DNA of 64,000 nucleotides, taken from assembly GCA_964559455.1 (NCBI GenBank), contig CAZLHO010000006.1, positions 17,627 through 81,626 on the forward strand, given 5' to 3'. Shown piece after piece: positions 1 to 64,000 of this stretch. This DNA comes from an uncultured Fibrobacteraceae bacterium. GTDB lineage: Bacteria; Krumholzibacteriota; Krumholzibacteriia; LZORAL124-64-63. Within the stretch, counting starts at the first letter, position 1, and every line of letters starts with the position of its first letter. The notes under the pieces were generated by a model. The model searched no databases and was not told the origin of the DNA. It worked only from the letters and a program-made list of their open reading frames with translations. A program made the position numbers and the translations under genes.

Positions 1-150
1 CTGGTCGAGCGCGTGGCCCGGGTGCTGGGCGACGCCGAGCACGCCCGCGTCCTGGGCGAGGCCGGCCGCGAGCGGGCGCGGCGGCTCTACGCTTTTCCCC
101 GGATGCTGGACGAGTTGGAGGGCTACTTCACGGAATTGATGGAGGCCTAG
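1..150 (+). CDS. C-terminal fragment of a group-1 glycosyltransferase (5' end lies outside the window)
   Basis: Frame 1 translates to ...LVERVARVLGDAEHARVLGEAGRERARRLYAFPRMLDELEGYFTELMEA*. This is the typical C-terminal tail of GT4 enzymes. It converges on the hemA stop. Confidence 0.45.
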   Translation: MVERVARVLGDAEHARVLGEAGRERARRLYAFPRMLDELEGYFTELMEA

Positions 151-1487
151 TCCTCGCCTGAGCGGCCGAGCTCGAAGAGCCGGCGCAGGCTGTCCAGATG
201 CTGGAACCGCTCCTCGCGGCTGGGCGCCGATTTCAGCTGCACCATGGGCCGCTTGAGCAGCGTCTTGATGAAGGTGCGCAGCCCCTCCTCGACCGCCGCG
301 GCGACCGCCTCGGACTCGTGCTTGCGCACGTAGGCCATCTGCTTCTCGCCGATGGATTCCAGGTAGGTCCGGAACTCCGCCACGGTGGGCAGCAGCTCCA
401 TGTCCTGCAGCCAGCCCTGGAACTCGCCGAGCTCCCGCTCGATGATCAGGTCGGCGCCGTCCAGCTCCTTGCGGCGGGCCGCCATGTTGGCGCGGACGAT
501 CCCGTCCAGATCCTCCAGCCCGAAGAGATAGACCCCCTCGAAATCGGCGACGCCGGGATCGACGTCGCGGGGCACGGCGATGTCCAGCAGGAAGAGGGGA
601 TTGCCGCGGCGCTTGCGGACGGCCTCGCGCACCATGTCGGGCAGGATCACCGGTTCGGTGGCGCCGGTGGTGCTCAGGACGACGTCGGCTTCGGCCAGGG
701 AGGCGGTCAGTTCCTCCCAGGGCCGGGCGCGGATCGGCGCGTCCTCGCCGCCGCGCAGCTCCTCGGCCAGCTTCCCGGCGCGCTCGGCGCTGCGGTTGAC
801 GACGGTCATGGCGCCGATGCCGTGCTGCAGGAAGTGGCGGGCGGCCAGCGAACCGGTCTCGCCCGCGCCCACCAGCAGCACCCGGTTGCGGCCCAGGTCG
901 GCGAAGAACTTGCGGGCCAGCTCGACGGCGGCGAAGGCGACGCTGACGGCCCCCTCGCCGATGCGCGTCTCGGTGCGCACCCGTTTGCCGGCGCGGAAGG
1001 CGCCCTGGAAGGCCCGCATGGTCACCGGCCCCAGCGGCCCGACCTCGCGGGCCAGGCGGTAGGCGTCCTTGATCTGGCCGCCGATCTGCGGCTCGCCCAG
1101 CATCATGCTCTCGAGCCCGGCGGCCAGGCGGAAGAGGTGCCGGACGGCCTCGCCGCCGGACAGGTGACGACCGTGCTCGCCCTCGAAGAGCGCGAAGTCG
1201 ACGTCGACCACCGACAGGGCCCTGGCCAGGGACTCGTGCACGCAGCGCGCGGCCGGGGTCTCGATGTAGATCTCGGTGCGGTTGCAGGTGCACAGGGGCA
1301 CGGCCGAGACGATGTCCGGCTCGTCGCCGCAGGCGGCCAGGAAGGCGTGGACGGCGGCGGCGTCCATGTGGACGCGTTCGCGGGTCTCGGTGTCGGCCAG
1401 CTGGTGGTCCACGCTCCAGACCAGGAAGTTGGCCCGGCCGTCCCCGGCGGGGGCGCCGTCGAAAGGTGCGGTGTCGGATCGGGTCAT
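147..1487 (-). CDS. hemA: glutamyl-tRNA reductase
   Basis: CNRTEIY active-site motif and a GxGxxG NAD(P)-binding motif (VGAGETG). Start taken as ATG (CAT at 1485-1487), giving MTRSDT...; this start overlaps the upstream gene's stop (ATGA). Confidence 0.9.
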   Translation of the reverse strand: MTRSDTAPFDGAPAGDGRANFLVWSVDHQLADTETRERVHMDAAAVHAFLAACGDEPDIVSAVPLCTCNRTEIYIETPAARCVHESLARALSVVDVDFALFEGEHGRHLSGGEAVRHLFRLAAGLESMMLGEPQIGGQIKDAYRLAREVGPLGPVTMRAFQGAFRAGKRVRTETRIGEGAVSVAFAAVELARKFFADLGRNRVLLVGAGETGSLAARHFLQHGIGAMTVVNRSAERAGKLAEELRGGEDAPIRARPWEELTASLAEADVVLSTTGATEPVILPDMVREAVRKRRGNPLFLLDIAVPRDVDPGVADFEGVYLFGLEDLDGIVRANMAARRKELDGADLIIERELGEFQGWLQDMELLPTVAEFRTYLESIGEKQMAYVRKHESEAVAAAVEEGLRTFIKTLLKRPMVQLKSAPSREERFQHLDSLRRLFELGRSGED

Positions 1488-2359
1488 GACGCCGGCACCC
1501 CCCCGCGGATCGAGAAGTTGTGGAAGCTGGGGAAGAAGTGGTGCACCAGCGCGATCGCGATCACCATCAGCACGAAGCCGATGATCGCGGCCACGTTCAT
1601 GCGCCGGCCGCGCCAGCCCAGGGTGCGGTGGCCGACGAGGCCCAGCGTGTAGCCGACGAAGATGATCCACGAGGCGATGATCTTGGGGTCGCCGTGGTCC
1701 AGGCGCGCGGCCACCTCGGGGGGCACGCGCCGGGACAGGGCCACCATCCAGACATGGCCGGTGGCCAGGGCGGCGAAGAGCAGCGGCACGCCCAGCTGCA
1801 CCGAGCCCACGCTCATGCGCTCCAGGGTCTCGAGCGGCGGCAGGCGGCGGAAGAGCAGGCCGAAGTTGCGGCGCGAGAGCTGGCGGGCCTGGGCCAGGTA
1901 GAGCAGGGCGTAGACGAAGCCCAGGCTGAGCGAGGTGTAGGCCAGCAGCACCAGCACCGCGTGCAGGGCGTAGCCGGGATCCTCGAGCAGGCCGCTGGTC
2001 GGCGGGGCGCTGGTGCCCACGAAGGAGCTGGCCAGGAACTGCAGCAGGAAGGCGAGCCCGACGACGACGAAGCCGGTCTGCCGCACCTGCATGCGCCGCT
2101 CCAGCAGCGCGTAGATGAGCAGGCTGGACAGGGCCATCAACGAGAAGAATTCCAGCGGCGCGCCCAGGGGCAGCCGCTCCAGCGCCAGCGTGCGCACGAC
2201 GACGGCGCCCAGGTGCAGGGCCAGGGTCGCGCCCAGCAGCCGCCGGCTCCAGACGGCCTCGCGCGGTTCGTCGCGCATGAAGACCAGGACGTAGGCGCCC
2301 AGCAGCATCAGGTAGGCGATCGGCAGCAGCGTGTTGAGGAAACCGAGCAGCGTCTGCAT
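1484..2359 (-). CDS. cytochrome c assembly family membrane protein (CcsA/HemX-like)
   Basis: 291-aa polytopic membrane protein with a degenerate Trp-rich/DPK segment (HGDPKIIASWII). It sits immediately upstream of hemA, as hemX does in hemAXCDBL-type operons. Confidence 0.55.
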   Translation of the reverse strand: MQTLLGFLNTLLPIAYLMLLGAYVLVFMRDEPREAVWSRRLLGATLALHLGAVVVRTLALERLPLGAPLEFFSLMALSSLLIYALLERRMQVRQTGFVVVGLAFLLQFLASSFVGTSAPPTSGLLEDPGYALHAVLVLLAYTSLSLGFVYALLYLAQARQLSRRNFGLLFRRLPPLETLERMSVGSVQLGVPLLFAALATGHVWMVALSRRVPPEVAARLDHGDPKIIASWIIFVGYTLGLVGHRTLGWRGRRMNVAAIIGFVLMVIAIALVHHFFPSFHNFSIRGGVPAS

Positions 2360-2360
2360 C

Positions 2361-3809
2361 TCAGTCGTCCCTTCTCGTGCGCGCGGGCGCGGCGGCGCCC
2401 AGGTGGTCCAGCACCGCGGCGGCGGTCCGCTCCGCCTCGGCGACGCAATGGTTGACGGCGATGCCCCGGTACGAGCTGCCGGTCAGGAAGAGGCCCGGAT
2501 GCTCCGCCAGTCGCCGGGAGACGGCGGCCAGCCGGGCCAGGTGGCCGGGCCGGTACTGGGCGATGGCCCGCGGCCAGCGCACGATCCAGCTGCGCTCGGG
2601 CTCGCCGTGCAGGCCGTAGAGGGGGGTCAGCTCCTCCAGGCAGATCCGGCGCAGGGCGTCGTCGTCCAGGTCCAGGATGTCGGGATCGGCGGCACCGCCG
2701 GCCATGCAGCGCAGCAGGACCCGGTCCCGGGGGGCGCGGCCGGTGAAGATGCTCGAGGACCAGAGCACGCCCAGCAGACGGCGGCCGGCCCGGGTGGGGT
2801 TGAGCATGCCGAAGCCGGAAAGGGGATGGTCGACGGCCGCGCGCGGGTAGGCGAGCACGATCACGGCCATCGGCGCGTAGGGGATCCCGGCCAGCAGGCC
2901 GGTCAGCTCGGCGTCGTCGAGGTGGCCGGCCGCGGCGTGGGCCGGCGCGGTGTTCACCACGGCGGCGAAAGGCCCGTGCTCGCGGCCGTCCGCGGCCACG
3001 GTCCAGCCCTCCGGCCCCCGGCGCAGCGCGGTGACGGGCGCTCCGGTCAGGACCTCGCCCCGCAGCGCGGCCGCCACGGCCCGCGGCAGCTCGACCATGC
3101 CGCCCCGGAAGCTGTGCAGGACGCCGCTGGGTCCGGGCGAGGCCTCTCCCGCGCCGCTGCGTTTCCGCTCGCGTTGCAGCTTGAAGAGCGCCCGGAAGAG
3201 GCCGCCGTGGTCGCGTTCGAGCTCGACCATGCGCGGGAAGGCCGAGGCCAGGCTCAGGCGCCGGGCGTCGCCCCCGAAGACGCCCTTGACCATGGGGTCC
3301 AGGAAGTTCTCGGCGAACTCGCGGCCCAGCCGGCGCACGCCGAAGTCGTAGACGGTCTCGTCGGTGGCGGGATCCTCGGCGGCGCGCCCCAGGTCGCGGC
3401 GCGGCGGCCGCAGCAGCTCGGTCGCGACGCGCAGCTTGCCGGGCCAGCTCAGGGTGCCCGAGCGCAGGAAGGCCGGCGGGCTCATCGGCATCTCCTGCAC
3501 CTTGCCGTCGATCAGCAGGAAGCGGTGGCGCGTGGCGTCCTCGCTGCGCTGCAGGGCGTCGCCCAGGCCGACGCGCTCGACCAGGCGCAGGGTGGCGGGC
3601 TCGCTGTCCAGGAAGCCGTTGGGGCCCTCCTCGAGCTGGAAATCGCCGTCGCGGATGGTGCGCAGGTTGCCGCCGACCGCGGGCGCCGCCTCGAAGACGG
3701 TCACGCGCAGGGGCAGGCCTCGCGCTTCGGCTTCGCGCTCGAGGTCGAAGGCGGTGGCCAGTCCGGCGATGCCGCCGCCGACCACGGCGACCGATAGGGT
3801 CTCAGGCAT
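2361..3809 (-). CDS. hemY: protoporphyrinogen/coproporphyrinogen oxidase, FAD-dependent (HemY/PPOX family)
   Basis: N-terminal FAD-binding fold (VAVVGGGIAGLATA). ~480 aa, a typical PPOX length. Lies within the heme operon. Confidence 0.85.
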   Translation of the reverse strand: MPETLSVAVVGGGIAGLATAFDLEREAEARGLPLRVTVFEAAPAVGGNLRTIRDGDFQLEEGPNGFLDSEPATLRLVERVGLGDALQRSEDATRHRFLLIDGKVQEMPMSPPAFLRSGTLSWPGKLRVATELLRPPRRDLGRAAEDPATDETVYDFGVRRLGREFAENFLDPMVKGVFGGDARRLSLASAFPRMVELERDHGGLFRALFKLQRERKRSGAGEASPGPSGVLHSFRGGMVELPRAVAAALRGEVLTGAPVTALRRGPEGWTVAADGREHGPFAAVVNTAPAHAAAGHLDDAELTGLLAGIPYAPMAVIVLAYPRAAVDHPLSGFGMLNPTRAGRRLLGVLWSSSIFTGRAPRDRVLLRCMAGGAADPDILDLDDDALRRICLEELTPLYGLHGEPERSWIVRWPRAIAQYRPGHLARLAAVSRRLAEHPGLFLTGSSYRGIAVNHCVAEAERTAAAVLDHLGAAAPARTRRDD

Positions 3810-4935
3810 GGTCCGTCTCCTTGTCGCGCCCGGCGGCGACGGCCGCGGGGGCGAAGGCGGTGACGTCCAGGTGCTCGGCCAGGGAGTCGAGCCACCCCGC
3901 GTCCAGGTTCAGGGCCGGCGGACGCACGAACTCGGCGACGCCGGCCCGTGCGGTCTCCTCGCGCAGTTCGATGTCCAGTTCGTGCAGGGTCTCGATGTGC
4001 TCGCAGGTGAAGCTCAGCGGCAGCACGCAGAGCCGCCGGCAGCCGGAGGCCGCCAGCCGCTCGGCCTCGGCGGTCAGTTCGGGACCGATCCAGCGCACCG
4101 GGCCCACCTTGCTCTGGAAGGCCAGCAGGGGCCGCGATCCGCCGGGAAGGCGCTTCCACCAGTCGCCCAGGTCGGCGCCCAGGCGCGAGGCCAGCTCTCC
4201 GTTCAGGGCGGCCATCGTGGCCCGGGTCTGCGACAGGTAGGGATCGCCGCGCTTCAGGAAGCGCTCGGGCAGCGAGTGGGCCGTGCCCAGCAGGGCGCAT
4301 TCGGCGGGATCCCGGCCCTCGGCGTGCCAGCGCCTCAGCACGGGCTCGGCGCGGTCGGCCAGGGCCCGGACGTAGCCGGGCAGCAGGTGCCATTCGGGCA
4401 GCACGTAGACGGCCAGTCCCGGCGCCAGCCGGGTCACGGCCCGCTGCAGGTCGCCCATGACGCTGCCGGTCGTCGCACTCGCGAACTGGGGATAGGCCGG
4501 CACGGCCAAAATCTGTCGCGCGCCGCCTTCCAGCAGCTCGGCCAAGCCCTCCCCCGGGAAGGGATGCCAGTAGCTCATGATCGGTGTCGCCCGCAGGCTG
4601 CGGCCGCGCGCGCGCAGGCGCTCCTCGAGGGCCTCGCACTGCCGCTGCGCCCACTCCAGCTGGGGCGAGCCGCCGCCGTGGCCGATCTCGCGGTAGCGCT
4701 GCTTCACGGCCTCCAGGCGCCGGCGGACGATCAGCCAGCCCACCATGCGGTTGAAGGGGGCCGGGATCGGCAGCACCGCGGGGTCGCGGAAGAGGTTGTG
4801 CAGGAAGGGGGCCACCGAGTCGGGCCCGTCGGGCCCGCCCAGTCCCGCGAAGACGAGGCCCGTGGGCAGGGACGGGTCCAGGGGATGCCGCGCCAGCCGC
4901 TGCAGGTCCTCGTGTCGGGTCAGGCGAGGGACCAT
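3802..4935 (-). CDS. hemH: ferrochelatase
   Basis: Ferrochelatase fold motifs (YPQF.SATTGS; H in AHSLP...). 377 aa. Overlaps hemY by 8 nt. Confidence 0.85.
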   Translation of the reverse strand: MVPRLTRHEDLQRLARHPLDPSLPTGLVFAGLGGPDGPDSVAPFLHNLFRDPAVLPIPAPFNRMVGWLIVRRRLEAVKQRYREIGHGGGSPQLEWAQRQCEALEERLRARGRSLRATPIMSYWHPFPGEGLAELLEGGARQILAVPAYPQFASATTGSVMGDLQRAVTRLAPGLAVYVLPEWHLLPGYVRALADRAEPVLRRWHAEGRDPAECALLGTAHSLPERFLKRGDPYLSQTRATMAALNGELASRLGADLGDWWKRLPGGSRPLLAFQSKVGPVRWIGPELTAEAERLAASGCRRLCVLPLSFTCEHIETLHELDIELREETARAGVAEFVRPPALNLDAGWLDSLAEHLDVTAFAPAAVAAGRDKETDHA

Positions 4936-4950
4936 GGTCTCCTCCGGGAC

Positions 4951-6327
4951 TCAGATCGTCTTCGAGAAGATCGGCCGGTCGCCCGCCCGGTCCAGGTACG
5001 CGTCGAATTCCATGCAGATGTTGCGGACGAAGAAGCGTCCGAGCTCGGTGACCGAGATCCGGTCGTCCGTCCGCTCCAGGAAGCCCTCGGCCACGAAGGG
5101 ATCCATCCGCGCCAGCTCCGGGGCCAGGGCGTCGGCGACGCGGGCGCCGCCGTCGCCGGGGCGCAGATCGAAGGGCAGTTCCAGGTTGCACATCAGGTTC
5201 AGGATGGCGTCGCGGCGCAGGACGTCGTCGGGGCTCAGGCGGTGGCCGCGCACCACGGGCAGGCGGCCGTCGTCGACGCCCTGCTGGTAGCCCTGCAGGC
5301 CGGCGTCGTTCTGGACGAAGGAGCCCGCCACCTCGCCGATGCTGCTCATGCCGAAGGCCAGCATGTGCGGGGCGGGACGCGTGGTGTAGCCCATGAAGTT
5401 GCGGTGCAGCCGCCGCTCGCGCAGGGCCACGGCCAGCTCGTCGTCGCGCTTGGCGAAGTGGTCCATGCCCACCCAGTCGTAGCCGGCCTCGGCGAAGGTG
5501 TCGATGGCCAGCTGGAAGAGGGCGAACTTGGCGTAGGGATCGGGCAGCATGGTCTCGTCGATGAGCTTCTGGTGCGGCTTGACCCAGGGCACGTGGGCGT
5601 AGCTGAAGCAGGCGACGCGGTCGGGGCCCAGGTCGATGATCGAGCGCAGCGTGCGCGCGAAGGATTCGGCCGTCTGGCCGGGCAGGCCGTAGACCAGGTC
5701 CAGGTTCACGCTCTCGAAGCCGAGGTCGCGGCAGGCCCGGAAGAGCTCGACGGTGCGCTTCTCGGACTGCAGGCGGCCGATCGCCTTCTGGACGTCCTTC
5801 TCGAAGTCCTGCACGCCGAAGCTGATGCGGTTGAAGCCCAGCTCGCGCAGCATGGCCATCTGTTCGGTCGAGCCCACGCGCGGGTCGCATTCGATGGACA
5901 GCTCGCCCGCGGGATCGACGGCGAAGGCGTCGCCGATCAGGTTCCAGGCCCTGGCGATCTGCTCGGGCCGGGGGTAGTTCGGCGTGCCGCCGCCCCAGTG
6001 CAGCTGCACGACGCGGCGGCCGGTCCCGAGGACGTCGACGACCATGGCCAGCTCGCGCTCGACCCGGTCCAGGTAGCTGTCGACGACGTTCCTGTCGCCG
6101 GCGATCTCGGAGTTGCAGCCGCAGTAGTGGCAGTGCTTCACACAGAAAGGCAGGTGCAGGTAGACGGACAGCTCGTCGCCGGGCAGGCCGGCCAGCCGCT
6201 CCAGGGCCTCGCGGTAGTCCTTCTCGCCGAAGTCGGCGTTCCAGACGGGCACCGTCGGGTAGCTGGTGTAGCGCGGACCGGGCTTGTTGTAGCGGTCCAG
6301 CATCTCGCGGGGCACGGGAACGGTCAT
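4951..6327 (-). CDS. hemN: oxygen-independent coproporphyrinogen III oxidase (radical SAM)
   Basis: Radical-SAM CxxxCxxC (CVKHCHYC). Full-length 458 aa with the HemN N-terminal extension and an LDLVYGLPGQT motif. Its start overlaps the hemE stop. Confidence 0.9.
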   Translation of the reverse strand: MTVPVPREMLDRYNKPGPRYTSYPTVPVWNADFGEKDYREALERLAGLPGDELSVYLHLPFCVKHCHYCGCNSEIAGDRNVVDSYLDRVERELAMVVDVLGTGRRVVQLHWGGGTPNYPRPEQIARAWNLIGDAFAVDPAGELSIECDPRVGSTEQMAMLRELGFNRISFGVQDFEKDVQKAIGRLQSEKRTVELFRACRDLGFESVNLDLVYGLPGQTAESFARTLRSIIDLGPDRVACFSYAHVPWVKPHQKLIDETMLPDPYAKFALFQLAIDTFAEAGYDWVGMDHFAKRDDELAVALRERRLHRNFMGYTTRPAPHMLAFGMSSIGEVAGSFVQNDAGLQGYQQGVDDGRLPVVRGHRLSPDDVLRRDAILNLMCNLELPFDLRPGDGGARVADALAPELARMDPFVAEGFLERTDDRISVTELGRFFVRNICMEFDAYLDRAGDRPIFSKTI

Positions 6328-7364
6328 GCCTGGTCTCCCGGTCGGTAGCTCTGGACGGTCTCGACCAGCGTCTCGACCGCGGGGATGGGCGTGGGCGGCA
6401 GGATGCCGTGGCCCAGGTTGAAGACGTGGCCCGGCGCGTCGTCGCCGGCGCGGCAGATGGCCAGGGCGCGACGGCGGATCTCCTCGGGCGTGCCGAAGAG
6501 CGCCAGCGGGTCGAGGTTGCCCTGGACGGGGCGGCCCAGCGCGGCGGCGGCCGAGCCCAGGTCGAGGGTCCAGTCCAGCCCGAAGCCCTCGGCGTCCAGG
6601 GTCTTCACGTGGTCCAGGAAGGGCGCCGAACCCTTCAGGAAATAGATGCGCGGCACGCCGGCGTCCTTCAGCCCGTCCAGGATCCGGCGGATGCCCGGCA
6701 GCACCATGGCCTCGTAGTCGGCCGGGTGCAGGATGCCGCCCCAGGTGTCGAAGACCTGCACTGCGTCCACGCCGGCCTCGACCTGCATCTTCAGATAGTC
6801 GAGGACCTGGTCGGCCAGCTTGTCCAGCAGCGCGCGCAGCAGGTCGGGCCGCGCGTAGAGCATGGTCTTCAGGTGGCGGAAGTCCTTGCTGCCGCCGCCC
6901 TCGATCATGTACGAGGCCAGGGTCAGCGGCGCGCCGGCGAAGCCGATCAGCGGCGTCTTATCGCCGAGCTCGCCCTTGATCATGCGGACGGCGTCGGCGA
7001 CGTAGGCGGTGTGCTCGCGCGAGTCGACCACGCGCAGGGCCTTGACGGCGGCCTCGTCGCGGATGGCCGTGACCATCTTCGGGCCGCCGTCGCCGAAGGT
7101 GAAGGGGGCGCCCATGCCCTCCAGCGGCACCAGGATGTCGCTGAAGAGGATGGCGGCGTCGAAGCCGAAGCGGCGGATGGGCTGCAGCGTCACCTCGCAG
7201 GCCAGCTCGGGGGTCTTGCAGACCTCGACGAAGGAGTGCTGCGCCCGCACGGCCATGTACTCGGGCAGGTAGCGGCCGGCCTGGCGCATGATCCAGATCG
7301 GGCGGCGGGCGGGCTTCTCGCCGCGCAGCGCGGCCAGGTAGGGGGAGCCGTTTGTCTCGGTCAT
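6324..7364 (-). CDS. hemE: uroporphyrinogen decarboxylase
   Basis: PIWIMRQAGRYLPEY N-terminal signature. Start set to the internal ATG at 7364 (MTETNGS...), preceded by a GAGGA RBS. Confidence 0.9.
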   Translation of the reverse strand: MTETNGSPYLAALRGEKPARRPIWIMRQAGRYLPEYMAVRAQHSFVEVCKTPELACEVTLQPIRRFGFDAAILFSDILVPLEGMGAPFTFGDGGPKMVTAIRDEAAVKALRVVDSREHTAYVADAVRMIKGELGDKTPLIGFAGAPLTLASYMIEGGGSKDFRHLKTMLYARPDLLRALLDKLADQVLDYLKMQVEAGVDAVQVFDTWGGILHPADYEAMVLPGIRRILDGLKDAGVPRIYFLKGSAPFLDHVKTLDAEGFGLDWTLDLGSAAAALGRPVQGNLDPLALFGTPEEIRRRALAICRAGDDAPGHVFNLGHGILPPTPIPAVETLVETVQSYRPGDQA

Positions 7365-7518
7365 GCTTCGTCCTCGGTCGGGTGTGGCGCGGCTGTGGAG
7401 CCCGCAAAAGATAGACAATTATCCCCCGGAATATGTCATGGAACCGTCATGCGGGCGCAGATCCCACGATCAGCGAAATCAGAGAACGATTTCCCAAATA
7501 ATCCACTAAAGACATAGG
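7365..7518. promoter_or_regulatory. AT-richer divergent intergenic region between the hemE operon and the 7-heme cytochrome gene
   Basis: 154 bp with a local GC drop (aaaagatagacaattatcc..., aaataatccactaaagacatagg) separating divergently transcribed genes. No hexamers assigned. Confidence 0.3.
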
Positions 7519-8367
7519 TTGCGGCGGTCGATTCAGGGCATGATGCACGCCCTGAACCTGAAACGAGCGGGCCTTCCGGCCCTGATCTCCGCGGTCGCGC
7601 TGACGATCCTGATCGCGGCCGTCGCCGCGCCCGGCACCGGAGCGCGGGAAGGCGCGCCGGCCGCGCACCGGGAACTGGAATGCGGCACCTGCCACGCCCC
7701 TCGAGCGGAGGCCGTGACCGCCGCCGCCGGCCGCATCGCTCCGGCCCGACGTTCCTGCCGGGCCTGCCATGTGCTCGCCGACCGGACCGACGCGACGGCC
7801 ACGAACTTCCACGACGACGACGGGCGCGACTGCCGCGACTGCCACTCCTTTCACGAGCCGGCCCGGCTGCGGGCGGGCGAGGTGGAGTTCGTCTACGCCT
7901 ATCGGGATGAGGACCTGCGCGAACAGTGCGCCTCGTGCCACGGGCAGGACGGGGATCTGGCCCTGCTGTCGCCGGGGCACCGCGAGGCGGGCAGGAGCCT
8001 CTACCACGTCGACGCCTACCGGCTGGCGAGGCTCTCGCCCTCGGACGGTTGCCTGCGCTGCCATGACAGCGGAGGCGAGGCCGCGGGCGAGGGCGGAGCG
8101 CCGGCCTTCGCGGGCCACCAGGGACATCCCCTGGGCGTGACCGTGCCTCTGGGGCGCGGCACGCCCGGCAACCACATCCGACGGAGCCTGGATCCGCGCA
8201 TTCCCCTCTACTCGGATCGGATCGAATGTCAGACCTGCCACCTGATGGGCGACGAGCGACCGGATCTGCTGGGGCGTTTCGCCGAATCCTACGATCTTTG
8301 CCTCGGCTGCCACGAGCAGCCCTTCCGGCCGCGCGCCGGCGATCTGAGGCTGGCCTCCGTCCGCTGA
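7519..8367 (+). CDS. multiheme c-type cytochrome (7 CxxCH), membrane-anchored or secreted
   Basis: N-terminal hydrophobic segment. CxxCH motifs: CGTCH, CRACH, CRDCH, CASCH, CLRCH, CQTCH, CLGCH. Confidence 0.8.
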   Translation: MRRSIQGMMHALNLKRAGLPALISAVALTILIAAVAAPGTGAREGAPAAHRELECGTCHAPRAEAVTAAAGRIAPARRSCRACHVLADRTDATATNFHDDDGRDCRDCHSFHEPARLRAGEVEFVYAYRDEDLREQCASCHGQDGDLALLSPGHREAGRSLYHVDAYRLARLSPSDGCLRCHDSGGEAAGEGGAPAFAGHQGHPLGVTVPLGRGTPGNHIRRSLDPRIPLYSDRIECQTCHLMGDERPDLLGRFAESYDLCLGCHEQPFRPRAGDLRLASVR

Positions 8368-8375
8368 CGCGCGAC

Positions 8376-8397
8376 GGCCGCGCCTGACGGCGCGGCC
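8376..8397. terminator. GC hairpin between convergent cytochrome genes
   Basis: GGCCGCGCC-tgac-GGCGCGGCC: perfect 9-bp stem with a 4-nt loop, lying between the stops at 8367 (+) and 8425 (-). Confidence 0.35.
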
Positions 8398-8424
8398 GCG
8401 CGATATCCCGGCGATCGTTTCCCT

Positions 8425-9645
8425 CTATTTCTTGTGACAGGTCACGCACAGATCCATGTTCGGATCCAGCGGCAGATACTGCGGGAAATCGGCGCCGTGC
8501 AGCTGGTGACAGCTGAGGCAGGTCACCGGTTCCCCGGTCCGCTCGTCGATGACGTCCGGACCCACCGGATGCGAGGAGCGGTGGGCGGCCACGTGGCAGT
8601 CGGCGCAGGCCGCGACCGCGTCCGCGGTGAGAAAGGCAGTCTCGGGCGAGCCGTGGGGCACGTGGCATTCGGTGCAGTCCATGCCGTCGTGGGTCGCGTA
8701 CATCGCCTTGGGCTTCTCGGCCGTTCCCTCGAAGTGACAGCGCATGCAGAGCACGCCCTGCGGGGCCGACAGCAGCCCGGCGCCGTCGGCGGCGTGGGGG
8801 GCGTGGCAGTCCGTGCAGGAGCTCTCGTGGTCGAGGTGGCCGTTGTAGTCGGTCTCGAGATCGGCCTGCACGCCGCGATGGCAGCGAAGGCAGAGCGCGC
8901 GACCGTCGCCGGCGATGGCGAAGCCCGCGTCGGGGGCCGGATCCCCATGGCAGGTCTTGCAGTTTCCGCCCGCGAAGGGGGCGTGCCTGTTCTCGCGCAG
9001 GAGGCCCGGGAGCTCCGCCGCGTGGGGCGCGTGACAGGTCGTGCAGTCGGAGGCGCTCAGGTCTCGGCCCTGGTGCGTGCCCGCGAAGCCGGCGCCTCCG
9101 TCGTGGCAGGTGAAACAGAGTCCGGGCACGTCCCGGACCAGGATGCCGGGATACGCCGAGCCGTGGGGCGCGTGGCAGGCGCCGCAGTCGCCGTCGGCTA
9201 CGGGGGCGTGGGGATGGGGCCGCTCGGTCCAGCCGGCGGCCACGGGATGGCAGGAGGCGCAGAGATCCGCGGTGGCGCGGCGCAGCTGGTCGGGATGGTC
9301 CGAGGCGTGGGGGTCGTGACAGGAGCCGCAGGCGCCCTCGCGGACCGGGGCGTGAGGCGCGGCAGGATCCGCCGCCGCGATGTCGTCGTGGCAGCGGGCG
9401 CAGAGCCGCGCGGGCTCCTCCCCCAGCAGGGCCGCGTGGCGCGAGGCGTGGGGGTTGTGACAGGCCGAGCAGCGGCCGTCGGCGAAGACCGTGTGGCGGT
9501 GCCGGGCGGAATCCAGCGCGCCGATGTCGGCGTGGCATTCCAGGCAGACGCCGGGCTCGTCGACGGGCGCGATCGCGCCGGCGCTCCCGGCGGCGAAGGC
9601 CGCGGAAGACAACAGAAGGCCCAGGAGGCGTATCCGGCGGTTCAT
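8425..9645 (-). CDS. multiheme c-type cytochrome, 16 CxxCH, secreted
   Basis: Start ATG at 9645 (MNRRIRLLGLLLSSAAFAAG, a signal peptide). I count 16 CxxCH motifs in ~406 aa (e.g. CLECH, CSACH, CARCH, CGSCH, CASCH, CGACH, CFTCH, CTTCH, CKTCH, CLRCH). The upstream extension of the ORF to 10704 is frame shadow. Confidence 0.85.
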   Translation of the reverse strand: MNRRIRLLGLLLSSAAFAAGSAGAIAPVDEPGVCLECHADIGALDSARHRHTVFADGRCSACHNPHASRHAALLGEEPARLCARCHDDIAAADPAAPHAPVREGACGSCHDPHASDHPDQLRRATADLCASCHPVAAGWTERPHPHAPVADGDCGACHAPHGSAYPGILVRDVPGLCFTCHDGGAGFAGTHQGRDLSASDCTTCHAPHAAELPGLLRENRHAPFAGGNCKTCHGDPAPDAGFAIAGDGRALCLRCHRGVQADLETDYNGHLDHESSCTDCHAPHAADGAGLLSAPQGVLCMRCHFEGTAEKPKAMYATHDGMDCTECHVPHGSPETAFLTADAVAACADCHVAAHRSSHPVGPDVIDERTGEPVTCLSCHQLHGADFPQYLPLDPNMDLCVTCHKK

Positions 9646-11621
9646 GGTCGACCTCCCTCGGCGCCGGGATGACAGATGTCGCAGGCGCCGCTCGAGAACG
9701 GATCGTGCGCGTTGCGCTGGATCAATCCGGCCGTGCTCGCGGCGTGGGGGTCGTGGCAGTGACGGCAGTCCAGCTCTTCGCCGGCGACGCCGAGGTGCAG
9801 GGCGCGGAAGTCGGCGTCGTCCCCGTCGTGGCAGTCGAGGCATTGGCCGGGCACCGCGGCGGCGAGCAGGGTGGCTTCGTCGCTCAGGTGCGGCAGGTGA
9901 CAATCGAGACACGAACCCTCGGCCGCCGGGGCGTGGGCCTCCTGCGTGGCGATGCGCTCGGCCAGCTCGCCGTGGCAGGTGGCGCAGAGGTCGGCGGGAG
10001 CGAGAGGCAGCAGCCCTCGGAGTCCTCCCGCGTGCGGCAGATGGCAGGCGGTGCAGTTCCCCGCCACGTAATCGGGGTGGGCGCTGGTCGCCGCCGCCGC
10101 CGCCCCGGAATCGTCGTGACAGTCGGCGCAAAGCGACGCCTGGGACCGCAGGAGCAGCCCGTCGTGGCCGGCCGCGTGCGGAGCGTGGCAGCCGCCGCAG
10201 TCGGCGTCTGCGAACGGCGGATGGACGACCGCCATGTCGGATGCGGCCATCTCGGACTCGTGGCATCGCGCGCAGAGGTCGTCGCCCGAGGCCCGCAGCA
10301 GGGCGGTCTCGGCCGAGGCGTGGGCGGCGTGGCACGCGTCGCAGCCGTCGGTCTGCAGAGGCTTGTGGACGCTGCGGCTGCGCAGCCAGCCGTCGGCGTC
10401 GTCGTGACAGCCGGAGCAGAGGTCGAAGCTGTCGGCGACCGAGAGCGCGGGAAAGTCCGAGCCGTGGGGAAGGTGGCAGTCCAGGCAGGATCCGCCGGCG
10501 AAGGCGGCGTGGGCTCCGGGCGACTCCATCTCGACCCTCTGGCCGGCGTGGCAGCCCAGGCAGAGCTCGTTGACGTCTCCATCCACCAGGTGGTCGCCGA
10601 CGCGGCCGTGGGCCTGGTGGCAGAGAGTGCAGTCGCGGCCGACGGGATCGTGGCCCGAGGGCTTGTGCAGGGATTCCTCGACGTGGTCGTGGCAGTCCAG
10701 GCACAGCTCCGTCGCCGGCCTTGCCAGCAGGGCCGCCCTGGGCGAGCCGTGCGGATCGTGGCAGGAGGTGCAGGCGCCGTCCGCCACCGGAGGGTGGGGG
10801 TCTTCACCGGCCATCTCGTCGGCGTCGTGACAGACGAGGCAGAGCGTGTCGGCGTCGTTTTCGTTCAGGGCGAAGGGCCGATCCCCTTCCGGGTCGGCGT
10901 GGCAGGAGGCGCAGTCGCCGTCGGCCACCGGGCCGTGGATCGAGGCGCGCAGGAGCGACCTGGAATCGGAGGAGTGGGGGGAGTGGCAGGTGCCGCATCC
11001 GTCTGCGGGGACGGCATAGCCGCTGTGCGCCTGGACGACGGAACGATCCCCGATGTCGTGGCATTGGGTGCAGAGGTCGCCTGCGGGCAGGCGCAGCAGG
11101 CCGGGCTGGTCGCCGCCATGGACGACATGGCAGGAGGCGCAACCCTCCTCGAGGGGAGGATGCCTGTGTTCGAGGCGGAAGGCCCCGGCGTCGTGGCAGG
11201 TGAAGCAGAGATCGCCCTGGGGCGCGGGCAGCAGGCCGGCGTTGTCGGCGGCGTGGGGGTCGTGGCAGGTTTCGCAAAGCCCCCGGGCGGCGGGCTCGTG
11301 GAGGAATGCCCCGTCGAGGCCCAGCGCGGCGTCCTCGTGGCAAAGGCGGCAGAGGGCGCGCCCCGTCTCTTTGAGCCGCAGGGCGCCGACCAGGCCGTGG
11401 GGCTTGTGGCAGTCGCCGCAGCGCTTCTGGGCGAAGGGCTCGTGACGGACCCGGCCGTCGATATCGGCCAGTTCGTGGCAGCCGAGGCAGCCGCCGTCGT
11501 CGCCGAAGCGGCGGCCGCGCTTGATCTGGGCCTCGGCTTCCGGAGGCAGACAGGCGGTCGCCGCCAGTAGCACGGCCGCGAGGATCGGCCAGCGGCGGGG
11601 GATCGGGAATCGCAGGGCCAT
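9642..11621 (-). CDS. multiheme c-type cytochrome, 26 CxxCH, paired-CxxCH repeat architecture, secreted
   Basis: Signal peptide (MALRFPIPRRWPILAAVLLAATA). 26 CxxCH in 659 aa, arranged as ~13 tandem units of the form L-CxxCH-D...(18-22 aa)...CxxCH-xPH. The stop overlaps the start of the 16-heme gene (ATGA). Confidence 0.85.
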   Translation of the reverse strand: MALRFPIPRRWPILAAVLLAATACLPPEAEAQIKRGRRFGDDGGCLGCHELADIDGRVRHEPFAQKRCGDCHKPHGLVGALRLKETGRALCRLCHEDAALGLDGAFLHEPAARGLCETCHDPHAADNAGLLPAPQGDLCFTCHDAGAFRLEHRHPPLEEGCASCHVVHGGDQPGLLRLPAGDLCTQCHDIGDRSVVQAHSGYAVPADGCGTCHSPHSSDSRSLLRASIHGPVADGDCASCHADPEGDRPFALNENDADTLCLVCHDADEMAGEDPHPPVADGACTSCHDPHGSPRAALLARPATELCLDCHDHVEESLHKPSGHDPVGRDCTLCHQAHGRVGDHLVDGDVNELCLGCHAGQRVEMESPGAHAAFAGGSCLDCHLPHGSDFPALSVADSFDLCSGCHDDADGWLRSRSVHKPLQTDGCDACHAAHASAETALLRASGDDLCARCHESEMAASDMAVVHPPFADADCGGCHAPHAAGHDGLLLRSQASLCADCHDDSGAAAAATSAHPDYVAGNCTACHLPHAGGLRGLLPLAPADLCATCHGELAERIATQEAHAPAAEGSCLDCHLPHLSDEATLLAAAVPGQCLDCHDGDDADFRALHLGVAGEELDCRHCHDPHAASTAGLIQRNAHDPFSSGACDICHPGAEGGRP

Positions 11622-11665
11622 GGCTCCACCTCTGCGTCCCCGGGCGCGGCCCGGGGCGTCGTGAT

Positions 11666-13297
11666 CTAGGAATCTCCGGCGAAGTAGCGTTCGATCCGGT
11701 CGTCATGGCGGACGATCGTCGATCGCTCCTTCAGCAGGGACAAATGCTCGTCCATGAGCGCATCGAACTTGCGCTGGAACACGGCCTCGCGGATCGGCAT
11801 CTCGACTTCCTCGATGCTCCTGGGCTGGCCCTGCCGGCGCCCGCGCAGCTTGAAGACCATCCAGCCGGAGGGGATCTTCACGGGCGAACTCACGTCGCCT
11901 TCCTTCATCTCGGCCAACTGCTCCTTCATGGAGCCGGAGAATACATTCTCCGGTGACCAGCTGGGCTCGCCGCCGCCGCCGGCCTTCAGCAGGTCGCGGA
12001 CGAAATCGATGTCGCCGCCTGCCGCCAGGCGCGCGGCCGCGTCGGCGGCCGTCGCCTCGTCATCCAGGACGATCACGTCGAGAAGAACCTCCTCCGGCCC
12101 GCGGAAGCGGTCCAGGTTCTCCCGGTAGAAGGCGTCGAACTCTTCGCGACTGAAAACGATCTCCGGCACGATGATCTCGTTCAGGTACATGTTGATCAGC
12201 ATCTCGCTCCGCTTGTCCCGGACCAGCTTCGCGACGGCCGGGTCGTCCAGCAGGCCGCGCCGGGCGGCGGCGGCCCGCAGGATCAGGTCGTGGCGGACTT
12301 CGTCGCAGCCGCGCCCGTAGAGCTCGTTGAAGCCGGCGTTGCGCAGGTCCATCTGACCCTTGGCGATCGCCCGGCGCAGATCCTTCTCGGTGACGGCCCT
12401 GACGCCGGGGGCGCTGAAGGCCGGTGCGGACCCTCCCTCCATGAACGCGGCGGTTCCCATAGCCGCGGAGTCCCCCCTGACCCTTTCCAGGATCGCGGCG
12501 TTGCGCAGCAGGGGCGCCTCGGCGTCCAGATCCTCCAGGAAGGTCTTCCAGGCGGCCTCGCGCTTCTCGACCGCGTAGTAGCGGCGGATACGTGGCAGGG
12601 CCGCAGCGAAGGCCGTCTCGTCGGGGTCCAGCTTCTGCTCGACGCGAAGGACCGAGAAGATGTTGTGGAAGGGGAAGACCTGGCTGAGCTCGCCCTGGCG
12701 CGTGGCCTCGGCGGGCCCGCGAAGCTGGGGATGGAGGTCGCCCCAGATCACGAGATCGCGGAGGCCGCCCTCGTGGCGCCGGTTGTCCACGGAAACGGAC
12801 ATGGCCAGGCTGTCCATCGGGGCGCCGGCGAGCAGCGCTTCGCGGAGCTTCCCGGCGTCCTCGGCGGTGCGCGCGGAGATCTGGCGCACCTGGATCCGGC
12901 GATAGTAGGTCCGCCAGTATTCCTGGATCTCCTCGTCCGAGATCTCGATCTCGGGGTCGAAGGCCCGGGAGGCGAACGCGGAGGCGGCGGCCGATTCCCT
13001 CATCTCGGCGAGCTCGTCGACGAGGGCCGGTTCCTCGCCCATGCCCATCGCCTCGGCCTGCTGCAGCAGCAGCAGGTCGTTGACCGCCTTGTCCAGGAGC
13101 TTGCCCAGGAAGGCCGCGTTCATGCGCTCCGCTCCGCCGGAGGCGTGCGCCGCCATCACCATGTCGTCCATGGTCGCCGCCGTGATCGCATCGCCGTTGA
13201 TGGTGATCAGCGTGTCGCCGGGCGCGTCGGCGGCGAAGGAGAACACCGGCAGCAGGAGCAGCAATACGGCCGCCGGCAGAAGACGATGCGGGGTCAT
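11666..13297 (-). CDS. periplasmic peptidyl-prolyl cis-trans isomerase, SurA/PpiD-like (parvulin domains)
   Basis: Signal peptide. SurA-like N-terminal chaperone region plus parvulin-type rotamase segments (IQVRQISARTAEDAGKLREALLAG...; second domain VLLDVIVLDDEATAADAAARL...). Confidence 0.7.
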   Translation of the reverse strand: MTPHRLLPAAVLLLLLPVFSFAADAPGDTLITINGDAITAATMDDMVMAAHASGGAERMNAAFLGKLLDKAVNDLLLLQQAEAMGMGEEPALVDELAEMRESAAASAFASRAFDPEIEISDEEIQEYWRTYYRRIQVRQISARTAEDAGKLREALLAGAPMDSLAMSVSVDNRRHEGGLRDLVIWGDLHPQLRGPAEATRQGELSQVFPFHNIFSVLRVEQKLDPDETAFAAALPRIRRYYAVEKREAAWKTFLEDLDAEAPLLRNAAILERVRGDSAAMGTAAFMEGGSAPAFSAPGVRAVTEKDLRRAIAKGQMDLRNAGFNELYGRGCDEVRHDLILRAAAARRGLLDDPAVAKLVRDKRSEMLINMYLNEIIVPEIVFSREEFDAFYRENLDRFRGPEEVLLDVIVLDDEATAADAAARLAAGGDIDFVRDLLKAGGGGEPSWSPENVFSGSMKEQLAEMKEGDVSSPVKIPSGWMVFKLRGRRQGQPRSIEEVEMPIREAVFQRKFDALMDEHLSLLKERSTIVRHDDRIERYFAGDS

Positions 13298-14379
13298 TCG
13301 GAAACCTCCGGAACGGGCGGGGCGGAACGAACCATCTCATCCAGGAAGGCATCGGCGAAGTCGAGGGCCAGTTCTCCGAGCGACGATCGCCGGACCGCGC
13401 CGAAGAGGAATTCGCCTCCCGGTCCCGCGAATTCGTACTCGCGCGCGACCAGGATGCGGCCGTCGCCGGCGTCCAGCATCCTGGCGCCGAAGGCGATCGC
13501 GGGTTCCGGGGCCAGGGAATCGCCGCCGAAAACATCGAAGCGGTCGATCTCGCCGGTGACGACCACATCGACGCCCAGATCGTCGTGCAGGGCGCTCAGG
13601 GTCTGCAGATCGATTCCTCCCCGTGGGGCGACCTGTTTATCCTGGAACAAGAAATTAGCAATCCCAGGCTCTATAACAAGATAGCCCCTGGACACCAGGC
13701 GAGAAAGAAGAAAATCCACCAAAACGGTGGCTGATTCGGCAGGGACCTCTCCCGTGAATGAGAAGGGCACCAGGGCGACAGTCGTTCGCGGGCGCTCGGG
13801 CGGGGGCGAAGGGGTCGAGAAGGACGGGGCGAGGGCGTCGACGAGTTCCGTGACCGCCACCGCCGCCAGTTCCGTGAGGGTCTCGGGCATGCCGACGCCG
13901 AAGAGTCCGACCAGATCCGGAGCCGCGATCGCCCGGGATTCGGCGGCGATCACCCGTGCGGTCGCGGGGTCGAGCAGGCGCAGGGAGACGGCGATCTCGA
14001 GCGCGGGTCGCTCGCGATAGATCCCGACGGTCCCGGTCAGCAGCAGCCCGGCGCCGGTCTCGGCTGCCACGAGGCGAGCTCCCTCGCGGTCGACCATGCC
14101 CACGGCCCGGATCCGGTGGCGTCGCAGGACGGGGCGGATCTCCCGCTCGGCGAGGAATGGCACCCCCCGCTCGGCCAGCGCCGCGTGGAGCAGCATCACG
14201 ACGGTGTCGCGGGCGGCCGCCGCGCCGGTGGGGTTGGCCAGCGGCAGCAGGGCCAGGGTGGCTCCCGTGGCGGGCCCGTCCCCGGAATCCGGAGGCGCGG
14301 ATTGCGCACACGCCGGTGCTCCCGCCAGCAGCAGGGCCGCCAGGAACAGGACGAGGGGATGAAGCCGTGCGCGCGTCAT
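13294..14379 (-). CDS. secreted protein with two tandem CsgG/LpoB-like (TolB-N-like) domains
   Basis: Signal peptide. Two repeats each carrying an LPFxNxTG ... LLTG/VVTGEI pattern (TLALLPLANPTG...LLLTGTVGIY and TVALVPFSFTGE...VVVTGEIDRF). ATGA overlap with the PPIase gene. Confidence 0.45.
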   Translation of the reverse strand: MTRARLHPLVLFLAALLLAGAPACAQSAPPDSGDGPATGATLALLPLANPTGAAAARDTVVMLLHAALAERGVPFLAEREIRPVLRRHRIRAVGMVDREGARLVAAETGAGLLLTGTVGIYRERPALEIAVSLRLLDPATARVIAAESRAIAAPDLVGLFGVGMPETLTELAAVAVTELVDALAPSFSTPSPPPERPRTTVALVPFSFTGEVPAESATVLVDFLLSRLVSRGYLVIEPGIANFLFQDKQVAPRGGIDLQTLSALHDDLGVDVVVTGEIDRFDVFGGDSLAPEPAIAFGARMLDAGDGRILVAREYEFAGPGGEFLFGAVRRSSLGELALDFADAFLDEMVRSAPPVPEVSE

Positions 14380-14386
14380 GATCGTC

Positions 14387-14965
14387 TCAGTCGATCAGGG
14401 TGTCGAGGCAACGCGCCACGCAGCGGCGGGTGACTTCGCTGCGGGATTTCTGGGCGGTGCCGAAGAGTGTCGACCAGAAGCCGCGGCTGTCCTCGGTATG
14501 GGTGGCCGACCAGACCGTGATGCCGGTCTCGCACTCCACGAGCCGGGTGTCGAGAGTGACCACGGATTCCGCTCCGGAGCCGCCGCGCGACGACCCCGAT
14601 TCGCTGACCGTGGCCAGGAACAGGCCCTGGACCTGGAGTTCGCGGCCGACGGCGACGATGTCCTCCCGGGTCATCTGGGCGGTGCTGGTCCAGCCGCGCT
14701 CCAGCAGGGCGCGCTGGACCTCTCCGGGCTCGACGACGTCGAAGACCTCCGCCGCCAGCAGTTCGGTCAGGAAGATGCGCGTCGCACGCGCTCCCGCCCC
14801 CTGGTCGGTCGTCAGGTTCTCGAAGGGGACGACGGCGACCTTTTCCAGGAAACCGAAGTTGTACTCCGGGTGCAGGAAGGTTGTCGGAGCCAGGCCCGCG
14901 CAGCCCGCGCAGGCCAGCAGCGCCGCCAGAAGGCCCGTCGCCATGATCTTCTTCATGCTCACCAC
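14387..14965 (-). CDS. lipoprotein with a single CsgG/LpoB-like domain
   Basis: Lipobox LLAC. VAVVPFENLTTDQG...ELLAAEVFDVVE is characteristic of the LpoB/CsgG N-domain fold. Confidence 0.5.
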   Translation of the reverse strand: MVSMKKIMATGLLAALLACAGCAGLAPTTFLHPEYNFGFLEKVAVVPFENLTTDQGAGARATRIFLTELLAAEVFDVVEPGEVQRALLERGWTSTAQMTREDIVAVGRELQVQGLFLATVSESGSSRGGSGAESVVTLDTRLVECETGITVWSATHTEDSRGFWSTLFGTAQKSRSEVTRRCVARCLDTLID

Positions 14966-14977
14966 CGTTTCCCGGCC

Positions 14978-17074
14978 TCAGAAGCCGATGCGGAGGCCCT
15001 GCTGGAGCGTGTTCCGCTCCTGGCCTCCCGCCTCGCTGTAGTCCAGCTCCGAGTACCTGATGTAGAGGTTGCTCCTGGGACTCAGATTGTAGTTCAGGTT
15101 CGCGCTGAATTGCACGGTCCTGACGTTCTCCGCCTCGAGTATGTAGGCCTGCCCGGTCAGGGACGCCTTTGGGATCGGGGTCCAGCTCAACAGATAATTC
15201 TGCGAGACGTTGTCCTGCCGGTCGTCGACCAGGTTCAGGCTGCCGCGCATGTGGACGGTGCGGCTGAGGCGGAGGTCGCCCGAGAATTCCATGTCGCGTC
15301 GGACCCGGGCTTCTGGCTCGGAGGCGACGTCGGTGCGCCGCACTCCGAAGCCGAGGGTCACGATGAAGGAGGAGGCCAGGGGGCCGCTCAGGCGGCTGCG
15401 GGCGGACCAGGTGTCGGTGACGCCGCCGGCCGCATCCAGGTCGGAACGGACGTAGCCGGCGTCGATGGAGGCCGTGAGCAGCCGCAGGGGGCTGCCGTCG
15501 GCGCCCGCCGAGAGGGAGTGGTAGAGCTGCGTGCGCTCGCCGTCGACCCGCTCTTCGCGGCGCGAGGCCGAGAATCGGGAGGAGAGGGTCGGCAGCGGGC
15601 GGGCGACCACGCCGTAGCTCAGGGAGCGCGAGTCCAGATCCTGGACGGCGCCGCCGGCGCTCTGCCGCGACCAGGTTCCGCCGAGGGAATGCTCAACGAA
15701 CCCGCCCTGGCGCACGTTCAACCGCAACGAGGCGTCGGCGTTCCGGCGACCGTCCGGCAGGCTGCCTCCCTGCTGGTAGAGGTAGGAGCCGCCGCCCGAG
15801 ATTTTAACGCGGTCGGAAAGGAGGTAACGGGCGGAGAGATCGGCCAGGTGCATGTCCTCGCTACGCGTCTCGCGACGGACGCCGGGACGGGGCAGGAAGA
15901 CCTGGATCTCGGTGACCAGCGCCCGGGCCACCTCGTTGACGCCCCGGCTGACGGCCTTCACGTAGCGTGCGCTCACGGCCTGGAAGGTGATCTCGTAGCG
16001 GCGCTGCGCGGGATTGAAGACGAAGGCGGGGAAGGCCTGCGCCTCGGTCCAGACCTCGTTGTCGGCGGAGACGTAGACGCTCCATTCCAGACCGCTGCCG
16101 GACACCCTGTCGGTGAAGACGTAGACGGCCGCGACCTCCCGGGCGAAGCCGAGGTCCACGCCCAGGTTCCAGTCGGCGCCGGCGCCGCCGAGGTCGATCT
16201 CCGGCAGGACCGGCGACCCGAGGTCGCCGTCGATCAGGGCGGGAGCCGGGGCCAGCGGATCGCGGTCCGGCGTCGGATCGAGCGCCCGCAGGCCGGCGGC
16301 CGGGATCAGCGTCTCGAGCAGGACGTCGCCGGTCAGCGACTCGTCCGTCATGCTGAAGCGCCGGTAGGTGTAGGTGCCGCCCAGCGACAGGCGGTCGTCG
16401 GCCAGTTCCCTCAGGTCGCCGACGATGCGGGCCCGGTGCTCGGTGCGGTCGCTCTGCAGGCCCGAAACGACGTTCTCCAGCCAGGCCCGGTTCAACGAGT
16501 AGGACAGCGATGTCCATCCCACGACCTGGTCGACCGAGGCGCGCAGCTGCTCGTTGCGCGTGTTCCGCCCGCCGACGGCGGTGCGGTCGAGGACCTCGTC
16601 CACGGAATAGTCCGCCCGCAGCAGGGGCAGGTCGGATCTCAGGGTCTGCAGCGAGAAGTGGGTGTTGTCCGCGACGAGGGTGCCCGGGGTGTCCGAGAGT
16701 TCGGTCTCCCGCCGACGCCAATCCGCGCCGAAGACGAAGTCCGGGTGGCGCCAGTCCAGTTCGGCGGCGGGCTGGAGCTCCTCGCGGCGGCTGTCCAGGG
16801 TCGGCCCCTGGTCGATGTCGTAGCGGTAATAGCGGAACGTGGCGCGGGCGGTCAGGCGGGGCAGGAAGGCGTGGCGCCAGGCGGCGAAATATTCCTGGCG
16901 AAGGGTGTCCTCTTCCCGGTCGGCCGTCTCGGTCTGGACGGCGGCGATGTCGACGCGGCCGCCGATGTCGGGCGCGGCCGCCGCCGACCCGCCGAGGAGC
17001 AGGAGGATCGGCGCCGCCGTGATCGACAGCCGGGCGAGGCGGTGCAGCGTTGAGGTCATCGGGATTCGATCCAC
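14978..17074 (-). CDS. outer-membrane beta-barrel protein with an inserted F5/8-type-C (discoidin)-like domain
   Basis: Signal peptide. Alternating amphipathic beta-strand pattern rich in Y/R/D. C-terminal ...LRIGF with a terminal Phe, as in OMPs. Internal ~120-aa segment (WSVYVSADNEVWTEAQAFP...YVKAVSRGV) resembles a discoidin domain. The true start may be the Met at 17059. Confidence 0.55.
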   Translation of the reverse strand: MDRIPMTSTLHRLARLSITAAPILLLLGGSAAAAPDIGGRVDIAAVQTETADREEDTLRQEYFAAWRHAFLPRLTARATFRYYRYDIDQGPTLDSRREELQPAAELDWRHPDFVFGADWRRRETELSDTPGTLVADNTHFSLQTLRSDLPLLRADYSVDEVLDRTAVGGRNTRNEQLRASVDQVVGWTSLSYSLNRAWLENVVSGLQSDRTEHRARIVGDLRELADDRLSLGGTYTYRRFSMTDESLTGDVLLETLIPAAGLRALDPTPDRDPLAPAPALIDGDLGSPVLPEIDLGGAGADWNLGVDLGFAREVAAVYVFTDRVSGSGLEWSVYVSADNEVWTEAQAFPAFVFNPAQRRYEITFQAVSARYVKAVSRGVNEVARALVTEIQVFLPRPGVRRETRSEDMHLADLSARYLLSDRVKISGGGSYLYQQGGSLPDGRRNADASLRLNVRQGGFVEHSLGGTWSRQSAGGAVQDLDSRSLSYGVVARPLPTLSSRFSASRREERVDGERTQLYHSLSAGADGSPLRLLTASIDAGYVRSDLDAAGGVTDTWSARSRLSGPLASSFIVTLGFGVRRTDVASEPEARVRRDMEFSGDLRLSRTVHMRGSLNLVDDRQDNVSQNYLLSWTPIPKASLTGQAYILEAENVRTVQFSANLNYNLSPRSNLYIRYSELDYSEAGGQERNTLQQGLRIGF

Positions 17075-17151
17075 CCTTGAATGACGCCCGGGCCAACGTC
17101 GGCCCGGGCGCCATCCATTCTAGACCATATAGCGGTCTCGATGCCACCGAA

Positions 17152-18240
17152 CTACGGAACGACGACGACCTCGATGTGGTCGAACTCGTCCTTGTTGTGG
17201 CACTTGTTGCACAGCGAACGCTGGTTGGTGCTGTTGTACGGATCCGGAATCTCGTAGGAGCCGGACTCGTCGCCGTCCTCGTGCAGCAGCGTCACGCTGA
17301 AGTCCCACCGGCCGGCGTCCGGCGCCGAGGAGGCGTGGGCGCGGTGGCAGGAGATGCAGGAGACCTGGGCCGAGCCAGCGGGCGGGCCGCTGACCTGGTC
17401 GGTCGTGTTGTCGGGATGCTCGAAGGGAACCGCGGCCAGGTACGAGTCGTCCACGGTGGCGCCGCTCTGGTCCTCGGTGCCGTTGTAGCGGTTGTAGATC
17501 CCCTGGATGGTACCGCCCATGGCGCGGCCCGAGGGATGGATCAACGCTCCGCTGTTGTGGAAGTTGCCGTGGCAGTTCGCGCACCAGGCGCTCATCCCGC
17601 TCTTGTAGGCGGTGTGGTTGCTGTTGGACTCGAAGCCGCCGGACCACGGGAAGATCGAAAGGCCCTCCGCGTCGGGGGCCGCGTTCGCGAACACGGCGAC
17701 GCCGTCCTGGACGACCCGGTTGGCGCCGTACAGGAAGCGGAAGTCCGTGGTGCCGTGCGGGTCGTGGCAGCTGGTGCAGCCGAGATCCGCGGCCGCGAAG
17801 CCGCCGCCGGGAGCCGTGCTCAGCGTGGCGTCCGGATACAGGCCGTAACCGGGGGCGTTCAGGTTGTGGCCCGCGGCGTCGCCGTCGATCCAGTTCTCGA
17901 CCAGGTGGCCGTCGTGGCCGTCGTTCAGGTTGTCCTCCAGCAGGAAGACGAAGTTGCCCGCGCCCTTCAGGCCCGGAGGCGCCATGGGATCGGGATCGGT
18001 GATCGGGAAGGGCTGGTCGAGGTGATCGTGGCAGCCGATGCAGACCTCGCTGGGCGTGGCCTCGTTAAGCAGCCAGCTGTTCGGGCCGAAGTCGGGACCG
18101 ATCTGGTCGACCGTGACGCCGTCCTGGCTGTTGTGCATGGTGTGGCAGCCGCTGCAGTTGGCGACGCCGCCATCGTGGAACGCATAGGCCGGGAAGGCCA
18201 GCAGGCCGAGGCCGAGCGCGAGAAGGATGATCTTCCTCAT
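17152..18240 (-). CDS. multiheme c-type cytochrome (6 CxxCH), secreted
   Basis: Signal peptide MRKIILLALGLGLLAFPAYA. CxxCH motifs: CSGCH, CIGCH, CTSCH, CANCH, CISCH, CNKCH. Less Arg-biased composition than its neighbours. Confidence 0.8.
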   Translation of the reverse strand: MRKIILLALGLGLLAFPAYAFHDGGVANCSGCHTMHNSQDGVTVDQIGPDFGPNSWLLNEATPSEVCIGCHDHLDQPFPITDPDPMAPPGLKGAGNFVFLLEDNLNDGHDGHLVENWIDGDAAGHNLNAPGYGLYPDATLSTAPGGGFAAADLGCTSCHDPHGTTDFRFLYGANRVVQDGVAVFANAAPDAEGLSIFPWSGGFESNSNHTAYKSGMSAWCANCHGNFHNSGALIHPSGRAMGGTIQGIYNRYNGTEDQSGATVDDSYLAAVPFEHPDNTTDQVSGPPAGSAQVSCISCHRAHASSAPDAGRWDFSVTLLHEDGDESGSYEIPDPYNSTNQRSLCNKCHNKDEFDHIEVVVVP

Positions 18241-18371
18241 TCCGTTACCTCCACGTACGGAAAGAGCGCAAAACGAACGGACGGATTGAGAGTCGGAAAA
18301 CCTGAAATGCAGACGGGGGTCCCTCCTTCACGTTGTTGGTAGATGTCTCGTGACGCACGTCGCATCACCTT

Positions 18372-19424
18372 TCAGGAACGCGAGCCGGGTCCGGCGTCGT
18401 GGATCCGGATCCTGATGGATTCCGGGATCCGGCAGACCTGCACGCGGCTCTTGAAGACCTGGCCGACGTAGATCCTGCCGTCGCCGTCGACGGCGAGCAG
18501 GCCGGGATAATAGAACCAGCCGGGCGCGGCGCCCTTGCCGCCGAACTCGCCGGCGAAGCGGCCGTCGGGGCGGTAGCAGAGGACCGCGAAGCGGTTCTTG
18601 TCCAGGACGAGCACCGTTCCGTCCGGGGCCACCTCGGCGGCGATCGGGAAGGCCAGCTGACCCACCTTCCCGCCGGGATAGCCGAACGAGCGCAGGTGCT
18701 CGCCGTCGAGATCGAAGACCCGGACCGTGCCCAGCGTCGGGATGGGCACGTAGACCAGGTCGTCGTGCACGCTGATCTTGCCGATGCCTTGTCCGTAGAC
18801 CTCTTCGGGGTCCAGGGAGTCCAGCACCGGAAAGCGCTTCAGCAGGGAGCCGTCGCGGCCGTGGACCTCGACGGCACGCGTGGCGTGCTCCGAAACGACG
18901 ACGCGGCCGCCGGAGGCGACCGCGACGCTGCGGTAGTCGGCAGGCAGTGCGCCGCCGTGATGTTCCAGGTTCACGAGGCCCAGGAACATGCCGTCGAAAT
19001 CGCAGCGCACCAGTTCCCGCCGGTTGCCGACGTTGGCCAGGATGAGGATGGTGCCCTCGGGTTCGACGGTGAGGTCGGTGGGGGTCGAAAAACGGTCGCC
19101 GCCGGAGAAGGAGAAACGGAAGGCGCCGCTCTTGTCGAAGATAAGGATCCGGTTGCGGCCCATGTCGGCCACCAGGATCTCGCCGGTGAGGGGATCGTGG
19201 TGGATGGCGGCCGGCCGGCCGAAGTCATCGTTGACTCCGGGAGGGGAGAGAAGATGCGAGAAATCGGAAGGGACGGCCAGGGGACCGCCGCGGTTTCCGG
19301 CGTTGTCGCTTGCAGGAGCGCTGGAGCAACAGGCAACGACCACGAACAACAGGAAGCCGCCCCCCATGAGGAGACGACGTCGGTAGTCGCGGCCGTGGCG
19401 CTGTTTTGTCGTTGTCGGGCTCAT
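18372..19424 (-). CDS. NHL-repeat (six-bladed beta-propeller) protein, secreted
   Basis: Repeated ~40-aa blades with G-x-hydrophobic-D motifs (PAAIHHDPLTGEILVADMGRNRILIF; PDGTVLVLDKNRFAVLCY; DGRIYVGQVFKSRVQV). A hydrophobic N-terminal segment may start at the internal Met (19367). Confidence 0.65.
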   Translation of the reverse strand: MSPTTTKQRHGRDYRRRLLMGGGFLLFVVVACCSSAPASDNAGNRGGPLAVPSDFSHLLSPPGVNDDFGRPAAIHHDPLTGEILVADMGRNRILIFDKSGAFRFSFSGGDRFSTPTDLTVEPEGTILILANVGNRRELVRCDFDGMFLGLVNLEHHGGALPADYRSVAVASGGRVVVSEHATRAVEVHGRDGSLLKRFPVLDSLDPEEVYGQGIGKISVHDDLVYVPIPTLGTVRVFDLDGEHLRSFGYPGGKVGQLAFPIAAEVAPDGTVLVLDKNRFAVLCYRPDGRFAGEFGGKGAAPGWFYYPGLLAVDGDGRIYVGQVFKSRVQVCRIPESIRIRIHDAGPGSRS

Positions 19425-19604
19425 TGCTAAAAGGGCAATCCTCGGAAATCATGTTGGATGTTTCACAGCTCGACATAAAACCTACACCACCGACGGGTGT
19501 TTTTTCAAGGGGTTCATGACAATTCGCTGACATTTTTTTGTTTTATCATGAGGTCGATTTTCATTCCCGATTCGCGGGTTCGATACCAGTCGGTATGTTA
19601 ATTA

Positions 19605-19642
19605 ACGAAAAGACAACGCCCTGGACCATGAGGCCCAGGGCG
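19605..19642 (-). terminator. putative intrinsic terminator of the hemCDBL operon
   Basis: 7-bp stem (GCCCTGG / CCAGGGC; 19618-24 / 19635-41) with a 10-nt loop. It is followed on the minus strand by T-rich gttgtcttttcgt, 36 nt past the hemL stop. Confidence 0.35.
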
Positions 19643-19677
19643 CGGAGGAGGCATATCAAAGAGTCCGGATCTCTTGT

Positions 19678-20973
19678 TTAATCGTTCACGAGATTCCCCA
19701 TCGCCTTGCCCGCGGCCGCCACGGTGCGCGCGATGTCCTCGTCGCCGTGGGCCGCCGAGACGAAGCCGACCTCGTAGCCCGAGGGGGCCAGGTAGACGCC
19801 CTCGTCGATCATCATCCTGTGGAAGCGGCCGTAGGTCGCCATCGCTCCCCCGTCGACCGCGTCGAAGCGGCGCGGCGCGTCGGCCTGGAAGGCGGTCCAG
19901 AAGATCGAGCCGACGCGGACCACCGTGGCGGTGACGCCGGCGGCAGCGGCCGCGGCGCGCAGGCCGGCCTCCAGGGTCGCGCCCTTGCGTTCCAGTTCCT
20001 CGTAGAAGCCGGGGCGGCCGGTCTTCTCGAGCGTGGCCAGGCCGGCGGCCATGGCCACGGGGTTGCCGCTGAGGGTGCCCGCCTGGTAGACGGGGCCGTT
20101 GGGCGAGACGTGATCCATCAGCGACCGCGAGGCCGCGTAGGCGCCCACGGGCATGCCGCCGCCGATGATCTTGCCGTAGGTCGCGATGTCGGGCGTGATG
20201 CCGTAGAGCATCGCGGCGCCGCCCGGCCCCACGCGGAACCCGTTGATCACCTCGTCGAAGATCAGCAGGGCGCCGTGCTTCGCGGTCAGCTCGCGGCACT
20301 TCTTCAGGAACTCGGGCCGCTGCACGAGCAGGCCGGAGTTGGCGGGGATCGGCTCGATGATCAGGGCGGCCGTCTTGTCGCCGTGCTCGGCGAAGAAGGC
20401 CTCCAGCGCCGCGTCGTCGTCCAGGGGCAGCACGGCCGTATGCTTCGTGAAGTCGGCCGGCACGCCGCCGCTGCTGGGGGTGCCGAAAGTGGCCAGGCCG
20501 CTGCCGGCCTGCACCAGCAGGCTGTCGACGTGGCCGTGGTAGCAGCCGTCGAACTTCAGGACCAGGTCGCGGCCGGTGACGCCGCGCGCCAGGCGGATGG
20601 CGCTCATCACGGCCTCGGTGCCCGAGCTGACGAAGCGCACCTGGTCGAAGAGGGGCAGCCGGGCCAGGAAGGCCTCGGCCAGCAGCACCTCACGGCGGCT
20701 GGGTGCGCCGAAGCTGGCGCCCTCGCGCACGGCCTCTTCGATCGCCGCGCGCACCTCGGGGTCGTCGTGGCCCAGGATCATCGGACCCCAGCTCTGGCAG
20801 TAGTCGATGAAGCTGCGCCCGTCCTCGTCGACGAAGCGGCCGCCCGAGGCCTTCGCGAAGAAGACGGGGTCGCCGGGCACCGAGCGGAAGGCCCGCACCG
20901 GACTGTTCACTCCGCCGGGCAAAACCTTTCGGGCCCGTTCCCACCAGCCGGCGTTTCCCGGACGTTCGCTCAT
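19678..20973 (-). CDS. hemL: glutamate-1-semialdehyde 2,1-aminomutase
   Basis: PLP-aminotransferase class III motifs (LIFDEVINGFR; GKIIGGGMPVGAY with the Lys). Start ATG at 20973 (MSERPGNAGWW...). Confidence 0.9.
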   Translation of the reverse strand: MSERPGNAGWWERARKVLPGGVNSPVRAFRSVPGDPVFFAKASGGRFVDEDGRSFIDYCQSWGPMILGHDDPEVRAAIEEAVREGASFGAPSRREVLLAEAFLARLPLFDQVRFVSSGTEAVMSAIRLARGVTGRDLVLKFDGCYHGHVDSLLVQAGSGLATFGTPSSGGVPADFTKHTAVLPLDDDAALEAFFAEHGDKTAALIIEPIPANSGLLVQRPEFLKKCRELTAKHGALLIFDEVINGFRVGPGGAAMLYGITPDIATYGKIIGGGMPVGAYAASRSLMDHVSPNGPVYQAGTLSGNPVAMAAGLATLEKTGRPGFYEELERKGATLEAGLRAAAAAAGVTATVVRVGSIFWTAFQADAPRRFDAVDGGAMATYGRFHRMMIDEGVYLAPSGYEVGFVSAAHGDEDIARTVAAAGKAMGNLVND

Positions 20974-21950
20974 CGGATCCATCCCTTCCGCAGGGCCTCG
21001 CGGCCGTGATAGGTGATGATCAGGTCGGCGCCGGCGCGGCGCATCGAGAGCAGGTTCTCGAGGACCAGGGCCTGCTCGTCTCCGTAGCCGGCGGCCGCCG
21101 ACGCCTTCACCATCGAATACTCGCCGCTGACGTTGTAGACGCAGACCGGGCGCAGGGTCTCCTCGCGCAGCCGGGCGACGACGTCGAGGTAGGCCAGCGC
21201 GGGCTTGACCATGACCATGTCCGCGCCCTCGTCGATGTCCAGCAGGGCCTCGAGCAGGGCCTCGCGCCCGTTGCGGAAGTCCATCTGGTAGGTCTTGCGG
21301 TCGCCCTGCGGCGCGCTGTCGCAGGCGTCGCGGAAGGGGCCGTAGTAGGCGCTGGCGAACTTCGACGAGTAGGCCAGGATCGAGACGTCCTCGAAGCCCT
21401 CCTCGTCCAGGGCGTCGCGGATGCCGATCACCCGGCCGTCCATCATGTCGCTGGGGCTGACGATGTTCGCGCCGCAGCGGGCGTGCAGCACGGCCATGCG
21501 CGCCAGCTGATCGACGCTGGGGTCGTTGACGACCTTGCCGTCCTCCAGGAAGCCGCAGTGCCCGTGGGTGGTGTAGGCGCAGAGGCAGACGTCGGTGATC
21601 AGGATGACGTCGTCGCCGAACTCCTTGCGCAGGGCGCGCAGAGCCTGGGCGATCACGGTGTCCTCGTTCACGGCGTCGTCGCCGTGGGGGGTCTTGGCGT
21701 CCTCGGCGGGCACGCCGAAGAAGAGGTGCGACTTCAGGCCCAGCTCGAGGTCGGCGCCGACCTCGGCCACGAGCTTGTCCACCGAGACGTGCCCGACCCC
21801 GGGCATGCTGGGGATCTCCTCCTCGACGCCCTTGCCCGGCACCACGAAGTGCGGGGTGATCAGGTGGCGGGGGTGGACCTCGGTCTCGGCGACGAGCTCG
21901 CGCATCAGCGGCGTCGTGCGCAGGCGGCGGGGGCGTTGGGTCAGTCTCAT
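20970..21950 (-). CDS. hemB: porphobilinogen synthase (delta-aminolevulinic acid dehydratase)
   Basis: ALAD motifs (active-site Lys region VKPALAYLDVV; metal site DVCLCAYTTHGHCG). Start at the internal ATG 21950 (MRLTQRPRRLR...). ATGA overlap with hemL. Confidence 0.9.
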   Translation of the reverse strand: MRLTQRPRRLRTTPLMRELVAETEVHPRHLITPHFVVPGKGVEEEIPSMPGVGHVSVDKLVAEVGADLELGLKSHLFFGVPAEDAKTPHGDDAVNEDTVIAQALRALRKEFGDDVILITDVCLCAYTTHGHCGFLEDGKVVNDPSVDQLARMAVLHARCGANIVSPSDMMDGRVIGIRDALDEEGFEDVSILAYSSKFASAYYGPFRDACDSAPQGDRKTYQMDFRNGREALLEALLDIDEGADMVMVKPALAYLDVVARLREETLRPVCVYNVSGEYSMVKASAAAGYGDEQALVLENLLSMRRAGADLIITYHGREALRKGWIR

Positions 21951-22684
21951 GGGGCACGCTCCGGAGTGTTTGGGGATGCGTCCAGGTCCAGGCCGACGGC
22001 GCGGCACAGTGATTCCAGGTCGGGCCGCTCGGCGACGGCCGGATCGAGTCCGGCGTCGCGGGCGGCGGCGGCGGTGGTCTCGCCGATGGCGACGCAGTCC
22101 GGCGCGGCGACGGGCCAGGCGCCGCGGAAGGCCGACACGGTCGAGGGGCTGGCGAAGACCACGACGTCGCCGGGCAGGAAAGGGTCGGCCGGCAGCTCGG
22201 CGGGGGGCACCGGCAGGGTCGCGTACAGGGGGAGGTCGCGCACGGTGAAGCCGGCGTCGGCCAGGATGTCGACGGGCTCGCGCATGCGCCGGGCGGCGCC
22301 GGGCAGCAGCACGCGGGCCGGCGGGGCGACGCGGGCGAGGAATGCGCGCGCCAGCTCCACGCCGTCGCGGGCGTCGACGCCCAGGTCGTCGTGGCCGCCG
22401 CGGGACTCGAGCTCGGCGCGGGTGCCGGGCCCCAGGACGCCCAGGCGCGCGCCGGCCGAGGGCAGTTCCGCGGCCAGGGGACCGTCGTAGAAGGCGCTCA
22501 CGGCCTGCGGCGAGGTGAAGAGGATCCAGTCCCAGTCGGCCAGGCGGAAGTCGGCGGGCGGCGCGACGGCCTCGTGGCGGATCAGCGGCGGCAGCAGTGG
22601 CGGCACGCCGGCGGCCTCCGGACGGAGGCGCCAGGGCTCGTTGCGCCCGGATACGCGCGTGAGCACGATGCGCCGCGGAGTCAC
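21947..22684 (-). CDS. hemD: uroporphyrinogen-III synthase
   Basis: ~246-aa HemD-like two-domain protein. Start assigned to the GTG at 22684 (VTPRRIVLTR...), which forms a GTGA overlap with the hemC stop. The upstream part of the ORF is frame shadow over hemC. Confidence 0.65.
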   Translation of the reverse strand: MTPRRIVLTRVSGRNEPWRLRPEAAGVPPLLPPLIRHEAVAPPADFRLADWDWILFTSPQAVSAFYDGPLAAELPSAGARLGVLGPGTRAELESRGGHDDLGVDARDGVELARAFLARVAPPARVLLPGAARRMREPVDILADAGFTVRDLPLYATLPVPPAELPADPFLPGDVVVFASPSTVSAFRGAWPVAAPDCVAIGETTAAAARDAGLDPAVAERPDLESLCRAVGLDLDASPNTPERAP

Positions 22685-23643
22685 GAGGTCGTTCCCTTCC
22701 CTTCGTCCTCTTCGGACCTGCGCACGGCGATGCGGTCGAAGGCCTCGTCGGCCAGGGCCTCGGGGTCCGGCCCCGCCAGGGACAGGCGCAGCGGGGCCGC
22801 GGCCTCGCCCTGCCAGAAGGCCTCCAGGCGGAAGGCGCCGTCGTCGGGCCGCACGTTCACGCCGAAGGGCAGCTGGCAGCCGCCCTCCAGGCGGGTCAAA
22901 AGCCTGCGTTCGGCCTCGACGGCCCGGGCCGCCTCGGCGCAGTGCAGGGGGCGCAGCAGATCCCGGGCGCCGTCCTCGTCCCGGCACTGCAGGGCGAGCA
23001 TGCCCTGGGCGGGGGCGGGCACGAAGCCCGTGACCGGCAGCGGGCGGGTCCAGAGGTCGCCCAGGTCCAGCTCCAGCCGCGTCACGCCGGCCAGGGCCAG
23101 CAGGATGGCGTCGTAGCCGCCCTCGCGCAGCTTGCGCACGCGGGTGGGCACGTTGCCGCGCAGGTCGACCAGCTCGAGGTCCGGGCGCAGGTCCTTGATC
23201 TGGGCCTGGCGGCGGGCGGCGCTGGTGCCCACGCGGGCGCCGTCGCGCAGCGGCAGCACGGCGCCGTTGCGCTCGCGCTCCGGATCGATCGCTTCGGCTC
23301 GGGCCAGCAGCAGCTCGGCCGGATCCTCGCGGCCGATCAAGGCGGCCAGGATGAGCCCGGCCGGCATCTCGGTGGCCAGGTCCTTCATGGAGTGGACGGC
23401 CAGGTCCACGCGCCGCTCGAGCAGCGCGTCCTCCAGTTCCTTCGTGAAGAAGCCCTTGCCCTCGAGCTGGGCCAGGGGCACGTCGTCGATGCGGTCGCCC
23501 TGGGTCTTGATGACGGTGATCTCGACGTCGACGCCGCGGGCGGTCAGCAGGTCGCGCACGTGGTGCGCCTGCCAGAGGGCCAGGTCGCTGCCGCGGGTGC
23601 CGATGCGCAGGCCGGGGGCGTCGCTGGGGGATCCGTGGGTCAA
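22681..23643 (-). CDS. hemC: hydroxymethylbilane synthase (porphobilinogen deaminase)
   Basis: LRIGTRGSDLALWQA N-terminus. Dipyrromethane cofactor Cys region (LEGGCQLPFG). 320 aa. Confidence 0.9.
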   Translation of the reverse strand: MTHGSPSDAPGLRIGTRGSDLALWQAHHVRDLLTARGVDVEITVIKTQGDRIDDVPLAQLEGKGFFTKELEDALLERRVDLAVHSMKDLATEMPAGLILAALIGREDPAELLLARAEAIDPERERNGAVLPLRDGARVGTSAARRQAQIKDLRPDLELVDLRGNVPTRVRKLREGGYDAILLALAGVTRLELDLGDLWTRPLPVTGFVPAPAQGMLALQCRDEDGARDLLRPLHCAEAARAVEAERRLLTRLEGGCQLPFGVNVRPDDGAFRLEAFWQGEAAAPLRLSLAGPDPEALADEAFDRIAVRRSEEDEGKGTTS

Positions 23644-23739
23644 GGGGCCTCCTCGGGGACGGCGTGGCGTTGCGGAAACCGGGTCAAGATAATGCGCAAT
23701 CGGCGGGAAGTTGTCACGCGGTCGTCACGAGCCGTTCCC

Positions 23740-24429
23740 TTAGAGCACGAGCCGATACCCCACCCCGTGCACCGTCAGGATGTGCTCGGGCTGGGCCGGA
23801 TCCCGCTCCAGGGCCTTGCGCAGGCTCAGGATGAAGTTGTCGACGGTGCGGGTGGTCGGGTAGGCCTCGAAACCCCAGATGCGGTCCAGGATCGTGCGGC
23901 GCGAGACCGGCTCGCCGGCGAATTCGGCGAGCAGGCGCAGGATCTGCGATTCCTTCTCCTTCAGCTCGACCTTGCCGTGGGGGCCGTGCGCCACCAGGGT
24001 GCGCAGGTCGATCCTGGATGAGCCGACCCGCAGCAGGTCGGTCTTGGCCGAGGTGCGCAGCCAGTCCTCGCGGCGGAAGATGCCCTTGATGCGGGCCAGC
24101 AGCTCGCGCAGGTTGAAGGGCTTGACGATGTAGTCGTCGCCGCCCTCTTCGAGGCCGCGGATGCGGTCGTCGTCGCGCCCCCGGGCGGTCAAAAACAGCA
24201 CGGGGACGCGGTCGCCGGATTCGCGGACGCGCCGGCAGAAGGCGAAGCCGTCCATGCCCGGCAGCATGACGTCCAGCAGGATCAGGTCGACCCCGCCGCG
24301 TTTCCAGTAGTGCAATCCCTCCTCGGCCGACTCGGCCACGACCGGATCGTGGCCCTCCAGTTCGAGGTTGACGCGCAGCCCGTCGGCCAGGTGCTGGTCG
24401 TCCTCGACGACCAGGATGCGCTTCTTCAT
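23740..24429 (-). CDS. OmpR-family response regulator
   Basis: Start ATG at 24429 (MKKRILVVEDDQHLADGLR...). Receiver domain with D in LILLDVMLPGMDG. C-terminal winged-helix domain (TVHGVGYRLV). Confidence 0.85.
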   Translation of the reverse strand: MKKRILVVEDDQHLADGLRVNLELEGHDPVVAESAEEGLHYWKRGGVDLILLDVMLPGMDGFAFCRRVRESGDRVPVLFLTARGRDDDRIRGLEEGGDDYIVKPFNLRELLARIKGIFRREDWLRTSAKTDLLRVGSSRIDLRTLVAHGPHGKVELKEKESQILRLLAEFAGEPVSRRTILDRIWGFEAYPTTRTVDNFILSLRKALERDPAQPEHILTVHGVGYRLVL

Positions 24430-25547
24430 GCCCTCTCCTCCGTCGTTTCGGGCGGCGAGGCGGCGGGCAGCCGCAGGGTGAACACGCTGCCGCGGCCTTC
24501 CTCGCTCTGCAGGTCGACGTCCCCGCCCAGCAGGCGGGCGTTGTGCTCGACCAGGTAGAGGCCCAGGCCCGAGCCCGAGGTCGGTCCCTTCACGGCGCCG
24601 TCCCGGGGCTCGAGGCGGACGAAGCTCTCGAAGACGCGGCGGCGGTCGCGGCGGGGAATGCCGGGCCCCCCGTCGCCGACCGACAGCAGCAGGCGGCGGC
24701 CCTCGCGGCGCAGGGCGACCTTCACGCGCGCCGGCGGCGACGAATACTGGACCGCGTTCTGCACCAGGTTGCGCAAGGCCAGGGCCAGCACTTCGCGGTC
24801 TCCGGCCAGGGCGTGGCCGGAGGGCAGGTCCGTCTCCAGGAGGGCGCCGGCGCGCTCCAGGAAGCCGTGCATCTCGTCCAGCACCTCGGCGGCGGCGACG
24901 CCGGGGTCGAAGATCCCGCGGGGCCCGGGCGCGGTCGCCTCGCCGCGGCTCAGCGCGAGGACATGGTCGACCAGGGACTCCAGGCGCTGCACGTCCTCCA
25001 CCAGGCCGTCGGTCATGCGCCGCCGGTCCGCCTCCTTCAGATCGGGGCGGGCCAGCGTCTCGGCGTAGAGGCGCAGGCTGGCCAGGGGCGTGCGGAACTC
25101 GTGGGTGGCCCCGGCCAGGAAGAGCTCGCGGGCGCGCTTGAACTGGCGTTCGCGGCGCAGCGCCTCGGTCAGCACGACGGTGCCGGCCGCCAGCAGCATC
25201 AGGAAGAAGACCCCCTCGCCGGCGAACATGCGACGGCGGCGCTGGGCCTCGCCTCGGACGGCTTCCTGGGCCTCGGCGGTGATGCGGATCTGCCGGCCCA
25301 CGGCCGTGTTCTCCATTCTGAGGTGGGGATAGTGGTCGCGGAGGAAAGCGTCGGGATCGGAAGCCAGTTCGGGGTTGGCCTCGAGCACCATCGAGGCGTG
25401 CAGCAGGTCCGTGGCCATCTGATGCTGCCGCAGGCGCTCGTAGGTCTCGGCCTCGCGCGACAGGAAGACGAACCACCACACGCCCAGCGAGACGAGCAGC
25501 ACCACCAGCACGCCGTAGATCAGACCCAGTCGCAGCGGGAACCGCAT
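24426..25547 (-). CDS. sensor histidine kinase
   Basis: One N-terminal TM helix. H-box ATHEFRTPLASL. N/G boxes (NLVQNAVQYS; GSGLGLYLV). ATGA overlap with the regulator gene. Confidence 0.8.
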   Translation of the reverse strand: MRFPLRLGLIYGVLVVLLVSLGVWWFVFLSREAETYERLRQHQMATDLLHASMVLEANPELASDPDAFLRDHYPHLRMENTAVGRQIRITAEAQEAVRGEAQRRRRMFAGEGVFFLMLLAAGTVVLTEALRRERQFKRARELFLAGATHEFRTPLASLRLYAETLARPDLKEADRRRMTDGLVEDVQRLESLVDHVLALSRGEATAPGPRGIFDPGVAAAEVLDEMHGFLERAGALLETDLPSGHALAGDREVLALALRNLVQNAVQYSSPPARVKVALRREGRRLLLSVGDGGPGIPRRDRRRVFESFVRLEPRDGAVKGPTSGSGLGLYLVEHNARLLGGDVDLQSEEGRGSVFTLRLPAASPPETTEERA

Positions 25548-25734
25548 GGAACGTCCTTTCAGCCGGGCGCCGCTGCCGGATCCGGAGGCGCCGCCCAGGC
25601 ACTATAACAGGAGGCGGGCGCGTTGGCAGCGGCGACCTGCGGGACGGCGGCGGCATTTTGCTTGCGGACCCGGGGGCGCGGGCGCAATCTCGCCGGCTGG
25701 AAGGGATTCTCCGGGGACCTGCGGGAGCCGAGCC

Positions 25735-27219
25735 TTGAGCGAGCCGAAACAGCAGAGCGACATCTTTCCGCCGCGGTTCGCGGTCGCGGCCGCGCTCGTC
25801 CTGGCGTTGCTGGCGCAGGCTCTGCTCTACGCCCGGGGATTCCACGCCCTCTCCGCCGACGACAGCGCCCGCGTCCTGGCGGCCCGGGGGCACGGCCTGT
25901 CGGCCCTGTGGCAACCGGGTTGGTGGCCGCCGCTGCCGGCCATGGTTCAGGGTCTGCTCCTCGAACTCTGGCCCGATCTCTTCCGGGCGCCCCGGCTGCT
26001 CGCCGGGCTTGTCGGGCTGGCCGTGGTGCCTGCGGTGGGCCGGCTCGCCGCCCGGCTCTTCGCCGACCGCGCGGTGAGCGGCGCGGCCGTCGTGCTGGCG
26101 GCCCTCTACGCGCCGCGGCTGGTTTTCGCGATGCTGCCCCTGGCCGAGATCTGGCTCACCCTCTTCGCCGTGCTCGCCGCCGCCGACACCGCCGCCTGGC
26201 TGCGCGAGGACAGCCCCGGACTGCTGCGCCGCGCCGCCGTCTGGAGCTTGTTCGCGGCGATGTCCCGCTACGAGGGCTGGCTGCTGGCCGCGGCCCTCGC
26301 CATGCTGGCGCTGGTCGCCTGGCGGCGCGGCGTGGCCGGACGCCGCCTGGGCGGATCCGATGCCGCGGGCACGGTCCTCGTCGCCGCCGTCTTTCCCGTC
26401 TACTGGCTGGCGGCCGCCGCGCTCGGCGGCCGGCTGGCGCTGCTCGGGGAGGCCTCCCGCCGCTACGACCTGCTTCAGGGGGGCGCTTCGGCGGTCGTCT
26501 GGAGGCATACCCACCTCTTCCAGTTCCTGCGGCAGGCGGCGACGACCCCGATCGTCGCCGGAGCCGCGGCGTTGACGGTCTGGTGGCTGCGCTCGTCCCG
26601 CGTGCGCTGGTGGTCGTCGCTGATGCTCTTCCCACTGCTGGGCATGTCCGCCTTGGCGCTGGCCACGCACAGCCTGCCGAGCCACAACTGGGGACGGCTG
26701 GCGGCCCCCTGGCTCGTGATGCTGCTGCCCTTCCTGGCCTGGCTGCTGGAAAAGGCGGCCGCGGCCCTGGCGCCGCCCGGTCCGGGACGGCGCGCGCTGC
26801 TGGCCTGCGCGGTGGTCGTCTTCCTGGCCGGTTTCTGGGACGGCGCCGCTTCGGTCGCGGCGCGCAGCGACATGACCCGGGACGACCTGCGCGCGGGACG
26901 GGCGGCCGCGGCCATGGTCGCCGACGGCCCGGGCCGCATCCTCCTGGACTCGAGCCACTGGAGCCACCTGCACCTGCAGGTCGCTTCGGGGATTCCCGAC
27001 CGTTTCCTGCTCAACACCGGCTACGACCCCCGCCTTCCCGGGCCGTCGATCCTGCCCGACGAGGCGCTGCCCACCCCGGAAGCCCTGCGCAATCTGGGCC
27101 TGGACCTGCTCGTCTTCCGCGATCCGGAGCGCGTGCGGGCGTTGGCCGCGGCCGGCCTGGAGCAGGCCGCCGCCTTCGGGCCCTGGCGCCTGTTCCGGAT
27201 CCCGCCCGCCGGTTCCTGA
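25735..27219 (+). CDS. polytopic membrane protein, putative GT39/ArnT-like glycosyltransferase
   Basis: At least 10 predicted TM helices with an N-terminal loop carrying conserved acidic residues (ALSADDSARVLAARG). Start placed at the in-frame TTG 25735 (GGGAG RBS), because the ATG at 25546 would overlap the divergent kinase start. The start is uncertain. Confidence 0.4.
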   Translation: MSEPKQQSDIFPPRFAVAAALVLALLAQALLYARGFHALSADDSARVLAARGHGLSALWQPGWWPPLPAMVQGLLLELWPDLFRAPRLLAGLVGLAVVPAVGRLAARLFADRAVSGAAVVLAALYAPRLVFAMLPLAEIWLTLFAVLAAADTAAWLREDSPGLLRRAAVWSLFAAMSRYEGWLLAAALAMLALVAWRRGVAGRRLGGSDAAGTVLVAAVFPVYWLAAAALGGRLALLGEASRRYDLLQGGASAVVWRHTHLFQFLRQAATTPIVAGAAALTVWWLRSSRVRWWSSLMLFPLLGMSALALATHSLPSHNWGRLAAPWLVMLLPFLAWLLEKAAAALAPPGPGRRALLACAVVVFLAGFWDGAASVAARSDMTRDDLRAGRAAAAMVADGPGRILLDSSHWSHLHLQVASGIPDRFLLNTGYDPRLPGPSILPDEALPTPEALRNLGLDLLVFRDPERVRALAAAGLEQAAAFGPWRLFRIPPAGS

Positions 27220-27443
27220 TCTTCTCCGGCATCGTGTCCCGCGGCGATGACGGCCCGGGCGTCGCGCGCATCCCGGCGGCGACGGTCCGCGACCGCTCCG
27301 GAAAGCCGGCCGCCGCCCGCGATCGCCGTCGCGCTGCGGTCCTCCTTCCCTTCCGGCCTTCGCGCCGGCGTCGGCACCCTCGTTGCAGCGGGGCGCATCG
27401 TGTCGCGTCGTGAGCCAGGGATTCCGGCCCGGGGAGGTGAATG

Positions 27444-27638
27444 ATGAGCGAGGTCGAGTGGAGGGAGATCGAGAGCACCCTCGAGAGGATGGGCGTGGAG
27501 CAGGTCCAGGAGAGGCTCGAGATCAGTCCCGTGATCGTGGGCGGCGCGCCGGGCGTCGACGGCTGCGACTGCAGCTGCGACTGCACGTTGCCGCCGCTGG
27601 AGCCCTATTCGCGGGCCCAGACCTTCTTCAACGGTTGA
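27444..27638 (+). CDS. small peptide with an acidic helical N-terminal region, a GG motif and a Cys/Asp-rich C-terminal core (precursor-peptide-like)
   Basis: MSEVEWREIESTLERMGVEQVQERLEISPVIVGG | APGVDGCDCSCDCTLPPLEPYSRAQTFFNG. GGAGGT RBS 6 nt upstream. Immediately followed by a perfect GC hairpin. Confidence 0.45.
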   Translation: MSEVEWREIESTLERMGVEQVQERLEISPVIVGGAPGVDGCDCSCDCTLPPLEPYSRAQTFFNG

Positions 27639-27645
27639 TGCGCGC

Positions 27646-27673
27646 GCGGCCCGGGCTTCCTCGCCCGGGCCGC
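27646..27673 (+). promoter_or_regulatory. perfect 11-bp-stem hairpin between the small-peptide gene and the downstream genes (attenuator-like; no U-tract)
   Basis: GCGGCCCGGGC-ttcctc-GCCCGGGCCGC, 8 nt after the peptide stop and 13 nt before the next ATG. Confidence 0.5.
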
Positions 27674-27686
27674 GCTCCGGAGGGGC

Positions 27687-28826
27687 ATGCACCAGGCGGA
27701 CGTCCTGCCGACGGCGGGGGAGAGCTGGGAACTCTGGAACCTGAGGGCGCTCTTTCCCGGCGCCGGCGTTGCGGACCTGCGGGACCTGGCCGACCGCCGG
27801 CGGCGGATCGTCGGCCTCGAGAGAAAGACCTTCGGCCGCGGCCTCGAGGCCAACCGCGGAATCGTGGCCGGGGCGGGGCTGTTCCTGGGCGCCCATCCGG
27901 AACTGCGCAGCGGCCTGATCGCGACCCTGCACCTGGGGCCCTACGCCTTGGTGCCCGCCCTCTACGCGCTGGCCGGCCTCGACCCGGTGGTCGTGGTCGA
28001 CCGCGCGGCGCTGGAGCGGCTGCGGGATCAGGCCGAGGCGCACCTGGCCGCTCTGGGCGCGTCGGGACGCCTGCAGTGGCTCTGCGTCGACGAGCCGGTA
28101 TTCGCCGGGCGGCTGCTGCGCGCGCTGCGGGGGGGCGGCGTGGCGGTGGTCTACCTGGACGGCAACGGCGGCAGCGGGGGCCCCGCGGCCACGCGCGAGC
28201 GCGGGATGCGCTACGAGCTGCCCGGGCGTGCGATCCGTCTGCAGACCGGTCTGGGGCGGCTGCTGCCCCGGGCCGGCTGCGCCGTCCACGGCCTGTTGAC
28301 GCGGTGGTCGGATGACGGAAATCTGGATTGGGAGCCCGGACCCGCCTGGCGCTGGCCGCGCGACGCCTCCGCCGACGAGATCACCACCGCGCTCTACGAT
28401 TGGGCCTTCACGGCCATCCGCCGTCATCCGGAACAATGGGCTTTCTGGGGGATGCTCGGGACGTCGAGCGAATGCTTCCGGTCGGACCGGCTCGAGGCCG
28501 GACCGGGCGGCAGGTCGCGCCGAGGGCGTTGCGCCTTCTTCTGCGACTGCCTGAGGACCTGCCCCGATGCGGTGCGCGCGACGTTGGCCGGAGAGGTCGA
28601 AGTCTGGCCCGGGGATGTCCTGGTCGATCTCGCCAACCAGCATTTCTACGCCGCGGAAGGACTGCGGGACGACGACCTCGAGGACCTGCGCTGGGGCGGC
28701 TCGCCGTCGCTGGCCGACCTGCGCCGGCGTCGCGGCGGTCGTTGGGTCGAGTTCCACCTGCTGCGACTCTACGTGCTGGATCTGGTCGCCCTGGAGATCG
28801 GCGGCCCCGGGACCGCGGGCGGGTGA
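27687..28826 (+). CDS. divergent LpxL/HtrB-like (LPLAT-superfamily) acyltransferase-fold protein
   Basis: Ordered parallels to lipid A lauroyl/myristoyl transferases: HLGPYAL for HFGNWE, VAVVYLDGNGG for ILPDQD.G, and a C-terminal IRRHPEQWAFWGML for RRYPDQWLWLHRRW. The acidic residue of the HX4D/E motif is absent. Confidence 0.4.
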   Translation: MHQADVLPTAGESWELWNLRALFPGAGVADLRDLADRRRRIVGLERKTFGRGLEANRGIVAGAGLFLGAHPELRSGLIATLHLGPYALVPALYALAGLDPVVVVDRAALERLRDQAEAHLAALGASGRLQWLCVDEPVFAGRLLRALRGGGVAVVYLDGNGGSGGPAATRERGMRYELPGRAIRLQTGLGRLLPRAGCAVHGLLTRWSDDGNLDWEPGPAWRWPRDASADEITTALYDWAFTAIRRHPEQWAFWGMLGTSSECFRSDRLEAGPGGRSRRGRCAFFCDCLRTCPDAVRATLAGEVEVWPGDVLVDLANQHFYAAEGLRDDDLEDLRWGGSPSLADLRRRRGGRWVEFHLLRLYVLDLVALEIGGPGTAGG

Positions 28827-28975
28827 GCAGAGAGCCCGCTCCGGTTCGTCGTCCCCGCCGAGATCGGCGTTTCATCCTGCACGCCCATCCCGAAGGGCCC
28901 TGGCTGCTGCAGGCGGGGGGGCGTTCCTATGCCGTGCCCTCGGCGCTGGGGCGCAGGTTGCGTCCCCTGAGGGGA

Positions 28976-29989
28976 ATGGTGCCCACCGAGGAGGCGCTGG
29001 CCTCGCTGTTGCCCGGGCGGGCGCCGCATCAGGTCAGGGCCCTGCACGCCCTGCTGGCGGGGGACGATGGCGGCCGCGGTGAGCGGGAACCGCAATCGAG
29101 GGGCGCCCTCAGGCTCCGACCGAGGGCGACCCTCGTGCCGGCCCGCGCGGTGCACCGTGCGGCGCGCCGTCTCGCGGGGTTCACCACGTGGCCCTGGCTG
29201 CTGGGGGCGTTCCTGTCCGGGGCGCTGGGCTACGCGGCGGGTCTGGTCGCGCTCCGGGGAAGCGGGCTCGACCCGCAGGGTCCGCCGGGCCTGGCCGCCG
29301 CGGCGCTGCTGGTCGTGCTGACCGCCCTGATCCATGAATTCGGCCACGCCGCCGCCCTGGCCGACGCCGGTTATCCGCCCGGGTCCGTCGGCGCGGGACT
29401 GCTGGTCCTGTTGCCGGTGCTCTACTGCGACGTCACGGCCGTGGCGCTGCTGCCGGGACGGGCCCGCCTGCGCATCGACGCCGCGGGCGCGGCGTGGCAG
29501 CTGGCCGCCGGCGGCGCGATGGCCCTGGCGGCGGCCGGGGTCGGGAGCCGGGTCTTCCCGCCTTCGGCCTGGGCCGCAGGCGCGGCCGCGATTCTGAAGA
29601 CCGCGTCCCTGGGCGTGCTGGCGGCCGCGGTCTGGAGCCTGCTGCCCCTGCCGCGATCCGATGGATGCTGGCTGGCCTGCGACGCCCTGGGGGTGCGCGA
29701 CCTGGACGCCCCGGCGCACAGGGGGCGGGGGGGGCGCGTCCAGGACCGTCGTCGTCTGGCCTGGCTGTGGGGCCTGCGCGGCCTGCACATCCTCTTCTTT
29801 TCGGCCCTCGCGGGGGCGGCCCTGGTCCAACTGCGGCGTCTGGAACCGGCGCTGGCCGGTTGTTCCCCGCTTCTGCGAGCGGCTGGTCGGGTCGGCCTGG
29901 CGGTCGTCGGCACGGTGGTCGCCGCGGTCGCCCTGCGAAGGGCCTGGCGTCTGCTGAGGGCTGCGTTGGCGGACGCCGGTCGTCTTTGA
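28976..29989 (+). CDS. integral-membrane zinc metallopeptidase (HExxH in a TM helix; M50/site-2-protease-like)
   Basis: LTALIHEFGHAAALADAG inside a hydrophobic helix. Multiple TM segments. Downstream LLPVLYCD may supply the third ligand. Start taken at ATG 28976; GTG 28934 is an alternative. The upstream extension to 28328 overlaps the previous gene in another frame. Confidence 0.5.
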   Translation: MVPTEEALASLLPGRAPHQVRALHALLAGDDGGRGEREPQSRGALRLRPRATLVPARAVHRAARRLAGFTTWPWLLGAFLSGALGYAAGLVALRGSGLDPQGPPGLAAAALLVVLTALIHEFGHAAALADAGYPPGSVGAGLLVLLPVLYCDVTAVALLPGRARLRIDAAGAAWQLAAGGAMALAAAGVGSRVFPPSAWAAGAAAILKTASLGVLAAAVWSLLPLPRSDGCWLACDALGVRDLDAPAHRGRGGRVQDRRRLAWLWGLRGLHILFFSALAGAALVQLRRLEPALAGCSPLLRAAGRVGLAVVGTVVAAVALRRAWRLLRAALADAGRL

Positions 29990-30053
29990 CGCGGACGGCG
30001 ACGGCGTGCTAGCTTCCTCGAAGGGGGGATTCATCAACTCAGGAGGGGATGTC

Positions 30054-30812
30054 GTGTTCGCCCACGCGCTCACCCGTCTGCCCGGTCCCGACTTCGCCGA
30101 CGGTTTGACCACCGCCGGCCTCGGGATCCCCGACCACGCCCTGATGCTTCGCCAGCACGCCGAGTACGTGGCCGCCTTGCGCAGGCTGGGGGTCGCCGTC
30201 GAGGTGCTGGACCCGCTGCCCGGCTATCCCGACGCCCACTTCGTGGAGGATGTGGCCGTCGTCACCTACGACTTGGCCGTGCTCACCCGCCCCGGCGCCG
30301 ACTCCCGCCGCGGCGAGGTGGCCGCGATCGAACCCTTCCTGGGCGCCCGCCGGCGGCTGGCCCGCATCGAGGAGCCCGGGCGGCTCGACGGCGGCGACGT
30401 GATGCATGTCGGCCGGAGCTACTTCGTCGGTCTCTCGGAGCGCACGAACGAGGAGGGGGCCGCCCAGCTCTGCCGGATCCTGGCCGACGAGGACTTCTCC
30501 TGCGTCATGGTGCCCGTCGGCGAGGGCCTGCACCTGAAGTCCGGGGTGAACCACGCCGCCTGGGACACCCTGCTGTTGACCGAGGACTTCATCGACCTGC
30601 CCCAGTTCCGGGACTACGACAAGATCCTGGTCCCTGCGGAGGAATCCTACGCCGCCAACACCCTGCTGCTGAACGGGACCATCCTGACGCCCGCCGGTTT
30701 CCCCCGCACGCGGGCCGAACTGCAGAAACTGGACCTGCCGGTCGTGGAGCTCGACATGAGCGAGGCGCGCAAGATGGACGGCGGCCTGACCTGCCTGTCG
30801 CTGCGCTATTGA
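30054..30812 (+). CDS. N(G),N(G)-dimethylarginine dimethylaminohydrolase (amidinotransferase superfamily)
   Basis: DDAH-like sequence with a C-terminal catalytic Cys (MDGGLTCLSLRY). Start assigned to GTG 30054, 7 nt after AGGAGG; the ATG at 30006 is an alternative. Confidence 0.65.
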   Translation: MFAHALTRLPGPDFADGLTTAGLGIPDHALMLRQHAEYVAALRRLGVAVEVLDPLPGYPDAHFVEDVAVVTYDLAVLTRPGADSRRGEVAAIEPFLGARRRLARIEEPGRLDGGDVMHVGRSYFVGLSERTNEEGAAQLCRILADEDFSCVMVPVGEGLHLKSGVNHAAWDTLLLTEDFIDLPQFRDYDKILVPAEESYAANTLLLNGTILTPAGFPRTRAELQKLDLPVVELDMSEARKMDGGLTCLSLRY

Positions 30813-30886
30813 ATCGCGGCCCGGCGACGACGACGAGGGGGCGCCCCGGCGGGGCGCCCCCTTCGTTTCGTGCGGCGGCCGCGGTC

Positions 30887-31564
30887 TCAGGCTGTGGGTT
30901 CGTCGAAGAAGTCCATCAGGTCCACCGGCATCACCACGGACGAGGCGATGTTCGACATGTGGCCGAGGATGCGCTTGTAGAAGCGCAGGCCCAGCACGAT
31001 GCAGACGGCGTCGTTGGTGCGCATGTCGCCGCGGGTGATCGCCGCGATGCCCGCCTCGGTCTGCAGCTGCAGGGTCCTGGTGCGCGAGATCACGTCCCGC
31101 GCCCGGGATTCGTCGCTGAGCACGAAGGCGTCGCGCGTGACCGAGAAGAGACCGGCCGCCGCGTCGGCGGTCTCGCCCATGTGCTCTCGGTAGAGGGCGC
31201 GGTCGATGTCTGCGGGCAGCAGCTTGTGGGCCACGTCGTAGAGGTTCTTCACGTAGTCGCCGATCCGCTCGCAGTCCTTGACGACGTTGGTGAAGATCAA
31301 GGCCGAGGCGACGTCGGTCTTGGCGCCCGTCGACAGCCGCAGCACGACGCTGCGCCGGATCTCCCTCTCCATCAGGTTGATGCGCTTGTCGCGGTCGTAG
31401 ATCGAGGCCTGGGCCTCGCTCTGGTCGGCGCCGTTGAAGATCATCAGGCTCGCATAGTCGAACATGGCGGCGGCCAGGTCCAGCATCTCGCCGATGCTGG
31501 CGGCGTTCTTGCCGCTCCAGTCGTCGCTCTTGAAGAGATCCTTCAGGGATCCGAAGACGGCCAC
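30887..31564 (-). CDS. PhoU-domain (DUF47-like) protein associated with the Na/Pi transporter
   Basis: 225-aa helical protein with two PhoU-like repeats, directly downstream of nptA as in canonical NptA-PhoU pairs. Confidence 0.55.
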   Translation of the reverse strand: MAVFGSLKDLFKSDDWSGKNAASIGEMLDLAAAMFDYASLMIFNGADQSEAQASIYDRDKRINLMEREIRRSVVLRLSTGAKTDVASALIFTNVVKDCERIGDYVKNLYDVAHKLLPADIDRALYREHMGETADAAAGLFSVTRDAFVLSDESRARDVISRTRTLQLQTEAGIAAITRGDMRTNDAVCIVLGLRFYKRILGHMSNIASSVVMPVDLMDFFDEPTA

Positions 31565-31578
31565 GTTTCCACTCCCGG

Positions 31579-32754
31579 TCAGGGGCGCTGGAGCACCCGC
31601 GAAATGACGACGAAGATCAGGGGCAGGACGAAGAATACGCCCAGCATATAGTAAAGCGCGAAGGCCTTGTTGCGCGAGGTCCGTAGGGCCAGCAGGCGGG
31701 CCAGGCGGATCGGTACCTTCCGCAGGGGCTTGAAGGGGTAGATGATGGCGATGCCGGTGAGGTTGAAGAGCAGGTGCACCAGCGCCACCGTCACCGCGGC
31801 GACGTTGCCGGTCAGCGAGGCCAGCAGGGCCGTCACGGTGGTGCCCACGTTCGCGCCCAGGGTCACGGCCAGGGCCGTCGTCAGGGGCACGATGCCGGCG
31901 CCGATCAGCGGCACCATCAGGCTGGTCGTGATCGAGCTGCTCTGGACCATCACCGTCACGACCATGCCCAGCAGCATCGCCAGCGGGCCGCTGCGGCCCA
32001 GGTACCTGTTGAAGGCGCCCTCGGCCCGCACCACGACCAGCCGGCGCATCAGCCGGGTCAGCATCGTCAGGGCGAAGAAGAGGGAGGCCAGGGAGATCAC
32101 CAGCATCAAGGTCCCGGCCAGCGCGTCCGGCAGGGGCAGCGGATCGATGAGGGCATGCTGGAAGAACTTGACCGCGGGTTTGACGGCGGCCTTGACCGGG
32201 CCGTGGAACTCCACGCCCTGGGTCCCGGTCAGGTGGGTCGACAGCCAGCTCGCCGCCCGCTCCAGGTAGTGCGTCGCCTGCTCCAGCGGGAAGAGGATGC
32301 AGATCGTCATCAGGTTGAAGAAGTCGTGCATCGTGGCGCCGGCGAAGGCGCGGCGGAACTCGGCGCGGCGGCTCATCGAGCCCATGGCGACGATCGTGTT
32401 GGTGACCGTCGTGCCCATGTTGGCCCCCATGATGATGGGGATGGCGCCGCGCACGGTCAGGGCGTCCACGGCCACCAGGCCGACCACGATCGAGGTCGTG
32501 CCCGACGAGCTCTGGATCAGCGATGTGGCCAGCAGGCCGATCATCAGGCCGACGACCGGGCTGGCGGTGGTCGTGATCAGGGCCTCGCTGAAACCGGCGC
32601 CGAAGGCCTTGAAGGCCGCGCCCATCAGGGAGATCGCGAAGAGGAAGAGGTAGAGCAGCGCCAGCAGGGCGGTCGTGCGCAACACCGAGCGCAGGACGGA
32701 GCCCTGGACCGGGCTGTATGACCCGGAGGCGGGGTTGGCCGGGCTGAGTGGCAT
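31579..32754 (-). CDS. nptA: Na+/phosphate cotransporter family protein
   Basis: Start ATG 32754 (MPLSPANP...). Two inverted repeats with QSSS motifs (IQSSSGTTSI; VQSSSITTSL) typical of NaPi-II. ~392 aa. Confidence 0.8.
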   Translation of the reverse strand: MPLSPANPASGSYSPVQGSVLRSVLRTTALLALLYLFLFAISLMGAAFKAFGAGFSEALITTTASPVVGLMIGLLATSLIQSSSGTTSIVVGLVAVDALTVRGAIPIIMGANMGTTVTNTIVAMGSMSRRAEFRRAFAGATMHDFFNLMTICILFPLEQATHYLERAASWLSTHLTGTQGVEFHGPVKAAVKPAVKFFQHALIDPLPLPDALAGTLMLVISLASLFFALTMLTRLMRRLVVVRAEGAFNRYLGRSGPLAMLLGMVVTVMVQSSSITTSLMVPLIGAGIVPLTTALAVTLGANVGTTVTALLASLTGNVAAVTVALVHLLFNLTGIAIIYPFKPLRKVPIRLARLLALRTSRNKAFALYYMLGVFFVLPLIFVVISRVLQRP

Positions 32755-32920
32755 GGCGATCCGGGCTCGAGGACGGTGAGTGGCGGACGCGACTCCGCCG
32801 TGACGACCGGAAGCTACCGTTCCGGACGGGCCGGGTAAAGGTGATTTTGCGCCGCGCCGTGATGATGGGCTATAGTGGCCTTCCGACGGTGTCGAGAAGC
32901 TCTTCCGGGAGGAGGCCGGC

Positions 32921-34153
32921 GTGATCGCTCTGGACGAAGCCCTGCGGCGGCTGGACGAGGCCTGCGCCCCGCGCCTCGCGCCGGCGGAGCCCGCGTCGAC
33001 CCGCGAGGCGGCCGGCCGGGTGCTGGCCGCCGACGCCGTGTCGCGTCTGGACATCCCCCCCTTCGACCGCGTGACGATGGACGGCTACGCCATCCCGCCG
33101 GCGCCGGAGGGCCGTCTCTACGAGGTCGCCGGCGAGGTCCGGGCGGGACAGGCGGCCTCGGCGCCGCTGCGGCCGGGCGCCGCCCTCAAGGTCATGACCG
33201 GCTGCGTCGCCCCGCCCGGGACCGGGCGCGTGGTGATGGTCGAGAAGGCCCGCGAGCGGGACGGCCTGGTCGAGATCCTGGATGGGGGCGGGCCGCGCAA
33301 CGTGGCCGCCCGGGGCGAGGACGTCCGCGTCGGGCAGGTCGTCGTTCCCGCCGGCGCCCGGCTGACGCCCCGCGACATCGCCGGCCTGCTGGCCTGCGGC
33401 GTGGCCGAGGTCTCGGCCCGCGCCGTCCCGCGCGTGACCGTGATGGCCACCGGCGACGAGCTGGTCGCCGGCGACCGGGATCTGCCTCCGGGCGCGATCT
33501 ACGACGCCAACACCCCCCTGCTGGCGGGGCTCCTGGCGGCCCACGGCTATGCGGCCCGGACCGAGCCGCCCGTGCCCGACGATCCGGCCGCGACCCGGGA
33601 TGCCCTGGCCGCCGCCCTCGCCGTCTCCGACCTGGTCGTGCTGACCGGCGGAGTTTCGATGGGCGACCACGATCACGTGCCCGGCGCCATGAAGGAACTG
33701 GGCCTGGAGATCGTCTTCGACCGGGTCGCGGTCAAGCCCGGCAAGCCGGCGACCCTGGCCGCGGGGCCGGCGGGCCTGGTGCTGGGGCTGCCCGGCAACC
33801 CCGTGTCGGCTTTCGTGGGCTGCCATCTCTACGTGCTGCCCGCCCTCTCCCGGCTCCAGGGCCGGCGCCTGAGCCCCCGCTTCCTGGAGCTGCGCCTGGC
33901 CGAGGCCTTCGGCGGCGGTCCCGAGCGCCGCCTGCGCCTGCTGCCGGCCCGCCTCGACGCCGAGGCCCGCGTCGTTCCCCTGGCCTTCCACAGCTCGGGA
34001 CATCTGCACTCGCTGCTGGCTGCCGAGGGGCTGGTCCGGATCGATCCCGGCGTCTCGGGGCTGCGCGCCGGCGACCGGATCGACTTCTGGCCCCTGACGC
34101 CGCGGGCCTATCTGTCCCACGCCGGCGACGCCGGGACGGAGGTTGCGCCATGA
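32921..34153 (+). CDS. moeA: molybdopterin molybdotransferase
   Basis: MoeA domain architecture: GGVSMGDHDH motif region and a C-terminal MoeA domain. 410 aa. Confidence 0.85.
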   Translation: MIALDEALRRLDEACAPRLAPAEPASTREAAGRVLAADAVSRLDIPPFDRVTMDGYAIPPAPEGRLYEVAGEVRAGQAASAPLRPGAALKVMTGCVAPPGTGRVVMVEKARERDGLVEILDGGGPRNVAARGEDVRVGQVVVPAGARLTPRDIAGLLACGVAEVSARAVPRVTVMATGDELVAGDRDLPPGAIYDANTPLLAGLLAAHGYAARTEPPVPDDPAATRDALAAALAVSDLVVLTGGVSMGDHDHVPGAMKELGLEIVFDRVAVKPGKPATLAAGPAGLVLGLPGNPVSAFVGCHLYVLPALSRLQGRRLSPRFLELRLAEAFGGGPERRLRLLPARLDAEARVVPLAFHSSGHLHSLLAAEGLVRIDPGVSGLRAGDRIDFWPLTPRAYLSHAGDAGTEVAP

Positions 34154-34668
34154 AGCAGGCCAACGACCGGGCGATCAGGGCCGTGGTGATCACGGTCAGC
34201 GACCGGGCCAGCGCCGGCGCCTACGCCGACGAGAGCGGCCCCGCCGCCGAGGCCGCCCTGCGCGACGCGCCGGCCTTCGCGGACCGTCCCCTCGAGGTGG
34301 GCCGGCGCCTGGTGCCCGACGAGCGGGAGCGGATCGCCGCCGCGCTGCGCGACGCCCTGGATGAAGGGGCGGATCTCGTCGTCACGACCGGGGGCACGGG
34401 CCTGGCGCTCCGGGACGTCACGCCCGAGGCCACGCTCGACGTCGTGGACCGTGAGATCCCCGGCCTGATGGAGATGGTGCGTCGCGAGAGCGCGCGCCTG
34501 GTCCCGACCGCGCCCCTGAGCCGGGCGGTGGCCGGACAGCGGGGGCGGTCCCTGGTCGTCAATCTGCCCGGCAGCCCCCGGGCGGTGCGCGAGTGCCTGG
34601 GGCTGATCCTTCCCCTGTTGCCTCACGCCCTGGCCATGGCCCGGGGTGGCGGGCACACGGACAGTTGA
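34150..34668 (+). CDS. mogA: molybdenum cofactor biosynthesis protein MogA/MoaB
   Basis: Start ATG 34150 (ATGA overlap with moeA). VITVSDRAS and GGTGLALRDVTPEA motifs. Confidence 0.8.
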   Translation: MKQANDRAIRAVVITVSDRASAGAYADESGPAAEAALRDAPAFADRPLEVGRRLVPDERERIAAALRDALDEGADLVVTTGGTGLALRDVTPEATLDVVDREIPGLMEMVRRESARLVPTAPLSRAVAGQRGRSLVVNLPGSPRAVRECLGLILPLLPHALAMARGGGHTDS

Positions 34669-34742
34669 TTTATGCTGCCCACCTGGAGGGAGGCCGTCCT
34701 CGCGGTCGTCCGTGATCCCGTTTCATCGACCGAGGAGAGATC

Positions 34743-35132
34743 ATGACCCGCAAGACAATGATGCTGTGCGCGCTGCTGGCCCTGGGCGCGGTCGCGGTCC
34801 TGGCGACCGGCTGCGGCGAGAAGGCCGAGGCCGAGATGACCGTCTGCGAGGGCTGCAGCGCCGAGTACGCCAAGGCCGACACGAAGATCGTCGGCGGCAA
34901 GGCTCTGTGCCCGGCCTGCGCCGAGAAGATGGCCGCGCAGCCCGCCGAGGAGATGCTGGTCTGTACGGCCTGCGGCATGAAGATGGCCGCGTCCGAGATG
35001 ACGATGGTCGACGGCAAGCCCTACTGCTCGCATTGCGAGGCTCCGGCCGCCGCCGTCGATGCGGCCAAGGACGCCGCCGCAGCGACCAAGGACGCCGCCG
35101 AGAAGGTGGGCGAGGCGGCTGCGGGTCACTAG
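34743..35132 (+). CDS. small lipoprotein with duplicated CxxC...CxxC zinc-ribbon-like modules
   Basis: Lipobox LATGC. Two ~30-aa repeats (TVCEGCS...ALCPACAEKMA and LVCTACG...PYCSHCEA). GAGGAGAG RBS. Confidence 0.5.
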   Translation: MTRKTMMLCALLALGAVAVLATGCGEKAEAEMTVCEGCSAEYAKADTKIVGGKALCPACAEKMAAQPAEEMLVCTACGMKMAASEMTMVDGKPYCSHCEAPAAAVDAAKDAAAATKDAAEKVGEAAAGH

Positions 35133-35311
35133 GCCGTCGCCATATCCGCAGCGGATCGAGGGGGCGCCCGGCGCGCCCCCTTTCCATTTTCCGCTCTTCA
35201 CTGCATATTATGGAGCGATGTTCCGGCCGCGCCGCCGTGCTAGAATCACGGGAAGCCGGCGCCGCCGCCAACGCCCATCCGCTTCAAGCCAATCGAGGAG
35301 GCCGGACCGAC

Positions 35312-35869
35312 ATGGCCATCCTGAAGATCGCCCGTCTCGGGCACCCCGTCCTTCGCCGCGTCGCCGACCCGATCGACCCCGAGAAGATCCGCTCTCCGGA
35401 GATCCAGGGTCTGATCCGCGACATGCTCGAGTCGATGATCGAGCACAACGGCGTCGGGCTGGCGGCTCCCCAGGTGCATGCCTCCCTGCAGCTGGCCCTG
35501 GTCGGCGGTGACGAGGACGACGAGGGGCGGCCCAAGCTGCGGGTGGTCATCAACCCCGAGATCACCCCGCTCACCGACCGCCGCTTCGGCATGTACGAGG
35601 GCTGCCTCAGCTTGCCGGGAATGCGCGGCTGGGTCGAACGTCCCGCCACCGTGCGGGCGAAGTATCTGGACGAGAAGGGCGAGCCGGTCGACGTCGAGCT
35701 CGACGGCTTTCCCGCCGTGGTCATGCAGCACGAATGCGATCACCTGCGCGGCGTGCTCTACGTGGACCGCATCGAGGACATGACGAAGTTCGCCTACGAG
35801 GAGGAGGCCGGACGCTTCCTGCCCGTGGACGAGTTCGACGACGGCCTGGACGACGACAGCGAGGAGTGA
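35312..35869 (+). CDS. def: peptide deformylase
   Basis: The three PDF motifs: GVGLAAPQV, EGCLSLPG, QHECDHL. GAGGAG RBS. Confidence 0.9.
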   Translation: MAILKIARLGHPVLRRVADPIDPEKIRSPEIQGLIRDMLESMIEHNGVGLAAPQVHASLQLALVGGDEDDEGRPKLRVVINPEITPLTDRRFGMYEGCLSLPGMRGWVERPATVRAKYLDEKGEPVDVELDGFPAVVMQHECDHLRGVLYVDRIEDMTKFAYEEEAGRFLPVDEFDDGLDDDSEE

Positions 35870-35877
35870 CCACGCCC

Positions 35878-36258
35878 ATGAAGGACGCCTATCTGCACAA
35901 GACCGTCGACGCCTTCAACCAGCGCCGCTACGACGAGGCCGCCCTGCTCGCGCAGAAGGGCCTGGACGCCGCCGTGGGCCGGGACGAGCTGTTCTGGCTG
36001 GGCCTCCTCGAGACCTGCCTGGGCTTCGGCATGATCATGCGCAACAACCTGCCCGCCGCCGAGGAGAAGCTGGTGGCGGCCATCGAGAAGTTGCGTAACT
36101 TTGGCTTCCGCTACGAGGAACTGGAAGTGACCAGCGTCCTGGCGGGCCTGCGCGGCGGCGTGGCCGAGATCCGGTCGGTGCGCGGCGCCCGCAAGCGGGT
36201 CTTCGACGTCAGCCTGCTGCCCACCATGCGCCTGGCCGGGGCCGAGGGCAATCGCTGA
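35878..36258 (+). CDS. hypothetical helical protein
   Basis: 126-aa ORF with ATG 8 nt after the def stop. No recognisable motif. Confidence 0.35.
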   Translation: MKDAYLHKTVDAFNQRRYDEAALLAQKGLDAAVGRDELFWLGLLETCLGFGMIMRNNLPAAEEKLVAAIEKLRNFGFRYEELEVTSVLAGLRGGVAEIRSVRGARKRVFDVSLLPTMRLAGAEGNR

Positions 36259-36343
36259 CCCCTGGCTCAGCCTTGCGATTCGGGACCCGGCCGGCCGCCA
36301 TGCCCGCCGGGTCTCTTTCTTTCCGCCGGAGGACGACGTCTCG

Positions 36344-37429
36344 ATGATTCCCCACGACCACCCCCTGCGCGCCGCGGCCGACAAGGTGCTGGCGGGCGAG
36401 CGCCTGGACGAGGCCGACGGTCTGGCCCTGGCCGCCTCGGACGATCTGCCCCTGCTGGGCTGGCTGGCCCACGTCGCCCGGACGCGCCGGCACGGCGACA
36501 AGGTCTTCTACAACGTCAACCGCCACCTGAACCCGACGAACGTCTGCTGCGTGGGCTGCGAGCTCTGCGCCTACGCCGACGACCCCAACGCCGAGGGCAC
36601 CTGGTCCTACACGCCCGCCGAATGCGTCGAGATCGCCCGCCGCGACTGGACTCCCGACGTCACCGAATTCCACGTCGTCGGCGGCCTGCATCCGCGCTGG
36701 CCTTTCGCGACCTACGTCGAGATCCTGAGCTCCCTGCGCGCCGCCTTCCCTGCGGTGCACCTGAAGGCCTTCACCATGGTCGAGATCGACTTCCTGGCCA
36801 AGATCGCCAAGAAGAGCGTCCCCGAGACCCTGGGGATCCTGCGCGAGGCCGGCCTGGACAGCTGCCCCGGCGGCGGCGCCGAGATCTTCCACCCCGAGGT
36901 GCGCGACCGCATCGCCTCGCGCAAGATGTCGGCGGAACGCTGGCTCGAGGTGGCCGGAGTCTGCCACCGCGAGGGCCTGAAGACGAATTGCACGATGCTC
37001 TTCGGCCACATCGAGGAGCCGCGGCACTGGGTCGACCACCTGCTGCGGCTGCGCGCGCAGCAGGACGCGACCGGCGGCTTCCAGTGCTTCATCCCCCTGG
37101 CCTTCCATCCCGCGAACACGAAGTTCGCCGACCTGCCGGGGCCGTCGCTGGGCATGAAGCTGAAGGTGGTCGCCCTGTCGCGTCTGCTGCTGGACAACGT
37201 GCCGCACGTGAAGGCCTACTGGGTGATGCTGGGCCGCGAGGCGGCCCAGGTGGCGCTGCGCTTCGGGGCCGACGACCTGGACGGCACCGTGGTCGACGAG
37301 CGGGTGACTTTGGCCGCCGGCGGGGCGGCGGGCAAGGGCATGACCGTACCCGCCATCGAGGCCTTCATCCGCGGCGCCGGTCTGACGCCGGTACGCCGGG
37401 ACACGGTTTACAACGAACTGCCGGCCTGA
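36344..37429 (+). CDS. futalosine-pathway radical SAM enzyme (MqnC/MqnE family)
   Basis: Radical-SAM cluster motif CVGCELCAY after NVNRHLNPTN. ~360 aa with a C-terminal region typical of cyclic dehypoxanthinyl futalosine synthase / aminofutalosine synthase. Confidence 0.75.
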   Translation: MIPHDHPLRAAADKVLAGERLDEADGLALAASDDLPLLGWLAHVARTRRHGDKVFYNVNRHLNPTNVCCVGCELCAYADDPNAEGTWSYTPAECVEIARRDWTPDVTEFHVVGGLHPRWPFATYVEILSSLRAAFPAVHLKAFTMVEIDFLAKIAKKSVPETLGILREAGLDSCPGGGAEIFHPEVRDRIASRKMSAERWLEVAGVCHREGLKTNCTMLFGHIEEPRHWVDHLLRLRAQQDATGGFQCFIPLAFHPANTKFADLPGPSLGMKLKVVALSRLLLDNVPHVKAYWVMLGREAAQVALRFGADDLDGTVVDERVTLAAGGAAGKGMTVPAIEAFIRGAGLTPVRRDTVYNELPA

Positions 37430-37432
37430 GCC

Positions 37433-38350
37433 TTGCGGCTGCGGCGGGGTGCCTCTATCGTGAATCCAGGTGGAGGTCGCTCCACATTTCGTCCGGTCCC
37501 GATCCCACATCTTCAGCCCCAGGGTGCCGACTTGCAGCGTGACCACGACATCACCCTCGACGACGACGGCTCCGCCCCCGAAGGCGCGGCCTGGCGCTGC
37601 GCGGACGAATACGCCGGACCCATCCGCCCCTGCGACGTCCGCGGCCTGCTGCACTGCCACACCGCCTACTGCGACGGCGCCCACTCCCTGCGCGACATGG
37701 TCGAGACCGCCCGCGACCTGGGCCTGGAGTACCTGGGCTTCAGCGACAAGGCCCGCACGACCGGCCACGCCGAGGGTCTTTGCGCGGTCTCCTTCGTGCG
37801 CCAGCGCGAGGAGATCGAGGCCCTGCGCGAGGAGTTCGCCGACATCCACCTGCTGCACGGCATCGAGGTCGAGGCCGACGCCGACGGCGGGCTGCCCATG
37901 AGCGACGACGATCTGGCCCGCTTCGACTACGTCGTGGCCACCCTGACCAACAGCGGCGAGCTGGGCCCCTCGGCCCGGATGCGACGCGCCCTGAACGTGA
38001 TCGCCAACCCCTACGTGTCGATCCTGGGCCACCCCGTCGGCGAGCTGATGACCTCCGGCGGCGACCTGCCCCTGGACATGGTCGCCCTGCTGCACGCCGC
38101 CGCCGAGGCCGGCGTGGCCCTGGAGGTCGACGCCAACCCCGCCCACCCCAACCTCTGCTGGGACTATTGCTTCCTGGCCCAGGAGCTGGGCGTGCCGATG
38201 GTCATCTCGTCGGACGCGCACCGCGCCGCGCGTCTGGTCGACTACCGCCACGGGGCCGAGTTGATCCGCTCGGCCGGGATCGGCTGCCGACAGGTCCTGA
38301 ACACCCTGGACGTCCCGGCGCTGGGCGCCTTCCTGGGGCGCCGCCGCTAG
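37433..38350 (+). CDS. PHP-domain metal-dependent phosphoesterase
   Basis: LLHCHTAYCDGA and ...SSDAH motifs of the PHP (histidinol-phosphatase-like) fold. The N-terminal ~60 aa are probably not translated, so the start is uncertain. Confidence 0.55.
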   Translation: MRLRRGASIVNPGGGRSTFRPVPIPHLQPQGADLQRDHDITLDDDGSAPEGAAWRCADEYAGPIRPCDVRGLLHCHTAYCDGAHSLRDMVETARDLGLEYLGFSDKARTTGHAEGLCAVSFVRQREEIEALREEFADIHLLHGIEVEADADGGLPMSDDDLARFDYVVATLTNSGELGPSARMRRALNVIANPYVSILGHPVGELMTSGGDLPLDMVALLHAAAEAGVALEVDANPAHPNLCWDYCFLAQELGVPMVISSDAHRAARLVDYRHGAELIRSAGIGCRQVLNTLDVPALGAFLGRRR

Positions 38351-38438
38351 ATTTCCCCCTCCTCCGGTGATAGCATGGCCGCCGGCGCCGCGCCCTTTCC
38401 GCCGCGCCGCGCCCGTCTACCCGCTCGAGGAGGAAACG

Positions 38439-39020
38439 ATGAGGATCCGCATGTACCTGCTGATACCCGTCCTGCTGGCGCTGCCCTTCGCCGCGCTCGC
38501 GCAGGACGCCGCTCCCGATCAGGCCGCGATGATGGAGGCCATGATGAAGGCCGGCGCCCCCGGCCCCGAGCACCAGAAGCTGGCGGCCATGGCCGGCGAC
38601 TTCATCTGCAAGTTCACGTCGTTCCAGGGCCCCGCCGGCGAGCCGATGGTCATGGAGGGCACGGTCGAGGCCAAGGCGATCATGGGCGGCCGCTACGTGT
38701 TCGAGACCGTCGAGATGCCCGGGATGATGGGCATGCCGCCGATGCAGGGCATGGGCCTGTACGGCTACGACAATATCGCCGGCGAATACTTCATGCTCTG
38801 GTGGGACAACTACAGCACCGGCGCCATCGAGGTCCGCGGCGCGATGGACGAGGCCGGCGCGCTGACGATGACCGGCGTCATGACCGACCCGATGGGCGGC
38901 GAGGTGGGCTTCCGCATGGTCAACACCTTCGCCGAGGACGGCTACACCTCGACCTACTACGAGGCCCGCGAGGGCCAGGAAGAGACCAAGACGATGGAGA
39001 TCGTGCAGACCCGGAAGTGA
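38439..39020 (+). CDS. DUF1579-family secreted protein (Met-rich)
   Basis: Signal peptide. Family-typical ...GLYGYDN...YFMLWWDNYSTG...KTMEIVQTRK C-terminus. Contains a Met-rich MPGMMGMPPMQGMG segment. GAGGAGG RBS. Confidence 0.65.
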   Translation: MRIRMYLLIPVLLALPFAALAQDAAPDQAAMMEAMMKAGAPGPEHQKLAAMAGDFICKFTSFQGPAGEPMVMEGTVEAKAIMGGRYVFETVEMPGMMGMPPMQGMGLYGYDNIAGEYFMLWWDNYSTGAIEVRGAMDEAGALTMTGVMTDPMGGEVGFRMVNTFAEDGYTSTYYEAREGQEETKTMEIVQTRK

Positions 39021-39060
39021 TGGCCCGGAAGGGGTGCGCGCTCCTTCCGTTCGGGGACGA

Positions 39061-39094
39061 GGGGCAGCCCATCCATGGGCTGCCCCTCTCTTCG
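39061..39094 (+). terminator. intrinsic terminator after the DUF1579 gene
   Basis: GGGGCAGCCCA-tcca-TGGGCTGCCCC: perfect 11-bp stem, followed by tctcttcg. Confidence 0.5.
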
Positions 39095-39657
39095 CTCCGG
39101 CGTCGGCGGCATCCTGCCGCCGACTGCCTGCGCGGAGCCCCTCACGCAAGGAGCGCGCACCCCTTGCGGGGCATCATCATCGCTCGAAAGATCTCCGTCG
39201 TTCCGGTCTCTGCCCGGACTCCCGGCGGGTGTCGGCGCGAAGGAATGGCGTCCCTGAGCGGAAGGAGCACGACCCCTTTTCGGGCATCCTCGGCGCGCGG
39301 GCGATCTCCATCGTCGTCGTCGCTTGCGGTGCCGAGGGAGGACGGAGCGAACGGGGGGCGACAACGCGGGGGGACGGGGCGAAGGGAGGGGCTGGCGCAG
39401 TCGCGTCGGTTGCGCGGGGGCACGGGGATTGCCCCGGGCGGGGCGGCGGCAGGCGGGCGGCAGGCGCGCGCCGCGGCGGCCCAGGTCCGGCGCCCCGAAC
39501 CCCTCGACCGGAGTGGCGAAGACGGGGGCGTCCCGGCCCGGGGCTCGGCCCGGCCGGCGGGCTCGGCCCGCCCCGCCGCCGCTTCGGGCGTTGCATTGCC
39601 GGGACCCGTTGAGCATCATGTCCCGAAATGCCGGTTCGATTCCCGAGGGGGGGACCC

Positions 39658-40593
39658 GTGAACGCCCGATCGATCCCGACCGTCTGCCTGGGCCTGGCGC
39701 TGCTCCTGGCCGCGCCCGCGTGCGCGCAGGACCAGACCGCCGGCTCCGGCGCCGAGGACGATCCCTTCGTCCTGGACGTCGACGAGCTGCTGAAACAGGG
39801 CTTCGGCCTGATCGTCGCCGCCGAGGACTCCATCCCCTTCGCCGACGGCACCGCCGACACCGTGCTGATCACGGCGCCGCGGGTGACCGTGGCCGAGGTC
39901 GTGCGCCGCATCGGCGAGCGCATGGAGCGCGAGAGCCTGGCCATGGGCCGCCACGCGTACACCACGCGCACCAACGTGGTCATGCGCAAGCACGGCGAGG
40001 TGAAAGAGGGCCGCCCCGTCGAGATCAAGGTGCTGGAGCAGGCCGACCGCGTCACCGAGAGCGAGGGCGCGATCCAGATCGCGACCCTGTGGAAGCGCGA
40101 GCGCAAGCTGAGCGACGGCGAGGTCGTGGACGAGAAGGTCGACGACGAGGTCAGCGCCGACTGGCAGGCCGTCGAGGAGGCCGCCGAGCAGGGCATGAAC
40201 GTGCCCTTCTCGCTGCTGACCGGCGACGCCTACGACTACGAGATCCAGGAGCGCGCCCTGATCGGCGAGCACCTGATCTACCGCGTGGGCTTCGCGCCCA
40301 AGACCGGCTTCCGCGCCGAGCCCACGGGCACCGTCTGGATCGACTACGGCGAGTACGTGATCCGGCGCATGGAGGGCCGCGTCGACGCCCCCTTCACCAT
40401 GCCGCCCATCCTGAAGGGCATCCCCGAGTTCCGGCTGCGGCAGGAGCAGGTCGACGGCTGGTGGGTGCCGGTCGAGATCTACCTGCGCGTCGAGCTGCGC
40501 CGCCTGCTGCCCGGGATCCCCGCCGAGATCGAGCTCTTCTGGCGCAGCGAGGACCACGAATTCGAGAACTCCGGCGGGGAGGTCGCGCGATGA
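39658..40593 (+). CDS. hypothetical secreted/periplasmic protein
   Basis: GTG start 39658 after a G-rich RBS. Signal peptide VNARSIPTVCLGLALLLAAPACA. Acidic ~310-aa protein. Its stop overlaps the next start. Confidence 0.45.
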   Translation: MNARSIPTVCLGLALLLAAPACAQDQTAGSGAEDDPFVLDVDELLKQGFGLIVAAEDSIPFADGTADTVLITAPRVTVAEVVRRIGERMERESLAMGRHAYTTRTNVVMRKHGEVKEGRPVEIKVLEQADRVTESEGAIQIATLWKRERKLSDGEVVDEKVDDEVSADWQAVEEAAEQGMNVPFSLLTGDAYDYEIQERALIGEHLIYRVGFAPKTGFRAEPTGTVWIDYGEYVIRRMEGRVDAPFTMPPILKGIPEFRLRQEQVDGWWVPVEIYLRVELRRLLPGIPAEIELFWRSEDHEFENSGGEVAR

Positions 40594-41969
40594 AGCGACT
40601 CGCCCTGGCCTGCCTGCTGATGCTCCCGACCCTGGCCGCCGCCCTGCCGCCCGCGCCGGCCGACTCGCTGCTGTGGGAGAGCGAGCAGGCGGCCATCGAC
40701 TCGCTGAACAGCTACTGGCGCACCCTGGACGCCGACTGGTACGACCCCCTGACCCCCGAGCTGCTGGACTTCGGGCTGGACGCCGCGCGCCTGGACTCGC
40801 TGACGGCGGTGGGCGACGTCCTGATCGGGCGGATCCTGTCGGGCCGCTACGTGAAGACCGATTTCCACCCCTTCGGCATGATGGCCTTCAACCGCACCGA
40901 GGGGCTGCGGCCGGGCGCGTCGCTGGAGTTCGTGCGCCCCGGCCCGGCGCCGGCGCGGCTCGAGATCGGGGCCGGCTACGGCATCGCCAGCGAACGTGTG
41001 GTGCACGAGCACGGGCTGGATCTGCCGCTGGCCGTGGCCCGCCCGCGCGACGACCGGGGCGCGCTGAAGCGCCGCCCCTGGCCCTGGCTGTCGCTGCGCG
41101 CCGAGGGGGGGCGCGCGACGAGGGCCTTCGGCGGCGAGCTGGGCCGCACCTGGGACATGTGGGCCTTCCTCTACGGCGAGGAGCCCAGCCAGTTCTACGA
41201 GGACGAGTTCTGGCGCGCCGGCCTGCGGCTGCGGCCCCGGCCGGAGCTGGCCCTGGAGCTGGGCGGCGGGCATCACGACGAGCGCCCGCGGCCGGTGGCC
41301 ACCCGCTGGACCCTGTTCGGCGAGGCGAGCGACGTGGACCCCAACCTGCAGGTGCCGGCGCTGACCGCCCGCGAGCTCTACGCCGGGCTGCGCTGGCGCC
41401 GCGGCCGCGTGGAGGCCGGGGCGCGGATGACCTGGCTGCGCGCCGCGGGCGACCAGGTGAACGCCCCCTGGGGGGCGACGGACGCGTTGTGGCACCGCCG
41501 GCTGCGGCTGGACGGCGCGGCGACCCTGATCGACCGCTGGGGCACCGAATACGCCCTGAAGGGGGTGTGGCGCACCGCCGACCGCCGCGCGCCCCCGCAG
41601 TGGCAGCTGTTCCTGGGCGACTACGGCACCCTGAGGGGCTTCGAGGCCCGCGAGCTGGCCGGCGACGAGGGCGGCCTGGCCACCCTGGACGTGCGCCTGG
41701 GCGCCGACCCCTTCCGCGCCCTGCGCGTGCCCCTGCTGAAGAGCTTCCGCCTGCAGCCCATCCTCTTCGCCGAATACGGCCGCGCCCTGCGCGCCGAGGG
41801 CCCCGGAGAGCCCTACGGGGCCACCGGCTGGCGGGCCGACGTGGGCTTCGGCTTCGGCAAGGCCATCGGCCTGCCCGGCGTGGGCGGCAACCTGCGCATG
41901 TACGTGGCCCGCCCGGTGGGCCCGGGCATGGGCGACTACAGCTGGCGGGTGACGGTGGGGGTGGAGTAG
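40590..41969 (+). CDS. hypothetical outer-membrane beta-barrel-like protein
   Basis: Signal peptide MKRLALACLLMLPTLAAA. Alternating aromatic/basic strand pattern (W/Y/R-rich). ATGA coupling with the upstream gene. Confidence 0.45.
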   Translation: MKRLALACLLMLPTLAAALPPAPADSLLWESEQAAIDSLNSYWRTLDADWYDPLTPELLDFGLDAARLDSLTAVGDVLIGRILSGRYVKTDFHPFGMMAFNRTEGLRPGASLEFVRPGPAPARLEIGAGYGIASERVVHEHGLDLPLAVARPRDDRGALKRRPWPWLSLRAEGGRATRAFGGELGRTWDMWAFLYGEEPSQFYEDEFWRAGLRLRPRPELALELGGGHHDERPRPVATRWTLFGEASDVDPNLQVPALTARELYAGLRWRRGRVEAGARMTWLRAAGDQVNAPWGATDALWHRRLRLDGAATLIDRWGTEYALKGVWRTADRRAPPQWQLFLGDYGTLRGFEARELAGDEGGLATLDVRLGADPFRALRVPLLKSFRLQPILFAEYGRALRAEGPGEPYGATGWRADVGFGFGKAIGLPGVGGNLRMYVARPVGPGMGDYSWRVTVGVE

Positions 41970-42297
41970 GGAAATCTTGAACTTGACGTATCGAAATTAT
42001 CGTGGAGAATCATAGCCGCGGGCCCGATGGTCTGCGGCTGTTTCCTATCTCCCGGACAGCGTCGATTCACAGAATTTATCTAGTCGGCTCAACACCATGT
42101 ACTAACGCATCTCCCAAGATTCAACGGACGTCAACTAGCGACTACAAATCAAGTTTCCCGGTCGAGATGGGGGGTCTGTGGCCAGCATTTCGCCGCCTAG
42201 CAATCCCTGCCTGAAAGCAAACGCAGGGGCTGGAAGTCGTTAAGTCTGAACGAGTAGTATTTCAATCCATGTAAGCCGCGCAGAAAGGTACTCGCCC

Positions 42298-44850
42298 ATG
42301 CACAACATTGATGCCGCGATTACAAACGATCTGATAACCCACCCAAAATCAGGGACCAGCGGCATGATGGAATGGCTGAGAAAGAAGATGTTCAATGAAG
42401 AATATGAAGAGGTCTTCGAAAAGCTTGAATCGATTCTGGGGACTAACCAAAATGAGCCTGAAGGTGCGGAGTCGTCCGGGCTGAAGATTGCGGATATGGT
42501 AATTTTGGCCGCGGAGGCACGGTATCTATCTGGAGGATTTCAGGCATGCTTGGAGATGATCGATAAATATACGGAATCTGGGCTGCTGGAAGCAGAAGAC
42601 GGTGCTGCAAATTTAATTCGGGGATGGGTCTTGACTCAATATGGCAGGCACAACGAGGCCATGGACATAGCAAAAGGAGGCCTGAAAAGAACGACACTTA
42701 CTTCCAAGCCCTTGCTTCATGGGCAGTATTTGCACCTGAGGGGGATGTGCCGACATAAATTGGGGGACAATGAGAATGCTTTGGATGATCTAAGGGATTC
42801 CCAGGCCTTGTTTCGGCAGACAGGGGATCGTTTTCGAGAAATGAACGCGCTGAACGCACTCGCGATTGTCGAATCACGAGCTTTCTCTCTTGAGGGAGCG
42901 TGCCGGCACCTTGAGCGCTCACTGAGAATTCTGCCGAATGGTATCGGAAACGGAAGAAAGATTCAGGCCCTGCTGAACCATGCCGTCATGTTGTTCAAGA
43001 GGGGGTTGATCAGACAGGCGGAAATCCAAATTACGGCCGCATTGGCAATTCGATCAGGCCACCGTCCCGAATTGCAACATGCTAGACTGAATATTCTGAA
43101 AGCAAGGATTGCCGTTCAAAACGGAGAGTTCACTGAAGCCATGGAATTACTCGAGAAGGTTCTCGAGTTCTCGATTCGAAACAAATTCGCAAGAGAGGAG
43201 GCCATGGTTCTGGAAACCATGGCCGATTTGTTTCTGGCCAAGAATGAAGTGCTGCAAGCGGAGAGATTGATATCGAGGACACAAGAAGTGGCCGCGTCCC
43301 ATGATATGGAGGTGGATTTTGCGTCAGGGGCTCATCGCCGACGCGGGCAAATCCACCTGGCAGCAGAAGATTATGGGGAGGCGCTGAAAGAATTCCGTGT
43401 TTCGCTTGAAAGGGCGTTACTCGACAACGATACCCTAGAGGAGGGGCTGGCAAGACGATATCTATCGACTTGTTATCGATGCATGAGCATGTACGGGAAG
43501 GCCTATGCGGAATGTCGCAGATCGGTTGATATATTTCAGAAGCACTGCGTCGAAATCGAACTAGGGCGGAGCTACCTCGAGGCCGCACGTATCCGGATTT
43601 GCTGGCATTCATATCAGGAACAGTTGGCAGAAGATGATGACCTAGGCTCAATCATCCAGACTGGATCACCCACGGCCCCGCGCGAGGAGTACCGGGACCA
43701 TATCGAGGCGGCATGGAGCTATTCAGTCGAAGCGAGGCATCTCTTCGATCTTCTCGGCAACGCCCCGGGAGCGACAGACTGTGAACAGGAAATGGATATG
43801 ATGCGAGCCATCAAAATGCCATCACTTTGTTGCTTGCCATTCAAAATTACTACTGTTGGTCGGACGTCGCATGAGGAGTTTCCAAGTAGGCCGGTTGGTG
43901 GCGGGGAGATGATTGCGGCCTCCCCGGCAATGAAAAATCTTCTTGCCCTTGTCGATGTGGCAGCGACGACTTGTGAGCCAGTATTGATCACCGGTGAGAC
44001 CGGGACGGGGAAGGAGTTGATTGCACGCAGGATCCACGGATTGAGCTCAAGAGCAAAATTTCACATCGTTCCTGTAAATTGCGCCGCGATTCCCGATACG
44101 CTATTCGAGCGCGAATTTTTTGGGCACTGCCGAGGGGCCTACACAGGGGCAGATTCGGAGGCCCCGGGTCTTTGTGAGCAGGCTGACCGAGGCACCTTGT
44201 TCCTCGACGAAATCGGAGACTTGCCGCTGGTTCTCCAGGCAAAATTGCTCAGGATCCTACAAGAAGGGACATACAGGAAGTTAGGGGATCCAAAGGAGTT
44301 GCATGCAGACCTTCGCTTGGTTGCGGCCACGAACGCCTCGCTGGAAGAATTGATGATTTCTGGGAAATTTCGGCGAGATCTCTATTACCGACTGCAGACA
44401 ATGGAAATTCATGTGCCACCTCTTCGCGAGCGCAAAGAGGATATCGACCCGCTGATAAGCCTGTTCATTAAAAAAGTGTATTCCCGCAATGTCGTGATCC
44501 ATGATGTAATATCCAGTGAAGTTCTGCAGGCCCTTCACCATTATCCGTGGCCGGGTAATATCAGGGAACTCGAGGCCATCGTCCGGCGCTTGGCTCATTT
44601 GGCTCGGCACAAGGGCCAGGCGACCTTGGCCATGCTCCCCGACCACATCGCTCACTGGTACGACCGCCCCTCGGCCGTCGCAGGCTCCCTGGACCTCGCC
44701 GCCCATCTCTCCCGGGCCGAGAACGCCCGCATCCGCCACGCCCTGCTCCTCTCGGGCGACAACCGCAGCCAGGCCGCCCGGGCCCTGGGCATCTCCCGCA
44801 ACACCCTCTACAAGAAGATGGAGAAGCTGGGCATCCCGGGGGCGGCCTGA
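42298..44850 (+). CDS. sigma-54-dependent transcriptional activator with a ~500-aa N-terminal TPR-like sensory domain instead of a receiver domain
   Basis: AAA+ sigma-54 interaction domain (GETGTGKE Walker A; GAYTGA in place of GAFTGA; DEIGDLP Walker B; RELE arginine finger). C-terminal Fis-type HTH (RSQAARALGISRNTLYKK). The N-terminus carries repeated helical TPR-like units. The gene body is ~50% GC against ~70% in the flanks. Confidence 0.85.
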   Translation: MHNIDAAITNDLITHPKSGTSGMMEWLRKKMFNEEYEEVFEKLESILGTNQNEPEGAESSGLKIADMVILAAEARYLSGGFQACLEMIDKYTESGLLEAEDGAANLIRGWVLTQYGRHNEAMDIAKGGLKRTTLTSKPLLHGQYLHLRGMCRHKLGDNENALDDLRDSQALFRQTGDRFREMNALNALAIVESRAFSLEGACRHLERSLRILPNGIGNGRKIQALLNHAVMLFKRGLIRQAEIQITAALAIRSGHRPELQHARLNILKARIAVQNGEFTEAMELLEKVLEFSIRNKFAREEAMVLETMADLFLAKNEVLQAERLISRTQEVAASHDMEVDFASGAHRRRGQIHLAAEDYGEALKEFRVSLERALLDNDTLEEGLARRYLSTCYRCMSMYGKAYAECRRSVDIFQKHCVEIELGRSYLEAARIRICWHSYQEQLAEDDDLGSIIQTGSPTAPREEYRDHIEAAWSYSVEARHLFDLLGNAPGATDCEQEMDMMRAIKMPSLCCLPFKITTVGRTSHEEFPSRPVGGGEMIAASPAMKNLLALVDVAATTCEPVLITGETGTGKELIARRIHGLSSRAKFHIVPVNCAAIPDTLFEREFFGHCRGAYTGADSEAPGLCEQADRGTLFLDEIGDLPLVLQAKLLRILQEGTYRKLGDPKELHADLRLVAATNASLEELMISGKFRRDLYYRLQTMEIHVPPLRERKEDIDPLISLFIKKVYSRNVVIHDVISSEVLQALHHYPWPGNIRELEAIVRRLAHLARHKGQATLAMLPDHIAHWYDRPSAVAGSLDLAAHLSRAENARIRHALLLSGDNRSQAARALGISRNTLYKKMEKLGIPGAA

Positions 44851-44943
44851 GCCCGTTCCGGGCGTCTTCGGGGGCGGCGTTGTTGACAATGATTCTCTTG
44901 ACCATGCAGTCTCAAAGATCCCTTGACACGCCCTTTGGGCCTG

Positions 44944-44958
44944 TGGCACTCTGCTAGC
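44944..44958 (+). promoter_or_regulatory. candidate sigma-54 (-24/-12) promoter element
   Basis: TGGCAC-tctgc-TAGC has the GG and GC dinucleotides at the canonical spacing (consensus TGGCACG-N4-TTGC). It lies 94 nt downstream of the activator gene and ~115 nt upstream of a small ORF. Confidence 0.3.
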
Positions 44959-45071
44959 GTGCCGGACTCTACCGGCGCGAGGGTACCCCACGACCCTGCA
45001 CCTGCCCGAACCCGCATCCCGGTGCCCGTCTGTACGGTTAGCCCGAGTGACCATCCTCTGGGGGAGGAGTG

Positions 45072-45200
45072 ATGGGCAGGGCTTGCGTTCACCCATGGCG
45101 GCTGGTTGTAGTCTTCGTCCTGACTCTGCGGTTCTTCTTCGGCGTGCTTACGCTGCCACGCGTGGTCCCTGTGGCCTCGTCCCCGAAGCCGGCGCTCTAG
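45072..45200 (+). CDS. putative 42-aa single-TM small protein
   Basis: GGGGGAGGAG RBS. MGRACVHPWRLVVVFVLTLRFFFGVLTLPRVVPVASSPKPAL. Too short to appear in the ORF track. Confidence 0.25.
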   Translation: MGRACVHPWRLVVVFVLTLRFFFGVLTLPRVVPVASSPKPAL

Positions 45201-45311
45201 AGGGTTGAGCGTCGGCGCCCCGGTCGCTTCCGGAGGGCGACTCGCAGTCCGGCGGTTCCCACCGCCGGGGAAACCTCCGGGCCAAGGCCCGCGGCCCTGC
45301 CGGCACGATCG

Positions 45312-45338
45312 GCGGCCGCGGGCCGCTATTTTTTGCCC
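45312..45338 (+). terminator. intrinsic terminator (GC stem plus T-tract)
   Basis: GCGGCC-gcg-GGCCGC followed by TATTTTTTG. Confidence 0.4.
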
Positions 45339-45406
45339 CGCGACGCCGCCCCCCGTACCGTGCTAGGCTCCGGCGGTCCTCTTCCGCGCAACCCGGAGGT
45401 CCATCG

Positions 45407-46174
45407 ATGTCCCGCGCCCGTCTTCTCGTCCCCCTGGCCCTGCTGGCCGCGCTGCTGGCCGCAGGCTGCGACAACGGCGGCCCCGAGAGCGGTCCGTACA
45501 TCGCCGGCGTGGTCGTCGACGCCGCCGGCAAGCCCGTCGAGGGCGCTCGCCTGAACATCATCTACGCCTTCGAGATCATTCCCGCCGTCGATCGCGGCGG
45601 GGACGATCCGCCGCCGCCGCCGGTGCCCATGACCCTGCTCGGCCTGCCCAACCCCTTCGAGATCCAGGGCCTCGTCCGCTTCACCGTGCCGTTCCCGGGC
45701 ATGGTCCGGCTGCGGGTCCTCGACCACGAGGGCCGGCCGGTGCGCACGCTCGTCCTCGGAGAGCTGGTGGCTGGCGTCCACCAGATCGCCTGGTCGACCC
45801 TGGACGACGCGGGCGTCCCCTTGGCCAACGGCCTCTACGCGCTGGACCTCGTCCTGAGCGACGGCGAGCGCGAGGTCCCCATGACCTGGCCCTGGGTCTT
45901 CATCAACAACGTGGACGGGTCCATGCTGGCCGACGCCGCGCTGGACGTGACCGACCGCATCGGCCGCTTCCGCATCCCCTCCGGGGCCCTGCCGCTGGGC
46001 CGCGAGATCCCGCTCGTCGGCTCGGAGGGCCTGGATCGCGGCGAATTCACCGTCCGCTCCACGCTGCGGCTCTACGCCTTCGCCGGCGACGGGCCGGACT
46101 ACTCCAGCGCCATGGCCGAGCTGGTCCTGCCCGCGGACGGCGGCGGACGGCTGGTGCAGCTGGTCCTGGAGTGA
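45407..46174 (+). CDS. lipoprotein with a CarboxypepD_reg-like domain and an internal FlgD-Ig/T9SS-CTD-like beta-sandwich
   Basis: Lipobox LLAAGC. YIAGVVVDAAGKPVEGARLNI (carboxypeptidase-regulatory-like). LPNPFEIQGLVRFTVP...HQIAWSTLDDAGVPLANGLYALDL resembles the Por-secretion-tail / FlgD Ig-like domain. Confidence 0.55.
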   Translation: MSRARLLVPLALLAALLAAGCDNGGPESGPYIAGVVVDAAGKPVEGARLNIIYAFEIIPAVDRGGDDPPPPPVPMTLLGLPNPFEIQGLVRFTVPFPGMVRLRVLDHEGRPVRTLVLGELVAGVHQIAWSTLDDAGVPLANGLYALDLVLSDGEREVPMTWPWVFINNVDGSMLADAALDVTDRIGRFRIPSGALPLGREIPLVGSEGLDRGEFTVRSTLRLYAFAGDGPDYSSAMAELVLPADGGGRLVQLVLE

Positions 46175-46285
46175 GCGCCGCCCGGCGTGGTGGTGTATCC
46201 TATCCTGAGGAGCCGGAGGCGGCGGGGCCCCCGTCAGCCCCCTTCGAACGCCCGGACGCCGCCGTCGGATAATCAGACGCCACCG

Positions 46286-49200
46286 ATGAAACCGCGACCC
46301 GCACGTCTGCTCGCCCGTCTCCTGCCGCTGCTGACGGCGGCCGCGGCGTTCTGCGCCCAGCCCGCCTTCGCCGCGCCCCCCGACTACGTCCCCGATCAGG
46401 TCCTGGTCAAGTTCCGGCCCGCCGCCGCCCGCGCCGACCGCGAGGTCCTGCTGCGCGAGATCGGTGAATCGACCGTGCGCGAGCTGCGGCCCCTGGACGT
46501 GCAGGTCCTCCGCCTGGCCCCCGGCGCGGACGGCGCCGATCCCGTGCCGGCCGCCCTGGCCCGCTGGCGCGGCCATCCCCTGGTCGAGTACATCGAGCCC
46601 AACTGGATCCTGAGCGGCTGCGTCCTGCCCGACGACCCCCTGCTGCCCGACCAGTGGCACCTCTTCAACGACGGCGCCGACGGCGGCGTGGCCGGCGCCG
46701 ACGTGGGCGCGGCCCTGGGCTGGGACGTGGCCGTCGACGCCCGCCCGGTGGTCGTGGCCGTCCTGGACAGCGGCGTCGACTACACCCATCCCGACCTGGC
46801 GGCCAACATGTGGGACGGCGGACCCGGGTTGCCGCATCACGGCTGGGATGTCGTCGCCAACGACGACGACCCCATGGACGAGTACGGCCACGGCACCCAC
46901 GTCGCGGGCCTGATCGGCGCCGTCGGCGGCAACGGCCGCGGCGGGGCGGGGGTGTGCTGGAACGTGCGCCTGATGGCGATCCGCATCCTGGACGGGGCCA
47001 ACCGCGGCCGGCTGGACGACATCGTCCTCGGGGTCCTGCTGGCCGTCGGGTGGGGCGCCGACGTGCTGAACAACAGCTACGGCGACGCCGGCGAGTATTC
47101 GCAGACCTTCCGCGACGCCGTCGCCTACGCCGCGGACCGGGGGGTGCTCTTCGTGGCCGCCGCCGGCAACGACGCCGTCGACAACGACCTCGTCCCCTTC
47201 TATCCCGCCGACTACGACCTGCCCAACGTCGTCTCGGTGGGCGGCACAGACCGGCGGGACGAACTCGCCGAATGGTCGAACTACGGCGCAGCCTCGGTGG
47301 ACCTGGCCGCGCCCGGAGACGGGATCTTCAGCACCGGCTGGCCGGGCCACGGCTACCGGACGATCTCCGGCACCTCGATGGCGGCGCCGCAGGTCTCCGG
47401 GGCGGCCGCCCTGATCCGCGCGCGACATCCCGAGGTCGATCTGGACACCTGGCGGGCCTGGCTGCTGGCGGGCGCCGAGCCCCTGCCCTCCCTGCAGCGG
47501 CGCACCGTCACCGGCGGCCGGCTGGACCTGGGCCGGGCCCTGGCCGCGGCCGACCTGACGCCGCCGTCGCCGGTGGACGACCTGCGGGCCGAGGCCGTCT
47601 CGCCCTGGCGGGTGCTGCTGACCTGGACCGCGCCCGGCGACCTGGGGGGCCTGCCCGCGCCCGCCCGCTACGAGATCCGCCGTTCGGACGGCCCCCTGGA
47701 CGCCGCGAACTTCGACGCGGCGATCCTCGTGCCCGCGCCGCCGACTCCATCGGCGGCCGGAGCGCCCGAGACCCTTTCGGTGGGCGGGCTGGAGCCGGGG
47801 GCGACCCTGAGCTTCGCCCTGCGGGCGATCGACGCCGCGGGCAATGCCGCGCCCCTGTCCAACGTCGTCACGGCCTTGACTCCCCCGGCGGCCTCGCTGC
47901 AGGTCTCCGGCCCCGACCTGGCGGCCGACCTGCCGACCGGGACCGCCCGCGAGTTCCCGCTCGTCGTCCGCAATCCCGGCCCCGGTCCCATGGCCTGGGT
48001 GGTCCGCGCGGTCGGCTTCCCCGCCGTATCCGCTTCCGAGGCCGCGCCCTCTTCTTCCTCGCGCCCGGCCGCGTCGGCGCCGCGACCGCGCGCATCCGTC
48101 TCCGTGGACCGCCTGCGGCTGCGCACACCCGGGGCCGCGCCGGCGGATCTGGTCGCGCTGGCCGAGGGCGCGGGGGTGGGACTGGTCTTCAGCGACGACG
48201 TCGAATCCGGTCCCGGCGGCTGGACCGGCGACGGCGACGGCTTCGCGCTGTGGAACCTGAGCCGCGACGCCTACGGCAGCCCCTTCGTCTCCTGGCGCTG
48301 CGGCTTCGCCGGGACGGGCTACGCCACGGGCGACAGCGTGGACGCGGCGCTGGTCTCGCCGACGATCGACCTCGGGCGGGTCGACGGGACGGCAACCCTG
48401 GAGTTCCTGGAGTGGTTCGTCACCGAACCCGACCGCGACTTCTGCCGCGTCGAGGCGGCCGCGCCCGGCGACCCGTCGTGGACGCCGCTGCGCGCGCCCG
48501 TCTCGGGCGACGGCGGTGGCTGGGCCCTGCGCGCTCTGGACCTGACGCCCTGGGTCGGCGGTCCGGTGCGCGTCCGCTTCCGCCTGACCGCGGCCGACGC
48601 CCTGGTCAACGACCTGCCCGGCTGGTTCGTGGACGACGTGCGCGTGGTCGCGGGGGGCTGCTCCTGGCTCGTCCCCGATCGGAACTCGGGCCTGCTGGCG
48701 GCGGGCGCCGTCGACACGCTGCGCGTGCGGCTGGACGCGGGCGGCCTCTGTGGCGGCCGGCGCTACGGCCAGCTCGAGTTCGCGTTCGCCGACCCCGACG
48801 CGCCGGCCGTCCTGCTGCCCGCCGCCCTCGACGTGAGCGCGGCCCCCGATCTGGACCTGGACGCGGCCGCTCTGGACCTGGGCCCCGTCTTCGTCGGCGC
48901 CGAGCGGCGCGCCTTCGTCACGGTCACCAACGCCGGCTGCCTGGATCTGGTCGTGACGGGGGTCGAGTCCGAGGGCGAGGGCTTCGCGACGACCGACGGG
49001 TCGGCGTTCTCGTTGCCGCCCGGCGGCGCGCGCGCCCTCGATGTGGTCTTCGCGCCGATTGTGCCCGGGGCGGCGGCCGGAGCCTTGCGGCTGTTCTCGA
49101 CCGACCCCGACGCCTCGATCACGGCGCTGCCCCTGTCCGGCGCAGGACTGGAGCCTCCGTTCCCCGTCCTGGTCGATCCGGAGCCCGGATGCTCCGCCGT

Positions 49201-51373
49201 GTCGAGCGCGATCGTCGATCCCGGGGTCCTGCTGCGCAACGACGGCGCCTCGCCGCTGCGCTGGAGCCTGGCCGGGCCGCTGCCGCCCGAGCCCGAGGGC
49301 GTCCTGCCGGCCCCGCCGCCGCCGCCGGCCGTGGGCGAGGACCTGCGCGGGCGCCGCATCCTGTGGCTGCGCCGCCACAGCGAGATGCCGTCTTTGGGCA
49401 GCATCCGCTTCGTGGAGGATATGCGCGACCGGGGGGCCGAGGTGGTCGAGACCTCGGCGGTGGTCACGGCCGAGCTGCTGGCCGGCGCCGACCTGGCCCT
49501 GGTCGTGGGCGGCAGCCTCTGGAACGCCGTCGAGCGCGACGCCCTGGCCGTCTGGCTGCGCGGGGGCGGCGGCCTACTGATCGTGGCGCGGCTGCAGTCG
49601 AGCATCGCGGCGGCCAACGACATCCTGGGCGCGGCCGGGGCCGGGCTGGGCTACGGCTGGCCCGGCGGCGTCGTCGGCCCGGGCGAGCCTGTGACCTCGC
49701 ATGCCGTGCTGGCCGGCGTCCGCGACATCGAGCTGTCCCAGAACGACGGCTGGCTCGCGGTGGACTGGCCCGGCCGGCCCCTGCTGCGCGATCCCGGCGG
49801 CAGGCTGGCCGCGGCGATCTCCCTGCCGGGCCGCGGCCGCATCGTGGCCCTGGCTTCGCTGACGCCCCTGGACTTCGCCATCGACGCCGGCGACAACCGG
49901 CGCTTCATGAACAACATCGTCGACTGGCTGTCGGCGCGCTGGCTGCGCGCGACGGCGCTCGAGGGGGTCGTGCCCGCCGGCGACGCCGTCGTCCTGCCGC
50001 TGCGCGTGGATACCGGCGGCCTGGTCGCCGGCGCGCACGTCGACACCCTCGTCCTGCACACCAACGCCCCGGACGCGCCGACGCTGCCCTTGCCCGTGCG
50101 GGTGGACGTCCGCGGCGTGCCGAAGCTGGTGGTGGACGGACTGAACCTGGAGGACGAGGTTGTGGACTTCGGCCCGGCCGGACTCGACGAGGCGCTGGAT
50201 CGCGATCTGGTCCTGCGCAACCACGGCACCGGCGACCTGCACCTGCTGGACCTGGCCGCGGACGGCGCCGGTTTCGGGATAGCGCTGCGGGATCCGGCCC
50301 CCGTGCTCGCCCCCGGCGACAGCGTCACGGCGACGCTGCGCTTCCGCCCCGAAGTCCTGGGGCCGCATCTGGGAGGCCTGGAGCTGGGCACCGACGACCC
50401 GCGTCTGCTCCGGCGCCGGATCTGGCTCTCGGGCTTGGGGTTGACGCCGGCGCAGATCGCCGTCGGACCCGACTCGCTCGTCGCCGAGCTCTACACCGCC
50501 GGCATCTCCCGCATCCTGCTGACCTTCACGAACACGGGCGGGGCGCCGCTGCGCCTGACGCTGGCGCCCACCGTCGCCTGGATCATCCCCCAGGCCACGA
50601 CCCTCGACGTGCCCGGGGGCGAGGCGCGCCAGCTCTACGCAGCGATCTACGCCTACGAGATGGGGGACGGCGACTACACGGGCGCCCTGCGGATCGGCAC
50701 CAACGTGCCCGAAAGGCCGGTCGTCGTCCTGCCGGCCCGCCTGCGCGTTTTCAACGCGCCCGACCTGGTCGTGGTCCCTTCCTTCGTGGAGTTTCCGCCG
50801 ACGATGATCTACGAAGAGGCCTACGAGCACGTCTACCTGCAGAACCATGGCTCGGTGCGGCTGGACATCGAGTGGCCGCCCCAGGTCGATTCGCCCTATC
50901 TCGAGGTTCTGGGTCCCGACGTTCCCTACATGTGGGTCCCGCCGGGCGAGGCCATGGTCTTCTACCTGCGCTACCGCCCGCTGGAGCCCGACATCCTGGA
51001 CGCCGTCATGCGCATCCGCAGCAACGACCCCTACGAGCCCGTGGTCGAGGTTCTGGTCAGCGGCGAAACAATCTACCGGCCGCAGAAGGAAGGTCCCGAG
51101 AAGCTGGTCAACGTCCCCAACCCCTTCAACCCGCTCACGGAGCTGCGCTTCACGCTGCCCGCCGCGGGCCGCGCCGAGGTGCGGATCTACGATCTCAGGG
51201 GAAGGCTGGTGCGCCGGCTGGACGCGGGCGCGCGCCCGGAGGGGCCGGGCGCGCTGAGCTGGGACGGCCGGGGCGACGACGGGGCGTCGGCCTCCAGCGG
51301 GACCTACCTGGCGCGGCTGCTGCTCGACGGCCGTCCCCTGGGCGAGCCCCGCCGCATGAAGCTGCTGCGCTGA
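46286..51373 (+). CDS. giant secreted subtilisin-like serine protease (peptidase S8) with multiple ASH / choice-of-anchor-D-like Ig domains, a ThuA/GATase1-like insert and a T9SS-type C-terminal sorting domain
   Basis: Start ATG 46286 (MKPRPARLLARLLPLLTAAAAFCAQPAFA). I9-like propeptide (VLVKFRPAAARADREVLLREIG). Catalytic triad motifs AVLDSGVDYTHPDL, HGTHVAGLIGAVGGNG and GTSMAAPQVSGAAAL. C-terminus NVPNPFNPLTELRFTLP...SWDGRGDDGASASSGTYLARL matches the Por_Secre_tail pattern. Confidence 0.85.
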   Translation: MKPRPARLLARLLPLLTAAAAFCAQPAFAAPPDYVPDQVLVKFRPAAARADREVLLREIGESTVRELRPLDVQVLRLAPGADGADPVPAALARWRGHPLVEYIEPNWILSGCVLPDDPLLPDQWHLFNDGADGGVAGADVGAALGWDVAVDARPVVVAVLDSGVDYTHPDLAANMWDGGPGLPHHGWDVVANDDDPMDEYGHGTHVAGLIGAVGGNGRGGAGVCWNVRLMAIRILDGANRGRLDDIVLGVLLAVGWGADVLNNSYGDAGEYSQTFRDAVAYAADRGVLFVAAAGNDAVDNDLVPFYPADYDLPNVVSVGGTDRRDELAEWSNYGAASVDLAAPGDGIFSTGWPGHGYRTISGTSMAAPQVSGAAALIRARHPEVDLDTWRAWLLAGAEPLPSLQRRTVTGGRLDLGRALAAADLTPPSPVDDLRAEAVSPWRVLLTWTAPGDLGGLPAPARYEIRRSDGPLDAANFDAAILVPAPPTPSAAGAPETLSVGGLEPGATLSFALRAIDAAGNAAPLSNVVTALTPPAASLQVSGPDLAADLPTGTAREFPLVVRNPGPGPMAWVVRAVGFPAVSASEAAPSSSSRPAASAPRPRASVSVDRLRLRTPGAAPADLVALAEGAGVGLVFSDDVESGPGGWTGDGDGFALWNLSRDAYGSPFVSWRCGFAGTGYATGDSVDAALVSPTIDLGRVDGTATLEFLEWFVTEPDRDFCRVEAAAPGDPSWTPLRAPVSGDGGGWALRALDLTPWVGGPVRVRFRLTAADALVNDLPGWFVDDVRVVAGGCSWLVPDRNSGLLAAGAVDTLRVRLDAGGLCGGRRYGQLEFAFADPDAPAVLLPAALDVSAAPDLDLDAAALDLGPVFVGAERRAFVTVTNAGCLDLVVTGVESEGEGFATTDGSAFSLPPGGARALDVVFAPIVPGAAAGALRLFSTDPDASITALPLSGAGLEPPFPVLVDPEPGCSAVSSAIVDPGVLLRNDGASPLRWSLAGPLPPEPEGVLPAPPPPPAVGEDLRGRRILWLRRHSEMPSLGSIRFVEDMRDRGAEVVETSAVVTAELLAGADLALVVGGSLWNAVERDALAVWLRGGGGLLIVARLQSSIAAANDILGAAGAGLGYGWPGGVVGPGEPVTSHAVLAGVRDIELSQNDGWLAVDWPGRPLLRDPGGRLAAAISLPGRGRIVALASLTPLDFAIDAGDNRRFMNNIVDWLSARWLRATALEGVVPAGDAVVLPLRVDTGGLVAGAHVDTLVLHTNAPDAPTLPLPVRVDVRGVPKLVVDGLNLEDEVVDFGPAGLDEALDRDLVLRNHGTGDLHLLDLAADGAGFGIALRDPAPVLAPGDSVTATLRFRPEVLGPHLGGLELGTDDPRLLRRRIWLSGLGLTPAQIAVGPDSLVAELYTAGISRILLTFTNTGGAPLRLTLAPTVAWIIPQATTLDVPGGEARQLYAAIYAYEMGDGDYTGALRIGTNVPERPVVVLPARLRVFNAPDLVVVPSFVEFPPTMIYEEAYEHVYLQNHGSVRLDIEWPPQVDSPYLEVLGPDVPYMWVPPGEAMVFYLRYRPLEPDILDAVMRIRSNDPYEPVVEVLVSGETIYRPQKEGPEKLVNVPNPFNPLTELRFTLPAAGRAEVRIYDLRGRLVRRLDAGARPEGPGALSWDGRGDDGASASSGTYLARLLLDGRPLGEPRRMKLLR

Positions 51374-51385
51374 TCCGTCGACGGG

Positions 51386-52699
51386 TCAGGACGACGGATC
51401 CAGCACCCTCCCGAAGAAGAGCAGCGCGCCGGTGCCCCGGTCGCGGATCCCCACCAGGAAGGGCCGGTCCACCACGACCTGGCTCGGTATCGACGTGATG
51501 TCGATGACGATGGCCGTCGCCGCGGCCGCCTCCACGCCCTTCTCGTCCACGGCCAGGAAAGTCTTGTGGTAGGCCTCGCTGATGAACAGCCGGACGTCGC
51601 TGATGCCCCCGAAGTCGGCCGCCGTCGTGAAGGGCAGCGGCATGCCCAGTTCGCTCAACGGCGTTTTGAGCCTGCAGCCGGCCTCCATCGTGAACCGGGG
51701 CATGGTCACGTCCACGCGGCTGCTGCCGAGTTCGTCGAGGATCGCCTCGAGGGCGTCGGCGTCCAGGTCCGCCTCGAAGGCTGCGAACTCGCCGGCGTCG
51801 GGCACGATCATCAGGAAGCCCAGCTCCTCGCCGCGCAGGTGCAGTTCGACCGCCTGCCAGCCGGGGCCCTCGGCCGCCAGGCAGCCCATCGACGTGTTCA
51901 TCATCGGCACGGTCACCTCGCCGCCGCCCAGCAGGTGGAACGTTCCGTCCGACGTGCCCTCGGGCGAAAAGGCGTCCGCCCACGGCGCCTTCAGGTAGAG
52001 GGCGTTGGCCAGCACGGCGCGGGTGGCCGGCGAGATCGACCCCGGCGGCAGCAGGTCCAGGATGCGGTCGCGGGTGCGCTCGGCGACCCAGCCGTTGATT
52101 GCTTCGCGGCCGACCTCGGGGGCGTTCTCGAAGTCCAGCCCGTAGGCGGCGGCGCCGTAGTTCACGGCCAGCAGATCCAGCCACGGGTCCAGGAAGGGGA
52201 AGCCGATCTGGCCCCAGAGCGAGTTGGCCGTCGACAGCTCGACCGCTTCCTCTTCGCCGGTGGCGGGCAGGTTGCGGGCGGCCAGGGCCAGGTCCAGGGC
52301 GTTGAAGGCGGCGTGGCGCCGGCCGGCGGGCAGCAGATCGTAGTGCAGGACCGCGGCGATCTGCTCGGCCGTCTCGCCCAGGGCGCCGCCGTAGGCCATG
52401 GCGAAGGCCGTACGGATGCTCAGCGGCGAGAAGAGCAGGTTGCCCGGCTCATCGCCGCGCAGCTCGTGGTACAGGTCCACGGCGAAGGCGTGGTTGCCGG
52501 CGGCCAGGGCGTCGATCTCGGCGGGGGTGGCGTCGGGCGCGGTCTCGCGCTCCAGGTCCGAGCTGTAGGTCTCCCAGGCGTCGTCGATCGGGTCGGGCCG
52601 GGTGCCGTCGTCGTCGCAGCCGACGGCCAGGATCAGCGCCAAGCACAGGAAGACAGCCGCCGCCGGCGCGGTCCGGGGCGCGAGCAGATTCGAGAACAT
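51386..52699 (-). CDS. serpin-family serine protease inhibitor, lipoprotein
   Basis: Lipobox LAVGC. Serpin hinge and reactive-centre loop EKGVEAAAATAIVIDITSIPSQ. ~437 aa. Convergent with the S8 protease, with stops 12 bp apart. Confidence 0.8.
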   Translation of the reverse strand: MFSNLLAPRTAPAAAVFLCLALILAVGCDDDGTRPDPIDDAWETYSSDLERETAPDATPAEIDALAAGNHAFAVDLYHELRGDEPGNLLFSPLSIRTAFAMAYGGALGETAEQIAAVLHYDLLPAGRRHAAFNALDLALAARNLPATGEEEAVELSTANSLWGQIGFPFLDPWLDLLAVNYGAAAYGLDFENAPEVGREAINGWVAERTRDRILDLLPPGSISPATRAVLANALYLKAPWADAFSPEGTSDGTFHLLGGGEVTVPMMNTSMGCLAAEGPGWQAVELHLRGEELGFLMIVPDAGEFAAFEADLDADALEAILDELGSSRVDVTMPRFTMEAGCRLKTPLSELGMPLPFTTAADFGGISDVRLFISEAYHKTFLAVDEKGVEAAAATAIVIDITSIPSQVVVDRPFLVGIRDRGTGALLFFGRVLDPSS

Positions 52700-52814
52700 A
52701 CCATTGCTCCTTGCTCAGGGGCGGTTATGGGCAGGGGCGGCAGGGGGTTCGCCCGGGGTCCGGCGGGGGGCGCTCCTCACGAGGTCGCCCCCCGCCACCA
52801 ACGGGCGAGTCGGA

Positions 52815-53381
52815 TCAGCGATACAGGGTCTTGACCCGGGACCACGTCGCGTCGCCGACGGGGATCGGGCCGAGCTCCACGGTCAGGGTGTTGTTCGTCT
52901 CATCATATTCGGGAATCTGGAGGTCCGTGTCTATGGACAAGGTGATGTTCTGCTGCCCGGTGAAGGCGTGCCAGATGCTGCCCTCTCCGTAGGTGTACCA
53001 GCGGCAGGCGCAGCGGTAGACCAGGGGCGTGGACGTGACCAGCTCGTCGTAGCACGAGCCGAAGTAGGTCACGGCGCCGAAAACGAGGTCGTAGCACTCG
53101 CCGTCGCAGTCGGGATACGCATTCAGGGGGCAGGATCCAGAATCGAAGGGCACGATGACGTAGGGGATCTGCTCGACCAGGCCGCCGTCGATGTACACGT
53201 CGATGGTGGTGTTGATCGCGGGCACGGGGCCGACGGCCGTCACGACGATCGTGGGCACGACCTGGAAGGCGTTGCCCGAGGACACGAGTTCGACGTCGAA
53301 GAGTTCGAGGTCGACGTCTTGGGCCGCGGCGGAGCCCGCCATCAGGCTCGCCGCGACGATCAACATGAGCAATTTCTTCAT
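52815..53381 (-). CDS. secreted CARDB-domain protein
   Basis: Start ATG 53381 (MKKLLMLIVAASLMAGSAAA) with a CAGGAG RBS. CARDB-like C-terminal signature ...EYDETNNTLTVEL. Lower GC than the surroundings. Confidence 0.55.
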   Translation of the reverse strand: MKKLLMLIVAASLMAGSAAAQDVDLELFDVELVSSGNAFQVVPTIVVTAVGPVPAINTTIDVYIDGGLVEQIPYVIVPFDSGSCPLNAYPDCDGECYDLVFGAVTYFGSCYDELVTSTPLVYRCACRWYTYGEGSIWHAFTGQQNITLSIDTDLQIPEYDETNNTLTVELGPIPVGDATWSRVKTLYR

Positions 53382-53762
53382 ATCGGACTCCTGCTTCTGA
53401 GGGCCGCCACGCGCGGGCGGCGCATTCTCCAGGGCGAGGGGGAGTAGCGGTGACAAGGGGATCGGGCCTCACCTCCCGGTTCGGGTCGGGCCAGGCCTCC
53501 GTGCGCGTCGTCGTCGGACGGTTTCACGCAGGGCGCGCATTCCTGTCGCCCCCGCGACGGGTCGTCGATACGGCGGAGCGGGCGCCGCTCCAACGGTGAA
53601 ATGGTATCATGTTTTGCGGGATCATTTCAATACATCACGCTTTCATCGCCCTAAGTCCGCAACCTGAAAGGGCTCTTTCCGTAGGATGCGGGTTGCCGCG
53701 TGCACCCGCCACGCCGCGGCTCCAGGGAATCCGGAGGATCCATCCTCTCGAAAGGAGACGCG

Positions 53763-56003
53763 GTGAAAGGCAACCGCTACCTCGTGATCGGCATGCTGTC
53801 GCTCACCCTGATCGCGCTAGAACTGACCTGGACGCGCATTTTCTCGGCCGAATACTTCTATACCTTCGCCTTCCTGGTCCTGTCGCTGGCCGTGCTCGGC
53901 ATCGGCCTGGGCGCCCTGGCCCTGCGGCTGGTCCCGGCCCTGAACGACGACCGCTACCTGGGGCCGGCGCTGTCGCTGACCGGTCTGATGGCCCTGGCCG
54001 GACCGCCGCTGGTGCTGCTGCTGGACCTGAAGCTGGGTCTGCTCTTCACCAGCTGGAAGATGGTCGGCCTCTTCGCGGCCACGGTGCTGATCCTGAACTC
54101 GGCCTTCTTCTTCGGCGGCGTCGCCCTGGCCCTGCTCTTCCGCCGGCACCACGCCGACATGCCGCGCATGTACATGGCCGACCTGCTGGGCGCCGGGGCC
54201 GGCGTGGTCGTGGCGATCGTGGCCATGAACCTGCTGGGCACGCCGCGGGCCGCCCTTTGGGTGGCCTTGCCGGCGCTGCTGGCCTCGTTGATCGCCGCGC
54301 GCGGCGGCTGGCGGGCGCTGCCGGTCCTGCTGATCGCGGTGACGGTCCTGCTGGGGGCCCACGCAGATCTGGTGATGCAATCCCACGCCCGCGACCGCGC
54401 GCCGGTGGGCTACCTGCACTGGGACGCCTCGGCGCGGATCAAGATCTACGAGTTCAACGAGTTCTACCACGGCATCGAGATCGACAACGCCGCCAACTCT
54501 CCGGTCTTCGCCTTCGACGGGAACTGGGACCGGCCGGACTCGATGCGCTTCGGCTTCGACATCGACGTCGGCGGCCTGATCGGCATGTTCGACGACTGCT
54601 CCTTCCTGTCGCTGGGCGCCGGCGGCGGCGGCGACGTGCTGCAGGCCCTGCAGGCCGGGGCGACCGACATCCACGCCGTCGAGGTCGTGCCCCACATCAA
54701 CTGGCTGATGACCGAAGGGAAGCTGGCGGAGTTTTCGGGCGGGATCTACAACGATCCGCGCGTGACCGTGGCCACCGAGGACGCCCGCGCCTACGTGCGC
54801 CGCCACCCCGGCCGCTTCGACGTCATCTACTCGCTCAGCTCCAACACCTTCGCCGCGCTGGCCTCGGGTGCCTTCGCCCTGTCCGAGAACTACCTCTTCA
54901 CCACCGAGGCCTTCCGCGACTACTGGCGCTCGCTGAGCGACGGCGGCTTCCTGATGATGGAGCACCAGTTCTACGCGCCGCGCATGATCAGCGAGGTGCT
55001 GGACGCCCTGCGCGCCGAGGGGGTGGCCGATCCCGCAGCCCACCTGGCCGTCTACGACATGCCGCAGCACCGGCGCAACATCATCCTGCTGTCGAAGCGG
55101 GCGCTGGACGACGAGCTGCGCATCGCGGCCCTGGCCGGCGGGGAAGAGGCCCTGCCCGAGCACATCGTGCCCCTGTATCCGGCGCCCTCGGACACCGCCA
55201 CGACCCTGGCGGCGCGGATCGTCGAGGAGGGCTGGCGCGCCGTGCAGCCCGACCATCCCACCGACCTCTCGCCCTGCGACGACGACCGGCCCTTCGTGGC
55301 CCAGCTCGGCCTGTGGCGCAACGCCTCCCGGGAGGGACTGGTCAACCTGAGCCCGCTGGAGATCCGCGGTTTCCCGGTCTCGAGGGTGATGGTCCTGATC
55401 ATCCTGGCCGTGGTGCTGGTGATCGTCGTGCCCCTGAACCTGCTGCCGGCGCTGACGCACGGCCCCCGGCTCAGGGCGGCGCCGTGGCTCTACTTCTTCC
55501 TGCTCGGGGCGGCCTACATGGCCGTCGAGGTCGTGCTGATCCAGAAGTACACGCTCTTCGTCGGGCCGTCGGTCTACAGCATCAGCACCATCCTGCTGAC
55601 CCTGCTGGTGGCCTCGGGCCTGGGCAGCCGCATCGCCGACCGCGTGCCCGACGGCCGGCCGTTCCTGGGCATCCTGGTCTGGATCGCGCTGGATATCCTG
55701 GTGCTGCCGAAGCTCACGGCCACCATGGGCGGCATGACGATGGCGCCGCGCATGATCGTGGCCGCCGCGCTGGTCTTTCCGCTGGGCTTCTGCATGGGCA
55801 TGCCCTTCCCCAAGGGCGCCCTGCGCGTGGGCGAGCTGGTGGACTGGGGCTTCGCGGTCAACGGCGCCGCCTCGGTGCTGGGCTCCACGGCGATCATCCT
55901 GGTCGCCTTCTCCTGGGGATACGCCGCGGCCCTGTCCACGGCCGGCGCCCTCTATCTCTCGGCCTGGCTGCTGCTTGCGCGGCGGTCGGCCTGGGCGCGA
56001 TAA
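53763..56003 (+). CDS. membrane-embedded polyamine aminopropyltransferase (spermidine/spermine-synthase)-like protein
   Basis: ~8 N-terminal TM helices. Central class-I methyltransferase/spermidine-synthase fold (LSLGAGGGGDVLQAL; FDVIYSLSS). A further ~6 C-terminal TM helices. Start GTG 53763, 5 nt after an AAGGAG RBS. Confidence 0.65.
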   Translation: MKGNRYLVIGMLSLTLIALELTWTRIFSAEYFYTFAFLVLSLAVLGIGLGALALRLVPALNDDRYLGPALSLTGLMALAGPPLVLLLDLKLGLLFTSWKMVGLFAATVLILNSAFFFGGVALALLFRRHHADMPRMYMADLLGAGAGVVVAIVAMNLLGTPRAALWVALPALLASLIAARGGWRALPVLLIAVTVLLGAHADLVMQSHARDRAPVGYLHWDASARIKIYEFNEFYHGIEIDNAANSPVFAFDGNWDRPDSMRFGFDIDVGGLIGMFDDCSFLSLGAGGGGDVLQALQAGATDIHAVEVVPHINWLMTEGKLAEFSGGIYNDPRVTVATEDARAYVRRHPGRFDVIYSLSSNTFAALASGAFALSENYLFTTEAFRDYWRSLSDGGFLMMEHQFYAPRMISEVLDALRAEGVADPAAHLAVYDMPQHRRNIILLSKRALDDELRIAALAGGEEALPEHIVPLYPAPSDTATTLAARIVEEGWRAVQPDHPTDLSPCDDDRPFVAQLGLWRNASREGLVNLSPLEIRGFPVSRVMVLIILAVVLVIVVPLNLLPALTHGPRLRAAPWLYFFLLGAAYMAVEVVLIQKYTLFVGPSVYSISTILLTLLVASGLGSRIADRVPDGRPFLGILVWIALDILVLPKLTATMGGMTMAPRMIVAAALVFPLGFCMGMPFPKGALRVGELVDWGFAVNGAASVLGSTAIILVAFSWGYAAALSTAGALYLSAWLLLARRSAWAR

Positions 56004-56027
56004 CCCCACGAAAAGTGAAACATTTAG

Positions 56028-56057
56028 CGGTCCGGCCCGTTGAGAAACGGGTCGGAC
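56028..56057 (+). other. near-perfect inverted repeat / hairpin in the intergenic region
   Basis: GGTCCGgCCCGTT-gaga-AACGGGtCGGACC, between the stop at 56003 and the AGGAGA RBS of the next gene. Confidence 0.35.
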
Positions 56058-56100
56058 CTGCTTCGACGCCCCCCAAGGATATTCAAGGAGACAGCCCTCA

Positions 56101-58773
56101 ATGCGGATCTTCCCTCGTTCACGCCCCCGAGTCCTTCTGACCCTCTGCGGGGCCCTGATGTCCTGCGTCTTCGCCGTCGGCGCCCGGGCCGCCGTCGTCG
56201 CCACGGCCGATATCGTGAAGGCCGTGCGCATGGACGCCCCGGTGCGCGTCGACGGCCGGCTGGACGAACCGTCCTGGCGCGGGCCGTCCGCCGCGCCTTT
56301 CATCCAGAACGAGCCGGACAACGGCGCGGCCCCGAGGCTGCGCACCGACTGGTGGATCGGCTACGACGACGAGAACCTCTATGCGGCCTTCCGGATGCAC
56401 GACGCCGCGCCCGACTCCATCGTCGCCCGCCTGGGACGGCGCGACAGCGACACGCGGTCGGACTACGTGCGCATCGACCTCGACACCTTCAACGACGACC
56501 GCAGCGGCTTCGCCTTCTCGGTCAACGCCGCCGGCTCGATCTACGACGCTGTCTTCTTCAACGCCGGCGAGGACGACGCCTCCTGGGACGGCGTCTGGGA
56601 CTGCGCCACGCGGGTGGACGAACGGGGCTGGACCGCCGAGATGCGCATCCCCTTCTCGCAGTTGCGCTTTCCCGAGGGTGCGGAGCAGCGCTGGGGCGTG
56701 AACGTGACCCGCTACGTGCAGCGCTACGAGGGTCGCGACGATCTCTGCCTGCGCCCGCGCGACGACAGCTCCTTCCCCAGCCGCTACCCCGACCTGGTGG
56801 GAATCACGGGCGTGCGGCCGGGCAAGGCGATCGAGGCGCTGGTCTACGCCACGGGGCGGGCGTCGTTCCTCGAGACAGCTCCGGGAGATCCCTTCGACGA
56901 CGGCTCCGAATACGATGCGGACGCCGGCCTGGACCTGAAGTGGAACCTGTCCAGCGACCTGACGCTGAACGCCGCGCTGAACCCGGACTTCGGCCAGGTG
57001 GAGGTCGATCCGGCCGTGGTGAACCTGAGCGACGCCGAGACCTTCTTCGAGGAGCGCCGGCCCTTCTTCGTCGAGGGCGGCGGCATCTTCCGCTACGGCC
57101 GCGACGGCACCAGCAGCAACTGGAACTTCGACTGGTCGGACCCCCGGCTCTTCTACAGTCGGCGCATCGGCCGGTCGCCGAGCCTGCCGCTGGAAGAGCA
57201 CGACTACGCCGACAGGCCGGGCTTCACGACCATCCTGGGCGCGGCCAAGCTGACCGGGCATGCGGGCGACACCTCGCTGGGCGTGCTCCACGCCGTGACG
57301 GCCGAGGAAAGCGCCGCTCTCTGGCTGGGCGGAGAGACCCGCGACCAGATCGTCGAGCCCCTGACCAACTATACCGCCGCCCGGCTGCGCCGCGACTTGG
57401 ACAGCGGCGCGATCGGCCTGATGGCCACCAGCGTGCAGCGCGAACGGCCCACAGGCCTGTCGCGCGCCCTGCTGCCGCAGCGGGCCTACTCGGCGGGCCT
57501 GGACGGCTGGACCTTCCTGGGGGAGGACCGCGGCTGGGCGGTGCGAGGCTACCTGGCGGGCAGCCGGATCAGCGGCGACGCGGCGGCCATCGACCGCGTG
57601 CAGCGCAGCTCCCGCCACTACATGGACCGCCCCGACATGGACTACCTGGACTACGACCCCGACCGCACCAGCCTGGACGGCTGGGCCGGGCGCGCGGTGC
57701 TGAACAAGGAGCGGGGCAGCTTGACCTTCAACGCCTCGCTGGGAGCCGTCTCGCCGGGCTTCGACGTGGCCGAGGTGGGCTTCCTGAACTGGTCCGACCT
57801 GGTGAACCGCAGCGTCGCCGTCGGCCACCGCTGGCTCGAGCCGCGCGGGGTCTTGCGCAACCTTTCGCTGACCTACACCCACTTCCAGAACTGGGATTTC
57901 GACGGCCGACCCATCGAGAACGGCTCGGGCGTCTTCGGCAACGCCACCTTCAGCAACTACTGGACCTTCCAGGGGCAGTGGATGTACATGCCGGACCGCT
58001 ATTCTCCCCGGGTCACCCGCGGCGGCCCTCTGATGCGCCTGCCCAAGGTCTGGACCAGCTTCCTCACCCTGGTCTCGGACCAGCGCAGGCCGCTGGCCGT
58101 CGGCGCCTGGCTGTCGCGCTGGAGCTGCGTCGACGACAGCGAGAGCACGAGCGGCGGCATCGAGTTCGTGGTGCGGCCCGGCCCGTCGCTGCGCCTGTCG
58201 ATCGAGCCGCAGATCGTGTGGCACAAGGAGGTCGTGCAGTGGGTGGGCGCCTTCGCCGATCCCGCGGCCACGCAGACCTTCGGCGGCCGCTACGTCTTCA
58301 GCGACATGGAGTACCGCGAGTTCAGCCTGCCGTTGCGCGTGGACTGGACCTTCACGCCGCGGCTGACGCTGCAGGGGTACGTGCAGCCGCTATTCGCCTC
58401 GGCGGACTACCGGCAGTTCAAGGAATTCGAGAAGCCCGGCACCTACGACTTCACGGTCTACGGCCGCGAGGGCGGCTCGACGATCGCCTATGACGAGTCC
58501 GCACGCTCCATCGTCGTCGATCCCGACGGCGCCGGCGCGGCGGAACCCTTCGCCTTCAACGACCCCGATTTCAACTTCAAGTCGCTGAAGGTGAACATGG
58601 TCCTGCGCTGGGAGTACCACGCGGGTTCGACCTTCTACCTGGTCTGGACGCAGGATCGGATGAACCTGGACGACCCCGGCGATTTCCGGTTGGGCCGCGA
58701 CACGCGCTCGCTCCTGGACGCCCCCGGCGACGACATCGTGATGATCAAACTGACCCGCTGGCTGGATTTTTAG
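56101..58773 (+). CDS. DUF5916-family protein with an N-terminal CBM9-like (DOMON-like) carbohydrate-binding domain, outer-membrane associated
   Basis: Signal peptide. CBM9-like N-domain (VDGRLDEPSWRG...WWIGYDDENLYAAFRMHD). Conserved central NPDFGQVEVDPAVVNLSDAETFFEERRPFF. OMP-like C-terminus ending ...RWLDF. Confidence 0.65.
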   Translation: MRIFPRSRPRVLLTLCGALMSCVFAVGARAAVVATADIVKAVRMDAPVRVDGRLDEPSWRGPSAAPFIQNEPDNGAAPRLRTDWWIGYDDENLYAAFRMHDAAPDSIVARLGRRDSDTRSDYVRIDLDTFNDDRSGFAFSVNAAGSIYDAVFFNAGEDDASWDGVWDCATRVDERGWTAEMRIPFSQLRFPEGAEQRWGVNVTRYVQRYEGRDDLCLRPRDDSSFPSRYPDLVGITGVRPGKAIEALVYATGRASFLETAPGDPFDDGSEYDADAGLDLKWNLSSDLTLNAALNPDFGQVEVDPAVVNLSDAETFFEERRPFFVEGGGIFRYGRDGTSSNWNFDWSDPRLFYSRRIGRSPSLPLEEHDYADRPGFTTILGAAKLTGHAGDTSLGVLHAVTAEESAALWLGGETRDQIVEPLTNYTAARLRRDLDSGAIGLMATSVQRERPTGLSRALLPQRAYSAGLDGWTFLGEDRGWAVRGYLAGSRISGDAAAIDRVQRSSRHYMDRPDMDYLDYDPDRTSLDGWAGRAVLNKERGSLTFNASLGAVSPGFDVAEVGFLNWSDLVNRSVAVGHRWLEPRGVLRNLSLTYTHFQNWDFDGRPIENGSGVFGNATFSNYWTFQGQWMYMPDRYSPRVTRGGPLMRLPKVWTSFLTLVSDQRRPLAVGAWLSRWSCVDDSESTSGGIEFVVRPGPSLRLSIEPQIVWHKEVVQWVGAFADPAATQTFGGRYVFSDMEYREFSLPLRVDWTFTPRLTLQGYVQPLFASADYRQFKEFEKPGTYDFTVYGREGGSTIAYDESARSIVVDPDGAGAAEPFAFNDPDFNFKSLKVNMVLRWEYHAGSTFYLVWTQDRMNLDDPGDFRLGRDTRSLLDAPGDDIVMIKLTRWLDF

Positions 58774-58878
58774 ATGAGGGGTTCAACCAAATCGCGCCGA
58801 CGGATGTCTCATGGTATGTGGAGCCACCTGCATTTGCCTGCCTCGGTGGTCGTCCCTACCCGCGAAAGAGAGAGAACG

Positions 58879-61605
58879 ATGAATCCGACCGCAACGCGCC
58901 GACACTCGCGTGGACGCCGCGGCTTCCCTCGGCACGTCACGGCCGCGGCGCTTTTGGTGCTGCTGATCGCGGCCGCATCTTCGGCCGTCGCCCTCGAGAT
59001 CTACACCGAGTCGCCGAAGGCCCCCGGCCTGAAGCTGGCCAGCCAGATCGTCGCCTACCGCATCGACGGCGGCGTCGTCGTGGACGGCAAGCTGGACGAG
59101 CGCGTCTGGAGCAATCCCACCGCCGCCCCGCTGATCCAGCGCGATCCCGACTGCGGCGCTCCTCCGACGCAGCGCACCGACTGGTGGGTTGCCTACGACG
59201 ACGAGGCCATCTACGTCGCGGCCCGCTGCCACGACACGGCGCCGGATTCCATCCTGGCGAACCTGGCGCGACGCGACAACTGGGTGCCCTCGGACCGGGT
59301 CTACGTGAACCTGGACACCTTCAACGACGACCGGAACGCCTACTCCTTCAACGTCAGCGCCGCGGGCGCGATCGGCGACGCCCGCCTCTACAACGACGGC
59401 TGGGACGACAGCACCTGGGACGGGGTCTGGGAGAGCGCCACGCATATCGACGACGGCGGCTGGAACGTCGAGATCAAGATCCCCTTCTCGCAGCTCAGCT
59501 TCCCGAAGGCGCAGGAGCAGGTCTGGGGCATCAACTTCAGCCGGCGCATGGGCCGCAGCAACGAGCGGTCCGACGTCTTCTACATGCCTCGCGAGGAGTC
59601 GGGCTACACCGGTCGCTTCCCCGACCTGGTGGGCATCCAGGGGGTCTGCCCCGGCAACAACGTCGAGGTCATGCCCTACGCGGTGACCAAGGTCGAGCGC
59701 CTGGAGATCGACGGCGACAACCCCTTCACCGACGGCAGCGAGCAGGACATCGACGGCGGTCTGGACCTGAAGTGGTGCCCGTCGAGCACGCTGACCCTGA
59801 ACGCCACCTTCAACCCCGACTTCGGCCAGGTCGAGGTCGATCCGGCCGTGGTGAACCTGAGCGACGCCGAGACCTACTTCGACGAACGCCGGCCCTTCTT
59901 CGTGCAGGACTACAACATCTACCGCTTCGGCCGCGAGGGCACGAGCAGCAGCTGGGGGCTCAACTGGAGCGAGCCGACTCCCTTCTACAGCCGGCGCATC
60001 GGCCGCAACCCGCAGCTCTGGCCGTCCGCCGACTGGAGCGATCGGCCCGACGGCACGACGATCCTGGGCGCGGGCAAGCTCAGCGGACGCTTCGGCCCCT
60101 GGCAGGTCGGCCTGCTCAACGCGACCACCGCCGAGGAGAAGGCCACGTTGGACATCGGCGGCGTGCGCAGCGAGGAGACCGTCGAGCCGTTGACCAATTA
60201 CACCGTGGCCCGCATGAAGCGCGATTTCGACGGCAAGGCCGGCCTCGGCTTCATGGCCACCGGCGTCCAGCGCGACCTGAGCTCCGACCTGGCCCGTGAT
60301 CGGCTGACCAGCAGCGCTTACAGCCTGGGCGTCGACGGCTGGACCTTCCTGGACGACGACGAGGGCTGGGCCATGAAGGGCTACTTCAGCGGGAGTTCCA
60401 TCAAGGGCAGCGCGGCGGCGATCGATCGCGTGCAGAACTCCTACCGCCACTACATGGCGCGCATGGACGCCGGCCACATCGACTACGACCCCAACCGCAC
60501 CGGCCTCTCCGGATACGCAGGTCGCGTGATGGTCAACAAGCAGAAGGGCAACATCCGGCTGAACACGGCCTTCGGCGCCGTGTCGCCCGGATACGAGATC
60601 AGCGACCTGGGCTGGATGTACCGGGCCGACAAGCTGAACTTCCACGCCGCGCCCGGCTACCGCTGGCTCGAGCCCAAGGGCATCATGCGCAGCGCCTGGA
60701 TCGATGTCGCCGGCTACAGCAGCTGGGACTTCGACGGCACGCCCGATCAGCGCGGCTTCTATTCGTCGTGGGGCATGACCATGATGAACTACATGGGGGT
60801 CTGGGGCACCTACTCCTACACGCCGGACTACACGAGCGTGGCGGCGTTGCGCGGCGGTCCGAACGTGCGGCTGCCCGAGTCGCGCAGCGGCACGCTGCAC
60901 TTCGACACCAACGGCCGCAAACCCCTGTACCTGCACACCTGGGGCTCGTTCTGGGACACCCACGGCAACGGCCACGGCGCCGGCGGCGGGCTCGAGGTCG
61001 TCTACAAGCCCAGCAGCGCCCTGCGCATCAGCACCGGCCCCGAGTACACCTGGAACCAGGAGCAGCTGCAGTGGGTCGGCAGCGTCGGGGATCCCCTGAT
61101 GGAGGCCACCGGCGGCCGGCGCTACATCTTCAGCGAGATGGACTACCGCGAGTTCGCCCTGACCACCCGCGTGGACTGGACCTTCTCGCCCAAGCTCTCG
61201 CTGCAGACCTACATGCAGCCGCTGTTCGTGTCGGGCGACTACGACCAGTTCAAGGAGTTCCAGCGCCCCAGCAGCTCCGACTGGAGCTACCTGGGCCGGG
61301 ACAACGGCTCGACCGTGGCCTACGACGCGGGGTCCGACGAGTACGAGGTCGATCCCGACGGCGACGGCCCGGCCGAGGCCTTCACGATCTCGAACCCGGA
61401 CTTCAGCTACCGCTCGCTGAAGGTGAACATGATCCTGCGCTGGGAATACGACCCCGGCTCGACCCTCTACTTCGTCTGGACCCAGGATCGCGTGAACTTC
61501 GACGATCCGGGCGACTTCAGCCTGGGCGCCGGCACCCGCGCGCTCCTGGACGCCCCCGGCGACGACATCTTCATGGTGAAGGCGACGCGCTGGCTGAACT
61601 TCTGA
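58879..61605 (+). CDS. DUF5916/CBM9-like paralog of the upstream gene
   Basis: Start ATG 58879 (MNPTATRRHSRGRR..., with a signal peptide). Same block structure as its neighbour (NPDFGQVEVDPAVVNLSDAETYFDERRPFF). Ends ...RWLNF. Confidence 0.65.
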   Translation: MNPTATRRHSRGRRGFPRHVTAAALLVLLIAAASSAVALEIYTESPKAPGLKLASQIVAYRIDGGVVVDGKLDERVWSNPTAAPLIQRDPDCGAPPTQRTDWWVAYDDEAIYVAARCHDTAPDSILANLARRDNWVPSDRVYVNLDTFNDDRNAYSFNVSAAGAIGDARLYNDGWDDSTWDGVWESATHIDDGGWNVEIKIPFSQLSFPKAQEQVWGINFSRRMGRSNERSDVFYMPREESGYTGRFPDLVGIQGVCPGNNVEVMPYAVTKVERLEIDGDNPFTDGSEQDIDGGLDLKWCPSSTLTLNATFNPDFGQVEVDPAVVNLSDAETYFDERRPFFVQDYNIYRFGREGTSSSWGLNWSEPTPFYSRRIGRNPQLWPSADWSDRPDGTTILGAGKLSGRFGPWQVGLLNATTAEEKATLDIGGVRSEETVEPLTNYTVARMKRDFDGKAGLGFMATGVQRDLSSDLARDRLTSSAYSLGVDGWTFLDDDEGWAMKGYFSGSSIKGSAAAIDRVQNSYRHYMARMDAGHIDYDPNRTGLSGYAGRVMVNKQKGNIRLNTAFGAVSPGYEISDLGWMYRADKLNFHAAPGYRWLEPKGIMRSAWIDVAGYSSWDFDGTPDQRGFYSSWGMTMMNYMGVWGTYSYTPDYTSVAALRGGPNVRLPESRSGTLHFDTNGRKPLYLHTWGSFWDTHGNGHGAGGGLEVVYKPSSALRISTGPEYTWNQEQLQWVGSVGDPLMEATGGRRYIFSEMDYREFALTTRVDWTFSPKLSLQTYMQPLFVSGDYDQFKEFQRPSSSDWSYLGRDNGSTVAYDAGSDEYEVDPDGDGPAEAFTISNPDFSYRSLKVNMILRWEYDPGSTLYFVWTQDRVNFDDPGDFSLGAGTRALLDAPGDDIFMVKATRWLNF

Positions 61606-61649
61606 CCCGCACCCCGAGGGCCGGCGCCGGATGCGGCCGGCGTCGCCAA

Positions 61650-61692
61650 GGGCCCCGACCGTGATGCGGCATGGTCGGGGCCCGTCTTCGTC
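61650..61692 (+). terminator. intrinsic terminator after the DUF5916 paralog
   Basis: GGGCCCCGACC-(12-nt loop)-GGTCGGGGCCC: perfect 11-bp stem, then gtcttcgtcc. Confidence 0.4.
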
Positions 61693-61769
61693 CGCGGACG
61701 AATCCTCGTGGCCGATCCTGCGTACCAATCCGGTCCCGTGACCGATCCCGCCCGACCCGGAGGATGATC

Positions 61770-62573
61770 ATGGCCCGCATGCCCGCGCACGTCCTCGCGC
61801 TGCTCCTGCTGCTGCCGATCGCCGCCATCGCCGCCGACCCGCCGACCCTGACCGAAGAGCACCTGCGGTTCCGGCAGCAATCGGCCGCGCGGGACGAGGC
61901 GCGGCTGCGGGGCTTCCTGGCCGCCAACGAAGGCGAACTGGCGACGACGGCCGGCGAGGTGCTGGCCCGGCATCACGCGGCGACCGGCGGGTTGGAGGCC
62001 TGGCGCGCCGTCGAATCGCTGAAGATGACCTTCCGGGGCGGAGCGGGATCGTCGGAGCTGGTCCTGGAGCGCTGCTATCGGCGTCCGGACCTCTACCGGC
62101 AGGAGGTCGTCGGCTCGCCCGGCGCCTCGGTCAGCGACGGAGAGCGGGTGTGGCGGCAGGGGCCGGACGGCTCCTGGAGCGAGGCGCCGTCCAACGGCTA
62201 CCGCTGGTTCGGCGGCCTGGATGTCCTGGCCCTGGATCCCGACGATCCCGGCGTGAGCTACGAGCTGGCGGGCGTCGAGATGGTCAACCGGGAGCCCTGC
62301 TATCACGTGGCGCAGGTCTGGGACGACGACGAGCGGCACGAGCTCTACTTCTCGATCGCCTCCGGCCGTCTGGTCGAGCGCCTGACCGACTACCTGAGCG
62401 GGCCGAGCTGGTTCTCGTACTGGGACTACCGCGAGGTCGACGGCGGCCTGTGGCTGCCGCACGTGCGGATCCGTTCGGTGGGCGACCTGGGCCCGCCCCA
62501 CGGCGTCGTGCTGGAGTCGGTGGAGGTGGATCCCGAGCTGCCGGACGCGTTTTTCGGCCCCGCAGCCGACTAG
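61770..62573 (+). CDS. secreted LolA-like protein (outer-membrane lipoprotein-sorting-like fold)
   Basis: Start ATG 61770 (MARMPAHVLALLLLLPIAAIAA) 7 nt after GGAGG. VLARHHAATGGLEAWRAVESLKMTFRG resembles the LolA-like family N-terminal block. Confidence 0.45.
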   Translation: MARMPAHVLALLLLLPIAAIAADPPTLTEEHLRFRQQSAARDEARLRGFLAANEGELATTAGEVLARHHAATGGLEAWRAVESLKMTFRGGAGSSELVLERCYRRPDLYRQEVVGSPGASVSDGERVWRQGPDGSWSEAPSNGYRWFGGLDVLALDPDDPGVSYELAGVEMVNREPCYHVAQVWDDDERHELYFSIASGRLVERLTDYLSGPSWFSYWDYREVDGGLWLPHVRIRSVGDLGPPHGVVLESVEVDPELPDAFFGPAAD

Positions 62574-62580
62574 GGGTGGC

Positions 62581-63660
62581 TCATCCTCGCGCCCTCTGGC
62601 GCAGGGCGAGGTCGGCCAGGACCAGCGCCGCCATGCTCTCGACGATGGGCACGGCGCGCGGCACCACGCAGGGGTCGTGGCGGCCCTTGGCCTCGAGCAC
62701 GACCTCGCGGCCCTCGTAGTCCACCGTCGCCTGCGGGCGGCCGATGGTCGCCGGGGGCTTGAAGGCGACCCGGAAGACGATGGGCTCGCCGTTGCTGATG
62801 CCCCCCTGGACGCCGCCGCTGCGGTTGGTCGCCGCGCCGATGCCGCCGTCCCGGCCGACGAAGGGGTCGTTGTGCGCCGAGCCGGCCATGCGCGCTCCGG
62901 CGAAGCCCGAGCCGATCTCGAAGCCCTTGACGGCCGGCAGGGACATCATGGCCTGGGCCAGCCTGGCCTCGAGCTTGTCGAAGACGGGTTCGCCCCAGCC
63001 GGCGGGAACGCCCCGACAGACGCAGCGCACCACGCCGCCGACGGAATCGTCGGCCGCGCGCGCCTCCTCCACGGCGGCGATCATCGCCCCGGCCGCGGCG
63101 GGGTCGGGGCAGCGGACGGCGGTGGCGTCGACCGCCTCGCGGGTCACCGCCGCGACGTCCACGGCGCCGCAGTCCACGGCGCCGACCGACTCGACCCAGG
63201 CCACGATCTCCACGCCGTAGGCGTCGCGCAGGAAGATCTCGGCGACGGCGCCGGCGGCCACGCGGCCGATCGTCTCGCGGGCGCTGGCCCGACCGCCGCC
63301 GCTGGCGGCGCCCACGCCGTACTTGGCGCGGTAGGTGAAGTCGGCGTGCGAGGGGCGGGGGACGTCGCGCAGGGCGGCGTAGTCGCCGGGGCGGGCGTCG
63401 CGGTTGGCCACGAGCATGGCGATGGGCGTGCCCAGGGTCCGTCCGCCTTCGACGCCGGACAGGATCGTGACCCGGTCCGCCTCGTCGCGGGCCGTGGTCA
63501 GGGCGCTCTGGCCGGGCCGTCGGCGGTCGAGCTGGCGCTGGACGTCGTCCTCCGCCAGCGCGATCCCGGGGGGCGTCCCGTCCAGCACGACGCCCACGCC
63601 GCCGCCGTGGGACTCGCCGAAAGTCGTCAACCTGAGGATGGTTCCGAATCCGCTGGACAT
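62581..63660 (-). CDS. aroC: chorismate synthase
   Basis: [19 protein letters not shown]-terminal signature plus the RPGHADxxY region. 359 aa. AGGAGG RBS. Confidence 0.9.
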
Positions 63661-63699
63661 GCCGGCCTCCTGCTATTTTCCGGCTTTTACGGGCCGGCT

Positions 63700-63729
63700 A
63701 TTGACGCATATGTGAATACTAGTATATAC
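63700..63729 (+). promoter_or_regulatory. sigma-70-like promoter (TTGACG-N18-TATACT) containing the 10-bp palindrome ATACTAGTAT
   Basis: -35 TTGACG at 63700-63705. -10 TATACT at 63724-63729. The perfect palindrome ATACTAGTAT at 63715-63724 overlaps the spacer and -10. This is the only AT-rich patch of the aroC-distal intergenic region. Confidence 0.35.
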
Positions 63730-63956
63730 TGATTCGACGCTTCCGAACGCTTCGACCTGCGCGCCGCGCCGGAAAAAGCGCCTTCGACGACAGTCGCCGA
63801 AAGAGTCGCAAGTGATCCGCGAGTCCCACACCATCCGCACCCGGACGACGACGCAGGCTCGTCGTTGGTGGCGATGGTATGCCTACCGTCTGCGGATGGT
63901 CGGTACTGGGCGGATCCCTGACTCCGGATAGAATTCCGAGCAGCCTCGACGCCCCG

Positions 63957-63990
63957 ACCCACCATCCGAACGATGGTGGGATTTTTTTGT
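63957..63990 (+). terminator. intrinsic terminator on the plus strand with no upstream plus-strand CDS
   Basis: CCCACCATC-cgaac-GATGGTGGG (9-bp stem) followed by ATTTTTTT. The minus-strand reading has no U-tract. Confidence 0.5.
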
Positions 63991-64000
63991 ATCCGCACCC

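What the first reader, a model, noticed from the sequence alone, without database searches (positions are those of the whole stretch)
41970..45340. Low-GC (~50%) island carrying a TPR-fused sigma-54 activator, followed by a sigma-54-like promoter, a 42-aa TM ORF and a terminator
Composition drops from ~70% to ~50% GC from ~41970 to ~44600. It returns to high GC inside the activator's C-terminal HTH coding region, suggesting a horizontally acquired or recombined segment whose 3' end was replaced by a native-like HTH. The bEBP lacks a receiver domain and has a ~500-aa TPR-like sensor, so it is likely controlled by protein-protein interaction. Ninety-four nt downstream sits TGGCAC-N5-TAGC (a -24/-12-like element). 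Next come an RBS-preceded 42-aa single-TM ORF and a canonical terminator. This is a compact PspF/PspG-like self-contained regulatory unit. No mobility genes are visible.
Basis: partly seen in the sequence, partly recalled or inferred. Interest (0 to 1): 0.6.

Follow-up and report, generated by a model that had tools for sequence, protein, structure and literature searches.

The report
Mosaic AT-rich sigma-54 activator gene
Most of a resident regulator gene in a 72% GC bacterium is written in roughly 50% GC DNA that switches back to host-like DNA in mid-gene, and the same oddity recurs in this gene family in about a dozen other high-GC genomes, so it looks like a hypervariable, repeatedly exchanged sensor cassette and not a one-off island.

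Summary
GC falls from 0.72-0.78 to about 0.51 between 41965, the stop codon of the upstream gene, and about 44604. The right edge lies inside an intact 850-aa ORF, where GC3 jumps from 0.55 to 0.96. The block is identical in at least six independent assemblies.

The ORF encodes an 11-repeat TPR sensor, a sigma-54 AAA+ domain (GAYTGA) and an HTH_8 tail. It is not an inserted island. The gene sits at a conserved position (LolA-like p321, beta-barrel bb460, then the TPR activator) in many genomes with GC from 0.44 to 0.73. The sister species in the same metagenome carries a host-GC allele.

About 11-12 of about 28 family loci in high-GC hosts show an AT-rich block. It always covers the 5' sensor half and ends at varying points: about aa 325, about aa 500, aa 769, or the gene end. 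These AT-rich segments are extremely divergent. Their synonymous sites are saturated, while flanks or the rest of the gene give dS of 0.3-0.9.

The best reading is recombinational allele replacement at a hypervariable sensor locus. A conserved GGCAC-N5-TTGC upstream of p321 is a better target candidate. Why the alleles stay AT-rich is unexplained.

The parts
39029..39278 (.). Three copies of a dyad AAGGRG-N5-7-CYCCTT (39029, 39148, 39262), set in about 114-nt tandem units 140-390 nt upstream of the candidate -24/-12 element. This is a candidate enhancer (UAS) for the activator.
   Evidence: only 3 matches in 64 kb, 0.02 expected. The pattern was derived post hoc. It is not found in other species' loci.
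39418..39433 (+). Candidate sigma-54 promoter GGGCACGGGGATTGCC (GGCAC-N5-TTGC), 195 nt upstream of p321.
   Evidence: It is one of only 2 GGCAC-N5-TTGC matches in the window. The same element sits at the equivalent place in L019, L048 and L029. GGC[CT]C-N5-TTGC is there in L013, L054 and L091.
39628..40593 (+). p321: a secreted protein of unknown family with a LolA/RseB-like fold. First gene of the conserved module.
   Evidence: GC3 0.97. No Pfam, NCBIfam or PADLOC hit. 23 unnamed homologue clusters. AF2 pLDDT 72; Foldseek hits to LolA3, the lipoprotein-sorting domain 3bk5, DUF1329 and RseB/MucB at E 5e-7 to 1e-4, but TM only 0.2-0.4.
40587..41969 (+). bb460: a signal-peptide protein with a weak ShlB/Omp85-like beta-barrel tail. 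Second gene of the module; its stop codon is the left edge of the AT-rich block.
   Evidence: ShlB E 3.5e-4, below the cut-off. Synteny with the activator in more than 9 loci. 17 SNPs among the assemblies fall in this gene, 11 of them synonymous.
41965..44604 (.). AT-rich block (GC 0.51, GC3 0.55). It comprises the 328-nt spacer with its promoter region plus codons 1-769 of the activator.
   Evidence: There are zero differences among 6-8 assemblies.
41983..42010 (+). Sigma-70-like promoter match (TTGACG-16-GAGAAT) inside the AT-rich spacer. It may be the activator's own promoter, brought in with the block.
   Evidence: 9/12 matches, and the count is not above chance.
42298..44850 (+). TPR-sensor sigma-54 activator, 850 aa. 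Sensor aa 1-530 (42298-43887); AAA+ aa 539-705 (43912-44412), with GETGTGKE at 43993 and GAYTGA at 44134; lid aa 710-786; HTH_8 aa 807-844 (44716-44829).
   Evidence: Sensor model pLDDT 84, pTM 0.82, 23 helices. Family signature LFEREFFGH...GLCE.
44570..44605 (+). Recombination junction, just after the WPGNIRELE (sensor II) motif and 12 codons into the lid helix.
   Evidence: Scaffold L008 diverges from the window exactly at 44604/44605.
44605..44850 (+). Host-composition tail of the activator (aa 770-850: linker plus HTH_8).
   Evidence: GC3 0.96. In four assemblies, gene callers called only a 149-aa product from internal start 44401 to the stop at 44850, that is lid and HTH plus about 200 nt of the AT-rich block.
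44944..44958 (+).
   Evidence: 1 found, 0.69 expected. Not conserved in relatives.
45072..45200 (+). 42-aa ORF with one hydrophobic segment and a GGAGG RBS. Coding status is uncertain.
   Evidence: GC3 0.79. Called as a gene in one of six assemblies (L005). No family hit. No homologue in family loci.
45276..45337 (+). Intrinsic terminator: a GC-rich hairpin followed by a T6 run.
   Evidence: -42 kcal/mol.

Best explanation
Shown:
- The stretch 41965-44604 is not an inserted island.
- It covers the promoter spacer and the first 769 codons of a resident gene.
- That gene is the third gene of a conserved module: LolA-like p321, beta-barrel bb460, then a TPR-sensor sigma-54 activator.

Inferred, origin: the block was put there by recombination with a very divergent AT-rich allele of the same gene. 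One crossover fell at the end of bb460. The other fell just after the conserved WPGNIRELE motif. The product is a chimera with an imported TPR sensor and AAA+ ATPase and the resident linker and HTH_8 DNA-binding tail. It should therefore keep the resident DNA targets while changing what it senses.

Shown, recurrence: AT-rich, hyper-divergent segments that always include the 5' half of the sensor occur in about a dozen other high-GC genomes. Their end points differ and tend to sit at domain boundaries.

Inferred, mechanism:
1. The TPR solenoid binds a protein or peptide partner and so gates assembly of the ATPase ring.
2. The ring, bound through HTH_8 to upstream sites, opens a sigma-54 promoter.
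3. The most likely target is the conserved GGCAC-N5-TTGC upstream of p321-bb460, an envelope-associated pair, and not the element downstream of the gene.
For: Composition: sharp switches at both ends, with GC3 going from 0.55 to 0.96 within about 12 codons. The ORF is intact with all AAA+ motifs. GAYTGA is the natural motif of the active activator HrpS (PMC3105312). The block is reproduced identically in six assemblies.

Ancestral position: the p321-bb460-activator order holds in L019, L013, L048, L033, L029, L026, L047, L054, L012 and L091. The sister species L176/L019, from the same metagenome, has MqnRS about 80% nt identical and the same gene order, and carries a host-GC allele.

Recurrence: about 11-12 of about 28 distinct family loci in hosts of at least 0.60 GC have AT-rich sensors. 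GC3 profiles break at about aa 300-350 (L015, L014, L102, L011), about 500 (L100), 769 (window), or the gene end (L091, L047, L095).

Discordant divergence: L011 vs L014 are 88% identical in AAA, 88% in the tail and 73% in sensor-C, but 28% in sensor-N. L100 vs L015 are 81% in AAA but 23% and 21% in the two sensor halves. AT-rich segments have pS 0.76-0.94 (saturated), while the rest of the gene gives dS 0.56-0.86. For L091 vs L047, flank dS is 0.27-0.40 against a saturated block, with one shared left boundary in three related hosts. GC-rich allele pairs used as controls show no such discontinuity.

Target: the conserved -24/-12 element upstream of p321 and the triple dyad.

Sensor: TPR superhelix; the best PDB matches are peptide-binding TPRs such as LGN/Pins, OGT and APC/C.
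Against: - No donor is known. Nothing closer than about 31% (sensor) or about 64% (AAA) identity exists among 1.84 billion representatives, the GTDB genomes, the metagenome contigs returned, plasmids or viral contigs.
- Almost every AT-rich allele found sits in a high-GC host. Only L026, L027 and L029 are in 0.44-GC hosts. Simple import from low-GC organisms is therefore not demonstrated.
- The window's tail is not specially close to the sister species' tail (45%), so phylogeny does not show it to be native. The case rests on composition.
- Some family members (L015, L018, L011, L095) lack p321/bb460 neighbours, which weakens the proposed target.
- The -24/-12 element starts GGGCAC, not TGGCAC, and is degenerate or absent in some loci.
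- rpoN is not in the window.
Confidence: 0.6

Rival explanations
1. In-place evolution, with no import. The 5' part of this gene and its promoter region undergo locally accelerated, AT-biased change, either by targeted or transcription-linked hypermutation or by loss of GC-biased gene conversion where alleles are too divergent to recombine. The segment then decays towards mutational AT-richness while selection keeps the protein functional.
For: - AT-rich alleles are found almost only inside high-GC hosts, and no donors are known.
- The AT-rich part always includes the 5' sensor half and the upstream spacer.
- L018 and L011 show stepwise gradients: GC3 is 0.42/0.62/0.74 in L018 and 0.46/0.71/0.79 in L011 (sensor/AAA/tail).
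- There is no amelioration despite saturated dS in three related hosts that share one boundary.
- Within the clade formed by L015, L018, L100, L014, L011 and L102, sensor-N identity roughly scales with identity in the rest of the gene for the closest pairs (49-52% against 87-88%).
Against: - The window's right boundary is abrupt, within about 12 codons, as expected of a crossover.
- The identity drop of 88% to 28% within one gene pair (L011/L014), while the equally close pair L014/L102 keeps 52%, is discontinuous.
- There is no ongoing variation: zero SNPs in the 2.64-kb block across 6-8 assemblies, against 19 in the adjacent 2.55 kb. P0080 is identical in four assemblies.
- No mechanism is known that would target one gene in this way.
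Confidence: 0.2
2. This is a horizontally acquired, self-contained PspF/PspG-like unit. The activator drives the TGGCAC-N5-TAGC element 94 nt downstream, giving a transcript of about 370 nt that encodes a 42-aa membrane peptide and ends at the terminator.
For: - All the elements are physically present and correctly ordered.
- The element is the only TGGCAC-N5-TNGC in 64 kb, and it falls in a 556-nt intergenic region next to an activator gene.
- One gene caller predicted the small ORF.
Against: - The match is no better than chance for the window: 0.69 expected, and 49% of shuffles have at least one.
- It has A in place of the conserved T at -14.
- The small ORF has GC3 0.79 against about 0.95 in host genes, and no clear frame signal.
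- Nothing equivalent exists in the sister species or in other family loci.
- Promoter, ORF and terminator lie in host-composition DNA outside the exchanged block.
- PspF-defining features are not met: the protein has a 530-aa sensor, and no PspA or PspG was found.
Confidence: 0.1
3. A classical genomic island or mobile-element insertion, for example one integrated next to the tRNA-Asn gene that follows this activator in many relatives.
For: - tRNA-Asn(GTT) lies directly downstream of the activator in L007, L012, L013, L023, L026, L027, L029 and L033.
- The downstream region is variable among relatives.
Against: - The window has no tRNA, no direct or inverted repeats at the block's edges, and no integrase or transposase.
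- The block contains only a spacer and part of one gene that is syntenic in relatives.
- No plasmid or viral contig carries the sensor.
Confidence: 0.04
4. An assembly chimera between a high-GC and a lower-GC organism that share this gene family.
For: - All the data come from metagenome assemblies.
- Scaffold L008 of the same project carries clear mis-joins: a pth fragment, Ns and an alien 100-nt end.
Against: - Both junctions are reproduced base-for-base in six assemblies made by three pipelines from several samples.
- A chimera would need two in-frame joins between sequences that share no long identical k-mers.
- Analogous mosaics occur in unrelated projects.
Confidence: 0.03

Closest known systems
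Bacterial enhancer-binding proteins (sigma-54 activators of the NtrC/NifA/XylR/HrpS class)
   Same: Sigma54_activat AAA+ core with Walker A/B, a GAFTGA-type loop (GAYTGA, as in HrpS), a lid and a C-terminal Fis-type HTH_8. The N-terminal regulatory domain is swappable by lineage.
   Different: The N-terminal domain is an 11-repeat TPR solenoid of about 530 aa, not REC, GAF, PAS, V4R or FHA. All NCBIfam equivalogs score far below their cut-offs. The family has its own signature (LFEREFFGH, GLCE) and its own conserved neighbours.
Hypervariable specificity loci with sharp internal boundaries (Staphylococcus agr: agrB 3' part, agrD, agrC sensor half; Bacillus comQXP). Recalled from my own knowledge, not tested here.
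   Same: A hyper-divergent segment embedded in conserved flanks. Its boundaries fall inside genes: the 3' part of the upstream gene in L091, L047 and L054, and the sensor part of the regulator. The output domain is conserved. Allele divergence far exceeds flank divergence.
   Different: No signal-peptide gene is shown to co-vary. The regulator is a cytoplasmic AAA+ activator, not a membrane histidine kinase. The segment differs from its genome by 20-35 GC points, far more than in those loci.
O-antigen and capsule gene clusters, which are low-GC hypervariable cassettes exchanged by flanking homology. Recalled from my own knowledge.
   Same: Persistently AT-rich, hyper-diverse alleles at one conserved chromosomal position, with unknown donors and no amelioration.
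   Different: Here the cassette is a single regulatory gene or part of one, and mosaic breakpoints fall inside the coding sequence at domain borders.
STAND/NLR-type receptors with repeat sensors (MalT, bacterial Avs, fungal NLRs)
   Same: The logic is the same: a repeat (TPR-like) sensor gates an oligomerising ATPase fused to an effector or HTH. There is a weak TPR_MalT match. NLR sensors are typically hypervariable (PMC13449251, seen).
   Different: The ATPase is a sigma-54 AAA+ domain, not a NACHT or NB-ARC STAND module. The sensor is N-terminal. No defence-system model matches beyond the generic AAA-HTH part.
PspF and the Psp response
   Same: A sigma-54 activator without a receiver domain, possibly linked to envelope genes. 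p321 has an RseB/LolA-like fold.
   Different: PspF has no sensor domain and is controlled in trans by PspA. No PspA, PspB, PspC or PspG homologue is present.

Membership tests
Sigma-54 enhancer-binding protein (bEBP) | AAA+ Sigma54_activat domain with Walker A and Walker B | tested here: met
   PF00158 E 7.5e-62, aa 539-705. GETGTGKE and DEIGD are present.
Sigma-54 enhancer-binding protein (bEBP) | GAFTGA sigma-54 contact loop | tested here: met
   The loop is GAYTGA at 44134. The same variant occurs in P0001, P0077, P0080 and L019. HrpS is always GAYTGA and is active (PMC3105312).
Sigma-54 enhancer-binding protein (bEBP) | C-terminal DNA-binding HTH | tested here: met
   HTH_8 E 2.5e-9, aa 807-844.
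Sigma-54 enhancer-binding protein (bEBP) | rpoN present in the genome and a -24/-12 promoter under its control | tested here: inconclusive
   There is no RpoN box in the 64-kb window, and the rest of the genome was not available. Candidate promoters are 39419-39432 (conserved) and 44944-44958 (not conserved).
PspF/PspG-type phage-shock unit | Activator without a sensory domain, controlled in trans by PspA | tested here: not met
   A 530-aa TPR sensor is present. The TIGR02974 pspF model scores 234 bits against a cut-off of 444. No PspA domain is present in the neighbours.
PspF/PspG-type phage-shock unit | Target small membrane protein homologous to PspG | tested here: not met
   The 42-aa ORF has no NCBIfam or Pfam hit and no counterpart in related loci.
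Mobile genomic island | Integrase or transposase, flanking repeats, tRNA or other attachment site | tested here: not met
   No tRNA in the window. No repeats at either edge. The block holds only a spacer and part of one syntenic gene.
Hypervariable allelic cassette (agr, comQXP or O-antigen type) | Hyper-divergent segment with sharp boundaries between conserved flanks at one chromosomal position | tested here: met
   One left boundary is shared by L091, L047 and L054.
Hypervariable allelic cassette (agr, comQXP or O-antigen type) | Allele divergence much older than flank or host divergence | tested here: met
   Flank dS is 0.27-0.40 against a saturated block. Within one gene, dS is 0.56-0.86 against saturated.
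Hypervariable allelic cassette (agr, comQXP or O-antigen type) | Several alleles segregating within one species, and a co-varying ligand or partner | not testable with these tools
   The window population is monomorphic for the block. No partner has been identified.
RRNPP-type peptide receptors | HTH (or phosphatase) plus TPR receptor with an adjacent secreted pro-peptide gene | tested here: not met
   The architecture is TPR-AAA+-HTH. The spacer ORF 42002..42214 has no signal peptide. Small secreted proteins precede the gene only in L014, L102 and L018.

The most novel reading that the evidence does not exclude
This activator family carries a long-lived, hypervariable AT-rich sensor cassette inside otherwise 65-75% GC genomes. 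On this reading, many ancient allele types are kept by diversifying or balancing selection on what the TPR sensor recognises, such as a partner, signal or antagonist protein. They move between related genomes by recombination in the conserved flanks and at domain borders. They stay at GC3 of about 0.3-0.55, without amelioration, because they escape whatever force (biased gene conversion or selection) keeps the rest of the genome GC-rich. If true, the locus would be a natural within-genome control for the unresolved question of why bacterial genomes are GC-rich despite AT-biased mutation.
Probability: 0.3. Interest if true: 0.8.

Novelty: new variant of a known kind. Interest (0 to 1): 0.62.

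Why it matters
First, it shows a clean natural domain swap. A sigma-54 activator exchanged its sensor and motor in one step and kept its resident DNA-binding tail, which rewires input without touching output.

Second, the swap is one instance of a family-wide pattern that does not fit the usual account of a foreign gene that slowly ameliorates. The AT-rich alleles are found inside high-GC hosts. They are older than the host splits and show no drift towards host composition. That makes the locus a candidate test bed for what maintains high GC content, and a pointer to an unknown, fast-evolving ligand of a TPR sensor tied to an envelope operon.

Third, there is a practical point. Gene callers tuned to the host composition miss the AT-rich 5' part and predict only a 149-aa tail. 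In cluster look-ups, the 850-aa protein was hidden behind a 183-aa fragment. Such mosaics are therefore systematically under-reported.

Tried and rejected
- Exact look-up of bb460: not on record.
- Genome scan with bb460 as a single protein: found nothing.
- Rfam search on 41.5-45.6 kb: only a sub-threshold glycine-riboswitch match inside the ORF, which I dismissed.
- tRNA search of the window: none.
- Metagenome scan for L008's alien 100-nt end: none. It also matches none of the loci held.
- Search for the project or sample identifiers in papers: none.
- NCBIfam: no family-specific model for the activator, p321, bb460 or the 42-aa ORF.
- PADLOC: only the generic AAA-HTH part matches.
- Plasmid tblastn and viral-contig scan for the sensor: none.
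- Dyad AAGGRG-N5-7-CYCCTT as a family-wide UAS: rejected, since it is found only in this population.
- A 'native tail' shown by phylogeny: the tail is somewhat closer to the high-GC alleles P0001/P0077 than the AAA identity predicts, but it is only 45% identical to the sister species' tail. I do not rely on it.
- Zero SNPs in the block as evidence for a recent sweep: rejected as not significant, because baseline diversity outside p321-bb460 is only about 0.1%.

Full report
**1. The observation.** The window is 0.66-0.78 GC throughout, except for one trough of 0.48-0.56 between 42.0 and 44.6 kb. Likelihood change points fall at 41964 and 44570.

The left edge is the stop codon of a host-composition gene, 40587..41969. 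The right edge lies inside an intact ORF, 42298..44850 (850 aa). GC3 runs at 0.40-0.72 for about 757 codons and then at 0.92-1.0. Read codon by codon, the last AT-style codons end at 44604, twelve codons after WPGNIRELE. The remaining 81 codons have GC1/2/3 of 0.69/0.51/0.96, like host genes.

The protein carries TPR repeats, Sigma54_activat (539-705), AAA_lid_14 and HTH_8 (807-844), and has no receiver domain.

- TGGCACTCTGCTAGC at 44944.
- An RBS-preceded 42-aa hydrophobic ORF at 45072..45200.
- A strong hairpin followed by a T-run at about 45276-45337.

**2. It is not an artefact.** Contigs from ENA, JGI and Logan assemblies of several samples (L001, L002, L004, L005, L009, L010) carry the same block. 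Both junctions and an intact ORF are present, with no difference anywhere in 41965-44604.

In four of these assemblies the gene caller predicted only the 149-aa GC-rich tail. In the protein collection, the full-length protein is clustered behind a 183-aa fragment. This explains why the first homology search returned no identical protein.

**3. It is not an inserted island.** A search of 1.84 billion representatives with the sensor found a small family of 800-940-aa TPR activators that align over the whole sensor. They share a signature in the ATPase domain: LFEREFFGH...GA(F/Y)TGA...GLCE.

Scanning genomes and metagenomes with that signature gave 42 loci with sensor homology. In ten of them, the two genes upstream of the window's activator (p321 at 39628..40593 and bb460 at 40587..41969) precede the activator in the same order. 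These hosts range from 0.44 to 0.73 GC. In eight loci, tRNA-Asn follows the activator.

The closest relative is L019 together with L176, which are 99% identical to each other. L176 comes from the same metagenome as the window's population. It shares the wider gene order: MqnC-like radical SAM, PHP, DUF1579, p321, bb460, activator ... serpin ... DUF5916. Identity to the window is about 80% nt in the radical-SAM gene, and 57% and 51% aa in p321 and bb460. Its activator has host-like GC throughout.

So the window's gene occupies its ancestral position. Only the spacer and codons 1-769 differ in composition.

**4. The same thing recurs.** Among about 28 distinct family loci in hosts of at least 0.60 GC, about 11-12 have an AT-rich stretch:
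- Whole gene, plus the 3' part of bb460 in three of the four: L091, L047, L054 and L095, with GC3 0.30-0.43 in hosts of 0.62-0.73 GC.
- Sensor plus ATPase: the window.
- Sensor or its 5' half only: L015, L014, L102, L011, L018 and L100.

Plotted on a common alignment, the GC3 switch falls at about aa 300-350, about aa 500, aa 769 or the gene end. The 5' half of the sensor and the upstream spacer are always inside.

The AT-rich parts are also the hyper-divergent parts:
- L011 and L014 are 88% identical in the ATPase, 88% in the tail and 73% in the C-terminal sensor half, but 28% in the N-terminal half.
- L100 is 80-81% identical to L015 and L018 in the ATPase, but 21-24% in the sensor.
- Synonymous sites are saturated in AT-rich segments (pS 0.76-0.94), while the rest of the same genes gives dS 0.56-0.86.
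- Pairs of GC-rich alleles show no such break.

Three related hosts, L091, L047 and L054, have flanks that are 82-88% nt identical (dS 0.27-0.40) up to one shared boundary inside bb460. Past that boundary their blocks are only 65-69% identical. Synonymous sites there are saturated and GC3 is still about 0.33.

**5. Interpretation of the block.** Four features are what recombination between very divergent alleles leaves behind:
- Abrupt composition switches.
- In-frame joins at domain borders.
- Discontinuous identity within single genes.
- Flanks much younger than the block.

I therefore read the window's block as an allelic replacement. One crossover fell at the end of bb460 and the other just after the conserved sensor-II motif.

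What I cannot show is where the AT-rich alleles come from. No relative closer than about 31% (sensor) was found anywhere, including plasmids and viral contigs. All but three AT-rich alleles sit in high-GC hosts. This leaves room for two less ordinary readings:
- Ancient allele types maintained within these lineages and never ameliorated.
- A local AT-biased acceleration of change.

Three things argue against ongoing hypermutation. The window's block is monomorphic across assemblies, while the adjacent 2.55 kb holds 19 mostly synonymous SNPs. P0080 is identical in four assemblies. The window's junction is sharp. However, baseline diversity elsewhere in the contig is low (about 0.1%), so the absence of SNPs is not significant on its own.

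**6. What the protein does (inferred).** The sensor folds confidently (pLDDT 84, pTM 0.82) into 23 helices forming a TPR superhelix. The nearest solved folds are peptide- and protein-binding TPRs: LGN/Pins, OGT and APC/C subunits.

All ATPase motifs are intact. The GAYTGA loop is the natural variant of the active activator HrpS (PMC3105312).

p321 has no sequence family. Its model (pLDDT 72) matches LolA-superfamily folds, namely LolA3, a lipoprotein-sorting domain, DUF1329 and RseB/MucB. The E-values are good but the TM-scores are low. bb460 has a signal peptide and a weak ShlB/Omp85-like barrel tail. The conserved partners therefore look like an envelope pair.

**7. Which promoter.**

- It is the only such match in the window, but 0.69 are expected by chance.
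- It departs from the consensus at the -14 T.
- It lies in host-composition DNA outside the block.
- It has no counterpart in the sister species, which has a convergent gene there, or in other loci, which have tRNA-Asn there.
- The 42-aa ORF has weak coding statistics and no homologues.

The alternative, GGCAC-N5-TTGC:
- It occurs only twice in 64 kb. One copy is at 39419-39432, 195 nt upstream of p321.
- The same element lies upstream of p321 in L019, L048 and L029. A GGC[CT]C-N5-TTGC version is there in L013, L054 and L091.
- Three dyads, AAGGRG-N5-7-CYCCTT, lie 140-390 nt upstream of it. These are the only three in the window. The motif is not shared by other species.

I consider p321-bb460 the more likely target, at perhaps 45%. 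I note that some family members lack these neighbours and that rpoN is not in the window.

If the enhancer lies outside the block, keeping the resident HTH tail would explain why this particular crossover survived.

**8. Comparison and novelty.** The protein is a bona fide member of the sigma-54 activator class, with an N-terminal domain type and a family not covered by curated models. It does not meet the defining features of a Psp unit, a mobile island, an RRNPP receptor or a STAND protein.

The evolutionary pattern most resembles hypervariable specificity loci whose boundaries fall inside genes (agr, comQXP), and the persistently AT-rich O-antigen cassettes. These comparisons rest on my own knowledge and were not tested here. 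The differences are that this is a cytoplasmic AAA+ regulator, that the breakpoints sit at domain borders, and that the GC gap is 20-35 points.

I rate it a new variant of a known kind. It is of moderate to high interest, mainly because the recurrence and the lack of amelioration are unexplained.

Noticed in passing
window 44401-44850; L001, L002, L004, L005: In four assemblies, gene callers predicted only a 149-aa product (lid plus HTH) and left 2.4 kb uncalled. In the protein collection, the 850-aa protein is clustered behind a 183-aa fragment. AT-rich mosaics in high-GC contigs are thus easily lost from protein databases.
   Followed up: yes
L008 3104-3203, against window 44605 onward: Scaffold L008 (SAMN06140898) follows the block perfectly up to 44604. 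It then continues with 100 nt of unrelated 55% GC sequence, diverging exactly at the composition junction. That sequence does not encode an activator tail and matches nothing held or scanned. The same scaffold also contains a mis-placed pth fragment and Ns, so this may be a mis-join or a second genomic context of the block.
   Followed up: partly
window 39413-41964: 19 SNP positions among the assemblies cluster in p321-bb460, 17 of them in bb460 and mostly synonymous. The block has none, the next 2.6 kb has 3, and the rest of the 20 kb compared has about 0.1%. Several haplotypes of bb460 are linked to one identical block.
   Followed up: partly
window 27373-27386: The only other GGCAC-N5-TTGC in the window lies about 300 nt upstream of ORF 27687..28826, a 379-aa protein with no family hit. 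It is a possible second sigma-54 promoter.
   Followed up: no
window 39021-39627: This 600-nt stretch between DUF1579 and p321 has no clear coding frame. It holds about 114-nt tandem units, each with a palindrome (CGGAAGGGGTGC/GCGCTCCTTCCG and variants), plus an 18-nt tandem repeat at 39541-39576.
   Followed up: partly
window 45407-52699, against L019 7748-9926 and L176: Relative to the sister species, the window has a FlgD_ig lipoprotein and a 1728-aa S8 peptidase with a FlgD_ig tail inserted between the activator and a convergent serpin gene. The sister species instead has a small secreted protein on the opposite strand. Most other family loci have tRNA-Asn(GTT) directly after the activator, but the window has no tRNA at all.
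   Followed up: partly
L054 5245-7756: The AT-rich activator in L054 is broken into three frames and is probably a pseudogene. It is still at GC of about 0.40 in a 0.70-GC host.
   Followed up: no
L014 214-687; L102 1256-1600; L018 19-234: In L014, L102 and L018, which belong to the related group L015/L018/L100/L014/L011/L102, a small secreted acidic protein is encoded immediately upstream of the activator inside the AT-rich zone. It has a signal peptide followed by a motif like GEGDPGGGDTSPAKDDD. This could be a partner or signal, and it has no counterpart in the window.
   Followed up: no
L033 2287-4551: In L033, p321 and bb460 read through as one 754-aa ORF. This is either an apparent fusion or a missed stop or frameshift.
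   Followed up: no
L005 1-74, against window 41123-41196: The first 74 nt of contig L005 do not match the window. This is probably a contig-end artefact or a strain variant inside bb460.
   Followed up: no
L091 8188-9129: A neighbour of the P0080 locus carries the Fib_succ_major domain. Several family loci are labelled uncultured Fibrobacteraceae or Krumholzibacteriota. The window's organism is probably from the Fibrobacterota/FCB group, but its taxonomy was not verified.
   Followed up: no

Follow-up and report, generated by a model that had tools for sequence, protein, structure and literature searches.

Convergent S8 subtilase and lipoprotein serpin genes of an Eisenbacteria-like bacterium are probably independent neighbors

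In a stretch of 64,000 nucleotides (hereafter the window), the gene of a long S8 subtilase runs tail to tail into that of a lipoprotein serpin. We consider the two products probably to be independent envelope or extracellular proteins of an Eisenbacteria-like bacterium of the FCB superphylum, which became neighbors by a lineage-specific insertion and of which the serpin is not tailored to the subtilase. Judged by gene order and family size, both look like members of large families common in the Eisenbacteria-like group, and their adjacency like a chance event of this lineage. The ORF coordinates (Table 1) confirm that subtilase and lipobox serpin converge as originally predicted, with 12 nt between the stop codons. 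The subtilase frame opens with an ATG at 46286, an alternative longer one with a GTG at 46187, and gene calls made independently on the source metagenome contigs likewise give the length of 1695 aa. The inverted repeat spanning both stop codons folds as RNA with -19.7 and -23.4 kcal/mol (one value per strand) and is possibly a bidirectional terminator hairpin, a U-tract being absent. Since the genes are convergent, they are not co-transcribed.

Table 1. Features of the locus, with positions given in the window
Feature	Coordinates	Strand	Basis and remarks
Orphan 255-aa lipoprotein	45407..46174	+	111 bp upstream of S8 gene, same strand; lipobox
S8 subtilase gene (1695 aa)	46286..51373 (stop codon included)	+	ORF and translation; Peptidase_S8 E 1.4e-53
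Sec signal peptide, aa 1-29 (MKPRPARLL...AQPAFA/AP)	46286..46372	+	SPase I type without lipobox; read from translation
Fervidolysin_NPro-like propeptide, aa 30-106	46373..46603	+	PF22148, 44.1 bits (cutoff 21)
S8 catalytic domain, aa 116-426	46631..47563	+	PF00082; alignment to 3vv3_A; motif positions
fn3-like module, aa 428-529	47567..47872	+	PF00041, 18.5 bits (25), below threshold
InhA-like MAM-type module, aa 682-795	48329..48670	+	PF20773, 26.4 bits (26.9), segment scanned alone; just below threshold
Choice-of-anchor D / HYDIN-VesB / ASH Ig-like unit 1, aa 852-942	48839..49111	+	NF012200 61.3 (45); PF22544 45 (25.5); PF15780 37.5 (27)
GATase1-like (DUF4350 / GIFT / ThuA-like) insert, aa about 1024-1216, ~195 aa	49355..49933	+	Profile match, predicted fold
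HYDIN-VesB Ig-like unit 2, aa about 1286-1371	50141..50398	+	PF22544 26.0 (25.5), segment scanned alone; second NF012200 stretch
C-terminal sorting-type domain, aa 1606-1695	51101..51370	+	FlgD_ig family, T9SS type-A-like; PF13860 47.8 bits (27)
Perfect 9-bp inverted repeat GATCCGTCG / CGACGGATC	51372..51400	.	Spans S8 and serpin stop codons
Serpin gene (437 aa)	51386..52699 (stop codon included)	-	PF00079 E 1.8e-94, model 2-370 of 370
Predicted reactive-centre loop, E386 (P17) to P405 (P3'), EKGVEAAAATAIVIDIT/SIP	51485..51544	-	Hinge counting; alignment to antithrombin R393-S394
Serpin lipobox A-V-G-C28	52616..52627	-	Translation; mature N-terminus CDDDG
188-aa secreted 6-Cys CARDB-like protein	52815..53381	-	115 bp upstream of serpin, same strand; structural model and CARDB match

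The subtilase would be a Sec-exported zymogen whose latency is maintained by a fervidolysin-type propeptide, with the predicted signal peptide cleavage site after AQPAFA. The Peptidase_S8 match (PF00082) spans residues 155-397, and the catalytic residues are all intact (triad D161, H202 and S364, oxyanion N295); the domain profile searches thus bear out the S8 protease with propeptide and catalytic domain that had been predicted. The closest solved structure to the catalytic domain is that of deseasin MCP-01 (3vv3_A, E 1e-66), the N-terminal propeptide is of the fervidolysin type, and with both of these multidomain secreted subtilases the protein shares beta-sandwich accessory domains at the C-terminal side. 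It is, however, much longer than these and possesses choice-of-anchor D/ASH Ig, MAM-like and GATase1-like modules and a FlgD_ig tail, where the MCP-01/fervidolysin group has PPC/PKD domains. The family is very large (3897 matches at E<=1e-10 among 8000 scored candidates), its source names are Eisenbacteria, Krumholzibacteria and Marinimicrobia, and its modules are those of the window protein. We envisage an extracellular enzyme that degrades proteins; spacing, or binding of substrate or surface, is the most likely role of its fn3, MAM, choice-of-anchor-D Ig and GATase1-like modules.

The Ig-like repeat array foreseen for the region behind the catalytic domain was broadly correct, although the curated thresholds are passed by two Ig units only. 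The stretch LALVVGG...GGGGLLIV, for which a ThuA/class-I glutamine-amidotransferase-like insert had been proposed, falls inside a module whose AlphaFold (AF2) model (pLDDT 88.5) matches IFT52-N/GIFT, ThuA-like and GATase1-like structures (Foldseek E 3e-10 to 3e-6, prob 1.0; IFT52-N at E 2.8e-10 with TM 0.64-0.69, ThuA-like and GATase1-like at E about 2e-6). The proposal is substantiated by these matches, the one to DUF4350 (PF14258) being below threshold with 25.1 bits (cutoff 30.4), and the predicted fold agrees with the DUF4350/GIFT (IFT52-N, GldG)/ThuA-like branch of the class I glutamine amidotransferase-like fold. No nucleophile Cys was found in the insert sequence, hence it is no amidotransferase. 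The module recurs in 25 of the 120 listed relatives with one to three copies apiece. A polar set D...H...D...E-G-D...H is conserved in the relatives of the module, whereas most of these residues are replaced in the window copy (L, G and V-A-R at those positions); by this measure, a ligand-binding or catalytic function is probably degenerate in this subtilase.

The serpin appears to be a lipid-anchored, mechanism-competent inhibitor with a family-typical Thr-Ser reactive site. PF00079 covers residues 68-435, and matches in the structure database include antithrombin (E 4e-57) and the bacterial I4 serpin 8gxv (E 1.3e-54). Together with the lipobox LAVG-C28 and the intact inhibitory hinge EKGVEAAAATA, this profile match upholds the lipoprotein serpin as predicted. 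Its family is very large (4697 matches at E<=1e-20); the hinge is conserved across the family alignment, as is the lipobox Cys (at least 90%), and a lipobox-like motif occurs in 103 of 120 relatives. The predicted P1 and P1' residues are T402 and S403. As this is the commonest state in the family (P1 Thr in 62 of 118 relatives), the loop is family-typical and unspecialized.

Like miropin of Tannerella forsythia, the window protein is a bacterial serpin with a lipoprotein signal and an inhibitory hinge from an organism of the FCB superphylum, and it shares with miropin the lack of an operon with a specific protease and a plausible role as general envelope guard. The two differ in the reactive loop (..IDIT/SIP compared to -VKT- in miropin), and the window serpin is only putatively surface-exposed. 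The PDB entry 5ncs, which is titled just 'Serpin' and which we take to be miropin, shows moderate similarity (E 7.8e-43), weaker than that of antithrombin or 8gxv. Surface-exposed and broad-spectrum, miropin has subtilisin among the many proteases that it inhibits (bioRxiv 10.1101/2025.09.05.674453). By analogy, the window serpin most likely guards the envelope in general against serine and possibly also cysteine proteases, be they own or foreign.

In 80 genome loci, no S8 catalytic domain was encoded up to 10 kb from the serpin homologue, nor was there an S8 gene near the serpin in another 8 metagenome loci, of which 6 are Eisenbacteria-type; the gene lists of P0005, P0006, P0018, P0002, P0004, P0019 and P0014 contain no S8 gene beside the serpin. 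The adjacency is thus found in 0 of about 90 other serpin loci, the survey including about 9 distinct Eisenbacteria-type loci, several on short contigs. The nearest syntenic relative (L088/L089, serpin 53% identical by tblastn and 55-56% in other comparisons) keeps w307, w240, w327, bEBP, serpin and DUF5916 without the S8 gene and the upstream lipoprotein; the flanking genes correspond on both sides, and a 179-aa gene replaces the lipoprotein-S8 cassette in position. Two further loci (L098 and L099) have the gene order w189 - serpin - 179-like gene. Between serpin and sigma-54 regulator, the cassette probably took the place of the 179-aa gene in this lineage. The S8 genes of matching architecture, P0159 and P0162, lie in a conserved neighborhood of another kind, common to both and without a serpin.

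A dedicated pair, as originally predicted, would make the serpin the cognate inhibitor of the adjoining subtilase, which would trap enzyme activated too early, be it periplasmic or at the cell surface. Such a relation would fit the 12-bp gap and the common hairpin, of which linkage selection in this lineage could be the cause, as well as the export of both proteins, the inhibitory hinge and the lipid anchor of the serpin, whose acidic CDDD start is reminiscent of the surface-export signal of Bacteroidota lipoproteins (PMC5080379). Prokaryotic serpins inhibit subtilisins despite a small beta-branched P1, predicted to be Val in Pnserpin (PMC5297747), and P1 Thr should therefore be compatible with inhibition of the S8 enzyme; the inhibition of subtilisin by miropin points in the same direction. 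The subtilisin-inhibiting Tk-serpin and Pnserpin differ from the window serpin in being soluble proteins of thermophilic archaea, assayed in vitro, with no subtilase gene adjacent. A precedent is provided by the outer-membrane lipoprotein inhibitors of T9SS proteases, the S8 enzyme mirolase included: potempins are peptidase-specific, non-serpin inhibitors of 98-132 aa with standard or other mechanism, encoded immediately upstream of and co-transcribed with their peptidase (PMC9890683). In these potempin/KLIKK pairs, such as PotC-mirolase, the gene of a T9SS-type secreted protease likewise adjoins that of its inhibitor, and shielding of the producer's own envelope is the proposed logic; a dedicated pair in the window would be their serpin-based functional analog. 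However, the window serpin is a 437-aa suicide-substrate inhibitor, its gene is convergent with that of the protease and the pairing is not conserved, neither in the other serpin loci and the syntenic relative nor in the two architecture-matched S8 loci (0/2). With the family-typical loop and the subtilase's own inhibitory propeptide also speaking against it, the dedicated pair was not sustained and we regard it as quite unlikely. Even less probable is that the upstream 255-aa lipoprotein is the real partner of the subtilase, co-transcribed with it and serving as potempin-like inhibitor, surface anchor or CTD-recognizing helper. Strand and gene order are as in the potempin/KLIKK arrangement (PMC9890683), a lipobox is present, lipoprotein and S8 gene are absent together from the syntenic relatives, and the internal CTD-like FlgD_ig domain is 35% identical to the S8 tail (E 3e-12), being the sole other CTD-profile match in the window. 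Yet a word search among 5.8 billion proteins returned no homologue beyond the lipoprotein itself, which leaves conservation uninformative, profile searches found no similarity to known inhibitor families, and the genes upstream of P0159 and P0162 are unrelated.

The destination of the subtilase depends on how its last ~90 residues (PNPFNP...IYD..G..V..L...WDG...SGTY...RRMKLLR-COOH) are read. They had been taken for a T9SS-type CTD, which stands as to layout and position, both type-A-like, but not as to the curated thresholds (TIGR04183 19.3 bits vs 23, PF18962 16.2 vs 27), and PF13860 (FlgD_ig) describes the tail better. Like type-A CTDs, it occupies roughly the last 80-90 aa of the protein, with PNPF..., G-x-Y and a terminal K-x-x-L-L-(K/R) strand in this order, and aligns weakly to TIGR04183 and the PorU and PorZ CTDs. 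A mere structural Ig-like (FlgD-type) module without secretion signal, in a protease that stays periplasmic or takes another export route, would agree with the unreached cutoffs and with the internal position of the same fold in the adjoining lipoprotein. It would also agree with the lack of T9SS genes in the window or 10 kb beyond (about 74 kb of the 87-kb contig) and of papers connecting Eisenbacteria with T9SS in the literature searched. We nevertheless hold this unlikely: the same tail forms the C-terminal end, with K or R as last residue, in 85 of 120 S8 homologues of very different upstream architecture, the G(V/I)Y and strand layout follows type-A CTDs, the best non-flagellar matches are CTDs of PorU, PorZ and T9SS-dependent peptidases, PF18962 is registered in the tails of at least 13 relatives, and T9SS has been reported from several FCB phyla (PMC11285876). 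For T9SS secretion, a conserved Lys of the final CTD strand and the terminal residues are important, and CTD interchange fails even between Bacteroidota species (PMC11285876). Most likely, the conserved C-terminal beta-sandwich takes the enzyme through the outer membrane in a second export step that follows a T9SS-like route.

In one relative (L100), two C25 peptidases with CTDs are encoded within about 1-3 kb of the serpin, which hints that serpins of this bacterial group may tend to adjoin secreted proteases. Going by gene order, the conserved neighbor of the serpin is the CARDB-like protein in place of the subtilase: its orthologues in L098 and L099, 49-50% identical, are in the equivalent position, so that serpin and small upstream Cys-rich secreted protein would form a conserved two-gene unit. 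The CARDB-like protein ends in WSRVKTLYR-COOH, with the conserved family tag W-x-x-[IVL]-K-x-L-Y-R.

The protease (S8) and serpin genes are present as originally predicted: an open reading frame of 1695 aa from its ATG and one of 437 aa run convergently, stop to stop, with 12 nt between their stop codons, in a window with a G+C content of about 72%. An inverted repeat of 9 bp, without mismatches, spans the stops of both genes, folds with approximately -20 kcal/mol on each strand when treated as RNA and is likely a shared stem-loop terminator lacking a U-tract. Several independent assemblies from a single metagenome series (MUDA16-1) give the identical two proteins, on a contig of up to 87-88 kb, and the nearest named relatives of both belong to Candidatus Eisenbacteria and allied FCB-group phyla.

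Table. Positions of the features in the window and in the loci of relatives (L-numbers)
Feature	Locus	Position (nt)	Strand
Haem biosynthesis and cytochrome cluster	window	1484-25601	
Cytochrome with CXXCH repeats	window	9642-11702	
Genes shared with L088/L089	window	37430-38350, 38301-39020, 39613-40593	
Low-G+C stretch	window	~41950-44550	
TPR/sigma-54 activator	window	42298-44850	
Sigma-54 -24/-12-like site	window	44944-44958	+
Hydrophobic 42-codon ORF	window	45072-45200	+
Terminator-like hairpin with T-run	window	45311-45337	+
255-aa lipoprotein	window	45407-46174	+
S8 protease	window	46286-51373	+
GATase1-like insert of S8	window	49355-49933	
Inverted repeat (two arms)	window	51372-51380, 51392-51400	
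Serpin	window	51386-52699	-
188-aa neighbour gene	window	52815-53381	-
188/189-aa neighbour gene	L098	94-663	
188/189-aa neighbour gene	L099	208-777	
C-terminal tag	window	52818-52844	-
C-terminal tag	L088	6555-6581	
C-terminal tag	L098	634-660	
C-terminal tag	L099	748-774	
C-terminal tag (three genes)	L090	9510-9536, 10631-10657, 12561-12587	
C25 peptidases	L100	2298-4721, 10195-12660	
DUF5916 protein, first	window	56101-58773	+
DUF5916 protein, second	window	58774-61605	+

The S8 protein passes the Pfam peptidase profile PF00082 (182.5 bits against a cutoff of 21.8, E 1.4e-53, aa 155-397), and among solved structures it is closest to deseasin MCP-01, a collagenolytic subtilase (E 1e-66). Alignment to this enzyme places an intact catalytic order of D161 (VLDSGVD), H202 (HGTHVAG) and S364 (GTSMAAP), with N295 (AAAGNDA) as oxyanion residue; by profile and D-H-S/Asn order the protein is assigned to peptidase family S8, and proteolytic activity is predicted. 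The domain reading made at the outset was largely right, since Pfam and NCBIfam return a fervidolysin-type propeptide (aa 30-106, Pfam), the S8 domain and two choice-of-anchor-D/HYDIN-VesB/ASH Ig units (aa 852-942 and ~1286-1371), the choice-of-anchor-D model NF012200 being passed in two stretches with 61.3 bits against 45. Residues 1-29 read as a signal peptide of the Sec/SPase-I type, and an fn3 module (aa 428-529) and an InhA-type MAM module (aa 682-795) match below threshold.

The original prediction had also proposed a ThuA/class-I glutamine-amidotransferase-like insert, and this is borne out as a fold. The stretch on which it was based falls within a domain of ~195 aa (aa ~1024-1216) that scores below the cutoff of DUF4350 (PF14258; 25.1 bits against 30.4, E 2.4e-5) and recurs, in one to three copies each, in 25 of the 120 relatives listed. 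Modelled with 15 such copies, the insert gives an AF2 structure (pLDDT 88.5, pTM 0.86) with a GATase1-like three-layer alpha/beta fold (Foldseek, probability 1.0), matching the N-terminal (GIFT) domain of IFT52 (E 3e-10), the ThuA-like structures 4jqs and 4pxy, the GATase1-like 3rht and GATase domains of GMP synthase. Since there is no cysteine in aa 1024-1216, the Cys residues of S8 being at positions 23, 112, 224, 672, 720, 792, 822, 885 and 969, the insert lacks the Cys-His-Glu triad of true amidotransferases and is not an amidotransferase. The copies of the relatives keep a polar set D...H...D...E-G-D...H (alignment A2), suggestive of a site for binding or catalysis. The window copy looks degenerate because L, G and V-A-R stand at the acidic positions, so that most of the relatives' polar residues (D, D, E-G-D) are gone.

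The last ~90 residues of S8 pass the FlgD_ig profile PF13860 (47.8 bits against 27), and align to the C-terminal domains (CTDs) within models of PorU, PorZ and T9SS-dependent peptidases. Of the 120 best S8 homologues, 85 have a homologous tail at their extreme C-terminus behind varied upstream architectures, with K or R as the final residue in 73 of these 85, and such constant placement is the behaviour of a sorting domain. In T9SS CTDs the last strand and a conserved Lys are functionally important (PMC11285876). The T9SS-type CTD of the original prediction is plausible from its layout and position, but the tail stays below the cutoffs of both curated models, TIGR04183 (19.3 bits against 23, E 8e-4) and PF18962 (16.2 against 27); among the traits of type-A T9SS cargo, the Sec signal peptide and the conserved extreme C-terminal position are present, whereas a score above a curated-profile cutoff is not. 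None of the core genes for SprA, PorV, PorU and GldK/L/M/N lies in the 64-kb window or the 10 kb past its right end, the span covered by the search, and these 10 kb hold aromatic amino-acid and tryptophan biosynthesis genes. T9SS is reported from several FCB phyla besides Bacteroidota (PMC11285876), and the literature searched gave nothing relevant on T9SS in Eisenbacteria. Export of S8 by a T9SS-like route is therefore inferred.

The serpin matches PF00079 end to end (model positions 2-370 of 370; 317.4 bits against 27, E 1.8e-94). Inhibitory serpins carry small residues at P15-P9 (G-T/V-E-A-A-A-A) and a P14 that is neither charged nor bulky; the hinge EKGVEAAAATA, with Val at P14, is of this type, its residues E390-A394 and T395 are invariant among 32 relatives, and the reactive centre loop (RCL) has the inhibitory length, with P1 17 residues past the P17 Glu. 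Profile, hinge and RCL length thus assign the protein to the inhibitory class. Counting from P17 predicts T402 as P1 and S403 as P1' (..IVIDIT|SIP..), and these align with R393 and S394 of antithrombin. Among 118 serpin relatives, 62 have Thr and 18 have Ser at P1, with a hydrophobic P4; since Thr is the commonest state of the family, the loop gives no sign of adaptation to the neighbouring S8. A reactive loop unfit for subtilases had been named as grounds for dismissing the pair, and P1 Thr is no such bar: Pnserpin, whose P1 is predicted to be Val, inhibits both proteinase K and subtilisin Carlsberg at ~1e5 M-1 s-1 (PMC5297747), and subtilisin is among the many enzymes inhibited by miropin (bioRxiv 10.1101/2025.09.05.674453). 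By this analogy the P1 Thr is compatible with subtilase inhibition. The lipobox, predicted together with the inhibitory hinge, was likewise found: the signal peptide ends in ...LILAVG-C28, the lipobox Cys is kept in at least 90% of the aligned relatives, and 103 of 120 have a lipobox-like motif. The mature N-terminus, CDDDG, resembles the acidic surface-export signal of Bacteroidota lipoproteins (PMC5080379). As a trait of the serpin family this signal was rejected, only 16 of the 103 lipobox-bearing relatives having at least two D/E at +2 to +5, and because it is not family-wide the CDDD start is just a weak hint of surface exposure.

Searching by tblastn with the S8 catalytic domain, which detected the window as positive control, gave no match in up to 10 kb of flank at any of 80 genome loci with serpin homologues of 35-51% identity; as these loci, taken among the matches listed, hold mostly non-Eisenbacteria serpins, the scan is a broad negative control and not a within-clade test. 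An S8 match is likewise missing from eight more metagenome loci, of which six are Eisenbacteria-type, nor do the gene lists of the closest serpins (P0005, P0006, P0018, P0002, P0004, P0019 and P0014) contain an S8, and a metagenome-contig scan with the serpin gave just two distant, uninformative loci. Conversely, P0159 and P0162, S8 homologues of full architecture and length, lie in a neighbourhood of their own that is common to both and has no serpin, so the pairing is conserved in neither of the two architecture-matched S8 loci. What does stay with the serpin is a 188/189-aa secreted protein whose gene directly precedes it, in the same orientation, in three different organisms (the orthologues in L098 and L099, at the equivalent position, are 49-50% identical); as far as these comparisons reach, this protein and not S8 is the serpin's conserved neighbour.

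The closest serpin relative on a long contig, P0005 (L088/L089), is syntenic with the window on both sides: the two share a radical-SAM/CofH gene by Pfam gene list and, by tblastn, three window genes (Table), the sigma-54 activator, the serpin and DUF5916, with 42-68% identity for the flanking genes and 37% for the activator. The interval between activator and serpin holds a single 179-aa gene in L088/L089 versus the 255-aa lipoprotein and S8 in the window; a 179-like gene also follows the serpin in L098 and L099, and no remnant of the 179-aa gene is found in the window. This interval is most simply explained by insertion or replacement along the lineage of the window. The 255-aa lipoprotein, an orphan for which a search of 5.8 billion proteins gave no homologue other than itself, and S8 are present or absent together, and the lipoprotein contains an internal, non-terminal CTD-like FlgD_ig domain 35% identical to the S8 tail.

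We consider it probable that S8 would be an extracellular, CTD-sorted, nutrient-scavenging subtilase and the serpin a general envelope-guarding lipoprotein, grouped with its small Cys-rich neighbour; a lineage-specific insertion would have made S8 and serpin adjacent. The dedicated serpin/subtilase pair first proposed is unsupported: the adjacency recurs at none of the loci compared, the genes are convergent, the loop is typical of its family and S8 has a propeptide of its own. Potempins, which are lipoprotein inhibitors cognate to T9SS proteases, are encoded upstream of their peptidase and share its transcript (PMC9890683), whereas this serpin converges on S8. One locus points towards pairing: in L100, serpin P0019 sits between two C25 (gingipain-family) peptidases a few kb off, both with FlgD_ig/Por_Secre_tail tails. 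This arrangement is of interest because miropin reportedly inhibits the C25 enzyme Kgp, yet it carries little weight since CTD proteins are abundant in these genomes. That the serpin is the dedicated partner of S8 is thus unlikely, and we give slightly less credence to the co-inserted orphan lipoprotein as the partner of S8, for which the shared presence and the CTD-like domain would speak. Equally doubtful is a composite reading in which, in one lineage, a newly inserted T9SS-type S8 and a resident surface lipoprotein serpin would now be a functional pair, the serpin trapping S8 that becomes active on or beneath the outer membrane of the producer, a counterpart of the potempin/KLIKK pairs that uses a serpin and evolved independently, with the orphan lipoprotein as a third component acting as CTD anchor or decoy.

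Were the pair dedicated, a bacterium would here control its own secreted subtilase by a serpin, which is rare, and the principle that lipoprotein inhibitors guard the outer membrane against T9SS proteases, known to our knowledge in Tannerella alone, would reach an uncultured phylum as well. The evidence points instead to chance adjacency of ordinary, if new, members of two known and very large families, and cautions that two genes lying side by side in one genome say little about a functional pairing. Possibly more useful are two by-products, the conserved gene pair of serpin and small Cys-rich protein and a strongly conserved tag at the extreme C-terminus, W-x-x-[IVL]-K-x-L-Y-R, shared by many secreted but unrelated proteins of these bacteria.

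The 188-aa protein is secreted, has six invariant cysteines, and is modelled as a CARDB-type beta-sandwich, also its best Foldseek match (E 0.02). The fold points to no function beyond this beta-sandwich and is unlike any inhibitor. The family is small (75 representatives at E<=1e-3 among 1.84 billion proteins), and nearly all full-length members of ~190 aa end in (S/T)-W-x-x-[IVL]-K-x-[LM]-Y-R-COOH, with W180 invariant and K184, Y187 and R188 conserved to at least 90%. Across Eisenbacteria-type loci the tag takes the form W-[SGT]-x-[IVLM]-K-x-[LMI]-[YF]-R-stop, after a loose linker, on unrelated signal-peptide proteins. In L088 it ends the 179-aa serpin-adjacent protein, and in L090, again beside a serpin, it is terminal in two genes, one for a beta-helix protein, and stands six residues before the stop in a third (9510-9536). 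Among the 80 non-Eisenbacteria loci it is absent save for one chance match closing a 40-aa ORF in L053, and the serpins and S8 homologues themselves do not carry it. A description of the tag was found neither in NCBIfam nor in the literature searched. It is predicted, at low confidence, to form a short terminal helix, and it could represent a sorting or anchoring signal not yet described.

Upstream of the lipoprotein lies a stretch of ~50% G+C that takes in the initial ~750 codons of the 850-aa TPR/sigma-54 activator, the last ~100 codons returning to 61-70%. The activator of the syntenic relative has a normal G+C content (70%) and is only 37% identical, and the low-G+C stretch reflects either xenologous replacement in frame or a chimera of the assembly. 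On the source contigs, only the last 149 aa of the activator are called as a gene. An rRNA or tRNA origin of the stretch was rejected, Rfam and ARAGORN being empty in the window and the stretch forming the 5' three quarters of the activator gene. The -24/-12-like site TGGCACtctgcTaGC is found 94 bp past the activator stop, and a 42-codon hydrophobic ORF lies between it and a strong intrinsic-terminator-like hairpin before the lipoprotein start. We did not adopt sigma-54 control of S8 since one-mismatch sites number five in the window versus 3.4 expected, which is not above chance, and the hairpin intervenes between site and lipoprotein start. Site, ORF and hairpin could together mark a small sigma-54-dependent transcript.

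Elsewhere in the window, two tandem paralogous DUF5916 proteins are encoded, of which the second carries a CBM9 domain; a single DUF5916 protein, 64% identical to that second one, stands in the syntenic relative. A dense cluster (Table) combines haem biosynthesis genes (HemE, HemN-like, ferrochelatase, HemY-like oxidase and HemC) with multihaem cytochromes, among them one with 11 paired-CXXCH repeats, and an NHL-repeat protein, which suggests extracellular or periplasmic electron transfer.
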